Source of the DNA: Octopus vulgaris
Taxonomy: Eukaryota
Assembly: GCA_951406725.2 (NCBI GenBank)
Contig: OX597827.1
Span: forward strand, 38,068,001 to 38,132,000
Direction of reading: 5' to 3'
Length of the DNA stretch: 64,000 nt
In this document: in pieces, positions 1 to 64,000 of the stretch
Numbering within the stretch: the stretch's first letter is position 1
How the letters are laid out: every line of letters begins with the position of its first letter
The notes under the pieces: model-generated
Databases searched by the model: none
What the model was told of the DNA's origin: nothing
The model's input: the letters and a program-made list of their open reading frames with translations, nothing else
Position numbers and translations under genes: made by a program

Positions 1-1002
1 GTAGCACACTGTGTGTGTGCGTATGCGTGTGCTGTAGCCCACACTAAGAAAAGCATTTGACATACACACCACAATGTGAGTTTTCTCTAAATTTTGCTTA
101 ATTGGGGTTGAAATTTTAAAAACTGGACCTGGCACGACCCGATGCATTCTACTCTTAAAAATGCTAGGTAAATTGTAATTGAAGAAATCCTATATTGTAG
201 ATTTCTATAAGATACAAAGGGAGGCAGATAAAATCTGCCTTTTATAATAAGAGATCCCTTGGTTCTGGGCGTGCAAGGCTGAACTTTAACGCTGTAAGAT
301 TTTACAATGTTCAACTGCAAACAGAACTGGTCAAAATGGCGTCCTTAGGGAGCGAAGATAATACGCGTCTGCTTCAATGAAAGGCTTTCTGCTGTCTGCT
401 GACTGCTATGTGTCCCTCTGGACGCTCAGTTGGTCAACGTTTTACGCTCCCTTGCCTCTTTGTTAAGGTTCGCCTTCCCCTGCCATTCAACTAATGCCAC
501 GACAGTAAATCTGTTCTTCCGGTCATCGCGTTGCGCGAGAGGGCCCTTCCCTTCCGCCTTCGCGTATGCGCGAGAGAGCGTTTCGCGCGCGCACCGTTGT
601 ATTGATCACTACAAATCTATTTACCACGCTCTGTATTTAGACACACACACATTTTCCGTTTTGTTGCTAGGAAACCATTAACTGTTGCAGATAATGTTCT
701 ATTTTTATAAGACATCAGTGCTAGTTGCTGGCCTCTTAAGACGCCCGACCGCTATTTTAAATACACTCAAGCCTGCTTGCTGCTTAGATAATTTTATCGT
801 CATGTCTGACTATCCTGTGAAAAAAGGACGTGAACCCGGGGTACATGAGACACGGTGAGACAATATTATTATTAATAATTATTTGCACATATAATTTGCC
901 ATTAATAGCCGACGAGAATGTATCGTGGCTCTCCACTCCGATATTCGAAACTTTGAGTACTATAATGACAACCTTTTACTGTTTGTTCTAAATTATAATA
1001 TA

Positions 1003-2194
1003 CTAGCAGTATCGCCCGGCGTTGCTCGGGTTTGTAAGGGAAATAACTATATAAGCATTTTTAGAGTGTTATAGCCAAAAAATAGCAAAAGAATGCATTA
1101 AAAATGGAAAAAAAATTAAGGTAAATTTTTTTTTAAATCGTTGACACATCGTAGATATTTTTAGAGAGTTATTTCCCTTATATAATAGCGAAAAAATGCA
1201 TTAAAATGGAAAAATATGATGGTAAATTTTTTTAAAATCGTAGACTCATCGTAGACGCGCGCTAATACCCAGAAGGGCTCGATATGACTCACGACTATAA
1301 GATACCCGGTTTTGGTTACACTGCACCGCAAAATGTGGGAGTAGTTAGGAATCTAAATCGTAGGAGACAGACACACAACCTTTCTTTTATATATAAATAT
1401 TTTCGTCCTAAAAGACTTTGTATGGATTGAATGGTTACCTCTATGGAAATATATACACGCACATTATACATACATGTGTGTATAGATGAATATATAAATA
1501 CATTTAAATATCTATATACACTTTTGGGCGAACTTTCTGTTTCTTAGAGATAACTTTATCCCGTCCGATTCGCTCCAAAATTTACAGGGACATGTAGAAT
1601 GAGGTGACGATGCTCGTGGGCTACCTTAGAAATCCCTATCTTAAAAGGTGTGGTTGCTAGGGGCCATCTTCCTCACTCACCCTATTTCCTCCAGTACCCT
1701 GTCACTCCTCTTCATTTGACAGGCCACTACGGTTATTTAATGTAAAGTCTTCCTCAAATCACTCTCTCGCTATTTACTCCTATCTTCCAAGAACATTTTC
1801 ACTCACACTTATCTCTTAGCTTCCCATACATTTTACTCATGTATCTATCAGCGTCATAGACAGAAACAAATATTACATCGCCATCGCATTCTATTGTCTA
1901 CCTGTCAACACACATACAGTGAATTACTTTCACTTTATTCGTAGCACACTGTGTGTGTGCGTATGCGTGTGCTGTAGCCCACACTAAGAAAAGCATTTGA
2001 CATACACACCACAATGTGAGTTTTCTCTAAATTTTGCTTAATTGGGGTTGAAATTTTAAAAACTGGACCTGGCACGACCCGATGCATTCTACTCTTAAAA
2101 ATGCTAGGTAAATTGTAATTGAAGAAATCCTATATTGTAGATTTCTATAAGATACAAAGGGAGGCAGATAAAATCTGCCTTTTATAATAAGAGA
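1003..2194 (-). mobile_element. Composite non-autonomous Helitron, one per array unit (representative copy)
   Basis: On the minus strand it starts A|TCTCTTATTATAAAAGGCAGATTTTATCTGCC (2194) and ends with hairpin CCCGAGCAACGCCGGG followed by CTAG|T (1003). A second, mutated 5' end (TATTTATATATAAAAG) lies inside at about 1399. The same CTAG ends occur at 2944, 4882, 6826 and 8762. Confidence 0.8.
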
Positions 2195-5100
2195 TTCCTT
2201 GGTTCTGGGCGTGCAAGGCTGAACTTTAACGCTGTAAGATTTTACAATGTTCAACTGCAAACAGAACTGGTCAAAATGGCGTCCTTAGGGAGCGAAGATA
2301 ATACGCGTCTGCTTCAATGAAAGGCTTTCTGCTGTCTGCTGACTGCTATGTGTCCTTCTGGACGCTCAGTTGGTCAACGTTTTACGCTCCTTTGCCTCTT
2401 TGTTAAGGTTCGCCTTCCCCTGCCATTCAACTAATGCCACGACAGCAAATCTGTTCTTCCGGTCATCGCGCATGCGCGAGAGGGCCCTTCCCTTCCGCCT
2501 TCGCGTATGCGCGAGAGAGCGTTGCGCGCGCGCACCGTTGTATTGATCACTACAAATCTATTTACCACGCTCTGTATTTAGACACCAACACATTTTCCGT
2601 TTTGTTGCTAGGAAACCATTAACTGTTGCATATAGTGTTCTATTTTTATAAGACATCAGTGCTAGTTGCTGGCCTCTTAAGACGCCCGACCGCTATTTTA
2701 AATACACTCAAGCCTGCTTGCTGCTTAGATAATTTTATCGTCATGTCTGACTATCCTGTGAAAAAAGGACGTGAACCCGGGGTACATGAGACACGGTGAG
2801 ACAATATTATTATTAATAATTATTTGCACATATAATTTGCCATTAATAGCCGACGAGAATGTATCGTGGCTCTCCACTCCGATATTCGAAACTTTGAGTA
2901 CTATAATGACAACCTTTTACTGTTTGTTCTAAATTATAATATACTAGCAGTATCGCCCGGCGTTGCTCGGGTTTGTAAGGGAAATAACTATAAAAGCATT
3001 TTTAGAGAGTTATAGCCAAAAAATAGCAAAAGAATGCATTAAAAATGGAAAAAAAATTAGGGTAAATTTTTTTTTTTAATCGTTGACACATCGTAGATAT
3101 TTTTAGAGAGGTACTTCCCTTATATAATAGCGAAAAATGCATTAAAATGGAAAAATATGATGGTAAATTTTTTTTAAATCGTAGACTCATTGTAGACGCG
3201 CGCTAATACCCAGAAGGGCTCGATATGACTCACGACTATAAGATACCCGGTTTTGGTTACACTGCACCGCAAAATGTGGGAGTAGTTAGGAATCTAAATC
3301 GTAGGAGACAGACACACAACCTTTCTTTTATATATAAATATTTTCGTCCTAAAAGACTTTGTATGGATTGAATGGTTACCTCTATGGAAATATATACACG
3401 CACATTATACATACATGTGTGTATAGATGAATATATAAATACATTTAAATATCTATATACACTTTTGGGCGAACTTTCTGTTTCTTAGAGATAACTTTAT
3501 CCCGTCCGATTCGCTCCAAAATTTACAGGGACATGTAGAATGAGGTGACGATGCTCGTGGGCTACCTTAGAAATCCCTATCTTAAAAGGTGTGGTTGCTA
3601 GGGGCCATCTTCCTCACTCACCCTATTTCCTCCAGTACCCTGTCACTCCTCTTCATTTGACAGGCCACTACGGTTATTTAATGTAAAGTCTTCCTCAAAT
3701 CACTCTCTCGTTATTTACTCTCTTCCAAGAACATTTTCACTCACACTTATCTCTTAGCTTCCCATACATTTTACTCATGTATCTATCAGCGTCATAGACA
3801 GAAACAAATATTACATCGCCATCGCATTCTATTGTCTACCTGTCAACACACATACAGTGAATTACTTTCACTTTATTCGTAGCACACTGTGTGTGTGCGT
3901 ATGCGTGTGCTGTAGCCCACACTAAGAAAAGCATTTGACATACACACCACAATGTGAGTTTTCTCTAAATTTTGCTTAATTGGGGTTGAAATTTTAAAAA
4001 CTGGACCTGGCACGACCCGATGCATTCTACTCTTAAAAATGCTAGGTAAATTGTAATTGAAGAAATCCTATATTGTAGATTTCTATAAGATACAAAGGGA
4101 GGCAGATAAAATCTGCCTTTTATAATAAGAGATTCCTTGGTTCTGGGCGTGCAAGGCTGAACTTTAACGCTGTAAGATTTTACAATGTTCAACTGCAAAC
4201 AGAACTGGTCAAAATGGCGTCCTTAGGGAGCGAAGATAATACGCGTCTGCTTCAATGAAAGGCTTTCTGCTGTCTGCTGACTGCTATGTGTCCTTCTGGA
4301 CGCTCAGTTGGTCAACGTTTTACGCTCCTTTGCCTCTTTGTTAAGGTTCGCCTTCCCCTGCCATTCAACTAATGCCACGACAGCAAATCTGTTCTTCCGG
4401 TCATCGCGCATGCGCGAGAGGGCCCTTCCCTTCCGCCTTCGCGTATGCGCGAGAGAGCGTTGCGCGCGCGCACCGTTGTATTGATCACTACAAATCTATT
4501 TACCACGCTCTGTATTTAGACACCCACACATTTTCCGTTTTGTTGCTAGGAAACCATTAACTGTTGCATATAGTGTTCTATTTTTATAAGACATCAGTGC
4601 TAGTTGCTGGCCTCTTAAGACGCCCGACCGCTATTTTAAATACACTCAAGCCTGCTTGCTGCTTAGATAATTTTATCGTCATGTCTGACTATCCTGTGAA
4701 AAAAGGACGTGAACCCGGGGTACATGAGACACGGTGAGACAATATTATTATTAATAATTATTTGCACATATAATTTGCCATTAATAGCCGACGAGAATGT
4801 ATCGTGGCTCTCCACTCCGATATTCGAAACTTTGAGTACTATAATGACAACCTTTTACTGTTTGTTCTAAATTATAATATACTAGCAGTATCGCCCGGCG
4901 TTGCTCGGGTTTGTAAGGGAAATAACTATGAAAGCATTTTTAGAGAGTAATAGCCAAAAAATAGCAAAAGAATGCATTAAAAATGGAAAAAAAATTAGGG
5001 TAAATTTTTTTTTTTAATCGTTGACACATCGTAGATATTTTTAGAGAGGTACTTCCCTTATATAATAGCGAAAAATGCATTAAAATGGAAAAATATGACG

Positions 5101-8100
5101 GTAAATTTTTTTTAAATCGTAGACTCATTGTAGACGCGCGCTAATACCCAGAAGGGCTCGATATGACTCACGACTATAAGATACCCGGTTTTGGTTACAC
5201 TGCACAGCAAAATGTGGGAGTAGTTAGGAATCTAAATCGTAGGAGACAGACACACAACCTTTCTTTTATATATAAATATTTTCGTCCTAAAAAACTTTGT
5301 ATGGATTGAATGGTTACCTCTATGGAAATATATACACGCACATTATACATACATGTGTGTATAGATGAATATATAAATACATTTAAATATCTATATACAC
5401 TTTTGGGCGATCTTTCTGTTTCTTAGAGATAACTTTATCCCGTCCGATTCGCTCCAAAATTTACAGGGACATGTAGAATGAGGTGACGATGCTCGTGGGC
5501 TACCTTAGAAATCCCTATCTTAAAAGGTGTGGTTGCTAGGGGCCATCTTCCTCACTCACCCTATTTCCTCCAGTACCCTGTCACTCCTCTTCATTTGAAA
5601 GGCCACTACGGTTATTTAATATAAAGTCTTCCTCAAATCACTCTCTCGCTATTTACTCTCTTCCAAGAACATTTTCACTCACTCTTATCTCTTAGCTTCC
5701 CATACATTTTACTCATGTATCTATCAGCGTCATAGACAGAAACAAATATTACATCGCCATCGCCATCGCATTCTATTGTCTACCTGTCAACACACACACA
5801 GTGAATTACTTTCACTTTATTTGTTGCACACTGTGTGTGTGCGTATGCCTGTGCTGTAGCCCACACTAAGAAAAGCATTTGACATACACACCACAATGTG
5901 AGTTTTCTCTAAATTTTGCTTAATTGGGATTGAAATTTTAAAAACTGGACCTGGCAAGACCCGATGCATTCTACTCTTAAAAATGCTAGGTAAATTGTAA
6001 TTGAAGAAATCCTATATTGTAGATTTCTATAAGATACAAAGGGAGGCAGATAAAATCTGCCTTTTATAATAAGAGATCCCTTGGTTCTGGGCGTGCAAGG
6101 CTGAACTTTAACACTTTAAGATTTTACAATGTTCAACTGCAAACAGAACTGGTCAAAATGGCGTCCTTAGGGAGCGAAGATAATACGCGTTTGCTTCAAT
6201 GAAAGGCTTTCTGCTGTCTGCTGACTGCTATGTGTCCCTCTGGACGCTCTGTTGGTCAACGTTTTACGCTCCCTGTCCTCTTTGTTAAGGTTCGCCTTCC
6301 CCTGCCATTCAACTAATGCCACGACAGCAAATCTGTTCTTCCGGTCATCGCGCATGCGCGAGAGGGCCCTTCCCTTTCGCCTTCGCGTATGCGCGAGAGA
6401 GCGTTGCGCGCGCGCACCGTTGTATTGATCACTACAAATCTATTTACCACGCTCTGTAGTTAGACACCCACACATTTTCCGTTTTGTTGCTAGGAAACCA
6501 TTAACTATTGCAGATAGTGTTCTATTTTTATAAGACATCAGTGCTAGTTGCTGGCCTCTTAAGACGCCCGACCGCTATTTTAAATACACTCAAGCCTGCT
6601 TGCTGCTTAGATAATTTTATCGTCATGTCTAACTATCCTGTGAAAAAAGGACGTGAACCCGGGGTACATGAGACACGGTGAGACAATATTATTATTAATA
6701 ATTATTTGCACATATAATTTGCCATTAATAGCCGACGAGAATGTATCGTGGCTCTCCACTCCGATATTCGAAACTTTGAGTACTATAATGACAACCTTTT
6801 ACTGTTTGTTCTAAATTATAATATACTAGCAGTATCGCCCGGCGTTGCTCGGGTTTGTAAGGGAAATAACTATATAAGCATTTTTAGAGAGTTATAGCCA
6901 AAAAATAGCAAAACAATGCATTAAAAATGGAAAGAAAATTAAGGTAAATTTTCTTTTTAAATCGTTGACACATCGTAGATATTTTTAGAGAGTTACTTCC
7001 CTTATATAATAGCGACAAATCATTAAAATGGAAAAATATGATGGTAAATTTTTTTTAAATCTTAGACTCATCGTAGACGCGCGCTAATACCCAGAAGGGC
7101 TCGATATGACTCACGACTATAAGATACCCGGTTTTGGTTACACTGCACCGCAAAATGTGGGAGTAGTTAGGAATCAAAATCGGAGTAGACAGACACACAA
7201 CATTTCTTTTATATATAAATATTTTCGTCCTAAAAGACTTTGTATGGATTGAATGGTTACCTCTATGGAAATATATACACGCACATTATACATACATGTG
7301 TGTATAGATGAATATATAAATACATTTAAATATCTATATACACTTTTGGGCGATCTTTCTGTTTCTTAGAGATAACTTTATCCCGTCCGATTCGCTCCAA
7401 AATTTACAGGGACATGTAGAATGAGGTGACGATGCTCGTGGGCTACCTTAGAAATCCCTATCTTAAAAGGTGTGGTTTCTAGGGGCCATCTTCCTCAATC
7501 ACCCTATTTCCTCCAGTACCCTGTCACTCCTCTTCATTTGACAGGCCACTACGGTTATTTAATGTAAAGTCTTCCTCAAATCACTCTCTCGTTATTTACT
7601 CTCTTCCAAGAACATTTTCACTCACACTTATCTCTTAGCTTCCCATACATTTTACTCATGTATCTATCAGCGTCATAGACAGAAACAAATATTACATCGC
7701 CATCGCATTCTATTGTCTACCTGTCAACACACATACAGTGAATTACTTTCACTTTATTCGTAGCACACTGTGTGTGTGCGTATGCGTGTGTTGTAGCCCA
7801 CACTAAGAAAAGCATTTGACATACACACCACAATGTGAGTTTTCTCTAAATTTTGCTTAATTGGGGTTGAAATTTTAAAAACTGGACCTGGCACGACCCG
7901 ATGCATTCTACTCTTAAAAATGCTAGGTAAATTGTAATTGAAGAAATCCTATATTGTAGATTTCTATAAGATACAAAGGGAGGCAGATAAAATCTGCCTT
8001 TTATAATAAGAGATCCCTTGGTTCTGGGCGTGCAAGGCTGAACTTTAACGCTGTAAGATTTTACAATGTTCAACTGCAAACAGAACTGGTCAAAATGGCG

Positions 8101-8761
8101 TCCTTAGGGAGCGAAAATAATACGCGTCTGCTTCAATGAAAGGCTTTCTGCTGTCTGCTGACTGCTATGTGTCCCTCTGGACGCTCAGTTGGTCAACGTT
8201 TTACGCTCCTTTGCCTCTTTGTTAAGGTTCGCCTTCCCCTGCAATTCAACTAATGCCACGACAGCAAATCTGTTCTCCCGGTCATCGCGCATGCGCGAGA
8301 GGGTCTTCCCTTTCGCCTTCGCGTATGCGCGAGAGAGCGTTTCGCGCTCGCACCGTTGTATTGATCACTACAAATCTATTTACCACGCTCTGTATTTAGA
8401 CACACACACATTTTCCGTTTTGTTGCTAGGAAACCATTAACTGTTGCAGATAGTGTTCTATTTTTATAAGACATCAGTGCTAGTTGCTGGCCTCTTAAGA
8501 CGCCCGACCGCTATTTTAAATACACTCAAGCCTGCTTGCTGCTTAGATAATTTTATCGTCATGTCTGACTATCCTGTGAAAAAAGGACGTGAACCCGGGG
8601 TACATGAGACACGGTGAGACAATATTATTATTAATAATTATTTGCACATATAATTTGCCATTAATAGCCGACGAGAATGTATCGTGGCTCTCCACTCCGA
8701 TATTCGAAACTTTGAGTACTATAATGACAACCTTTTACTGTTTGTTCTAAATTATAATATA

Positions 8762-9159
8762 CTAGCAGTATCGCCCGGCGTTGCTCGGGTTTGTAAGGGA
8801 AATAACTATATAAGCATTTTTAGAGAGTTGTAGCCAAAAAATAGCAAAACAATGCATTAAAAATGGAAAAAAAAATTAAGGTAAATTTTTTTTTAAATCG
8901 TTGACACATCGTAGATATTTTTAGAGAGTTACTTCCCTTATATAATAGCGAAAAAATGCATTAAAATTGAAAAATATGATGGTAAATTTTTTTTAAATCG
9001 TAGACTCATCGTAGACGCGCGCTAATATCCAGAAGGGCTCGATATGACTCATGACTATAAGATACCCGGTTTTGGTTACACTGCACCGCAAAATGTGGGA
9101 GTAGTTAGGAATCTAAATCGTAGGAGACAGACACACAACTTCAGTTTTATATATAAAGA
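8762..9159 (-). mobile_element. Complete 398-bp non-autonomous Helitron
   Basis: Minus strand A|TCTTTATATATAAAACTG ... CCCGAGCAACGCCGGGCGATACTGCTAG|T. It has the canonical 5'-TC, subterminal hairpin, 3'-CTAG, an A|T target and no TSD, plus an internal ~100-bp duplication. Confidence 0.9.
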
Positions 9160-9609
9160 TATAAGCCACGTAGTTGTATACACATACTTTGTTATATACA
9201 CATTCTTAAAAGAAAATGTTATTTTGAACACAACATTTATAAAGAATAAAATATTTTTTGGTTTTTCTAAACCCTTTCGTTACTATATTTCTGACCAAAT
9301 TCACCTCTTATGTGTTTCAATTATTTTCTAACGTAATCATAAATTTAGTCTGGTTTCATTAAACAACAATAACTTTTTTATTTATCAATATATTAATCTG
9401 GTTTTTGGAAGATAATTTAATGAAATGTTCTCAACCAATTCTATACTATAATTTTTGTCACAAAGTGACTCTAATTGCAGGTAGATACAGGTAAATTCAA
9501 CAATATATAAAATTATTAAAATTTTGTTCAAACATCGCTCTAGAAAATGGGTTATTAGCTAATATTCAGTTGGGTATACCAGAAAATTTTACGATAGAAT
9601 TTGTTTTTC

Positions 9610-9850
9610 TGGGCAACTTTCTGATACCCATAATAATATTTATGGCAAAATAGGCCTTAATTACATTTAAGGTTGTGGGAAACCACAAACTATCGTTTCT
9701 TTCATTTTGTTTACATTTTAGCGTAACAGTTCGTTTCTGCCGTAATGATTTCAAATAGGCTCATTCGAAAAAGTAAAAAGAAATAGTCTAAGGCTTTACT
9801 CTCCTGGGAAAGTCTGTGGCTTGGTCCAGTTTCTTCAAAAGAATCACCGA
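9610..9850 (-). pseudogene. piggyBac (PGBD-like) transposase N-terminal remnant, frameshifted
   Basis: Manual minus-strand translation across frameshifts gives FEETGPSHRL..ALDYF.LLF..LFEIITAETNCYA and then WFPTTLNVIKAYFAINIIMGIRKLP. These match the piggyBac motifs 'ETNRYA' and 'W.P.T..E.KA..G..I.MG..KLP'. Confidence 0.8.
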
Positions 9851-9992
9851 AAGAAACAGTTTTTAAATTTTCACTCCATTCAGGTGCCAATTCATTTTCT
9901 TTATCGCTGTCGGATTCACTGTTTTCACTTTAATCGTTGCAAACAGAAAGGAGAAATTAGAGTGATAGCGTCAGTGAAACAGTTCGCTCCGT

Positions 9993-10238
9993 TTGTGTGT
10001 GTGTGCGTATGCGTGTGCTGTAGCCCAAACTAAGAAAAGCATTTGACATACACACCACAATGTGAGTTTTCTCTAAATTTTGCTTAATTGGGGTTGAAAT
10101 TTTAAAAACTGGATCTGGCACGACCCGATGCATTCTACTCTTAAAAATGCTAGGTAAATTGTAATTGAAGAAATCCTATATTGTAGATTTCTATAAGATA
10201 CAAAGGGAGGCAGATAAAATCTGCCTTTTATAATAAGA
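9993..10238 (-). mobile_element. Isolated 5'-end fragment of the Helitron present in the array unit
   Basis: Nearly identical to about positions 11-252 of the unit, including the GGCAGATAAAATCTGCC palindrome. Confidence 0.8.
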
Positions 10239-11866
10239 CTAGCAGAATTGCCCGGCGTTGCTCGGAGCTGAATTGCTTGAAAGTACTGTTAATGATTGCA
10301 CTGAATTATGATGATTATTCAGGCAAATATTGATATAAGTTTACGGACTTAACGATCAAACGTGTGCCATTGCATTGTTTTGGGGGAACCAAATTTCTGA
10401 TGAGCATTATAGGGGCACCAACTTTAAGTTTGAGAAAGTGTGGTGGTAGTCCGGGGTGCTCAAAGGAATTGAGTACCTCTATTGGATAGTTGATGACGTC
10501 CTCTGGGTCAGGAGTTGTATTGATAGACTGATATACATAGACATCCCCAGGAATGAGTGTTAGCATTTCATCATTAATATGGTGAACAGTTTTATTCCTC
10601 GGGGTCAGTATAGCCTTTTTGCCAATCCAATCCATATTCTGATAATTAGCTTGTAGGTCTGGGAACACTGCATCTGTGAGATCAGAAGGCGTCTTAAGAA
10701 TGGTACAAATAGAATCGATGGCAATATTACCATTTTCATCCCCTGGTATTTTGCCTTCGCCAAGTGCAAGGAGGGTGTGAGGAAATGCTGCTGATGTGAT
10801 ATTACGTCGCATATGAGCACGCATATTGGTGTGAAGTTTGAGAGTTACTTCCCTTTATTAAAAAAAATATGCATTAAAATGGGAAAAAATGAGGGTAAAT
10901 TATTTGTAAAATCACAGACTCATCGTAGACGCGCGCTAATACCCGGAAAGGCTCGATATGAATCACGACTATAAGATACCCGGTTTTGGTTAAACTGCAT
11001 CGCAAAATGTGGGAGTAGTTAGGAATCTAAATCGTAGGAGACAGACACACAACCTTTCTTTTATATATACATATTTTCGTCCTAAAAGACTTTGTATGGA
11101 TTGAATGGTTACCTCTATGGAAATATATACACGCACATTATACATACATGTGTGTATAGATGAATATATAAATACATTTAAATATCTATATACACTTTTG
11201 GGCGATCTTTCTGTTTCTTAGAGATAACTTTATCCCGTCCGATTCGCTCCAAAATTTACAGGGACATGTAGAATGAGGTGACGATGCTCGTGGGCTACCT
11301 TAGAAATCCCTATCTTAAAAGGTGTGGTTGCTAGGGGCCATCTTCCTCACTCACCCTATTTCCTCCAGTACCCTGTCACTCCTCTTCATTTGACAGGCCA
11401 CTACGGTTATTTAATGTAAAGTCTTCCTCAAATCACTCTCTCGCTATTTACTCTCTTCCAAGAACATTTTCACTCACTCTTATCTCTTAGCTTCCCATAC
11501 ATTTTACTCATGTATCTATCAGCGTCATAGACAGAAACAAATATTACATCGCCATCGCCATCGCATTCTATTGTCTACCTGTCAACACACACACAGTGAA
11601 TTACTTTCACTTTATTCGTTGCACACTGTGTGTGTGCGTGTGCGTGTGCTGTATCCCACACTAAGAAAAGCATTTGACTCATACACCACAATGTGAGTTT
11701 TCTCTAAATTTTGCTTAATTGGGGTTGAAATTTTAAAAAGTGGACCTGGCAAGACCCGATGCATTCTACTCTTAAAAATGCTAGGTAAATTGTAATTGAA
11801 GAAATCCTATATTGTAGATTTCTATAAGAGACAAAGGGAGGCAGATAAAATCTGCCTTTTATAATA
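10239..11866 (-). mobile_element. Longer Helitron copy of the same family carrying a helicase fragment
   Basis: 3' hairpin plus CTAG at 10239-10265. 10850-11866 is colinear with the array unit (about 1165-2186). The RepHel helicase fragment lies between these parts. Confidence 0.85.
10315..10845 (-). pseudogene. Helitron RepHel PIF1-type helicase C-terminal fragment
   Basis: Motifs LHTNMRAH, AILTPRNKTVHHIN, LNSFEHPGLPPHFLKLKVGAPIMLIRNL and CNGTRLIV are typical of Helitron PIF1 helicases. It is truncated at both ends. Confidence 0.93.
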
Positions 11867-12153
11867 CTTGGTACTAAAAAATAACAATTCAATCTTACAA
11901 AGTTCAAAACCTTTGCGGTTTCATTTATTATTTATATCCCATACACGTGTAAATAATGAAATTATGCTTGGCATTATTCAGACTTTTGGCGGACTTTTCC
12001 AAAACTCAGTCGGACTTTACTGCCACTTAAACACCGGTAGATTTCCGAAACAACGGAGATCAACAGGCGAGTGAAGTGGTGTCGAGATTCCATTTGTTTT
12101 CTAGTCTGTCAAATTTTCTTATACTGATGGTAAAAGACCAGATGGTATGATTT

Positions 12154-12953
12154 TCTTCACCCGTTAGCCAAAAAAAAAACCCACCTGCTGGGTGTTAACA
12201 ACTGTGTAGAAAACGAATATGAGAAAAAAAATTTGTGCAAACGAACCGGCGGGTGGGGACAGGACTTTCGGAAAATTCACAAGATCCGATTTTTCGTCAA
12301 CTTTTTGGAAAATGTATATATATTGATTTTTCTTTTTACTCGATCCATTCCCATGTTTTTGGTTATGGAGGATCCGATTCTGAAAATTTTTTTTTTCAAA
12401 ACTTCAATTCAGACAAAACAACCGTTAATTTTCACTGGGGAACTTTGGGTCGCAGTTTTTCATAAAAATTTGAATTTGTGTTTATTTTTTCCATATTCTT
12501 CATCTCCGTACTTTCCCACACAGATTGATTGAAAAAAAACTTTAATTTCATATTACTGCGGGAAATTAATCTGAAAGAAATCTTTACAGAAAGGCGAGTG
12601 GATCGATTATATATTTCTTTCATTATGTTACCGAAGTTTTGTGAGATTTGGCTCTTATTTCTAGCATGTGGATAACCTGCTTGAAGGCCAAGGCCGGAGA
12701 ATAGAGATTTTGAAAATGCGATTTTTGAAATTTTCTTTGCAGAATCGGATCCTCCATAACCAAAAATAAAACCGTAAAAAAAAAAATCGAAATATATATC
12801 TATTTTCCCGAAAGTTATGATGGAAAAATCGGATCTTGTGAATTTTCCGAGAGTGCTCACCCCCACACCCCCGATCATTTGCACAATTTTTTTTCTCATA
12901 TTCGTTTTCTACATAGTTGGGTTTTTGGGGTTTTTTTTGTTAACGGGTGAAGA
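12154..12953. mobile_element. ~800-bp MITE/foldback element with ~250-bp imperfect terminal inverted repeats
   Basis: TCTTCACCCGTTA...GTAGAAAACGAATATGAGAAAAAAAATT...GGAAAATTCACAAGATCCGATTTTTC...GGTTATGGAGGATCCGATTCTG (12154-12410) is mirrored in reverse complement at 12720-12953. No credible ORF is present. Confidence 0.85.
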
Positions 12954-13514
12954 TCTTTATATTAACACTTTTATGTGTCCTTACACTGATGGACACCCTC
13001 TACTCTCCAATATAGTACTATGTAAGATTCTTTTGTTACATGCCTGGTCCTTTTACTGTTCTTGCCGGTTGGTTTTCTTACTGTTGTCGACAGAACAAAT
13101 TTCATAATATTCAGTGTTACCTACCAACTATATTTTGCAACTATTGTTATTGAAACCACTGGTATTTGTGAGCAAATAACAAAAAGGGAAAAAATAATAA
13201 ATCCTGGAAACCCTTATTCTAATTACAAAGCACATGGCTCTGTGAAAACCCTTTACCAAATTATATTGTTGCAGACAATTCTGTTACAGTCTCGTCTCCG
13301 CTATTGTCTTTTGAAATGAACTGCCCCTTTTGTTAAAAAAAAAATTACTATGCACGTATATTTTATGCCAACTGTTCATATATGACAATGGAATTATTTT
13401 AAACATTTAGGCTGCAGTGACGAGTGGTTATTTACCTAAATTTAGGGATACGTTAGTTAAAAGTTAGCTCTACAACCACGTGGGCTCGGAGTTTATACAT
13501 AAAACCTTAAATTT

Positions 13515-14616
13515 TCAAAAATGTTTCAGCCCGAAAGCTGCAGCCATGCTGGGGCACTAGCGTTGAATGTACTACACTAGTATGTGAAACCACCTCTGAT
13601 ACGTGGCACTTGCTCAACAAGGGAGCTCAACCCTCCTGCTGAGAGGTAGGTTCATCTGGAACCCCTGACAAGAAGAGATCGAGTTTAGTTTTAAAGAAAC
13701 CCACATCCACACCATGCAGGTCTCTGAGGCATTTAGGAAAAATATTGAAGAGCTGTGGTCCCCTGAAACCCAAGCTGTTGCAGTATCTGGTCCTGTATTT
13801 TGATGGTGATGTTGGGATTTTTTTTTTAGCCCCATGAAGTGGCGCCCTGTTCTGCTGTTGGGGTAACTTTCAATGACAAAATTCGGGACAAGGCCCTCCA
13901 GGATTTTCCAGATGTATATCACTGAATATCGCTCCTGCCTTCGCTCCAGGGAGAAGAGTTTTAATATTTTCATGTCAGGGCCCAGGTCATGCACTGATTT
14001 TGACTCAGGAATTGCAGTTCTTCCTGGGCCAGTGTATCCAGTTTGCATGTTGTTCAGCTTTGTGTGCTGGTAGCGCAGGGCTTGGAACTTTCCTGCATTA
14101 AACTGCATGTTGTTGTCCTCAGCCAACCTGTATATTGTATCCAACTCCTGTTGCAGATGTGCAATATTTCCAGGGTTTTGTATTGTCTGAGAGAGTTTTG
14201 TGTCATCTGCATAGCTAGCAAGGGTGGCCATCTTAGCAACTGAGGGCATGTCTGAAAGGGCCACTATGAACAGCAGTGGCCCCAAGACAGTGCCCTGTGG
14301 AACACCACTTGTTATTTGTGTTTCCTTGGAGGTGGCTCCATTGGCCATCACTGCCTGCCTTCTAGCTTTTAGGAAGTTGTACAGCCATTCTCCAAGTTTT
14401 CTGCCTATGCCAAGATCATGCAGTTTGTGACAGATCATGCCATGGTTGACTTTATCAGAGGCTTTTGCAAAGTCAAGATATATCACATTCACACTCGAGT
14501 CATTTAGTAGCTGTTTTAACACTAAGTCATAGTGTTGCAGGAGCTGTGTTAGACAGCTTCTACCTGGTCAAAATCCATAGTGGGTCTCAGTCAGCAAGTC
14601 ATTTTCTTCAAGGAAC
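13515..14616 (-). mobile_element. 5'-truncated CR1-group (Jockey-superclade) LINE: RT fragment and 3' tail
   Basis: ORF 13614-14522 contains VIYLDFAKA.DKV.H, SGVPQGTVLGPLLF, YADDTK and SLERRQERY. The upstream segment YGF*PGRSCLTQLL carries a stop. An internal deletion and a frameshift are apparent. Confidence 0.92.
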
Positions 14617-14660
14617 ATGCATATATGTATATGCATATATATACATATACATGTATATAC

Positions 14661-14708
<48 letters not shown>

Positions 14709-14733
14709 TCATCATCATCATCATCATCATCAT
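14617..14733. repeat. (TA)n and (CAT)n microsatellites
   Basis: Read directly. The (CAT)n is the (ATG)n tail of the adjacent RTE element. Confidence 0.95.
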
Positions 14734-15796
14734 TGTTTAGCGTCCGCTTTCCATGCTAGCATGGGTTGGATGGTTTAACTGGGGTCTGGGATGCTAGAAG
14801 GCTGCACCAGGCCCAGTTTGATCTGGCAATGTTTCTACGGCTGGATGCCCTTCCTAACGCCAACCACTCCATGAGTGTAGTGTGTGCTTTTTACGTGCCA
14901 GATGAGTCTGGCAAACGGCCACGATCGGATGGTACTTTTTATGTGCCACCGGCACGGGGGCCAGGCGAGGCTGGCAACGGCCATGAACGGATGGTGCTTT
15001 TTACGTGCCACCAGCAAGTGGCCAGTCGGGGCGGCGCTGGCAACAGCCACGAAACGGATGGTGCTTTTTACGTGCCACCGGCACGAGGCCAGTCGGGGCG
15101 GCGCTGGCAACGGCCACGTTCTGATGGTTCTCTTACGTTGCACCGGCACTGGTAACTCAGCTGCAATTTCCTTTGATCGATTTCGATTCTGATTCTCACT
15201 TGCCTCAACAGGTCTTCACGAGTAGAGTTTTGTGTCCCAAGAAGGGAAGGTATGCATAAGTGGGCTGACTACATCCCATGTAGAAGGCCACGGGTTATGG
15301 TCTCACTTGTCCTGCCGGGTCTTCTCACGCACAGCATACTTCCAGAGGTCTTGGTCTCTAGTCATTTCCTCAGTGAGACCTAAAGTTCGAAGGTCGTGCT
15401 TCACCACCTCGTCCCAGGTTTTCCTGGGTCTGCCTCTTCCACAGGTCCCCTCAACCGCTAGGGTGTGGCACTTTTTCACACAACTATCTTCATCCATTCT
15501 CGCCACATGTCCATACCAGCGCAAACGTCTCTCTTGCACACCACATCTAATGCTTCTTAGGTCCAACTTTTCTCTCAAGGTACTTACACTCCGTCGGGTA
15601 TGAACACTGACATTACACATCTATTGGAGCATACTGGCTTCATTTCTTGCGAGCTTACGCATATCCTCAGCAGTCACGGCCCATGTTTCACTGCCATGTA
15701 GCATGGCTGTTCATACACACGCGTCATACAGTCTGCCTTTTACTCTATACGAGAGGCCTTTTGTCACCAGCAGAGGCAAGAGCGCTGCTGGTGACA

Positions 15797-15797
<1 letters not shown>
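14707..15797 (-). mobile_element. 5'-truncated RTE-clade LINE (ORF C-terminus, 3' UTR with ~65-bp tandem repeats, (ATG)n tail)
   Basis: RRLRWYGHVARM...GRGRPRKTWDEVVKHDL at 15303-15620. The tail ends GGACGCTAAAC-(ATG)n. Repeats of GGTGCTTTTTACGTGCCACC...GGCAACGGCCACGA lie at 14880-15150. Confidence 0.92.
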
Positions 15798-15859
<62 letters not shown>

Positions 15860-15861
<2 letters not shown>

Positions 15862-16158
15862 GGTCCCGGGTTGATTCGGGGTTAACCACAGTAAATAAGG
15901 TACTCAATACATAGCAGAGTAAAATTAATTTATTATATAGAAGGAGCTTCTACAGGACTAGAACTGTTTCATTCAAGAGAAATCTTCAGGAAGCTAGTTA
16001 ACAAGAATTGTATTGGCATTTATACATTTAGGCAGGTTTAAAGGGGTGCTGGTGGGGGACTATTTGGGGGTAGGCATAGCGCAAAAAAATCATACTTGGG
16101 GGAGTGGTCAAGGAGTCAGTGGTAAATTCTTCTATCTAATTTACCACTGACTCCTTGA
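15860..16158 (-). mobile_element. Penelope-like terminal repeat fragment between (TA)n tracts
   Basis: Contains a hammerhead motif followed on the minus strand by AATAAA, is flanked on both sides by (TA)n, and ends in a 21-bp foldback. Confidence 0.6.
15945..15995 (-). ncRNA. Type I hammerhead ribozyme motif
   Basis: Minus strand AGCTTC-CTGAAGA-TTTC.TCTT.GAAT-GAAA-CAG.TTCTAGTC.CTG-TA-GAAGCT. Stem I is 6 bp, the core is intact and the cleavage triplet is GUA. The base of stem II is a U-U mismatch. Confidence 0.7.
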
Positions 16159-16192
<34 letters not shown>

Positions 16193-16408
16193 TAGAGATA
16201 AAACCACTATTGGGGCAACTCAAGCAGTGATAGACATAAACTAATACATAAATAACAAAAAAATATAAATATAATTAATATAATATATATATATAAAATA
16301 TAAAATTTTAATTTTTATATTTTTTTTAATAACCAAAAAGTATAAAAAAAGATAAATATAATATGAGTAACTTTTCCCTGCAAGTTTGGATATAATCCCT
16401 AATATTGT

Positions 16409-16439
<31 letters not shown>

Positions 16440-16557
16440 GGTTGAGTACAGAAATTCGGGGTGAGTACTTGATAAATGTAAGCACCTGTATATACCGTTA
16501 GGTGGTGTAGGTGGTGGAGTAAAATGATCAAAATAAAAACATGATGCCAAGGATTCA

Positions 16558-16635
16558 GCAGTACATATGTTTCGGGCCTTTATTAGACAGATTTATAACA
16601 ATGCATAATGTATGTCTGTGGCCTTCTTCAGCCGC
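16558..16635 (-). ncRNA. Type I hammerhead ribozyme motif (left arm copy)
   Basis: GCGG-CTGAAGA-AGGCC...GGCCC-GAAA-CATATG-TA-CTGC on the minus strand. Confidence 0.75.
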
Positions 16636-16858
16636 GCACAACAACTTCTTCCACAAGGACATGTGTTACATCAAAAATTCTTGGTTGGGGATGCAAATCC
16701 TCTCATTCGCGTACGACATAATGCGGCAACAGCATAGAAGTGAAGCGTCCATCTCGTTATGCTGTTGCTGCATTATGTCGTACGCGAATGAGAGGATTTG
16801 CATCCCCAACCAAGAATTTTTGATGTAACACATGTCCTTGTGGAAGAAGTTGTTGTGC

Positions 16859-16936
16859 GCGGCTGAAGAAGGCCACAGACATACATTATGCATTGTTATA
16901 AATCTGTCTAATAAAGGCCTGAAACATATGTACCGC
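16859..16936 (+). ncRNA. Type I hammerhead ribozyme motif with minimal palindromic stem III
   Basis: GCGG(16859)-CTGAAGA-AGGCC...GGCCT-GAAA-CATATG-TA-CCGC(16936). Stem I is GCGG/CCGC and stem II is AGGCC/GGCCT with a long insert. ACATATGT is self-complementary and the triplet is GUA. Confidence 0.85.
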
Positions 16937-17514
16937 TGAATCCTTGGCATCATGTTTTTATTTTGATCATTTTATATATATATATATATATAATATTGTT
17001 GACATCATAAGAATTTATAAAGTTTCTAGATAACATGGAATAACTCTTTTTAGGAATTGGTTCTTGAAGTACACCTAAAACTATAAGTAATATCATATAA
17101 ATATTGGGTTGAAAAACCCTTTTTTGATAGGAAAAATCAAAGGCTGCCCCTATGAATCGAACCCACATCTCCTGTAGACATGACAAGCATTCTACTGTTG
17201 TATGAAAACAATCCTTCGAATTTTTTTTATCCATTTTAGAAACTGTATTCTCACCAGTGTCAATTGTATGCTTGTGTGGGTTGGATGGGTTAGCCAACTC
17301 TGAGTCAGTTCTTATTTATGTCCTCTTAGACAAATCAGAATACCATGTCTCTCACTTGTATATTACATTTTTGGCTTGTTTTCTACAGTTGCAGACATTG
17401 CAGTAATGATTTCCATCATTTGGGAGTAGATTAGACCCAGCTATACCCTGTTTTTTTTTTTTTCCTTCCGGAAGCCTTCTTATCTCCCTCAATACTGCAC
17501 ACCCTCAATTTAGG

Positions 17515-17729
17515 GGTCTTGTCTTGTGAGTTACCTAGAAACTTCACTGTCAGTGCTGCATGAAAGCACCCTGTACACACTGTAAAGTGGCTGGTATTAG
17601 AAAGGGTATCAAGCTGTAAAAATCATGCTAAAGCAGACATTTGAGTTTGGCATAGTCTTCTGGCATATCTACTTCTGTCAAACTGTCCAACCCCTGCCAG
17701 CATGGGATATGGATGTTAAATGATGATGG
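17515..17729 (+). mobile_element. Degraded RTE-type 3' tail
   Basis: Similar to the tails at 14707-14890 (minus strand) and 27350-27525. Ends GGATGTTAAATGATGATG. Confidence 0.75.
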
Positions 17730-17803
17730 AGAGAAAAATTTCATTTCAAATCACAAGTGTTAAACACATTGCCAAATTTCTTTTAGTAATATGTTTGATT
17801 ATT

Positions 17804-17838
<35 letters not shown>

Positions 17839-18019
17839 ATGTATGTGTGTGTGTAATGTAAAACAGATTGTATGATGCTTGTGTATGAACGGTTGTACTT
17901 CATTGTAGTGGGACAGGGACTCTAAATGCAGAAGACATGCATAAACTCGAGAGTAATGAAGCTAGTATGTTGTAATGCACATGTAACATAAATGTGCATG
18001 TACAATAAAGTGTAATAGA

Positions 18020-18915
18020 GATAAAGAAGTGTCAATCATTTAAAGTTGATGGCAAATATGGAAGAAGACATGGGATGAAGTAGTGAGGACTGATTACAAG
18101 ATGTTAGGCTTCACAGACTGAGATGTCTGGTTTTATGAGGTTCTTGAGAAGACCCACCCACCTCAGCAAAACTGAATTCTAGAAGTACTGTGTTACACCC
18201 ATATGTAACATTAAAAAGCTTTTCACACACCTTACCCTAATAAACGAAACTACATCTCCCCTTCGCCTCTTCCTCACTCCTGCAGCCCAGTTCTGTCCTC
18301 ACTGCCCCACCCACTGTATCATTGTGATCCTGTTTCCCTCCACCCAACCACTCTGTATAACCAAGGTTTCACTAGATGCTGCATTCCACCCTCCCCGCTT
18401 TGCATTCTCATGAATTCTCTACTCATGCACCCTTAGCAATGCTCTACCATCCAATTTGTATTCTCATCTCTATACCTTAAGAGTATCTCCTGGCATATCA
18501 CCACCATCTCTCTCAATCTCGTTCTCTTCCACTCTTGTTTTCCCTCATTCTCAATTACTCTCTCTATCTCTCTCTCTCCAACAATGGTAACCATATATCT
18601 CTTCTACAGCAAGACACCTGCTTCTGACCCTCTTTTATACTCTAATCCCTCATCACCAGGCACAAAGGGACATCCTTCAATACCATCCCACCTCTCAGAG
18701 GACTTTTGTCTTGCAAGTTACTTGGTAACCTCACTGGTGTTGGTGCCACATAAAAAGCATTCAGTCCACATTGTAAAGTGGTTGGCATTAGGAAGAGCAT
18801 CCTGCTGTAAAAGCCATATGCAAAGTAGACCTTACCAGTGCTGGTGCCATGTGAAAAGCATTCAGTTCACATTATAAAGTGATTGGCATTAGGAAAGGCA
18901 TCCAGCTGTAAAAAC
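18020..18915 (+). mobile_element. Old RTE LINE remnant, interrupted by the Gypsy element (tail resumes at 23237-23345)
   Basis: Degenerate 'RKTWDEVV' coding at about 18060-18090. The 3' tail GGCATTAGGAAAGGCATCCAGCTGTAAAAAC|CATGCC is split by the LTR element. Confidence 0.7.
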
Positions 18916-19329
18916 TGTAGTGATGCTACTGTGTAGGGTTCAGCGCGCATGCGCAGAATGGGACTACTTCCGGGTGGCCACCGGAAGTCTTCCCCATGCA
19001 CATGTGCGGGAAACGATCCCTAAGGCCCGCTAAACTCGATTCATTCTCTCTGGCCGTCAGCCCTCGTGAACAGACGTGCATTCGTAGACTCTGATAATTA
19101 CACCGACTTAGCCGCGGACGACATCGAACCACTTCAACCAACGAACAAGAAGCTGTACAACAGATTCGGCTGTCGTTTTCCCATCAGATATACGTACACC
19201 ATCGCAATTAATAAACAAACTGCTGTCTTTCACCGATAACCTGACTTCGTCTGTTATATCTTACTAAATTGTATGTGACGGGATCGGATCGACACCCTTT
19301 CAGTGATACCGATACCAGATCCTGTTACA
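18916..19329 (+). repeat. 5' LTR
   Basis: TGTAGTGATGCTAC...CCTGTTACA, about 6 differences from the 3' LTR by eye, with AATAAA at about 19210. Confidence 0.97.
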
Positions 19330-19331
19330 AT

Positions 19332-19341
19332 TGGTGACCCC
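19332..19341 (+). promoter_or_regulatory. Primer-binding site, tRNA-Trp type
   Basis: TGGTGACCCC lies 2 nt after the LTR and is complementary to the 3' end of eukaryotic tRNA-Trp (..GGGGUCACCA). Confidence 0.8.
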
Positions 19342-19709
19342 AAGTAGAAAAAAAAAGAACAGAAGACGCAGCGAACAGGTTTTACCAGATAGAGCACTGA
19401 ACACTGTTTCATTTTTCATTTTTCTTTTCCCTTCAGGACGGCGAGGTGGGTACAAACAAAAGCTTCGTTCATCGCACTCAGTACACTGAAAAAAAAAAAA
19501 AGAAAACACACACATTTTTTTTCTTTTCTGTACCTTTGTTTTCCTTTGTGCACACACACACTTATTTTTTACTACCCACGAGGTGCACTCACACACACAC
19601 CAGTACACAAAACACCATTTTGATTTGCTTTGTCGGTTCTACGTGTTCTCTCTCCATTTCTCCTTCATACCTTCTGCCCCTCCTGACAGACGATCCTTCC
19701 GACAAAAAC

Positions 19710-19866
19710 ATGGCTGCATCAGGTTTGCCTTCATTCACGGGGGATGTGGGTCTGTGGTTTGCCCAGGTGGAGTGGTATTTTGACGCACATGCCATTTCTC
19801 CACAGCAGCAGTTACATCTGCTATACTCCAGTTTACATCCCCGACTCGCCACATCGGTCAGGGAGT
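19710..19866 (+). pseudogene. Gag N-terminal fragment
   Basis: MAASGLPSFTGDVGLWFAQVEWYF matches the Gypsy gag motif 'P.F......WF.QVE..F'. It breaks off after about 52 codons. Confidence 0.8.
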
Positions 19867-22690
19867 TCCACCAATGCGGTCCTTAGCCCGACATTCTTTG
19901 TTGCCACCTCTGGAGACGCTTTTCACTCTCTTTTTGCTTCATTTCCGGAGCTATTGGACATTGCCTTTCAACCGGAAAAGCCTACCCACTCGACCCTTCA
20001 TTTTATCACCACCACTGGGCCGCCTGTTTTTTCGCGCCCACGGCGCCTTGCGCCTGACCGTCTACAGACGGCTAGGGCCGAGTTTGAGCACATGCTTCAA
20101 CTTGGCCTTATACGCCCCTCCACCAGCCCATGGGCGTCTCCCCTTCATTTGGCGCGAAAGGGTGAGTCTGATTTTCGCCCGGTTGGAGACTATCGACGCC
20201 TCAATGCCATAACAATAGCCGACAGATATCCAATCAGAATTATACAGGACTTTACGGCAAATTTCCATGGTTGTACCATTTTTTCGAAGGTCGACCTTAT
20301 ACGCGCGTACCATCAAATACCAGTCAACCCAGCCGACGTTCCGAAAACTACGATCACTACCCCCTTTGGGTGTTTTGAGTTTTTGTATATGAGTTTCGGT
20401 TTGCGGATGCCAACTAGCACTTTCCAGCGTTTCATTGATGAGGTTGTCCGCGGTCTTGATTTTGTGTTTGCCTATGTCGATGATATACTCATTGCGAACG
20501 ACACACGTGAAAATCATCTCCAGCACCTTTCTCAGCTTTTTCAGCGTCTTTGCGCTTATAGTATACGTATAAATTCCGACAAGTGTGTTTTCGGACGCTC
20601 TTCTCTAGATTTTCTAGGCCATCATATTGATTCGAGAGGAATCAGCCCTCTGTCGTCAAAGGTCGATGCCATTCAACGCATCGCACCCCCCACTTCCTTG
20701 CGCAAGCTCAGGCATTATCTAGGGATGATCAATTTCTACAAACGTTTTATTCCCGGTTGTGCAGACAAGCTACTACCTCTCACCAGGCTATTAAAGGACA
20801 CTCCAAGAAAGGACGGTCAAGTCACCCTCTCTGTTGAGGCACTGACAGCCTTTGAGTCCATTAAGAAGGAGCTGGCTTCTGTTTCTTTGCTTGCACATCC
20901 GGTTCCTGGTGCTTCTCTCTCTTTGACTGTAGACGCATCGGACACTGCGATTGGCGCTGTGTTACAACACACAGTGGATGATCATATTCGACCTCTGGCT
21001 TTCATTTCCCGTCAACTGCAACCAGCTGAACGACGATACAGCACCTTTGATCGTGAGCTCCTAGCGATCTATCTATCGGTTCGTCATTTCCAGCATCAAC
21101 TTGAAGGGCGAGATTTTGTGATCTATACGGATCACAAGCCCCTTACGTTTGCCCTGTGTTCAAAAACGGACAAACTCTCACCTCGTGCCTTCCGGCACCT
21201 GGATTTTATCTCTTAATTCACTAGTAACATTCGACACATACCTGAAAAAGAGAACGTTCCTGCTGACGCTCTCTCTCTCGCCTTCCAGTCTGCGCCCTTT
21301 CGTCTCCTGCTGCTATCGACTTAGCTGCCATCTCGCAGGAGCAGCCACCTTTGGCGTCGTTAGACTTAACTTCTCCCAAGTTCTCCTGTTGCCAGTTTTC
21401 CTACCTTCCGCTTCTGTCGGCCGAAGGCACCATTCTCGGTGATACTTCCACTGGTTCTCCCAGGCCACTCGTGCCTGAGAACCATCAACGCTCAGTGTTT
21501 GAAGCACTGCACTCCTTATCACATCCTGGCATCGCTGCCACCCTTAAACTAATCACTGCTCGGTTTTTCTGGCCGAATATGCGTCGCACTATTACTTCTT
21601 GGACACGCACCTGCTCCAAGTGTCAACGGTCCAAGATTCAACGGCACATTCGTGCCCCGTTTGGACATTTTCCCCCCTACGGAGGCCCGTTTTCGCCATG
21701 TCCACATTGATCTGGTTGGACCATGGCCTGTGAGTAGCGGGTTTTCTTATCTGTTAACTTGTGTCGATCGTTTCTCCCGCTGGCCAGAAGCCATTCCGAT
21801 AGCAGACATTTCTGCTGAGACTGTTGCGCGAGCTTTCGTTTCAAACTGGATTTCCCGCTTCGGAGTCCCGTCCTGATTGACTACTGATCGTGGACGTCAG
21901 TTTGAAGCCTTGCTATTTCGCGAATTGTCGCGCATTTTAGGTGTGCACCATATCCACACTACTAGCTACCATCCAGCGTCTAATGGATTAGTTGAGCGGT
22001 TCCATAGACAGCTCAAGGCCGCTCTTCGTGCCTCTTCAGATCCACAGTCCTGGATTGAATTTCTGCCCATTGTGCTTCTCAGTTGTCGGACTGCTGTCAA
22101 GGCAGACCTGGGGTTTTCTGCTGCGGAGCTGCTGTATGGTACCACACTGGCATTGCCTGGTACGATGTTGGTGCCAGACACTTCCCAGCCCCATGATCCG
22201 GCGACCTATGTCACCAGACTGCGTGCCTATTTTTCGAACCTTCCACCCATGGTTCCCAGGAAGCAATCTCTCACCGGATATGGACACTTGGTCGCATGTT
22301 TTTGTTCGGGACGACTCTGTGAAGGGGCCACTTGTTTCTCCCTATAAAGGAACTTTCCGTGTGCTTTCTCGCACACTAAAGGTTTTCACTATCGAGATAA
22401 ATGGTCATTCGGAGACCGTTTCCGTGGACCGATTAAAAAAGCACATTTTGAGACGTCTTCATCTTTTGATGACAACCTTGCCACACCCACCTATGCACCT
22501 TTAACAACACCTTCACCTGCACAAACACCTTCACCTGCACAAACACCTTCACCTGCACAGACGCATTTGCCTTCACCGGCTCCTACACCACCCTCGCCGT
22601 CAACGGGTGCCCCGAGCACACCGTATGTTACAAGATCGGGCAGCACAGTGCATTGGCCCAAGAAACTTTCAAAGACAATCTATATTTAAC
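19867..22690 (+). pseudogene. Gypsy pol (RT, RNase H, integrase) with stops and frameshifts
   Basis: RT motifs SPWASPLH, DYRRLN, DL.RAYHQIP and YVDD. RNase H motifs VDASDTAIGAVL and DRELLA. Integrase motifs [35 protein letters not shown] and PYKGTF. Stops at 21214 and 21874, frameshifts near 21280, 21670 and 22270. Confidence 0.96.
22506..22559 (+). repeat. 3 x 18-bp tandem repeat (TPSPAQ) in the integrase tail
   Basis: AACACCTTCACCTGCACA occurs three times. Confidence 0.9.
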
Positions 22691-22810
22691 TTTCTTTCAA
22701 ATTTCTTGTTTTTGTATGATATTATGTACCAAGTTTTCTGGGGGATCGGCAAGCCATCTGTTTTTCTGCAGCACCACCACAAATTTTCTTGTTGTCGTAC
22801 TTCCGCACTC

Positions 22811-22819
22811 GAGGGGGAG
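22811..22819 (+). promoter_or_regulatory. Polypurine tract
   Basis: GAGGGGGAG lies 3 nt before the 3' LTR. Confidence 0.85.
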
Positions 22820-22822
22820 CCT

Positions 22823-23236
22823 TGTAGTGATGCTACTATGTAGGGTTCAGTGCGCATGCGCAGAATGGGACTACTTCCGGGTGGCCACCGGAAGTCTTCC
22901 CCATGCGCATGTGCGGGAAACGATCCCTAAGGCCCGCTAAACTCGATTCATTCTCTCTGGCCGTCAGCCCTCGTGAACAGACGTGCATTCGTAGACTCTG
23001 ATAATTACACCGACTTAGCCGCGGACGACATCGAACCACTTCAACCAACGAACAAGAAGCTGTACAACAGATTCGGCTGTCGTTTTCCCATCAGATATAC
23101 GTACACCATCGCTATTAATAAACAAACTGCTGTCTTTCACCGATAACCTGACTTCGTCCGTTATATCTTACTAAATTGTATGTGACAGGATCGGATCGAC
23201 ACCCTTTCAGTGATACCGATACCAGATCCTGTTACA
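22823..23236 (+). repeat. 3' LTR
   Basis: Direct repeat of 18916-19329 with the same length. Confidence 0.97.
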
Positions 23237-23904
23237 AAACCATGCCAAAACAGACAGTGAGGCTTTGTGTAGTCCTCTGGCTTGCCAGCTCCTGTTGAGC
23301 TGTCCAACACATTGGCATGGACAAATGGATGTTAAATGATAATGATATATAATCCAAATAAGAGAAAGAAAGACTTTGACACATCTTTAATGATCAGTAC
23401 CAACTCTTTTCTGTACCAACTCTGCTTTGAATGCCAGTTTATGCAAAAGTTCAAAGTGAAAATTTATGTAATATTTGTGATCTTAGACATTAGAGTAGCA
23501 CTTTCTCAGACCTTTATCAAATGTGCACTTTTACATGGTGTGTCTGCCAGACTTTGCATTTTGCTTATATCAGGAAGAAACAAAAAGTAAATAAAAGCAT
23601 GGTTAGGAGATGAAAGAAAAAAATGATGACGAAAGAGGACAAGAACATTAAGAAGTTAAAGATGGAGAATTGGTAGAAGCAGAAGAAAGAGAAAGCTAAA
23701 CAAATAGTTGAATGGTAGAAGTGAGTTAGTGTTTACAATTACAAGTAAACCGACAGACGCCAGTATCAAATTACAATTGATGGGTGAAAAATCATTTCAG
23801 TTTAGTACAAGCGACAAAATTAAAAAGGCTAAAAGGGAAAGAAGGATGAAATTAAAAACAATAGCAATACTAATAATAGGAAAAGGATAATCCTTACTAC
23901 TAAA

Positions 23905-24078
23905 TTATGGGGGAATGGACTAGTTGATTATATTGATCCCAATGTTTCACTGGTACTTAATTTATTGACCTCGAAAGGATGAAAGGCAAAGTCAACCTTG
24001 ATGGAATTTGAACTCAGAATGTAAAGACACAAAGCATTTTGCCTGGCATGCTAACGATTCTGCCAGCTCACTGCCTTG
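23905..24078 (-). mobile_element. tRNA-derived SINE
   Basis: The reverse complement begins GGCAGTGAGCTGGCAGAATCGTTAGC and contains a B-box GAGTTCAAAT and the core TTTGCCTTTCATCCTTTCGAGGTC. Same family as 28581. Confidence 0.85.
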
Positions 24079-24159
24079 ATAATAATAATGATACTATTAA
24101 TAATAAAGACAATAATACTAGTATTATAAATAATGACAATAGCAATGATAATAATTCTT

Positions 24160-24359
24160 TCTACAAGGCCTGAAATTTTGGGTAGGGGTCTAGTTGATTA
24201 CATTGACCCCAGTGTGTGACTGGTACTTATTTTATCAACCCCAATAGGATGGAAGACAGAGTCGACCGGGGCGGAATTTGAACTCAGACTGTAAGGCAGG
24301 AAGAGATACCACTAAGCATTTTGCCTGGCATGCTAATGATTCTGCTAGCTCTCTGCCTT
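24160..24359 (-). mobile_element. tRNA-derived SINE
   Basis: Same family as above, adjacent to an (AAT)n tract. Confidence 0.85.
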
Positions 24360-24366
24360 AACAACG

Positions 24367-24367
<1 letters not shown>

Positions 24368-24422
<55 letters not shown>
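24368..24422. repeat. (AAT)n microsatellite
   Basis: Read directly. Confidence 0.97.
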
Positions 24423-24424
<2 letters not shown>

Positions 24425-24509
24425 CACTATTAATAATAATAAAGACAGTAATACTAGTATTATAAATAATGGCAATAACAATAATATGAATAATGATAAT
24501 GTTCATTAA

Positions 24510-25510
24510 CCACTAAGGGTTCACAAAAACATTGGGGACAGTACAGGACAATACAATGTGGGGTTAGATAAAAGGCATGTAAAAAATAAAACAATCTCAA
24601 TGTAAATTATAACAATGAATAATTCCCCAAAAGAAGGAGACTTCTTAGGGCTGCTTGTGGAGATCCCACAAAAACCAGGATTGTGCTGACCACTAGGACA
24701 AGTGCTCTCTTTACATTGTCCTCCTTCAACTTACAGGTGCATGCTTAGTTGGACCATTCACTTGGACCATTCTTGCAACATTCACCCACCTTTTAGTAAA
24801 ATTATGGGGAAGCAGTACTTCCCTTTCCACCCGCACTTTCCATTTCAAGTTAAACTTAAGAAGGCTTGGCCAAAGAGGAAAGTGTCTGTCTTCAGCCCTT
24901 TCAATATGGTCCACCACACAACCTCGTTTGCTAAGGCTATCAAGCAAAGAAAGACAATCCTGCCACCTTCCTTCCTTTCGCTGGGAAGTCCTGCCAGGTA
25001 CCCCCTGGTAGTACTGCAAAGTCAAGGATTTCTGGAAATTATCCGTAGGCCCTGGCTCAAAACCTTGAAACAGACCAACCAGTTGATTCTAACCAATGCC
25101 CAGAATCTCCCCGAGAACATCATTGTACTCGTCTGCCACTAACCCTCTATAGAAAGCCAGAGTGGATCTTCCACTGACTACTTTTCCTGATTGACAGAGG
25201 ACTGTGAGCACCTGACAACACTCTGTTTATGCTTGATCCAAGACTGCAGCTCAGTCAAAGAGACAAACTGTGGAAAATCCCATCTGAAAAACTATGACCA
25301 TACCTTCTCACCATCAAGGAAGCACTGGAGATGCCATAACTTCAGCACATGTTTGTACATCAGTAGCCACAGCATGCCCAGCCCTCCATTCAGCAGATTT
25401 TGATAGCAAATGGAGCACCTGAACAAAGGAACTCATTCCTTTCACAAAAAAACAGAAGGGTGGAAAGTAAGCTAGCAGAAGTATTCTGCTGACCTTAGAA
25501 TGTGACATGC
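24510..25510 (-). mobile_element. Degraded L1/Tx1-like LINE 3' end
   Basis: Fragments QGPTDNFQKSL..YYQG and KFNLKWKVRVEREVL..FTKRWVNVARM resemble an ORF2 C-terminus, followed by a 3' UTR. Recognised from memory, not aligned. Confidence 0.55.
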
Positions 25511-25869
25511 AGAGACATAACAGAAAAGGAGAAAAAGAGGGAAGAAGTTAGTAAGGGGTAGGGTGTGCCTTAAAGAGTTAGAGTAGAAACTTAAAATTAA
25601 GGAAGAAACCAAAATTTGGTTGGGATATTTATTAAATATTTAGTTTTGAATAAACATATAGCTTGTAATGAAATAGGGTGAATTGAAATTAGATACAATT
25701 CAAAATTAAAATATGTCTAGGAACAGTGGTAGAGTACCAAGACAGAGTTGTAAAATAAGGAGAAAAGTATATAGTGTTGCTATTGCTATATGTAAGAATA
25801 TACATACTTATATACAGGGGTTGGACAAAATAATGGAAACATCTTAAAATTTCAAAGAAATTTATTTTA

Positions 25870-26895
25870 ATATGGGGTAGGACTGCTTTTGGCAGTAATT
25901 ACAGCTTGAATTCTACGAGGTATGGACTCATACAAATTTTGATTTGTTTCCAAAGGAATTTTTGTCCATTCTTCAGCTAAATCAGTCTCAAGTCCTTGTA
26001 GTGATGATGGTTAGGATATCAACTCCTTACTTGTTTTTTCTAAAATGCACCATAAATGTTCAATAATATTGAGATCTGGGGACTGTGGTAGCCAGATAAG
26101 ATGTTCAACTTCACTAGAATTTTCCTCATGCCATTCAGTAATAATTTTAGCTGTGTGAATTGGTGCATTATCATCCTGAAAGATTGCGTTTCCCTCAAGA
26201 AACAGTTCCACAACCATAGGATGAATTTGATCAGATAAAATGCTTAAATAATCTTGACTATTAATTCTGCCTTGAAGAGAAACCATTGGGCCAGCGGATT
26301 TCCAAGATATAGACCCCCAGGTCATCACAGATCCTCCTCCATGTTTAACAGTTGGAAGAAGGTAGTCTGGGTCAAATGCTTCTTTTGGCTGTCTCCACAC
26401 ATATACTTGACTGGTGGTTGGAAATAAGATAAAGGATGACTTGTCTGAGAAAATAACATTCTTCTACTGCTCTAGGGACCAATTCTGTAGGTTTTTACTC
26501 CACTCTAAATGCTTTGCAATGTTTGTTTTTGAAAGTAGTAGTTTTCTGATTGCAGCCCTCCCATGAAATCCAGTTTCATGCAGCTCCTGGTGAACAGTTT
26601 TTGTGGAAACTGGGTTCTCGAGGTGGTCATTAAGCTCTGCAGTAATTTTGGGAGCTGTACTGTTGTGATCCTTTCTAACAATTCACATAAGAATTCGATG
26701 GTCCCCATCTGAAAGTTTTCGTTTTCTTCCAGAGTTTTGTTTTGACGAGATTTTTCCCTCTTTCTCAAAGACTGTCATTACTTTCGTGATAGTACTTCTT
26801 GATACACCAAACATTTCGGCTGTTTTCATTACACTAGTGCCTGCCATATGAGCACCAACAATTTGACCTCTTTGAAAGTCCGATAGATCTGTCAT
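25870..26895 (-). pseudogene. Tc1 transposase, frameshifted
   Basis: MTDLSDFQRGQIVGA (HTH), TVKHGGGSVMTWG, FQDDNAPIH and WLPQSPDLNIIEHLW, split across several frames. Confidence 0.93.
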
Positions 26896-27045
26896 TTTAA
26901 TGAATTTTAATTACCTTTTTATGATGATATCTGAAAAGAAACGGCAATTTTAGCAAAACATTAAGCAATACTAATAATAAATCAAGAAACATAAAAATAA
27001 ACAAGCTTTTGACAGTTTTATAGATATTTCAAAATTATGATGCTA

Positions 27046-27525
27046 TTCGAAATCAAAATTAAATTCAATGACTGGCATCCATGCTAGTGGAGCGCTGAGA
27101 GTACCATACGAGCGTGATCATTGCCAGAGCAACAAGCAGGCCTCTGTGCCGATGGCACATAAAATGCACCATTTGAGCATGATCGTTACCTACGTCGCCT
27201 TACTGGCATTTGCCCTGGTGGCACACGAAAAAACATTCAAACGAGGTTCTTGCCAATGCTGCTGGACTGGCTCCTGTGCAGGTGGCACATAAAAAGTACC
27301 TGTTGAGCGTGGCCAATGCCAGTACCGCCTGACTGGCCCTCGTGCCGGTGGCATGTAAAAGCACCCACTACACTCTCGGAGTGGTTAGCATTAGGAAGGG
27401 CATCCAGCTGTAGAAACTCTGCCAGATCAGATTGGAGTCTGGTGCAGCCATCTGGTTCGCAAGACCTCAGTCAAATCATCCAACACATGCTAGCATGGAA
27501 AGCGGACGTTAAACGATGATGATGT
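27046..27525 (+). mobile_element. RTE-type 3' tail retroposed into the Tc1 element
   Basis: Ends GGACGTTAAACGATGATGATG and is flanked by the direct repeat TGATGCTA (27038-27045 and 27526-27533). Confidence 0.85.
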
Positions 27526-28580
27526 TGATGCTAGGTGTTTCCATTATTTTGTCCAACCCCTGTATATCCATCTGTTTAGTTTGTTTTGAGCAAAAGCCTC
27601 AGAATGTTCTCTTAAAAGCTCCTATGCTTCTTGTTGTCAGCTACCACCTGTCAGTCTCATCTCCCAGTGGAATGGTTATACAGGTGGAACTCCTTTCAGC
27701 TAAGGATAAATATAATAATAATAATAACTTGTGGATGGTAATTCGAAGGCTATCCCACATGTTTATTAGTTAGGAAGTTTTCATATTCATAAGATATCTA
27801 TCATAATAATGAGCTTGTTTGTAAGTTTGTCCAAAATCATGCAACAAGAGAGTAGACGTCAGCATAAGTAAGAGTAAAAAAAAGGGAAGAGACAAAATGG
27901 TAATAACAATGAGAGAGGGATTGATATCAAACACCTCTCGCCCTCTCCCTCTCTCTTTCTCTCTCTGAACAAAAGCCTTTTCACTTTATTGATGAACACT
28001 GCCTCGCTCTTTCTCTCACTTTCTATTTACAAATGCGCACACACACTCTCTCTTTGTCTCTCACTCTTTTCACTCACTCTCTTTCTCTCTCTCAGCAACA
28101 TTTTCATTTTTATTCAATGAACACTGATTTTTTTCTGATAAACATTAATAACAATATATAAGATAAGTAAATAAGATTTTTGCACCTCAAAATTATATTT
28201 TTTGTGTCTCTATGGATGTTTGACTTTTCTGGAAGATTTTTTTGTTTAAAAGACTGCAGCAAAGTTAATAGAATATAAGATAAGTAAATAAGTAGTAATT
28301 TTTAAGTCATAAAATTAAAATATTGTCTATTGAAAGAAAGCTTGATAATTGTAGTGGGCTGGATGTGATGTACCCACATCCTTTTTTCCAAGCTGAGATT
28401 TGAAATCAAATCTAAGGATTCTCACTCATCTGATCCTCCACTAGCCAAACAGGTGTGAAAGAAATTTCTTTGTCCTGTCAAAAAGTGATGAATGGGTTTC
28501 CCTTCAACCTATGACCTGAGCTGTGTCATTTAAGCTTCAAGTGGACAGGAGGTGACCTACATTGGTAGAAATTACTCTTG

Positions 28581-28820
28581 TGGTATGTCTGGCGGCGAGC
28601 TGGCAGAAACATTAGCACGCCAGGCAAAATGCTTAGTGGTATTTCATCTGCCGCTACGTTCTGAGTTCAAATTCCGCCAAAGTCGACTTTGCCTTTCAAC
28701 CTTTCAGGGTCGATTAAATAAGTACCAGTTACGCATTGGGGTCGATATAATCGACTTAATCCGTTTGTCTGTCCTTGTTTGTCCTCTCTGTGTTTAACCC
28801 CTTATGGGTAGTAAAGAAAA
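28581..28820 (+). mobile_element. tRNA-derived SINE, well preserved
   Basis: GGCGGCGAGCTGGCAGAAACATTAGCACGCC...GAGTTCAAATTCCGCC...TTTGCCTTTCAACCTTTCAGGGTCGATTAAATAAGTACCAG. Confidence 0.9.
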
Positions 28821-28849
28821 AGTATGTCTGTCCTTCTAGCTGTCATGAC

Positions 28850-29690
28850 AACTATAAATACAGTCAGACATACGACAGATGACAAACTGCGGCTAGCGCG
28901 ATGTAGCGGCAGGCCTGTGCAAGGCCTGCGCCGTTCGCCCGCGTCTCCGCCGCCGAACCGTGCGTGAAATCGAAAGCACGAAACTAAGCGGGCGGTGTCG
29001 GCCACGTACGCGCGGACCTAGCCGCGACCGATGCTGCGAGGTACTGGCGTTCGATACGGCGACGTGGTCCGTCTCGTAAATTCCCGAAAGATGACAAACT
29101 GCGGCCGCTGCCGGTAGCAGCGGGCCTGCGCCTGCCTTCGCCCGCGCCTCCGCCGCGCTACCGCGAGGCTGAAGTGCGGCTTGAGCGAAGCTGGCGCTCT
29201 CGCCCACGTACACGTGGACGTAGGCGCGATCGATGCCGTCAGTCGCCGGGAGTGCGTGGCGATATGCACCGGGTAAAAACAGCGACGTGGTCCGACCCGT
29301 GAGTTAAGGAGGTGCTCGGACCGTAAGCAAACGGATCGGCCCCGGCTGGATAGTCACGCCTCTAGGTGACCGTCGCACCCCAAGGGGGTCCAGACTAATA
29401 TGTAGGGTTGTGGTTGATCGGCATAGGTTAGCGTCTCGGAGGGATGTCCTCGTAGCTCCTTTTCTGACGACGGTTAGCTCCCCGTTTGCCGGTGCAAGAT
29501 CGATTCTACACGGCCGGCGCGTCCTCGAATTTCCGCCGCCGAACCGCCCGCCTTTCAGACGCTGCGTTCGCCCGCCCGTTGACGCCCGCGTTTGCCCGCC
29601 TTTTGAAGCTCGCCTTTGTCCGCCTTCGCCCGCCTCTGGACGTCCGCTTCTTCACGCCCGCCTATTAGACGACCAATTTTTTGGTGTATC
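28850..29690. other. GC/CpG-rich island with two diverged ~210-bp direct repeats and CGCCCGCC micro-repeats; identity unknown
   Basis: AGATGACAAACTGCGGC at about 28877 and 29088, GCGACGTGGTCCG at about 29059 and 29282, and many stems. Composition contrasts sharply with the AT-rich flanks. Confidence 0.75.
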
Positions 29691-30852
29691 CAAGAAGTAA
29701 ATGCAAGTGTTGAGTAAATAAATTATTTAAAACACAATCCGATGCTTTCCCATTGTTTTACTTTGATGTCATCCACATGCCTATTTTATTTGCTACCTCA
29801 GCATTTTTTGCTACACCATCTCACTACATAATATTGTCTGTTTAAAGAAAGCTAAATAGAAAAGGAAGGTAATTATAAATATTTACAAATACTTGCCGAT
29901 ACAGTGATGTTTGTAAATATTTATGAATGAAGAATTTTGCTAAGGTGGTAAGAGTGTGAAAGAGACAGAGATAGAGAATGTGTAGATCTTGCTTGGAAAA
30001 AAAAAGTCTCTGTGTATGCCATTAATATAATCCTGTGTAATTTTATACTTTGTATGGTTGTGTATAGAAATATAAACAAATTAACGTACATACACACACG
30101 CACACAAATATACTCATTTGTTTTGAAGTTTGTAATCTGTTGTATTAAATATATTTATCCACCTGCTATGGAGAATGAATCTGATAGAAGGCGATGGTTA
30201 GCCAGAGAGAGAGACAAAGGTGAAGAACAGCCAGTCTCACTCAGGAAGAACTGGATGCAAGAAGATTAAACAATACATTAAGGTTATTAAATCAATCACG
30301 AGAAGTGAGACAAGAGAGATGAGTGCAAAATGCAAGAAGACAGGCTTGAAGATGTCAAAATGAAAAGGAGCACCTAATTGCACAAAGGAGAGATATCCAA
30401 AAAAGAGGGAGAGTGGCACAAAAGTGCCGAGATGAAACAGAAGAGAAAGCAGCAGTGAGGAGAGAATATCTAAGAATGAGAGTATCACAAAGGCGACGAT
30501 GAAACAGAAGAGGAAGCAGCACAAAGGAGAGAAATCAAGGAGAAGAATGGAAGAATTAAACGGACCATCCAAAACAAGGCAAACTCATTGCTGGTAGGGT
30601 TTTCACTAGAAACGTACTGCTGAAGCAATTACTGAGATAAAAGTTGTAATGTTTTTATTTTAATTTTATTATCTGTATCATTTTCATGCTGTCATTTCTG
30701 ACGGCACGGGTACACAAGTATCTAAGATTATTCTTAATACACACAAACACAACTCACATAATACATATCCACAAGCAATCCCACTTGATTCAATAAGTGA
30801 ATACCAGTTGCTTGACCTGCTAAAAATAACAACTGGATCTGTTCAGTTAAGT

Positions 30853-30990
30853 ATGGCTGTGGAAGTTAAGTTTGCTTTGTAACTAAGTGGTTTTGAGTTT
30901 GATCCTGCTGTGCAGCACCTTGGACAAGTGTTTTCTATCTTACCCTCAGGTCAATCAGAGCTTCTGGAATAAAAACTGGTATTTGGAAAC
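30853..30990 (+). mobile_element. Degraded tRNA-derived CORE-like SINE
   Basis: TGGCTGTG...GCACCTTGGACAAGTGTTTTCTA. Same family as 33348. Confidence 0.65.
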
Positions 30991-31676
30991 TATATGGATC
31001 CCATTAAAGGGGTCATTCTTGGTGATGACGGTAGACTTAATCCTTAACACAACTACATGATCCTTGGGGAACCGTCAACAGAGTTTGCTCTTCTGCTCTG
31101 ATTTCAGGAAAACCTCTTCCCTTCAGTTACATGGGTTCCTGAAATCAATAATGGATACTGTCCTTCTTAATCATTAAAAAGAAAAAGTTTCTAATAGTCC
31201 CTGAGGAATCAAAGTGAGCTATAATGGCCAATTCTGTTTGCTTGTATTCACTGCAATCATCAGTACTGTACACCAACCAAAATGAAATACATTCCGATAG
31301 TCATGATAAGCACTGCATATATACATGTGCAATGTGGGTCCAGACTAGAACTAAACCTTAACAACAGTCAAGTCAGTCACTTTATTGACTGATGGACAAG
31401 ACTACAGGTTTAGTTTGACTGCTAGAAATAGGGAGAAATCTCCCTCAAATTACACCTTACAGTCTGCTTGGTCAAGGATAACATTGGACTAAACAACTAC
31501 TGCTACTATTGTTGCAACAGATAAGACTGAAGATATATTTGCTATGTCACCTGACACTGTCATGAATAATGATTTCTCTGAAATGCAAAATCAGAAATGT
31601 GGAAGAGAAAATAAAAGTTTTAAGAACTGAAACTTTATCCTTATGTTTCACTCTTTCTACTATTTCCCAGTTTCAG

Positions 31677-32856
31677 TGTATAAAAATAGGATCACATGTG
31701 GTCGTATCGTGTAAGAGACACGGTCGCACGTGGTCATATTCTTAATGAGATATTACAGACCATATAATACATACAGCGGCAATAGAACACAAGTGGAATG
31801 ACAACAAGATTTTTTTTTGTGATATATACATTATTTATTTTACATATTTTACAATCATGTTGGTTGGAAGTTTGTAAGTGTTAGCATGTTTTTGTGTCTG
31901 TGTGTTCGTGAGGCATAAAAGGTACTGACCAGAGAAATAACAATGGAATTTGGTTCACAGTTCATGTTGTTGGTATCAGCCTAGCAACCGGTAGTAGCAG
32001 ATGGCTTAAGGTAGTTCTTAGAAGAACTAGAACTCAAGACAGATAATTGATTTACTGTTTATGAGGTACACGGAGTGTAAGAGTTCCATATCAAGATGTT
32101 GCGTCTCGTAGTTGAGATTAGTTGAATCACTTGTCGTGTTTATCCTTCTCTTGATATGGATTTCCTTTCAGATATATTAACTGTAGCTGTTTTTCCCGTG
32201 GTGATATTTTCACACTAACAGTATGAGAGGAATCTGTAACATCTTGTGTACAAGCTAAATCTTCGTGGATAGTTATGCTTGGTGATCGCCTGCCTTTCGA
32301 ACGGGAACATAGTTGGTATGCTCTGTGTGGTCAGAGGTCCGCCCTGAAAAGGACTGTAACCTAAGACGAGCTCTGTGGTCAGAGGTTAGTCCTGAGAAGG
32401 ACTAGAACCAAAGACGAACTCTGTGGTCAGAGGTTTAGCTCTGAAAAGAACTAAAAACCTAAGACGAGCGCTGTGGTCAGAGGTTCGCCCTGAGAAGGAC
32501 TTGAACCAAAGATGAACTTTGTGTGGTCAGAGGTTCGCCCTGAGAAGGACTTGAACCAAAGACGGATATTTGCCTGAGAACCCTTCTTTATATAAGGTTT
32601 ATGTGGCTCAAAACGAACTTCAGAAATGGAAAGCTGTGATTGGCTGCTTGGAACAATGGCGCGAAAATAAGCGGAGGCAAATCACGTCACGTGACAACCA
32701 GCGGTGCGAACGTAGTAGAGACCACGTGTCAGCCAATCGAATTAGTGTTTACAACAATGTTAAACTAGCCGAAGATGTTTGTAATCTCAAACGAGATTAT
32801 TCTTAATACTCTTCTCAAACAGTGAAGATAGCAATGAGTGTAACGATATTGCTACA
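31677..32856 (-). mobile_element. Probable solo LTR (~1.18 kb)
   Basis: Bounded by TGTA...TACA. On the minus strand the order is E-box, TTTTCGCGCC, CCAAT, TATATAAAG, 48-bp repeats, AATAAA. No clean TSD was seen. Confidence 0.5.
32321..32566. repeat. ~48-bp tandem repeat x5
   Basis: CTCTGTGGTCAGAGGTTCGCCCTGAGAAGGACTTGAACCAAAGACGAA and variants. Confidence 0.92.
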
Positions 32857-32981
32857 AGTTCATTTATCACTTCCAGTCACCTCATTACTTTTAAATCCTG
32901 CCCAATTCACTACCACTCCAATCTTTGTTTTAAACAATAATTGAAATTAAACATTTACAGAAGATATTTCTTCTATTTCAG

Positions 32982-33082
32982 GACTGAATGTCAAGAACAG
33001 ATAGATGATTTCGATGGTGCCAAGTATAAGAATTTCAGTACAGAAGAGGAAGCTCCGGCTTTTTCAGAAATTCCAGCATCAG
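32982..33082 (+). CDS. RNASEH1: RNase H1-like gene exon: second half of the hybrid-binding domain
   Basis: tttcag|G...AG|gtgaat. Translates (W)TECQEQIDDFDGAKYKNFSTEEEAPAF, compared with human [28 protein letters not shown]. The phase-2 intron would split the Trp codon. Orthologue versus paralogue is unresolved. Confidence 0.85.
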
Positions 33083-33149
33083 GTGAATAGAATTTTAGTG
33101 TTGTTTGGTATCATCATAATCATCATCACCATTGTCAAGATCAGAATAG

Positions 33150-33300
33150 ATTGGTATAATCAGTAGAGTGTTGACTGAATATCTTGTTGTATTTAGCTCA
33201 GTTTTTTATGTTCTGAGTTCAAATCCTAGTTAGGTCAAAATAACTTTCATCCTTCTGGGGCTCAATAATGGTCCAGTACTGAGATTGATATAGTCAGCTG
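33150..33300 (+). mobile_element. Degraded tRNA-derived SINE
   Basis: GTTCTGAGTTCAAATCC...CTTTCATCCTTCTGGGG. Confidence 0.65.
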
Positions 33301-33347
33301 TTCTCTCATTGTGACTTTGTGTCTGTATCAAAAAATAATTATTGTGC

Positions 33348-33490
33348 AGGTTTGATTGTGTTGTTAAGAAGCTTGCTTTGCAATCATATGATTTCAGGTT
33401 CAGTCCTACAATGCTTGCATTTTGGGCAAGTGTCTTATACTATAGTCCAGGCTGACCAATACCTTGTGAGTGAATTTGGTAAACAGAACA
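33348..33490 (+). mobile_element. tRNA-derived CORE-like SINE
   Basis: AAGAAGCTTGCTT...GGTTCAGTCC...TTGGGCAAGTGTCTTATACTATAG...CCTTGTGAGTGAATTTGGTA. Confidence 0.75.
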
Positions 33491-33499
33491 TGGACGATG

Positions 33500-33791
33500 C
33501 CTGGCTTCCATGCAAAATCTATTCAACCAATTGAGAAAAAACTCATGTCCGGAGTGAACGAATTCTCTCTTCTCTGTCAGACACTGGTGTCAATGCTGGC
33601 TGATTTGGATGACTCAGAAGAAAGCAAAGAATTTTCAACATTAGCATGTAATGTTGAAAATGATTTGGCTAAGTTGACAACAAGTGTTAAACTGGCAATT
33701 GATTCTAAGCTTTTGACAGGAACTACTTCATCTGAAGATGCATCAGAATCTCCTGAAAAGAAAAAGAGTGTTCAAAAAGGAGGTTTTACTG
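33500..33791 (+). CDS. Probable linker exon of the RNase H1-like gene (5' boundary uncertain)
   Basis: Open, protein-like frame (IEKKLMSGVNEFSLLCQTLVSMLADL...SESPEKKKSVQKGGFT). It ends G|gtaatg in phase 1, matching the next exon. No phase-1 acceptor was found. Confidence 0.6.
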
Positions 33792-33939
33792 GTAATGTAT
33801 CATGTTTTCATTCTCCTTTTAAGAGATTGTTAATATTTTATTATTATTTTTTTTAAATGAAAACTTGCAGCTTATTTTGCTTGGTATGATAAAAAGTGTC
33901 AGCTTCTCCTAGCCAGCAGGCTAAAGTGACACTTGTTTA

Positions 33940-34860
33940 CTGATCATGGTTCAAGAACCCTGTGGAGAACTCTTGCAGTTCCAAGCAATGCTGATTTTTA
34001 CAGGTGTTCTATTTTTACATTTGTACCAATCTTCTTGAGCTGTATTGGTATTTGATAACTGCTGATTCTTCCACCTGCACCAATCACTATTTGTATCATG
34101 TCCACTCTCTCCATTGCCCATAACCTGTGTATTTCCCACTTCAATTCATCATAGTTGTTCACTTTTTCTTTTTCTTTCTCTTCGATCCTGTTATCACCAG
34201 ACATGCTTGTCAATTATCAGGCATATTTTATTTTATTTTCTGTTCACCACAACAATGTTAGGTTTCCATTGTCTAATCTGATGATCACACTGAATCATTG
34301 TATTTCACAGGGTTTTGCAATCTTCATTCGCAGTAATTCCCTCTGAAATTTGGTCATACCATGTCTGATCTTTCTAGGCCATAATTTCCACAAATCTCCA
34401 ATGGATCATTCTTGCCTCATTGTCTTGTCGTCTTTGTATTTACAATGTGCTGATTTTGGTTATTCACTAACAATGCACACTGTTTCACTCCTCTCACCAT
34501 TCATTTGGCATTTGTCACTCTTAGTTGTGTTATCAATTTTGCACTTTAAATAGTTTGTCCTCAATGCTTGTTCTTGTGCTGTGCATATAAGTGCTTCTGT
34601 GTCTGTCTTGGAGCTCATATCTCTTGCAAACTGACTGTACTTTTTTTTGTGTTCTTTTCTTCTTTAGATTTCTCTTTCTTAACACAATTATCAATTTTGA
34701 TGATTTTGGACTTCTTCACATGTATCAGCAATGGTTCGGTGGCATTTTTTACATATCATCCTAAGCTGCTTTTCTCTGCTTCAACACAATCCCAACAACT
34801 GATCAATTCCCCCCACCCTTTCTTCTATAAGTATCACTCTTGGAATAAATTGTTCCATGA
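33940..34860 (-). mobile_element. Decayed R4/Dong-like (RLE) LINE 3' fragment
   Basis: Fragments TEALICTAQEQALRTNY, a degenerate CCHC region, GDNRIEEKEKEK..YDELKWE..RLW and IVIGA.G. Confidence 0.75.
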
Positions 34861-35104
34861 TCTGTCAATAGCTTCCATGACTTCATATTCATACTCATCA
34901 GTGTCAATAGTTTCTGTGTCTTTGAATCCATACTCATCATCATCATCATTATTATTGCAATCCCTACCAAGATCTACTTTGCCATTCACCTCTCCATGGT
35001 TAATAAAATAATGTACTTGTCAGTTACAAGGATTGATTTAATTGACTGATCTCTTCCTGCAAACTTCAGGTTTTGTGCCGATATTAGAAACAATTATTAT
35101 TATT

Positions 35105-35312
35105 GGGGATTGGTAGAATCAGTAGAGCATCAAGAAAATTTCTCACAAGTGTTTGCTCTGGCTCTTTATGTCCTGAGTTCAAATTCTGCCAATGCCAACT
35201 TTGTCTTTCATCCTTTCAGAGTTGACCTTGAACTCACCAATCAAGTAAGTTTAAGGTCAATGGTTTTGACTAACCTGCTCCCCTCAAAAATGTTGGCCTT
35301 GTACCAAAATTA
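35105..35312 (+). mobile_element. Degraded tRNA-derived SINE
   Basis: TGGTAGAATC...GAGTTCAAATTCTGCC...TTTGTCTTTCATCCTTTC. Confidence 0.7.
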
Positions 35313-35853
35313 AAATCATTGGTATAGTCTCTCACCAACACTTCTCAGCCTCTGGGTCACAAACATGTTATTCCCTCACTCTGCCTTTTCTACCACTGAT
35401 ACTGTGGTTTCTGCTCTTTGGAGCTGGCTGGTCTCAAGCTAACTTCTCTCATCTCTATCTTACTCTCCTCTGCAATATTCTGTCTAACTACTATGCCCAA
35501 GCCTACTTCACCAGGACATCAGTCTTTTGAAATCTACTTGCTACTCTTCTTTTCCTGAAGTTGTATATAAACATAAACCACATTGATCTCATTGGTTTTG
35601 GAAGATTTGTCAGATATTCGTAGAGCCCTTCCTCACAGTAAAATTGATAAAAAAGAAACAGCTTAACAATTACATTCACTCATTTGTCTCACCCTAAATA
35701 TTCTCCCTAGAGATTACACTCTCCATAATTTCTAGCCAGTTCATAGATGATTTATATAAAGAGCCAGGCAACAATATATTTTATATAATTTCTATAAAGA
35801 GCCAAGCTGCAATATATTTTTATATATAATTTATGCAAATTTTTTATTTACAG

Positions 35854-35968
35854 GTGAAAAATTTGCTGATGTTGATGTAGTTGCTGTTTTCATTGCTGGC
35901 AGCTGTCTCAAGAATGGTAAAGATGATGCCAGAGCTGGACTTGGTGTCTACTGGGGAGACGGAGAAAT
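35854..35968 (+). CDS. RNASEH1: RNase H1-like gene exon: start of the RNase H domain, catalytic Asp replaced by Ala
   Basis: tttacag|GT...AT|gtaagt. Translates GEKFADVDVVAVFIAGSCLKNGKDDARAGLGVYWGDGE, compared with human [29 protein letters not shown]. Confidence 0.88.
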
Positions 35969-36964
35969 GTAAGTTTTTTGTTGTTGTTTTGTTTCTTGTT
36001 AGCGCTTGACTAATAGTCACATAACAACATGGGATGGATGGGGATAGAGCTAGAAATATAGAATGTGGTCCCCCATTTCTATTTATTCTTTGGGAACAGA
36101 AGGATTATTGTGCCTTTATAGATTTGAATTGTTTCAATATATCGCTTAGTAATGTTTCTATAAGCCATAACCTATGTCTTTTGTATATTTAGGACTACTT
36201 TATATAGTTTATCTTTTATGTAAAACAGTAAGGCTGTGATATGATGGGAAGAAACTTAGCAGATTTTCCTAGGAGATTGAATGGGCAGAAACAGCAAGGA
36301 TGAGGGGGAATAATTTCTTTGGCATCAAGGAGGAATTGCAAGTGAAAAAGCATCTGTTGGGGTACATCTGTGTTGAGGAAAATAAGGAGTCTCCGATTTT
36401 ACAAATTTATAGTTATGTCACATTAAATTACTCTTTTGGACTTAAGGGTTGAACTTAGTTTTATATGGGTTTTTTTAGGTTACATCAGTGGCTGGTTTCA
36501 AATTTCACCCTCATGTAATGTGTGGTCCATCCATCACATATAGATTCCTTTGTTTGCTCAGTTGAAGATTTTGTCAGTGTCAAGAACAACATTGCCTGGA
36601 CTGAGTTGCAGTATGGTGGTCATATTAAGATAATGGCACCTAATTTACTCCTTTAATTCATGTATATCTTTGTCATAATAAATATCCCTCACCCCTCATA
36701 CTCTCCATCACAAATTAACTGGTAAGTCTTCACTTTATGTATTAAAGTTTGTTAAAATGTTGGTTTGTATATTGATAGGTGTTTCAGGGTGTGAACATTG
36801 TATATACTCTTTTTGTGTATGAATGTGTGTATATAGTGTGTGTAAATGTGTATATTTGTATGTCTGTAAATGTGTATCAATCGTATCATTTTTGTGAAAC
36901 CTGTCTTCCAGTTCGCTTCACTCACCCCTCTCTGCATGTATATTTGTATAAACACAGATTGGGG

Positions 36965-37215
36965 GGGGCTAGTAGTTAGTGTTGAACTTGTGAATGTGAG
37001 ATCATTTCCTGGACTGGGCTGCTTGTTGTGTTCTTGAGTAAAACATTTTGTCTCACGTTGCTCTGCAATCACTTTGACATCTGATGTATGACACATCATC
37101 CATCTGTACAAACAGTGTCAATTTCATGGAGGGAGTGACCTAATGTGCAGTACAAACTTTTGATCTCTATAAACATCATCTGTGCAGGTGTTTCATTGAG
37201 AGTCCATGTATGTAC
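36965..37215 (+). mobile_element. Degraded SINE
   Basis: GTTGTGTTCTTGAGTAAAACATTTTGTCTCACGTTGCTC is a CORE/V-like SINE central segment. Confidence 0.6.
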
Positions 37216-37357
37216 AGACACACATATATTTCTCAGCACTATTTTTAACACAAAAATATGAATCGCTATTCTGTTCACATATCTCTTTCTTTCCCCCTCT
37301 CTCTCTCTGTTTGTCTTTCTCTGTATAATGACATGTGTATACACATTCACACAGGTA

Positions 37358-38476
37358 TCATCATCATCATCATCGTTTAACGTCCGCTTTCCGCGCTATC
37401 ACGGGTTGGACGGTTTGACCGGGTCTGGGAAGCCAGGGGCCGCACCAGGCTCCAGTCTGAATCTGGCAGAGTTTCTACGGCTGGATGCCCTTCCTAACGC
37501 CAACCACTCCGTGAGTGGATTGGGTGCTTTTTACGTGCCACCTGCACAGGGGCCGGAGGGTCCGGCATCGTCACGATCGGTTCGAGCATTTTAACGTGTC
37601 AGCGGCACGGGGGCAACGAGGTCCGGGGTACTTTGGGGATCGGGGTACTTTGGGGATCCAGGGTACTTTGGGGATCCGGGGTACATAGAATGGGTAGGGG
37701 GTATGTGGAATTGCTGCAGAAAGCAGCCCGGGTCTTTGTAGTCACAGCATTTATCGTCACTGAGTAACGTAATTAGGTAGAGGAAAGAAATACAGATATT
37801 CTAGAGTTGAGTTGGGGGGGGTCCAGTTGAGGCGGGTAATATAGGAGAGCAACCAGTGGGGAAGGTTGGGGTAAGGAGGAACGATGGCAGGAAGGGTTGG
37901 TGTAGGTTCCTAAGAAATAAAGACATTCGTTATCGTCACTGAGTAACGTTATTAGGTAGAGGAAAGAAATACAGATATTCTAGAGTTGAGTTGGGGAGGG
38001 GGGGTCCAGTTGAGGCGGGTAATATAGGGGAGCAACCAGTGGGGAAGGTTGGGGTAAGGAGGAACGATGGCAGGAAGGGTTGGTGTAGGATCCTAAGAAA
38101 TAAAAACGTAGGATATTACGAGGCGGGAGGGTGCTAAAGGGGATGGTCGGAATGAGGCAGTGTCAGGAGGAAGCGTAAGATCGGTGGGCAGTTGATGAGC
38201 TATGGCGCTAGCAGCTTGTCTTTTCACAGTGAAAGCATATGAGGAGAAGGGGTAGTGGGGGGAGGATGAGGAAGTAGGGCGTACCCGGTGTAGATGAGTA
38301 AGGCGTATCCGGTGTAGATGGTGAGAACAGGGTATACTGGTATTGGTGGTGGGGGGTGAGAACAGTGTTCACCGGTATTGGTGGTGGTGGCGGTGAGAAC
38401 AGTGTTCACCGGTATTGGTGGTGGGGGTGAGAACAGTGTTCATCGGTATTGGTGGTGGGGGTGGGGGGGCGGGCGC
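37358..38476 (-). mobile_element. Non-coding retroposon with RTE-type 3' tail and stacked internal tandem repeats
   Basis: Starts with (CAT)n-CGTTTAACGTCCGCTTTCC. It contains 18-bp repeats GGGGTACTTTGGGGATCC (37625-37685), a ~180-bp duplication (37751 and 37930), and 21-bp and ~30-bp G-rich repeats (38275-38460). Confidence 0.7.
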
Positions 38477-41400
38477 ACCGCCAATGGCTGAAAGATGGGA
38501 AGAGATGGGATTACGGCTTGAGGTAGCCTAAGGTTAAATTTTGTAGAGAGATAGGAAAGATAAATCAAGTTATAGCGAAGGCTTGAAAGTAGCCTAAAAG
38601 GTTAAATTTTCGTAACAATGTATGAATAAACGTAGTAACAACGAATAAAAATAGTAAGATAAATTTTTAAGAACTTGCTGCGGACATCGATCGGGAGTTG
38701 AAATTGAAGAAGAAAGTAAGTTGAATTGGGAATTTAAATTGTAGAATCGTAATGGTAATGGCGATTTTCAAGTTTTAGCATAAGAAGAAGAAGAGGAGGA
38801 AAAAGACCGCCAATGGCTGAAAGATGGGAAGAGATGGGATTACGGCTTGAGGTAGCCTAAGGTTAAATTTTGTAGAGAGAGAGATAGGAAAGATAAATCA
38901 AGTTATGGCGAAGGCTTGAAAGTAGCCTAAAAGGTTAAATTTTCGTAACAATGTATGAATAAACGTAGTAACAACGAATAAAAATAGTAAGATAAATTTT
39001 TAAGAACTTGCTGCGGACATCGATCGGGAGTTGAAATTGAAGAAGAAAGTAAGTTGAATTGGGAATTTAAATTGTAGAATCGTAATGGTAATGGCGATTT
39101 TCAAGTTTTAGCATAAGAAGAAGAAGAGGAGGAAAAAAGACCGCCAATGGCTGAAAGATGGGAAGAGATGGGGGGGATTACGGCTTGAGGTAGCCTAAGG
39201 TTAAATTTTGTAGAGAGAGAGATAGGAAAGATAAATCAAGTTATGGCGAAGGCTTGAAAGTAGCCTAAAAGGTTAAATTTTCGTAACAATGTATGAATAA
39301 ACGTAGTAACAACGAATAAAAATAGTAAGATAAATTTTTAAGAACTTGCTGCGGACATCGATCGGGAGTTGAAATTGAAGAAGAAAGTAAGTTGAATTGG
39401 GAATTTAAATTGTAGAATCGTAATGGTAATGGCGATTTTCAAGTTTTAGCATAAGAAGAAGAAGAGGAGGAAAAAGACCGCCAATGGCTGAAAGATGGGA
39501 AGAGATGGGATTACGGCTTGAGGTAGCCTAAGGTTAAATTTTGTAGAGAGAGAGATAGGAAAGATAAATCAAGTTATGGCGAAGGCTTGAAAGTAGCCTA
39601 AAAGGTTAAATTTTCGTAACAATGTATGAATAAACGTAGTAACAACGAATAAAAATAGTAAGATAAATTTTTAAGAACTTGCTGCGGACATCGATCGGGA
39701 GTTGAAATTGAAGAAGAAAGTAAGTTGAATTGGGAATTTAAATTGTAGAATCGTAATGGTAATGGCGATTTTCAAGTTTTAGCATAAGAAGAAGAAGAGG
39801 AGGAAAAAGACCGCCAATGGCTGAAAGATGGGAAGAGATGGGATTACGGCTTGAGGTAGCCTAAGGTTAAATTTTGTAGAGAGAGAGATAGGAAAGATAA
39901 ATCAAGTTATGGCGAAGGCTTGAAAGTAGCCTAAAAGGTTAAATTTTCGTAACAATGTATGAATAAACGTAGTAACAACGAATAAAAATAGTAAGATAAA
40001 TTTTTAAGAACTTGCTGCGGACATCGATCGGGAGTTGAAATTGAAGAAGAAAGTAAGTTGAATTGGGAATTTAAATTGTAGAATCGTAATGGTAATGGCG
40101 ATTTTCAAGTTTTAGCATAAGAAGAAGAAGAGGAGGAAAAAGACCGCCAATGGCTGAAAGATGGGAAGAGATGGGATTACGGCTTGAGGTAGCCTAAGGT
40201 TAAATTTTGTAGAGAGAGAGATAGGAAAGATAAATCAAGTTATGGCGAAGGCTTGAAAGTAGCCTAAAAGGTTAAATTTTCGTAACAATGTATGAATAAA
40301 CGTAGTAACAACGAATAAAAATAGTAAGATAAATTTTTAAGAACTTGCTGCGGACATCGATCGGGAGTTGAAATTGAAGAAGAAAGTAAGTTGAATTGGG
40401 AATTTAAATTGTAGAATCGTAATGGTAATGGCGATTTTCAAGTTTTAGCATAAGAAGAAGAAGAGGAGGAAAAGACCGCCAATGGCTGAAAGATGGGAAG
40501 AGATGGGATTACGGCTTGAGGTAGCCTAAGGTTAAATTTTGTAGAGAGAGAGATAGGAAAGATAAATCAAGTTATGGCGAAGGCTTGAAAGTAGCCTAAA
40601 AGGTTAAATTTTCGTAACAATGTATGAATAAACGTAGTAACAACGAATAAAAATAGTAAGATAAATTTTTAAGAACTTGCTGCGGACATCGATCGGGAGT
40701 TGAAATTGAAGAAGAAAGTAAGTTGAATTGGGAATTTAAATTGTAGAATCGTAATGGTAATGGCGATTTTCAAGTTTTAGCATAAGAAGAAGAAGAGGAG
40801 GAAAAAGACCGCCAATGGCTGAAAGATGGGAAGAGATGGGATTACGGCTTGAGGTAGCCTAAGGTTAAATTTTGTAGAGAGAGAGATAGGAAAGATAAAT
40901 CAAGTTATGGCGAAGGCTTGAAAGTAGCCTAAAAGGTTAAATTTTCGTAACAATGTATGAATAAACGTAGTAACAACGAATAAAAATAGTAAGATAAATT
41001 TTTAAGAACTTGCTGCGGACATCGATCGGGAGTTGAAATTGAAGAAGAAAGTAAGTTGAATTGGGAATTTAAATTGTAGAATCGTAATGGTAATGGCGAT
41101 TTTCAAGTTTTAGCATAAGAAGAAGAAGAGGAGGAAAAAGACCGCCAATGGCTGAAAGATGGGAAGAGATGGGATTACGGCTTGAGGTAGCCTAAGGTTA
41201 AATTTTGTAGAGAGAGAGATAGGAAAGATAAATCAAGTTATGGCGAAGGCTTGAAAGTAGCCTAAAAGGTTAAATTTTCGTAACAATGTATGAATAAACG
41301 TAGTAACAACGAATAAAAATAGTAAGATAAATTTTTAAGAACTTGCTGCGGACATCGATCGGGAGTTGAAATTGAAGAAGAAAGTAAGTTGAATTGGGAA

Positions 41401-44400
41401 TTTAAATTGTAGAATCGTAATGGTAATGGCGATTTTCAAGTTTTAGCATAAGAAGAAGAAGAGGAGGAAAAAGACCGCCAATGGCTGAAAGATGGGAAGA
41501 GATGGGATTACGGCTTGAGGTAGCCTAAGGTTAAATTTTGTAGAGAGAGAGATAGGAAAGATAAATCAAGTTATGGCGAAGGCTTGAAAGTAGCCTAAAA
41601 GGTTAAATTTTCGTAACAATGTATGAATAAACGTAGTAACAACGAATAAAAATAGTAAGATAAATTTTTAAGAACTTGCTGCGGACATCGATCGGGAGTT
41701 GAAATTGAAGAAGAAAGTAAGTTGAATTGGGAATTTAAATTGTAGAATCGTAATGGTAATGGCGATTTTCAAGTTTTAGCATAAGAAGAAGAAGAGGAGG
41801 AAAAAGACCGCCAATGGCTGAAAGATGGGAAGAGATGGGATTACGGCTTGAGGTAGCCTAAGGTTAAATTTTGTAGAGAGAGAGATAGGAAAGATAAATC
41901 AAGTTATGGCGAAGGCTTGAAAGTAGCCTAAAAGGTTAAATTTTCGTAACAATGTATGAATAAACGTAGTAACAACGAATAAAAATAGTAAGATAAATTT
42001 TTAAGAACTTGCTGCGGACATCGATCGGGAGTTGAAATTGAAGAAGAAAGTAAGTTGAATTGGGAATTTAAATTGTAGAATCGTAATGGTAATGGCGATT
42101 TTCAAGTTTTAGCATAAGAAGAAGAAGAGGAGGAAAAAGACCGCCAATGGCTGAAAGATGGGAAGAGATGGGATTACGGCTTGAGGTAGCCTAAGGTTAA
42201 ATTTTGTAGAGAGAGAGATAGGAAAGATAAATCAAGTTATGGCGAAGGCTTGAAAGTAGCCTAAAAGGTTAAATTTTCGTAACAATGTATGAATAAACGT
42301 AGTAACAACGAATAAAAATAGTAAGATAAATTTTTAAGAACTTGCTGCGGACATCGATCGGGAGTTGAAATTGAAGAAGAAAGTAAGTTGAATTGGGAAT
42401 TTAAATTGTAGAATCGTAATGGTAATGGCGATTTTCAAGTTTTAGCATAAGAAGAAGAAGAGGAGGAAAAAGACCGCCAATGGCTGAAAGATGGGAAGAG
42501 ATGGGATTACGGCTTGAGGTAGCCTAAGGTTAAATTTTGTAGAGAGAGAGATAGGAAAGATAAATCAAGTTATGGCGAAGGCTTGAAAGTAGCCTAAAAG
42601 GTTAAATTTTCGTAACAATGTATGAATAAACGTAGTAACAACGAATAAAAATAGTAAGATAAATTTTTAAGAACTTGCTGCGGACATCGATCGGGAGTTG
42701 AAATTGAAGAAGAAAGTAAGTTGAATTGGGAATTTAAATTGTAGAATCGTAATGGTAATGGCGATTTTCAAGTTTTAGCATAAGAAGAAGAAGAGGAGGA
42801 AAAAGACCGCCAATGGCTGAAAGATGGGAAGAGATGGGATTACGGCTTGAGGTAGCCTAAGGTTAAATTTTGTAGAGAGAGAGATAGGAAAGATAAATCA
42901 AGTTATGGCGAAGGCTTGAAAGTAGCCTAAAAGGTTAAATTTTCGTAACAATGTATGAATAAACGTAGTAACAACGAATAAAAATAGTAAGATAAATTTT
43001 TAAGAACTTGCTGCGGACATCGATCGGGAGTTGAAATTGAAGAAGAAAGTAAGTTGAATTGGGAATTTAAATTGTAGAATCGTAATGGTAATGGCGATTT
43101 TCAAGTTTTAGCATAAGAAGAAGAAGAGGAGGAAAAAGACCGCCAATGGCTGAAAGATGGGAAGAGATGGGATTACGGCTTGAGGTAGCCTAAGGTTAAA
43201 TTTTGTAGAGAGAGAGATAGGAAAGATAAATCAAGTTATGGCGAAGGCTTGAAAGTAGCCTAAAAGGTTAAATTTTCGTAACAATGTATGAATAAACGTA
43301 GTAACAACGAATAAAAATAGTAAGATAAATTTTTAAGAACTTGCTGCGGACATCGATCGGGAGTTGAAATTGAAGAAGAAAGTAAGTTGAATTGGGAATT
43401 TAAATTGTAGAATCGTAATGGTAATGGCGATTTTCAAGTTTTAGCATAAGAAGAAGAAGAGGAGGAAAAAGACCGCCAATGGCTGAAAGATGGGAAGAGA
43501 TGGGATTACGGCTTGAGGTAGCCTAAGGTTAAATTTTGTAGAGAGAGAGATAGGAAAGATAAATCAAGTTATGGCGAAGGCTTGAAAGTAGCCTAAAAGG
43601 TTAAATTTTCGTAACAATGTATGAATAAACGTAGTAACAACGAATAAAAATAGTAAGATAAATTTTTAAGAACTTGCTGCGGACATCGATCGGGAGTTGA
43701 AATTGAAGAAGAAAGTAAGTTGAATTGGGAATTTAAATTGTAGAATCGTAATGGTAATGGCGATTTTCAAGTTTTAGCATAAGAAGAAGAAGAGGAGGAA
43801 AAAGACCGCCAATGGCTGAAAGATGGGAAGAGATGGGATTACGGCTTGAGGTAGCCTAAGGTTAAATTTTGTAGAGAGAGAGATAGGAAAGATAAATCAA
43901 GTTATGGCGAAGGCTTGAAAGTAGCCTAAAAGGTTAAATTTTCGTAACAATGTATGAATAAACGTAGTAACAACGAATAAAAATAGTAAGATAAATTTTT
44001 AAGAACTTGCTGCGGACATCGATCGGGAGTTGAAATTGAAGAAGAAAGTAAGTTGAATTGGGAATTTAAATTGTAGAATCGTAATGGTAATGGCGATTTT
44101 CAAGTTTTAGCATAAGAAGAAGAAGAGGAGGAAAAAGACCGCCAATGGCTGAAAGATGGGAAGAGATGGGATTACGGCTTGAGGTAGCCTAAGGTTAAAT
44201 TTTGTAGAGAGAGAGATAGGAAAGATAAATCAAGTTATGGCGAAGGCTTGAAAGTAGCCTAAAAGGTTAAATTTTCGTAACAATGTATGAATAAACGTAG
44301 TAACAACGAATAAAAATAGTAAGATAAATTTTTAAGAACTTGCTGCGGACATCGATCGGGAGTTGAAATTGAAGAAGAAAGTAAGTTGAATTGGGAATTT

Positions 44401-47400
44401 AAATTGTAGAATCGTAATGGTAATGGCGATTTTCAAGTTTTAGCATAAGAAGAAGAAGAGGAGGAAAAAGACCGCCAATGGCTGAAAGATGGGAAGAGAT
44501 GGGATTACGGCTTGAGGTAGCCTAAGGTTAAATTTTGTAGAGAGAGAGATAGGAAAGATAAATCAAGTTATGGCGAAGGCTTGAAAGTAGCCTAAAAGGT
44601 TAAATTTTCGTAACAATGTATGAATAAACGTAGTAACAACGAATAAAAATAGTAAGATAAATTTTTAAGAACTTGCTGCGGACATCGATCGGGAGTTGAA
44701 ATTGAAGAAGAAAGTAAGTTGAATTGGGAATTTAAATTGTAGAATCGTAATGGTAATGGCGATTTTCAAGTTTTAGCATAAGAAGAAGAAGAGGAGGAAA
44801 AAGACCGCCAATGGCTGAAAGATGGGAAGAGATGGGATTACGGCTTGAGGTAGCCTAAGGTTAAATTTTGTAGAGAGAGAGATAGGAAAGATAAATCAAG
44901 TTATGGCGAAGGCTTGAAAGTAGCCTAAAAGGTTAAATTTTCGTAACAATGTATGAATAAACGTAGTAACAACGAATAAAAATAGTAAGATAAATTTTTA
45001 AGAACTTGCTGCGGACATCGATCGGGAGTTGAAATTGAAGAAGAAAGTAAGTTGAATTGGGAATTTAAATTGTAGAATCGTAATGGTAATGGCGATTTTC
45101 AAGTTTTAGCATAAGAAGAAGAAGAGGAGGAAAAAGACCGCCAATGGCTGAAAGATGGGAAGAGATGGGATTACGGCTTGAGGTAGCCTAAGGTTAAATT
45201 TTGTAGAGAGAGAGATAGGAAAGATAAATCAAGTTATGGCGAAGGCTTGAAAGTAGCCTAAAAGGTTAAATTTTCGTAACAATGTATGAATAAACGTAGT
45301 AACAACGAATAAAAATAGTAAGATAAATTTTTAAGAACTTGCTGCGGACATCGATCGGGAGTTGAAATTGAAGAAGAAAGTAAGTTGAATTGGGAATTTA
45401 AATTGTAGAATCGTAATGGTAATGGCGATTTTCAAGTTTTAGCATAAGAAGAAGAAGAGGAGGAAAAAGACCGCCAATGGCTGAAAGATGGGAAGAGATG
45501 GGATTACGGCTTGAGGTAGCCTAAGGTTAAATTTTGTAGAGAGAGAGATAGGAAAGATAAATCAAGTTATGGCGAAGGCTTGAAAGTAGCCTAAAAGGTT
45601 AAATTTTCGTAACAATGTATGAATAAACGTAGTAACAACGAATAAAAATAGTAAGATAAATTTTTAAGAACTTGCTGCGGACATCGATCGGGAGTTGAAA
45701 TTGAAGAAGAAAGTAAGTTGAATTGGGAATTTAAATTGTAGAATCGTAATGGTAATGGCGATTTTCAAGTTTTAGCATAAGAAGAAGAAGAGGAGGAAAA
45801 AGACCGCCAATGGCTGAAAGATGGGAAGAGATGGGATTACGGCTTGAGGTAGCCTAAGGTTAAATTTTGTAGAGAGAGAGATAGGAAAGATAAATCAAGT
45901 TATGGCGAAGGCTTGAAAGTAGCCTAAAAGGTTAAATTTTCGTAACAATGTATGAATAAACGTAGTAACAACGAATAAAAATAGTAAGATAAATTTTTAA
46001 GAACTTGCTGCGGACATCGATCGGGAGTTGAAATTGAAGAAGAAAGTAAGTTGAATTGGGAATTTAAATTGTAGAATCGTAATGGTAATGGCGATTTTCA
46101 AGTTTTAGCATAAGAAGAAGAAGAGGAGGAAAAAGACCGCCAATGGCTGAAAGATGGGAAGAGATGGGATTACGGCTTGAGGTAGCCTAAGGTTAAATTT
46201 TGTAGAGAGAGAGATAGGAAAGATAAATCAAGTTATGGCGAAGGCTTGAAAGTAGCCTAAAAGGTTAAATTTTCGTAACAATGTATGAATAAACGTAGTA
46301 ACAACGAATAAAAATAGTAAGATAAATTTTTAAGAACTTGCTGCGGACATCGATCGGGAGTTGAAATTGAAGAAGAAAGTAAGTTGAATTGGGAATTTAA
46401 ATTGTAGAATCGTAATGGTAATGGCGATTTTCAAGTTTTAGCATAAGAAGAAGAAGAGGAGGAAAAAGACCGCCAATGGCTGAAAGATGGGAAGAGATGG
46501 GATTACGGCTTGAGGTAGCCTAAGGTTAAATTTTGTAGAGAGAGAGATAGGAAAGATAAATCAAGTTATGGCGAAGGCTTGAAAGTAGCCTAAAAGGTTA
46601 AATTTTCGTAACAATGTATGAATAAACGTAGTAACAACGAATAAAAATAGTAAGATAAATTTTTAAGAACTTGCTGCGGACATCGATCGGGAGTTGAAAT
46701 TGAAGAAGAAAGTAAGTTGAATTGGGAATTTAAATTGTAGAATCGTAATGGTAATGGCGATTTTCAAGTTTTAGCATAAGAAGAAGAAGAGGAGGAAAAA
46801 GACCGCCAATGGCTGAAAGATGGGAAGAGATGGGATTACGGCTTGAGGTAGCCTAAGGTTAAATTTTGTAGAGAGAGAGATAGGAAAGATAAATCAAGTT
46901 ATGGCGAAGGCTTGAAAGTAGCCTAAAAGGTTAAATTTTCGTAACAATGTATGAATAAACGTAGTAACAACGAATAAAAATAGTAAGATAAATTTTTAAG
47001 AACTTGCTGCGGACATCGATCGGGAGTTGAAATTGAAGAAGAAAGTAAGTTGAATTGGGAATTTAAATTGTAGAATCGTAATGGTAATGGCGATTTTCAA
47101 GTTTTAGCATAAGAAGAAGAAGAGGAGGAAAAAGACCGCCAATGGCTGAAAGATGGGAAGAGATGGGATTACGGCTTGAGGTAGCCTAAGGTTAAATTTT
47201 GTAGAGAGAGAGATAGGAAAGATAAATCAAGTTATGGCGAAGGCTTGAAAGTAGCCTAAAAGGTTAAATTTTCGTAACAATGTATGAATAAACGTAGTAA
47301 CAACGAATAAAAATAGTAAGATAAATTTTTAAGAACTTGCTGCGGACATCGATCGGGAGTTGAAATTGAAGAAGAAAAGTAAGTTGAATTGGGAATTTAA

Positions 47401-50400
47401 ATTGTAGAATCGTAATGGTAATGGCGATTTTCAAGTTTTAGCATAAGAAGAAGAAGAGGAGGAAAAAGACCGCCAATGGCTGAAAGATGGGAAGAGATGG
47501 GATTACGGCTTGAGGTAGCCTAAGGTTAAATTTTGTAGAGAGAGAGATAGGAAAGATAAATCAAGTTATGGCGAAGGCTTGAAAGTAGCCTAAAAGGTTA
47601 AATTTTCGTAACAATGTATGAATAAACGTAGTAACAACGAATAAAAATAGTAAGATAAATTTTTAAGAACTTGCTGCGGACATCGATCGGGAGTTGAAAT
47701 TGAAGAAGAAAGTAAGTTGAATTGGGAATTTAAATTGTAGAATCGTAATGGTAATGGCGATTTTCAAGTTTTAGCATAAGAAGAAGAAGAGGAGGAAAAA
47801 GACCGCCAATGGCTGAAAGATGGGAAGAGATGGGATTACGGCTTGAGGTAGCCTAAGGTTAAATTTTGTAGAGAGAGAGATAGGAAAGATAAATCAAGTT
47901 ATGGCGAAGGCTTGAAAGTAGCCTAAAAGGTTAAATTTTCGTAACAATGTATGAATAAACGTAGTAACAACGAATAAAAATAGTAAGATAAATTTTTAAG
48001 AACTTGCTGCGGACATCGATCGGGAGTTGAAATTGAAGAAGAAAGTAAGTTGAATTGGGAATTTAAATTGTAGAATCGTAATGGTAATGGCGATTTTCAA
48101 GTTTTAGCATAAGAAGAAGAAGAGGAGGAAAAAGACCGCCAATGGCTGAAAGATGGGAAGAGATGGGATTACGGCTTGAGGTAGCCTAAGGTTAAATTTT
48201 GTAGAGAGAGAGATAGGAAAGATAAATCAAGTTATGGCGAAGGCTTGAAAGTAGCCTAAAAGGTTAAATTTTCGTAACAATGTATGAATAAACGTAGTAA
48301 CAACGAATAAAAATAGTAAGATAAATTTTTAAGAACTTGCTGCGGACATCGATCGGGAGTTGAAATTGAAGAAGAAAGTAAGTTGAATTGGGAATTTAAA
48401 TTGTAGAATCGTAATGGTAATGGCGATTTTCAAGTTTTAGCATAAGAAGAAGAAGAGGAGGAAAAAGACCGCCAATGGCTGAAAGATGGGAAGAGATGGG
48501 ATTACGGCTTGAGGTAGCCTAAGGTTAAATTTTGTAGAGAGAGAGATAGGAAAGATAAATCAAGTTATGGCGAAGGCTTGAAAGTAGCCTAAAAGGTTAA
48601 ATTTTCGTAACAATGTATGAATAAACGTAGTAACAACGAATAAAAATAGTAAGATAAATTTTTAAGAACTTGCTTGCGGACATCGATCGGGAGTTGAAAT
48701 TGAAGAAGAAAGTAAGATGAATTGGGAATTTAAATTGTAGAATCGTAATGGTAATGGCGATTTTCAAGTTTTAGCATAAGAAGAAGAAGAGGAGAAAAAG
48801 ACCGCCAATGGCTGAAAGATGGGAAGAGATGGGATTACGGCTTGAGGTAGCCTAAGGTTAAATTTTGTAGAGAGAGAGATAGGAAAGATAAATCAAGTTA
48901 TGGCGAAGGCTTGAAAGTAGCCTAAAAGGTTAAATTTTCGTAACAATGTATGAATAAACGTAGTAACAACGAATAAAAATAGTAAGATAAATTTTTAAGA
49001 ACTTGCTGCGGACATCGATCGGGAGTTGAAATTGAAGAAGAAAGTAAGTTGAATTGGGAATTTAAATTGTAGAATCGTAATGGTAATGGCGATTTTCAAG
49101 TTTTAGCATAAGAAGAAGAAGAGGAGGAAAAAGACCGCCAATGGCTGAAAGATGGGAAGAGATGGGATTACGGCTTGAGGTAGCCTAAGGTTAAATTTTG
49201 TAGAGAGAGAGATAGGAAAGATAAATCAAGTTATGGCGAAGGCTTGAAAGTAGCCTAAAAGGTTAAATTTTCGTAACAATGTATGAATAAACGTAGTAAC
49301 AACGAATAAAAATAGTAAGATAAATTTTTAAGAACTTGCTGCGGACATCGATCGGGAGTTGAAATTGAAGAAGAAAGTAAGTTGAATTGGGAATTTAAAT
49401 TGTAGAATCGTAATGGTAATGGCGATTTTCAAGTTTTAGCATAAGAAGAAGAAGAGGAGGAAAAAGACCGCCAATGGCTGAAAGATGGGAAGAGATGGGA
49501 TTACGGCTTGAGGTAGCCTAAGGTTAAATTTTGTAGAGAGAGAGATAGGAAAGATAAATCAAGTTATGGCGAAGGCTTGAAAGTAGCCTAAAAGGTTAAA
49601 TTTTCGTAACAATGTATGAATAAACGTAGTAACAACGAATAAAAATAGTAAGATAAATTTTTAAGAACTTGCTGCGGACATCGATCGGGAGTTGAAATTG
49701 AAGAAGAAAGTAAGTTGAATTGGGAATTTAAATTGTAGAATCGTAATGGTAATGGCGATTTTCAAGTTTTAGCATAAGAAGAAGAAGAGGAGGAAAAAGA
49801 CCGCCAATGGCTGAAAGATGGGAAGAGATGGGATTACGGCTTGAGGTAGCCTAAGGTTAAATTTTGTAGAGAGAGAGATAGGAAAGATAAATCAAGTTAT
49901 GGCGAAGGCTTGAAAGTAGCCTAAAAGGTTAAATTTTCGTAACAATGTATGAATAAACGTAGTAACAACGAATAAAAATAGTAAGATAAATTTTTAAGAA
50001 CTTGCTGCGGACATCGATCGGGAGTTGAAATTGAAGAAGAAAGTAAGTTGAATTGGGAATTTAAATTGTAGAATCGTAATGGTAATGGCGATTTTCAAGT
50101 TTTAGCATAAGAAGAAGAAGAGGAGGAAAAAGACCGCCAATGGCTGAAAGATGGGAAGAGATGGGATTACGGCTTGAGGTAGCCTAAGGTTAAATTTTGT
50201 AGAGAGAGAGATAGGAAAGATAAATCAAGTTATGGCGAAGGCTTGAAAGTAGCCTAAAAGGTTAAATTTTCGTAACAATGTATGAATAAACGTAGTAACA
50301 ACGAATAAAAATAGTAAGATAAATTTTTAAGAACTTGCTGCGGACATCGATCGGGAGTTGAAATTGAAGAAGAAAGTAAGTTGAATTGGGAATTTAAATT

Positions 50401-53400
50401 GTAGAATCGTAATGGTAATGGCGATTTTCAAGTTTTAGCATAAGAAGAAGAAGAGGAGGAAAAAGACCGCCAATGGCTGAAAGATGGGAAGAGATGGGAT
50501 TACGGCTTGAGGTAGCCTAAGGTTAAATTTTGTAGAGAGAGAGATAGGAAAGATAAATCAAGTTATGGCGAAGGCTTGAAAGTAGCCTAAAAGGTTAAAT
50601 TTTCGTAACAATGTATGAATAAACGTAGTAACAACGAATAAAAATAGTAAGATAAATTTTTAAGAACTTGCTGCGGACATCGATCGGGAGTTGAAATTGA
50701 AGAAGAAAGTAAGTTGAATTGGGAATTTAAATTGTAGAATCGTAATGGTAATGGCGATTTTCAAGTTTTAGCATAAGAAGAAGAAGAGGAGGAAAAAGAC
50801 CGCCAATGGCTGAAAGATGGGAAGAGATGGGATTACGGCTTGAGGTAGCCTAAGGTTAAATTTTGTAGAGAGAGAGATAGGAAAGATAAATCAAGTTATG
50901 GCGAAGGCTTGAAAGTAGCCTAAAAGGTTAAATTTTCGTAACAATGTATGAATAAACGTAGTAACAACGAATAAAAATAGTAAGATAAATTTTTAAGAAC
51001 TTGCTGCGGACATCGATCGGGAGTTGAAATTGAAGAAGAAAGTAAGTTGAATTGGGAATTTAAATTGTAGAATCGTAATGGTAATGGCGATTTTCAAGTT
51101 TTAGCATAAGAAGAAGAAGAGGAGGAAAAAGACCGCCAATGGCTGAAAGATGGGAAGAGATGGGATTACGGCTTGAGGTAGCCTAAGGTTAAATTTTGTA
51201 GAGAGAGAGATAGGAAAGATAAATCAAGTTATGGCGAAGGCTTGAAAGTAGCCTAAAAGGTTAAATTTTCGTAACAATGTATGAATAAACGTAGTAACAA
51301 CGAATAAAAATAGTAAGATAAATTTTTAAGAACTTGCTGCGGACATCGATCGGGAGTTGAAATTGAAGAAGAAAGTAAGTTGAATTGGGAATTTAAATTG
51401 TAGAATCGTAATGGTAATGGCGATTTTCAAGTTTTAGCATAAGAAGAAGAAGAGGAGGAAAAAGACCGCCAATGGCTGAAAGATGGGAAGAGATGGGATT
51501 ACGGCTTGAGGTAGCCTAAGGTTAAATTTTGTAGAGAGAGAGATAGGAAAGATAAATCAAGTTATGGCGAAGGCTTGAAAGTAGCCTAAAAGGTTAAATT
51601 TTCGTAACAATGTATGAATAAACGTAGTAACAACGAATAAAAATAGTAAGATAAATTTTTAAGAACTTGCTTGCGGACATCGATCGGGAGTTGAAATTGA
51701 AGAAGAAAGTAAGTTGAATTGGGAATTTAAATTGTAGAATCGTAATGGTAATGGCGATTTTCAAGTTTTAGCATAAGAAGAAGAAGAGGAGGAAAAAGAC
51801 CGCCAATGGCTGAAAGATGGGAAGAGATGGGATTACGGCTTGAGGTAGCCTAAGGTTAAATTTTGTAGAGAGAGAGATAGGAAAGATAAATCAAGTTATG
51901 GCGAAGGCTTGAAAGTAGCCTAAAAGGTTAAATTTTCGTAACAATGTATGAATAAACGTAGTAACAACGAATAAAAATAGTAAGATAAATTTTTAAGAAC
52001 TTGCTGCGGACATCGATCGGGAGTTGAAATTGAAGAAGAAAGTAAGTTGAATTGGGAATTTAAATTGTAGAATCGTAATGGTAATGGCGATTTTCAAGTT
52101 TTAGCATAAGAAGAAGAAGAGGAGGAAAAAGACCGCCAATGGCTGAAAGATGGGAAGAGATGGGATTACGGCTTGAGGTAGCCTAAGGTTAAATTTTGTA
52201 GAGAGAGAGATAGGAAAGATAAATCAAGTTATGGCGAAGGCTTGAAAGTAGCCTAAAAGGTTAAATTTTCGTAACAATGTATGAATAAACGTAGTAACAA
52301 CGAATAAAAATAGTAAGATAAATTTTTAAGAACTTGCTGCGGACATCGATCGGGAGTTGAAATTGAAGAAGAAAGTAAGTTGAATTGGGAATTTAAATTG
52401 TAGAATCGTAATGGTAATGGCGATTTTCAAGTTTTAGCATAAGAAGAAGAAGAGGAGGAAAAAGACCGCCAATGGCTGAAAGATGGGAAGAGATGGGATT
52501 ACGGCTTGAGGTAGCCTAAGGTTAAATTTTGTAGAGAGAGAGATAGGAAAGATAAATCAAGTTATGGCGAAGGCTTGAAAGTAGCCTAAAAGGTTAAATT
52601 TTCGTAACAATGTATGAATAAACGTAGTAACAACGAATAAAAATAGTAAGATAAATTTTTAAGAACTTGCTGCGGACATCGATCGGGAGTTGAAATTGAA
52701 GAAGAAAGTAAGTTGAATTGGGAATTTAAATTGTAGAATCGTAATGGTAATGGCGATTTTCAAGTTTTAGCATAAGAAGAAGAGGAGGAAAAAGACCGCC
52801 AATGGCTGAAAGATGGGAAGAGATGGGATTACGGCTTGAGGTAGCCTAAGGTTAAATTTTGTAGAGAGAGAGATAGGAAAGATAAATCAAGTTATGGCGA
52901 AGGCTTGAAAGTAGCCTAAAAGGTTAAATTTTCGTAACAATGTATGAATAAACGTAGTAACAACGAATAAAAATAGTAAGATAAATTTTTAAGAACTTGC
53001 TTGCGGACATCGATCGGGAGTTGAAATTGAAGAAGAAAGTAAGTTGAATTGGGAATTTAAATTGTAGAATCGTAATGGTAATGGCGATTTTCAAGTTTTA
53101 GCATAAGAAGAAGAAGAGGAGGAAAAAGACCGCCAATGGCTGAAAGATGGGAAGAGATGGGATTACGGCTTGAGGTAGCCTAAGGTTAAATTTTGTAGAG
53201 AGAGAGATAGGAAAGATAAATCAAGTTATGGCGAAGGCTTGAAAGTAGCCTAAAAGGTTAAATTTTCGTAACAATGTATGAATAAACGTAGTAACAACGA
53301 ATAAAAATAGTAAGATAAATTTTTAAGAACTTGCTGCGGACATCGATCGGGAGTTGAAATTGAAGAAGAAAGTAAGTTGAATTGGGAATTTAAATTGTAG

Positions 53401-56400
53401 AATCGTAATGGTAATGGCGATTTTCAAGTTTTAGCATAAGAAGAAGAAGAGGAGGAAAAGACCGCCAATGGCTGAAAGATGGGAAGAGATGGGATTACGG
53501 CTTGAGGTAGCCTAAGGTTAAATTTTGTAGAGAGAGAGATAGGAAAGATAAATCAAGTTATGGCGAAGGCTTGAAAGTAGCCTAAAAGGTTAAATTTTCG
53601 TAACAATGTATGAATAAACGTAGTAACAACGAATAAAAATAGTAAGATAAATTTTTAAGAACTTGCTGCGGACATCGATCGGGAGTTGAAATTGAAGAAG
53701 AAAGTAAGTTGAATTGGGAATTTAAATTGTAGAATCGTAATGGTAATGGCGATTTTCAAGTTTTAGCATAAGAAGAAGAAGAGGAGGAAAAAGACCGCCA
53801 ATGGCTGAAAGATGGGAAGAGATGGGATTACGGCTTGAGGTAGCCTAAGGTTAAATTTTGTAGAGAGAGAGATAGGAAAGATAAATCAAGTTATGGCGAA
53901 GGCTTGAAAGTAGCCTAAAAGGTTAAATTTTCGTAACAATGTATGAATAAACGTAGTAACAACGAATAAAAATAGTAAGATAAATTTTTAAGAACTTGCT
54001 GCGGACATCGATCGGGAGTTGAAATTGAAGAAGAAAGTAAGTTGAATTGGGAATTTAAATTGTAGAATCGTAATGGTAATGGCGATTTTCAAGTTTTAGC
54101 ATAAGAAGAAGAAGAGGAGGAAAAAGACCGCCAATGGCTGAAAGATGGGAAGAGATGGGATTACGGCTTGAGGTAGCCTAAGGTTAAATTTTGTAGAGAG
54201 AGAGATAGGAAAGATAAATCAAGTTATGGCGAAGGCTTGAAAGTAGCCTAAAAGGTTAAATTTTCGTAACAATGTATGAATAAACGTAGTAACAACGAAT
54301 AAAAATAGTAAGATAAATTTTTAAGAACTTGCTGCGGACATCGATCGGGAGTTGAAATTGAAGAAGAAAGTAAGTTGAATTGGGAATTTAAATTGTAGAA
54401 TCGTAATGGTAATGGCGATTTTCAAGTTTTAGCATAAGAAGAAGAAGAGGAGGAAAAGACCGCCAATGGCTGAAAGATGGGAAGAGATGGGATTACGGCT
54501 TGAGGTAGCCTAAGGTTAAATTTTGTAGAGAGAGAGATAGGAAAGATAAATCAAGTTATGGCGAAGGCTTGAAAGTAGCCTAAAAGGTTAAATTTTCGTA
54601 ACAATGTATGAATAAACGTAGTAACAACGAATAAAAATAGTAAGATAAATTTTTAAGAACTTGCTGCGGACATCGATCGGGAGTTGAAATTGAAGAAGAA
54701 AGTAAGTTGAATTGGGAATTTAAATTGTAGAATCGTAATGGTAATGGCGATTTTCAAGTTTTAGCATAAGAAGAAGAAGAGGAGGAAAAAGACCGCCAAT
54801 GGCTGAAAGATGGGAAGAGATGGGATTACGGCTTGAGGTAGCCTAAGGTTAAATTTTGTAGAGAGAGAGATAGGAAAGATAAATCAAGTTATGGCGAAGG
54901 CTTGAAAGTAGCCTAAAAGGTTAAATTTTCGTAACAATGTATGAATAAACGTAGTAACAACGAATAAAAATAGTAAGATAAATTTTTAAGAACTTGCTGC
55001 GGACATCGATCGGGAGTTGAAATTGAAGAAGAAAGTAAGTTGAATTGGGAATTTAAATTGTAGAATCGTAATGGTAATGGCGATTTTCAAGTTTTAGCAT
55101 AAGAAGAAGAAGAGGAGGAAAAGACCGCCAATGGCTGAAAGATGGGAAGAGATGGGATTACGGCTTGAGGTAGCCTAAGGTTAAATTTTGTAGAGAGAGA
55201 GATAGGAAAGATAAATCAAGTTATGGCGAAGGCTTGAAAGTAGCCTAAAAGGTTAAATTTTCGTAACAATGTATGAATAAACGTAGTAACAACGAATAAA
55301 AATAGTAAGATAAATTTTTAAGAACTTGCTGCGGACATCGATCGGGAGTTGAAATTGAAGAAGAAAGTAAGTTGAATTGGGAATTTAAATTGTAGAATCG
55401 TAATGGTAATGCGATTTTCAAGTTTTAGCATAAGAAGAAGAAGAGGAGGAAAAAGACCGCCAATGGCTGAAAGATGGGAAGAGATGGGATTACGGCTTGA
55501 GGTAGCCTAAGGTTAAATTTTGTAGAGAGAGAGATAGGAAAGATAAATCAAGTTATGGCGAAGGCTTGAAAGTAGCCTAAAAGGTTAAATTTTCGTAACA
55601 ATGTATGAATAAACGTAGTAACAACGAATAAAAATAGTAAGATAAATTTTTAAGAACTTGCTGCGGACATCGATCGGGAGTTGAAATTGAAGAAGAAAGT
55701 AAGTTGAATTGGGAATTTAAATTGTAGAATCGTAATGGTAATGGCGATTTTCAAGTTTTAGCATAAGAAGAAGAAGAGGAGGAAAAGACCGCCAATGGCT
55801 GAAAGATGGGAAGAGATGGGATTACGGCTTGAGGTAGCCTAAGGTTAAATTTTGTAGAGAGAGAGATAGGAAAGATAAATCAAGTTATGGCGAAGGCTTG
55901 AAAGTAGCCTAAAAGGTTAAATTTTCGTAACAATGTATGAATAAACGTAGTAACAACGAATAAAAATAGTAAGATAAATTTTTAAGAACTTGCTGCGGAC
56001 ATCGATCGGGAGTTGAAATTGAAGAAGAAAGTAAGTTGAATTGGGAATTTAAATTGTAGAATCGTAATGGTAATGGCGATTTTCAAGTTTTAGCATAAGA
56101 AGAAGAAGAGGAGGAAAAGACCGCCAATGGCTGAAAGATGGGAAGAGATGGGATTACGGCTTGAGGTAGCCTAAGGTTAAATTTTGTAGAGAGAGAGATA
56201 GGAAAGATAAATCAAGTTATGGCGAAGGCTTGAAAGTAGCCTAAAAGGTTAAATTTTCGTAACAATGTATGAATAAACGTAGTAACAACGAATAAAAATA
56301 GTAAGATAAATTTTTAAGAACTTGCTGCGGACATCGATCGGGAGTTGAAATTGAAGAAGAAAGTAAGTTGAATTGGGAATTTAAATTGTAGAATCGTAAT

Positions 56401-59400
56401 GGTAATGGCGATTTTCAAGTTTTAGCATAAGAAGAAGAAGAGGAGGAAAAAGACCGCCAATGGCTGAAAGATGGGAAGAGATGGGATTACGGCTTGAGGT
56501 AGCCTAAGGTTAAATTTTGTAGAGAGAGAGATAGGAAAGATAAATCAAGTTATGGCGAAGGCTTGAAAGTAGCCTAAAAGGTTAAATTTTCGTAACAATG
56601 TATGAATAAACGTAGTAACAACGAATAAAAATAGTAAGATAAATTTTTAAGAACTTGCTGCGGACATCGATCGGGAGTTGAAATTGAAGAAGAAAGTAAG
56701 TTGAATTGGGAATTTAAATTGTAGAATCGTAATGGTAATGGCGATTTTCAAGTTTTAGCATAAGAAGAAGAAGAGGAGGAAAAAGACCGCCAATGGCTGA
56801 AAGATGGGAAGAGATGGGATTACGGCTTGAGGTAGCCTAAGGTTAAATTTTGTAGAGAGAGAGATAGGAAAGATAAATCAAGTTATGGCGAAGGCTTGAA
56901 AGTAGCCTAAAAGGTTAAATTTTCGTAACAATGTATGAATAAACGTAGTAACAACGAATAAAAATAGTAAGATAAATTTTTAAGAACTTGCTGCGGACAT
57001 CGATCGGGAGTTGAAATTGAAGAAGAAAGTAAGTTGAATTGGGAATTTAAATTGTAGAATCGTAATGGTAATGGCGATTTTCAAGTTTTAGCATAAGAAG
57101 AAGAAGAGGAGGAAAAAGACCGCCAATGGCTGAAAGATGGGAAGAGATGGGATTACGGCTTGAGGTAGCCTAAGGTTAAATTTTGTAGAGAGAGATAGGA
57201 AAGATAAATCAAGTTATGGCGAAGGCTTGAAAGTAGCCTAAAAGGTTAAATTTTCGTAACAATGTATGAATAAACGTAGTAACAACGAATAAAAATAGTA
57301 AGATAAATTTTTAAGAACTTGCTGCGGACATCGATCGGGAGTTGAAATTGAAGAAGAAAGTAAGTTGAATTGGGAATTTAAATTGTAGAATCGTAATGGT
57401 AATGGCGATTTTCAAGTTTTAGCATAAGAAGAAGAAGAGGAGGAAAAAGACCGCCAATGGCTGAAAGATGGGAAGAGATGGGATTACGGCTTGAGGTAGC
57501 CTAAGGTTAAATTTTGTAGAGAGAGAGATAGGAAAGATAAATCAAGTTATGGCGAAGGCTTGAAAGTAGCCTAAAAGGTTAAATTTTCGTAACAATGTAT
57601 GAATAAACGTAGTAACAACGAATAAAAATAGTAAGATAAATTTTTAAGAACTTGCTGCGGACATCGATCGGGAGTTGAAATTGAAGAAGAAAGTAAGTTG
57701 AATTGGGAATTTAAATTGTAGAATCGTAATGGTAATGGCGATTTTCAAGTTTTAGCATAAGAAGAAGAAGAGGAGGAAAAAGACCGCCAATGGCTGAAAG
57801 ATGGGAAGAGATGGGATTACGGCTTGAGGTAGCCTAAGGTTAAATTTTGTAGAGAGAGAGATAGGAAAGATAAATCAAGTTATGGCGAAGGCTTGAAAGT
57901 AGCCTAAAAGGTTAAATTTTCGTAACAATGTATGAATAAACGTAGTAACAACGAATAAAAATAGTAAGATAAATTTTTAAGAACTTGCTGCGGACATCGA
58001 TCGGGAGTTGAAATTGAAGAAGAAAGTAAGTTGAATTGGGAATTTAAATTGTAGAATCGTAATGGTAATGGCGATTTTCAAGTTTTAGCATAAGAAGAAG
58101 AAGAGGAGGAAAAAGACCGCCAATGGCTGAAAGATGGGAAGAGATGGGATTACGGCTTGAGGTAGCCTAAGGTTAAATTTTGTAGAGAGAGAGATAGGAA
58201 AGATAAATCAAGTTATGGCGAAGGCTTGAAAGTAGCCTAAAAGGTTAAATTTTCGTAACAATGTATGAATAAACGTAGTAACAACGAATAAAAATAGTAA
58301 GATAAATTTTTAAGAACTTGCTGCGGACATCGATCGGGAGTTGAAATTGAAGAAGAAAGTAAGTTGAATTGGGAATTTAAATTGTAGAATCGTAATGGTA
58401 ATGGCGATTTTCAAGTTTTAGCATAAGAAGAAGAAGAGGAGGAAAAAGACCGCCAATGGCTGAAAGATGGGAAGAGATGGGATTACGGCTTGAGGTAGCC
58501 TAAGGTTAAATTTTGTAGAGAGAGAGATAGGAAAGATAAATCAAGTTATGGCGAAGGCTTGAAAGTAGCCTAAAAGGTTAAATTTTCGTAACAATGTATG
58601 AATAAACGTAGTAACAACGAATAAAAATAGTAAGATAAATTTTTAAGAACTTGCTGCGGACATCGATCGGGAGTTGAAATTGAAGAAGAAAGTAAGTTGA
58701 ATTGGGAATTTAAATTGTAGAATCGTAATGGTAATGGCGATTTTCAAGTTTTAGCATAAGAAGAAGAAGAGGAGGAAAAAAGACCGCCAATGGCTGAAAG
58801 ATGGGAAGAGATGGGATTACGGCTTGAGGTAGCCTAAGGTTAAATTTTGTAGAGAGAGAGATAGGAAAGATAAATCAAGTTATGGCGAAGGCTTGAAAGT
58901 AGCCTAAAAGGTTAAATTTTCGTAACAATGTATGAATAAACGTAGTAACAACGAATAAAAATAGTAAGATAAATTTTTAAGAACTTGCTGCGGACATCGA
59001 TCGGGAGTTGAAATTGAAGAAGAAAGTAAGTTGAATTGGGAATTTAAATTGTAGAATCGTAATGGTAATGGCGATTTTCAAGTTTTAGCATAAGAAGAAG
59101 AAGAGGAGGAAAAAGACCGCCAATGGCTGAAAGATGGGAAGAGATGGGATTACGGCTTGAGGTAGCCTAAGGTTAAATTTTGTAGAGAGAGAGATAGGAA
59201 AGATAAATCAAGTTATGGCGAAGGCTTGAAAGTAGCCTAAAAGGTTAAATTTTCGTAACAATGTATGAATAAACGTAGTAACAACGAATAAAAATAGTAA
59301 GATAAATTTTTAAGAACTTGCTGCGGACATCGATCGGGAGTTGAAATTGAAGAAGAAAGTAAGTTGAATTGGGAATTTAAATTGTAGAATCGTAATGGTA

Positions 59401-62400
59401 ATGGCGATTTTCAAGTTTTAGCATAAGAAGAAGAAGAGGAGGAAAAAGACCGCCAATGGCTGAAAGATGGGAAGAGATGGGATTACGGCTTGAGGTAGCC
59501 TAAGGTTAAATTTTGTAGAGAGAGAGATAGGAAAGATAAATCAAGTTATGGCGAAGGCTTGAAAGTAGCCTAAAAGGTTAAATTTTCGTAACAATGTATG
59601 AATAAACGTAGTAACAACGAATAAAAATAGTAAGATAAATTTTTAAGAACTTGCTGCGGACATCGATCGGGAGTTGAAATTGAAGAAGAAAGTAAGTTGA
59701 ATTGGGAATTTAAATTGTAGAATCGTAATGGTAATGGCGATTTTCAAGTTTTAGCATAAGAAGAAGAAGAGGAGGAAAAAGACCGCCAATGGCTGAAAGA
59801 TGGGAAGAGATGGGATTACGGCTTGAGGTAGCCTAAGGTTAAATTTTGTAGAGAGAGAGATAGGAAAGATAAATCAAGTTATGGCGAAGGCTTGAAAGTA
59901 GCCTAAAAGGTTAAATTTTCGTAACAATGTATGAATAAACGTAGTAACAACGAATAAAAATAGTAAGATAAATTTTTAAGAACTTGCTTGCGGACATCGA
60001 TCGGGAGTTGAAATTGAAGAAGAAAGTAAGTTGAATTGGGAATTTAAATTGTAGAATCGTAATGGTAATGGCGATTTTCAAGTTTTAGCATAAGAAGAAG
60101 AAGAGGAGGAAAAAGACCGCCAATGGCTGAAAGATGGGAAGAGATGGGATTACGGCTTGAGGTAGCCTAAGGTTAAATTTTGTAGAGAGAGAGATAGGAA
60201 AGATAAATCAAGTTATGGCGAAGGCTTGAAAGTAGCCTAAAAGGTTAAATTTTCGTAACAATGTATGAATAAACGTAGTAACAACGAATAAAAATAGTAA
60301 GATAAATTTTTAAGAACTTGCTGCGGACATCGATCGGGAGTTGAAATTGAAGAAGAAAGTAAGTTGAATTGGGAATTTAAATTGTAGAATCGTAATGGTA
60401 ATGGCGATTTTCAAGTTTTAGCATAAGAAGAAGAAGAGGAGGAAAAAGACCGCCAATGGCTGAAAGATGGGAAGAGATGGGATTACGGCTTGAGGTAGCC
60501 TAAGGTTAAATTTTGTAGAGAGAGAGATAGGAAAGATAAATCAAGTTATGGCGAAGGCTTGAAAGTAGCCTAAAAGGTTAAATTTTCGTAACAATGTATG
60601 AATAAACGTAGTAACAACGAATAAAAATAGTAAGATAAATTTTTAAGAACTTGCTGCGGACATCGATCGGGAGTTGAAATTGAAGAAGAAAGTAAGTTGA
60701 ATTGGGAATTTAAATTGTAGAATCGTAATGGTAATGGCGATTTTCAAGTTTTAGCATAAGAAGAAGAAGAGGAGGAAAAAGACCGCCAATGGCTGAAAGA
60801 TGGGAAGAGATGGGATTACGGCTTGAGGTAGCCTAAGGTTAAATTTTGTAGAGAGAGAGATAGGAAAGATAAATCAAGTTATGGCGAAGGCTTGAAAGTA
60901 GCCTAAAAGGTTAAATTTTCGTAACAATGTATGAATAAACGTAGTAACAACGAATAAAAATAGTAAGATAAATTTTTAAGAACTTGCTGCGGACATCGAT
61001 CGGGAGTTGAAATTGAAGAAGAAAGTAAGTTGAATTGGGAATTTAAATTGTAGAATCGTAATGGTAATGGCGATTTTCAAGTTTTAGCATAAGAAGAAGA
61101 AGAGGAGGAAAAAGACCGCCAATGGCTGAAAGATGGGAAGAGATGGGATTACGGCTTGAGGTAGCCTAAGGTTAAATTTTGTAGAGAGAGAGATAGGAAA
61201 GATAAATCAAGTTATGGCGAAGGCTTGAAAGTAGCCTAAAAGGTTAAATTTTCGTAACAATGTATGAATAAACGTAGTAACAACGAATAAAAATAGTAAG
61301 ATAAATTTTTAAGAACTTGCTGCGGACATCGATCGGGAGTTGAAATTGAAGAAGAAAGTAAGTTGAATTGGGAATTTAAATTGTAGAATCGTAATGGTAA
61401 TGGCGATTTTCAAGTTTTAGCATAAGAAGAAGAAGAGGAGGAAAAAGACCGCCAATGGCTGAAAGATGGGAAGAGATGGGATTACGGCTTGAGGTAGCCT
61501 AAGGTTAAATTTTGTAGAGAGAGAGATAGGAAAGATAAATCAAGTTATGGCGAAGGCTTGAAAGTAGCCTAAAAGGTTAAATTTTCGTAACAATGTATGA
61601 ATAAACGTAGTAACAACGAATAAAAATAGTAAGATAAATTTTTAAGAACTTGCTGCGGACATCGATCGGGAGTTGAAATTGAAGAAGAAAGTAAGTTGAA
61701 TTGGGAATTTAAATTGTAGAATCGTAATGGTAATGGCGATTTTCAAGTTTTAGCATAAGAAGAAGAAGAGGAGGAAAAAGACCGCCAATGGCTGAAAGAT
61801 GGGAAGAGATGGGATTACGGCTTGAGGTAGCCTAAGGTTAAATTTTGTAGAGAGAGAGATAGGAAAGATAAATCAAGTTATGGCGAAGGCTTGAAAGTAG
61901 CCTAAAAGGTTAAATTTTCGTAACAATGTATGAATAAACGTAGTAACAACGAATAAAAATAGTAAGATAAATTTTTAAGAACTTGCTGCGGACATCGATC
62001 GGGAGTTGAAATTGAAGAAGAAAGTAAGTTGAATTGGGAATTTAAATTGTAGAATCATAATGGTAATGGCGATTTTCAAGTTTTAGCATAAGAAGAAGAA
62101 GAGGAGGAAAAAGACCGCCAATGGCTGAAAGATGGGAAGAGATGGGATTACGGCTTGAGGTAGCCTAAGGTTAAATTTTGTAGAGAGATAGGAAAGATAA
62201 ATCAAGTTATGGCGAAGGCTTGAATGTAGCCTAAAAGGTTAAATTTTCGTAACAATGTATGAATAAACGTAGTAACAACGAATAAAAATAGTAAGATAAA
62301 TTTTTAAGAACTTGCTGCGGACATCGATCGGGAGTTGAAATTGAAGAAGAAAGTAAGTTGAATTGGGAATTTAAATTGTAGAATCGTAATGGTAATGGCG

Positions 62401-64000
62401 ATTTTCAAGTTTTAACATAAGAAGAAGAAGAGGAGGAAAAAGACCGCCAATGGCTGAAAGATGGGAAGAGATGGGATTACGGCTTGAGGTAGCCTAAGGT
62501 TAAATTTTGTAGAGAGAGAGATAGGAAAGATAAATCAAGTTATGGCGAAGGCTTGAAAGTAGCCTAAAAGGTTAAATTTTCGTAACAATGTATGAATAAA
62601 CGTAGTAACAACGAATAAAAATAGTAAGATAAATTTTTAAGAACTTGCTGCGGACATCGATCGGGAGTTGAAATTGAAGAAGAAAGTAAGTTGAATTGGG
62701 AATTTAAATTGTAGAATCGTAATGGTAATGGCGATTTTCAAGTTTTAGCATAAGAAGAAGAAGAGGAGGAAAAAGACCGCCAATGGCTGAAAGATGGGAA
62801 GAGATGGGATTACGGCTTGAGGTAGCCTAAGGTTAAATTTTGTAGAGAGAGAGATAGGAAAGATAAATCAAGTTATGGCGAAGGCTTGAAAGTCGCCTAA
62901 AAGGTTAAATTTTCGTAACAATGTATGAATAAACGTAGTAACAACGAATAAAAATAGTAAGATAAATTTTTAAGAACTTGCTGCGGACATCGATCGGGAG
63001 TTGAAATTGAAGAAGAAAGTAAGTTGAATTGGGAATTTAAATTGTAGAATCGTAATGGTAATGGCGATTTTCAAGTTTTAGCATAAGAAGAAGAAGAGGA
63101 GGAAAAAGACCGCCAATGGCTGAAAGATGGGAAGAGATGGGATTACGGCTTGAGGTAGCCTGAGGTTAAATTTTGTAGAGAGAGAGATAGGAAAGATAAA
63201 TCAAGTTATGGCGAAGGCTTGAAAGTAGCCTAAAAGGTTAAATTTTCGTAACAATGTATGAATAAACGTAGTAACAACGAATAAAAATAGTAAGATAAAT
63301 TTTTAAGAACTTGCTGCGGACATCGATCGGGAGTTGAAATTGAAGAAGAAAGTAAGTTGAATTGGGAATTTAAATTGTAGAATCGTAATGGTAATGGCGA
63401 TTTTCAAGTTTTAGCATAAGAAGAAGAAGAGGAGGAAAAAGACTGCCAATGGCTGAAAGATGGGAAGAGATGGGATTACGGCTTGAGGTAGCCTAAGGTT
63501 AAATTTTGTAGAGAGAGAGATAGGAAAGATAAATCAAGTTATGGCGAAGGCTTGAAAGTAGCCTAAAAGGTTAAATTTTCGTAACAATGTATGAATAAAC
63601 GTAGTAACAACGAATAAAAATAGTAAGATAAATTTTTAAGAACTTGCTGCGGACATCGATCGGGAGTTGAAATTGAAGAAGAAAGTAAGTTGAATTGGGA
63701 ATTTAAATTGTAGAATCATAATGGTAATGGCGATTTTCAAGTTTTAGCATAAGAAGAAGAAGAGGAGGAAAAAGACCGCCAATGGCTGAAAGATGGGAAG
63801 AGATGGGATTACGGCTTGAGGTAGCCTAAGGTTAAATTTTGTAGAGAGAGAGATAGGAAAGATAAATCAAGTTATGGCGAAGGCTTGAAAGTAGCCTAAA
63901 AGGTTAAATTTTCGTAACAATGTATGAATAAACGTAGTAACAACGAATAAAAATAGTAAGATAAATTTTTAAGAACTTGCTGCGGACATCGATCGGGAGT
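38477..64000. repeat. 333-bp satellite array, ~76-77 near-identical copies, runs off the right edge
   Basis: ACCGCCAATGGCTGAAAGATGGG recurs at 38477, 38806, 39140, 39477, 39810, 40143 and onward, with a modal period of 333. Only occasional indels and substitutions are seen. No ORF of 60 aa or more. Confidence 0.99.

What the first reader, a model, noticed from the sequence alone, without database searches (positions are those of the whole stretch)
32982..35968. Spliced RNase H1-like gene with a substituted first catalytic Asp: candidate non-catalytic RNA:DNA hybrid reader
Seen: two short exons missed by the ORF track encode the hybrid-binding domain and the start of the RNase H fold, with canonical splice sites. 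The YTDG motif reads FIAG (GCT at 35895-35897), while NG...RAG.GVYWG is conserved. Known: this Asp (human D145, E. coli D10) binds both catalytic metals; its substitution abolishes cleavage while hybrid binding is generally retained. A-to-I editing cannot convert GCT back to GAT. Inference: this may be a natural dead RNase H1 paralogue that binds R-loops or retroelement RT intermediates, or else a decaying duplicate.
Basis: partly seen in the sequence, partly recalled or inferred. Interest (0 to 1): 0.8.

Follow-up and report, generated by a model that had tools for sequence, protein, structure and literature searches.

The report
Fast-evolving dead RNase H1 octopus copies
This octopus has one normal RNase H1 gene (the enzyme that cuts RNA paired to DNA) and two neighbouring copies that have lost the cutting residues yet change their protein sequence far faster than neutral decay allows, so they are likely working proteins, predicted to grip RNA:DNA hybrids without cutting them, possibly in a conflict with retroelements.

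Summary
Observation confirmed and extended. The exons belong to copy C of a tandem RNASEH1 triplication (A, B, C; about 75 kb apart). A has all four catalytic acids. B and C share Asp145→Ala and Asp210→Ser; C also has Asp274→Asn. Neither has a stop or frameshift. The RNase H domain is under strong positive selection: B versus C differ by 34 nonsynonymous and 0 synonymous changes (introns 0.4% apart); maximum-likelihood dN/dS is about 30 (p≈5e-8; counting gives about 6–9 against A), while the linker gives about 0.65. Octopus sinensis models carry further dead variants with other catalytic-site changes. Seven of nine named hybrid-contact residues are kept and the domain is more basic (+7 versus +2). 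C-type exon 1–2 splicing is seen; a spliced contig through C's Ala exon was not listed in this species. Best reading: positively selected pseudo-enzyme family, likely binding hybrids without cutting; the driver (retroelement conflict) is a guess. No paper found in nine searches.

The parts
709..8613 (+). Copy C exon 1, five of seven tandem repeats (unit about 1.94 kb; exon starts 709, 2650, 4588, 6532, 8468; two more lie upstream of the window). First ATG is AAG; second Met kept; encodes MSDYPVKKGREPGVHETR (F28D, A30P, W43R in human numbering); donor GT intact
31680..32856 (-). Solo-LTR-like repeat inserted in intron 1 of copy C only, degenerate 5-bp target duplication; absent from A and B
   Evidence: (465 candidates, 40 scored)
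32982..33082 (+). Copy C exon 2: second half of the hybrid-binding domain (K60N, F58Y, Leu→Pro in the last helix)
33511..33791 (+). Copy C exon 3 remnant (helical linker). A ~1.18-kb deletion removed the acceptor and the first ~20 coding bases; further in-frame 18-nt and 3-nt deletions; donor intact. Exon is symmetric, so skipping keeps the frame
35854..35968 (+). Copy C exon 4: first strands of the RNase H fold; GCT (Ala) at 35895-35897 in place of the first catalytic Asp
37366..38476 (.). Repeat-like insertion at an (AT)n tract in intron 4, absent from copy B, directly before the satellite
38477..64000 (.). 333-bp satellite, 78 units, 99% matches, ends 214 bases beyond the window; lies inside intron 4 (28.8 kb). 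Exons 5-8 of copy C follow at window-extended 64798-64852, 65072-65156, 66776-66900, 69131-69214

Best explanation
This is one of two tandem duplicates of octopus RNASEH1 that lack catalytic acids, keep open frames and show dN/dS far above 1 in the RNase H domain; they are likely working pseudo-enzymes, predicted to bind RNA:DNA hybrids without cutting them, and the fast change is likely driven by a genetic conflict, perhaps with retroelements. Shown: triplication, loss of 2 (B) or 3 (C) of 4 catalytic acids, open frames, excess of amino-acid change confined to the two nucleic-acid-binding domains, dead variants in a second species, a C-type exon 1-2 splice. From established knowledge: loss of Asp145 or Asp210 abolishes cleavage while leaving binding. 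Inferred: the dead domain folds and binds a hybrid (contact residues kept, more basic surface) and so caps it or competes with the active enzyme or a reverse transcriptase's RNase H. B would do this with both domains and in both nucleus and mitochondria; C, without a working N-terminal domain or the mitochondrial start, would be a shorter nuclear/cytosolic variant with changed specificity. The opponent is not identified.
For: Three copies found, all on one contig. Catalytic set D-E-D-D in A, A-E-S-D in B, A-E-S-N in C. One stop (the terminal one) in each of the 3 joined frames; 4 of 4 exonic indels are multiples of 3. RNase H domain counts: A-B 46 N/2 S, A-C 55.5/2.5, B-C 34/0 (Fisher p 0.004, 0.002, 0.0003 at kappa 1); ML omega 26-33, p 5e-8 to 8e-8 against omega=1; B and C tips alone p 1e-5 to 2e-5; linker omega 0.63-0.69, not different from 1. 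Without multi-change codons: 29/0, 39/0, 22/0. Exons 4-8 B-C 35 of 461 bases differ, introns 3-7 27 of 7065. At 23 of 24 sites where B=C differ from A, A equals O. bimaculoides or Argonauta. 11 of the 14 changed near-invariant positions lie at or beside catalytic residues. N151, R179, N182, F213, W221, W225, S233 kept (7 of 9 named in PMC6846478); net charge +7 against +2. Model of C's domain: pLDDT about 90-98, rmsd 1.2 A to human 2QK9. O. sinensis models show FIAG/FIYG, E→V, D→S or N. D145N and D210N bind but do not cut, and can act dominant-negatively (PMC6027298, passages); dRNH1 binds L1 RT-made hybrids (PMC10830420, passages).
Against: No binding or protein data. C-specific damage: W43R, K60N, F28D, A30P and a helix proline in the N-terminal domain; His264→Cys; WVHV→WDRA in a core strand; Gly→Arg at a 99%-conserved site; exon-3 acceptor deleted; 25.7-kb satellite in intron 4. 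No listed spliced contig carries the GCT exon in the two runs of organism A; the only listed one with GCT there is unspliced and B-like (tables cut: 205 joints and 11403 pieces not shown). Q183 position changed to Ile. Changed positions are not significantly less conserved than unchanged ones (p 0.08). The fold model leans on an alignment of active enzymes. Only three DNA sequences, mosaic by gene conversion, so omega is imprecise (about 6 to 30). O. sinensis dead variants gain less charge in some models (+2 to +7). Nothing here points to retroelements rather than another opponent.
Confidence: 0.5

Rival explanations
1. The family was positively selected and B is the working member, but copy C itself has recently started to decay (or survives only as a donor of exon variants through gene conversion and read-through splicing).
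For: C-only lesions: first ATG lost, exon-3 acceptor deleted, binding residues of the N-terminal domain lost, solo LTR, satellite and sevenfold exon 1. No spliced GCT exon-4 contig listed for organism A. Public models mix exons of neighbouring copies.
Against: C's own branch carries 33 N to 1 S in the two binding domains; no stop; exon-3 skipping is in frame; C-type exon 1 is spliced to exon 2 in X1 and C-type exon-4 letters occur in runs of organisms B and D.
Confidence: 0.22
2. B and C are decoys or protein partners: they keep the RNase H1 shape to absorb an inhibitor from a virus, parasite or selfish element, or to act on the active enzyme, and nucleic-acid binding is incidental.
For: Diversifying selection with 59 of 147 columns variable among six dead variants; loss of the N-terminal binding residues in C is itself nonsynonymous-rich (13 N/1 S); linker comparatively constant.
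Against: Hybrid-contact residues of the catalytic domain are kept and positive charge rises, which a pure decoy does not need. No inhibitor is known to me.
Confidence: 0.15
3. Selection acted only to switch off surplus RNase H1 after duplication (first catalysis, then binding, to escape dosage and dominant-negative harm); the copies have no positive role.
For: Changes hit catalytic residues repeatedly and, in C, binding residues; over-expressed dead enzyme can be dominant-negative (PMC6027298).
Against: One stop, frameshift or promoter loss would do; instead 65 nonsynonymous base changes in the domain with no stop, and most continue after Asp145 was already lost.
Confidence: 0.08
4. Ordinary neutrally decaying unprocessed pseudogenes.
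For: Young tandem duplicates with repeat insertions; conserved residues are hit.
Against: omega=1 rejected at p about 5e-8; exons 4-8 are 4- to 6-fold (odds) more diverged from A than introns; chance of no stop after 66-115 random changes 0.07-0.01; all 12 substitution types occur, no editing-like spectrum.
Confidence: 0.04

Closest known systems
Eukaryotic RNase H1 (RNASEH1; Pfam PF01693 + PF00075; human structure 2QK9)
   Same: Direct paralogue: same eight-exon layout and splice phases as intact copy A, same domain order, predicted fold rmsd 1.2 A, most substrate contacts kept.
   Different: Catalytic set A-E-S-N; N-terminal binding residues and mitochondrial start lost in C; omega far above 1, whereas A differs from O. 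bimaculoides at only 12 of 155 residues.
Engineered dead RNase H1 (D145N, D210N) used in DRIVE-seq, R-ChIP and imaging (PMC6027298, PMC10830420, PMC12489091; passages read)
   Same: Same residues lost; these mutants bind hybrids without cutting and can be dominant-negative.
   Different: Natural, multi-copy, several catalytic residues lost, surface rapidly changing; binding not shown here.
Positively selected, duplicated host factors in genetic conflicts (for example APOBEC3, TRIM5; recalled, no call)
   Same: Tandem duplication, mosaic gene conversion, omega>1 concentrated in the substrate-facing domains.
   Different: No opponent identified; derived from a housekeeping nuclease that has lost its activity.
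Duplicated metabolic enzymes that lost catalysis, e.g. Drosophila sperm leucyl aminopeptidases (PMC3078892, search listing only)
   Same: Pattern of a conserved parent enzyme with diverged, catalytically altered duplicates.
   Different: Different enzyme class; tissue of expression of the octopus copies is unknown.
RNase H-fold domains without the classical acids (Prp8, Maelstrom; recalled, no call)
   Same: RNase H fold used without the DEDD set.
   Different: Those are ancient domains in other proteins, not young copies of RNASEH1.

Membership tests
RNase H1 (active enzyme) | Hybrid-binding domain + linker + RNase H domain, homologous to RNASEH1 | tested here: met
RNase H1 (active enzyme) | Four catalytic acids D145, E186, D210, D274 | tested here: not met
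   C: Ala, Glu, Ser, Asn; B: Ala, Glu, Ser, Asp; A: all four. Numbering carried over from a whale sequence (offset 1) and 2QK9; E186 and D274 labels recalled
RNase H1 (active enzyme) | W43, K59, K60 in the N-terminal domain | tested here: not met
   C: Arg, Lys, Asn; kept in A and B (PMC6846478)
RNase H1 (active enzyme) | Upstream ATG giving the longer, mitochondrial form (role recalled) | tested here: not met
   AAG in 7 of 7 exon-1 repeats of C; ATG in A and B
Unprocessed pseudogene | Stops or frameshifts | tested here: not met
   None in B or C; exon-3 acceptor of C deleted but skipping is in frame
Unprocessed pseudogene | dN/dS near 1 | tested here: not met
   omega 3.2-3.5 whole gene, 26-33 RNase H domain
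Unprocessed pseudogene | No spliced transcript | tested here: inconclusive
   C-type exon 1-2 joint in X1; no listed spliced contig through exon 4 in organism A; exon-confined GCT contigs in X12
Pseudo-enzyme hybrid binder (works like dRNH1) | Fold and substrate-contact residues kept | tested here: met
   7 of 9 named residues identical to human; pLDDT 88; rmsd 1.2 A; the model leans on active homologues
Pseudo-enzyme hybrid binder (works like dRNH1) | Protein made, binds hybrid, does not cut | not testable with these tools
   Needs proteomics and assays
Arms-race restriction factor | Positive selection and copy-number change across species | tested here: met
Arms-race restriction factor | Identified antagonist and restriction phenotype | not testable with these tools
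   None found

The most novel reading that the evidence does not exclude
Octopuses of the vulgaris group have turned the housekeeping nuclease RNase H1 into a new, fast-diversifying family of natural 'dead RNase H1' restriction factors that clamp the RNA:DNA intermediates of reverse transcription and block their processing, in an ongoing arms race with retroelements or viruses, with intron-homogenising gene conversion shuffling selected exons between copies.
Probability: 0.25. Interest if true: 0.9.

Novelty: new variant of a known kind. Interest (0 to 1): 0.74.

Why it matters
RNase H1 is normally a conserved single housekeeping gene, and its dead form is known mainly as a laboratory probe. 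A natural, duplicated, catalytically dead family with dN/dS far above 1 in the substrate-facing domains points to an unrecognised conflict or regulatory role at RNA:DNA hybrids in an animal with a repeat-rich genome. It is directly testable (three small soluble proteins, A as control), and the natural variants are ready-made candidates for R-loop probes with altered specificity. Public annotations hide it: all copies are named 'ribonuclease H1(-like)' and some models fuse exons of different copies.

Tried and rejected
One search translated exon 2 in the wrong frame; the right frame is. The Fisher test printed used wrong totals; the corrected one is. RNA editing or edited-cDNA conversion as the source of the changes: rejected, the change is genomic and all 12 substitution types occur (A>G 15, G>A 26 of 111). 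Assembly artefact: rejected, dead exon types recur in other runs and in O. sinensis models. The intron-1 LTR-like repeat as a new sense promoter for C: no support; its TG end points to the minus strand and exon 1 is spliced across it; the sigma-70 scan does not apply to an animal. Complex prediction of A linker with C linker: no answer, score 0.28 under the mark 0.34, alignments not used; not evidence either way. One search listed no holder on record as RNA; three of the four laid runs hold spliced contigs. Search for short dead fragments: 1 hit among 6 candidates, an active-type exon 7 read-through. A further PF01693 match on contig C7 is not an RNase H1 copy; identity not worked out. Earlier-findings look-ups: nothing. 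Two attempts to open Nowotny 2008: not held. Literature; the listings of the six novelty searches and of 35 showed no paper on dead or positively selected RNASEH1 duplicates; only listings were seen, subscription papers and supplements of octopus genome papers were not searched.

Full report
Observation. The two exons are real: 32982-33082 and 35854-35968, both with AG and GT ends, and GCT at 35895-35897 in the motif FIAG. Named public proteins that match these exons are labelled Octopus vulgaris (P0006, P0011), so I take the window as that species.

Gene and context. Searches of the window's genome find three copies, all on contig C14, about 75-78 kb apart; a protein search gave 26 matches among 33 scored candidates, all in this cluster. 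Copy A (37.922-37.957 Mb) has eight exons and D-E-D-D with the active-site His. Copy B (37.991-38.035 Mb) has A-E-S-D. Copy C, the finding, has A-E-S-N and Cys for His. C's exon 1 is repeated seven times in a 1.94-kb unit with the first ATG changed to AAG in 7 of 7; a solo-LTR-like repeat sits in intron 1; a deletion of about 1.18 kb removes the acceptor of the linker exon; a 333-bp satellite of 78 units fills intron 4; exons 5-8 lie just beyond the window. The joined frames of A, B and C (C skipping exon 3: 205 residues from the second Met) each have only the terminal stop. All 4 exonic indels are multiples of three. The public model P0011 instead starts C at an ATG at the deletion junction; which form is made is not known.

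Selection. Codon counts in the RNase H domain: A-B 46 nonsynonymous to 2 synonymous, A-C 55.5 to 2.5, B-C 34 to 0 (one more synonymous change lies in the split Gly codon just before the domain); Fisher p 0.004, 0.002 and 0.0003 with no transition bias, smaller with it. Codon maximum likelihood gives omega 26 (IQ-TREE) and 30-33 (own script), p 5e-8 to 8e-8 against omega 1; whole gene 3.2-3.5; N-terminal domain about 5 (p 0.04-0.05); linker 0.63-0.69, not different from 1. Counting gives 6.5-8.6 against A, so the size is imprecise but the sign is not. Dropping codons with more than one change leaves 29:0, 39:0 and 22:0. By branch, in the RNase H domain: A versus B+C 31 N:3 S, B 10:0, C 20:0, three-state 4:0; C's N-terminal domain 13:1. 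At 23 of 24 sites where B and C agree against A, A matches O. bimaculoides or Argonauta, so most change is on the dead lineage. Aligned introns differ by 3.0% (A-B), 2.5% (A-C) and 0.43% (B-C), exons 4-8 by 10.6%, 12.7% and 7.6%. The low B-C intron figure may reflect gene conversion (the cluster is mosaic), so the intron comparison overstates the rate; the codon tests do not depend on it.

Other species. O. sinensis models on three contigs carry FIAG or FIYG, some with the second acid replaced by Val and the third by Ser or Asn, and the same two-residue deletion after the His loop. These models appear to mix exons of neighbouring copies, so I use them exon by exon; 59 of 147 columns vary among six dead variants. 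O. bimaculoides and Argonauta gave one intact protein each among the 120 listed of 425 hits; this is not proof that they lack dead copies.

Transcripts (4 of 24 listed runs laid, contigs only, tables cut). The dominant spliced contig in X1, X2 and X12 is copy A's; in X1 and X2 it carries GAT. In X1 a loose end at 32981 from 2 contigs has a C-type exon-1 consensus at agreement 0.95, which fits one A-type and one C-type contig, so C-type exon 1 is spliced to exon 2 (inferred from the consensus; the record is not listed). Contigs with the window's own letters at 33013 and 33018 are present in X1 and X2. At exon 4, X1 shows only A; X2 adds an unspliced B-like contig with GCT. X12 (organism B) shows only GCT-type contigs at 35896, one with C-type letters at 35856-35884, with no cover of the flanking intron bins. 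X20 (organism D) holds C-type letters at 35872-35884 and an A-type contig. A spliced transcript through C's exon 4 in this species is therefore not shown.

Structure. The model of P0011 has mean pLDDT 88 and matches human RNase H1 (2QK9) at rmsd 1.2 A; it was built on 42 mostly active homologues, so it shows compatibility, not folding. Of 55 positions at least 95% conserved among 109 homologues, 14 changed in B or C, and 11 of these are at or beside catalytic residues; 41 of the other 100 changed. Of nine hybrid-contact residues named in PMC6846478 (passage), seven are identical to human in A, B and C; Q183 is Asn in A and Ile in B and C, T232 is Lys or Arg. Net charge of the domain is +2 in A and +7 in B and C. 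In the N-terminal domain B keeps W43, K59 and K60; C has Arg, Lys, Asn, and W43A abolishes that domain's hybrid binding in human.

Mechanism. Shown: dead active site by sequence, open frames, positive selection in the nucleic-acid-binding domains, spread to a second species. Known: D145N and D210N bind hybrids without cutting and can act dominant-negatively (PMC6027298, passages; PMC12489091, passages); dead RNase H1 binds hybrids made by LINE-1 reverse transcriptase (PMC10830420, passages). Inferred: B and C are non-cutting hybrid binders that cap hybrids or compete with active RNase H. Guessed: the driver is a retroelement or virus. My odds: about 0.9 that the family has been positively selected as protein; about 0.5 for non-cutting hybrid binding as the working mode including C; 0.22 that C has since begun to decay while B works; 0.15 decoy; 0.08 selected switch-off; 0.04 neutral pseudogene.

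Comparison and novelty. It is a paralogue of RNase H1 but fails the membership test for the active enzyme and for a pseudogene; it works, by prediction, like engineered dRNH1. Search listings showed no report of such copies; PMC9719913 and PMC8960830 were read only as passages for general background. Subscription papers and supplements of octopus genome papers were not seen and could list the expansion. Verdict: new variant of a known kind, interest 0.74.

Noticed in passing
G000:C14:37990837-38035312 (L013-L017), upstream of the window: Copy B: dead active site (Ala, Glu, Ser, Asp) but both start codons, all splice sites and W43/K59/K60 intact; the best candidate for a true non-cutting hybrid reader.
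   Followed up: yes
P0002, P0001/P0004, P0126 (public models): Annotated 'ribonuclease H1' models join exons from different tandem copies (P0002 has A exons 1-5 and B-type exons 6-8). Either mis-annotation or real read-through splicing between copies.
   Followed up: partly
window 38477-64000 (ends at extended 64214): 333-bp satellite, 78 units at 99% match with strong purine skew, inside intron 4, preceded by a 1.1-kb repeat-like insertion; very young or an assembly expansion.
   Followed up: partly
window 1-9900 and about 4 kb upstream: Sevenfold tandem amplification (about 1.94 kb) of exon 1 with its upstream region, about 97% identical; may multiply the promoter of copy C.
   Followed up: partly
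window 31680-32856: Abundant solo-LTR-like repeat (465 candidates, 40 scored), TG at one end, 5-bp target duplications, internal 50-bp tandem repeat, CCAAT, E-box and TATA-like motifs.
   Followed up: partly
window 33512-33791: The cephalopod RNase H1 linker is predicted to be two long helices, longer than in mammals, and is not under positive selection here.
   Followed up: partly
L032 (G000:C7:30857922-30858017, minus strand): A separate Cauli_VI (PF01693)-like exon on another contig; possibly ANKLE2 (guess from recall and a search listing).
   Followed up: no
G000:C14:38042764-38049361 versus 37966894-37973483: Sequence downstream of B is 99.2% identical to that downstream of A while C's is 96%, showing recent conversion or unequal crossing-over within the cluster.
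   Followed up: no
window 19687-21216: 509-codon stop-to-stop open frame in intron 1 of copy C, probably from a mobile element; not examined.
   Followed up: no
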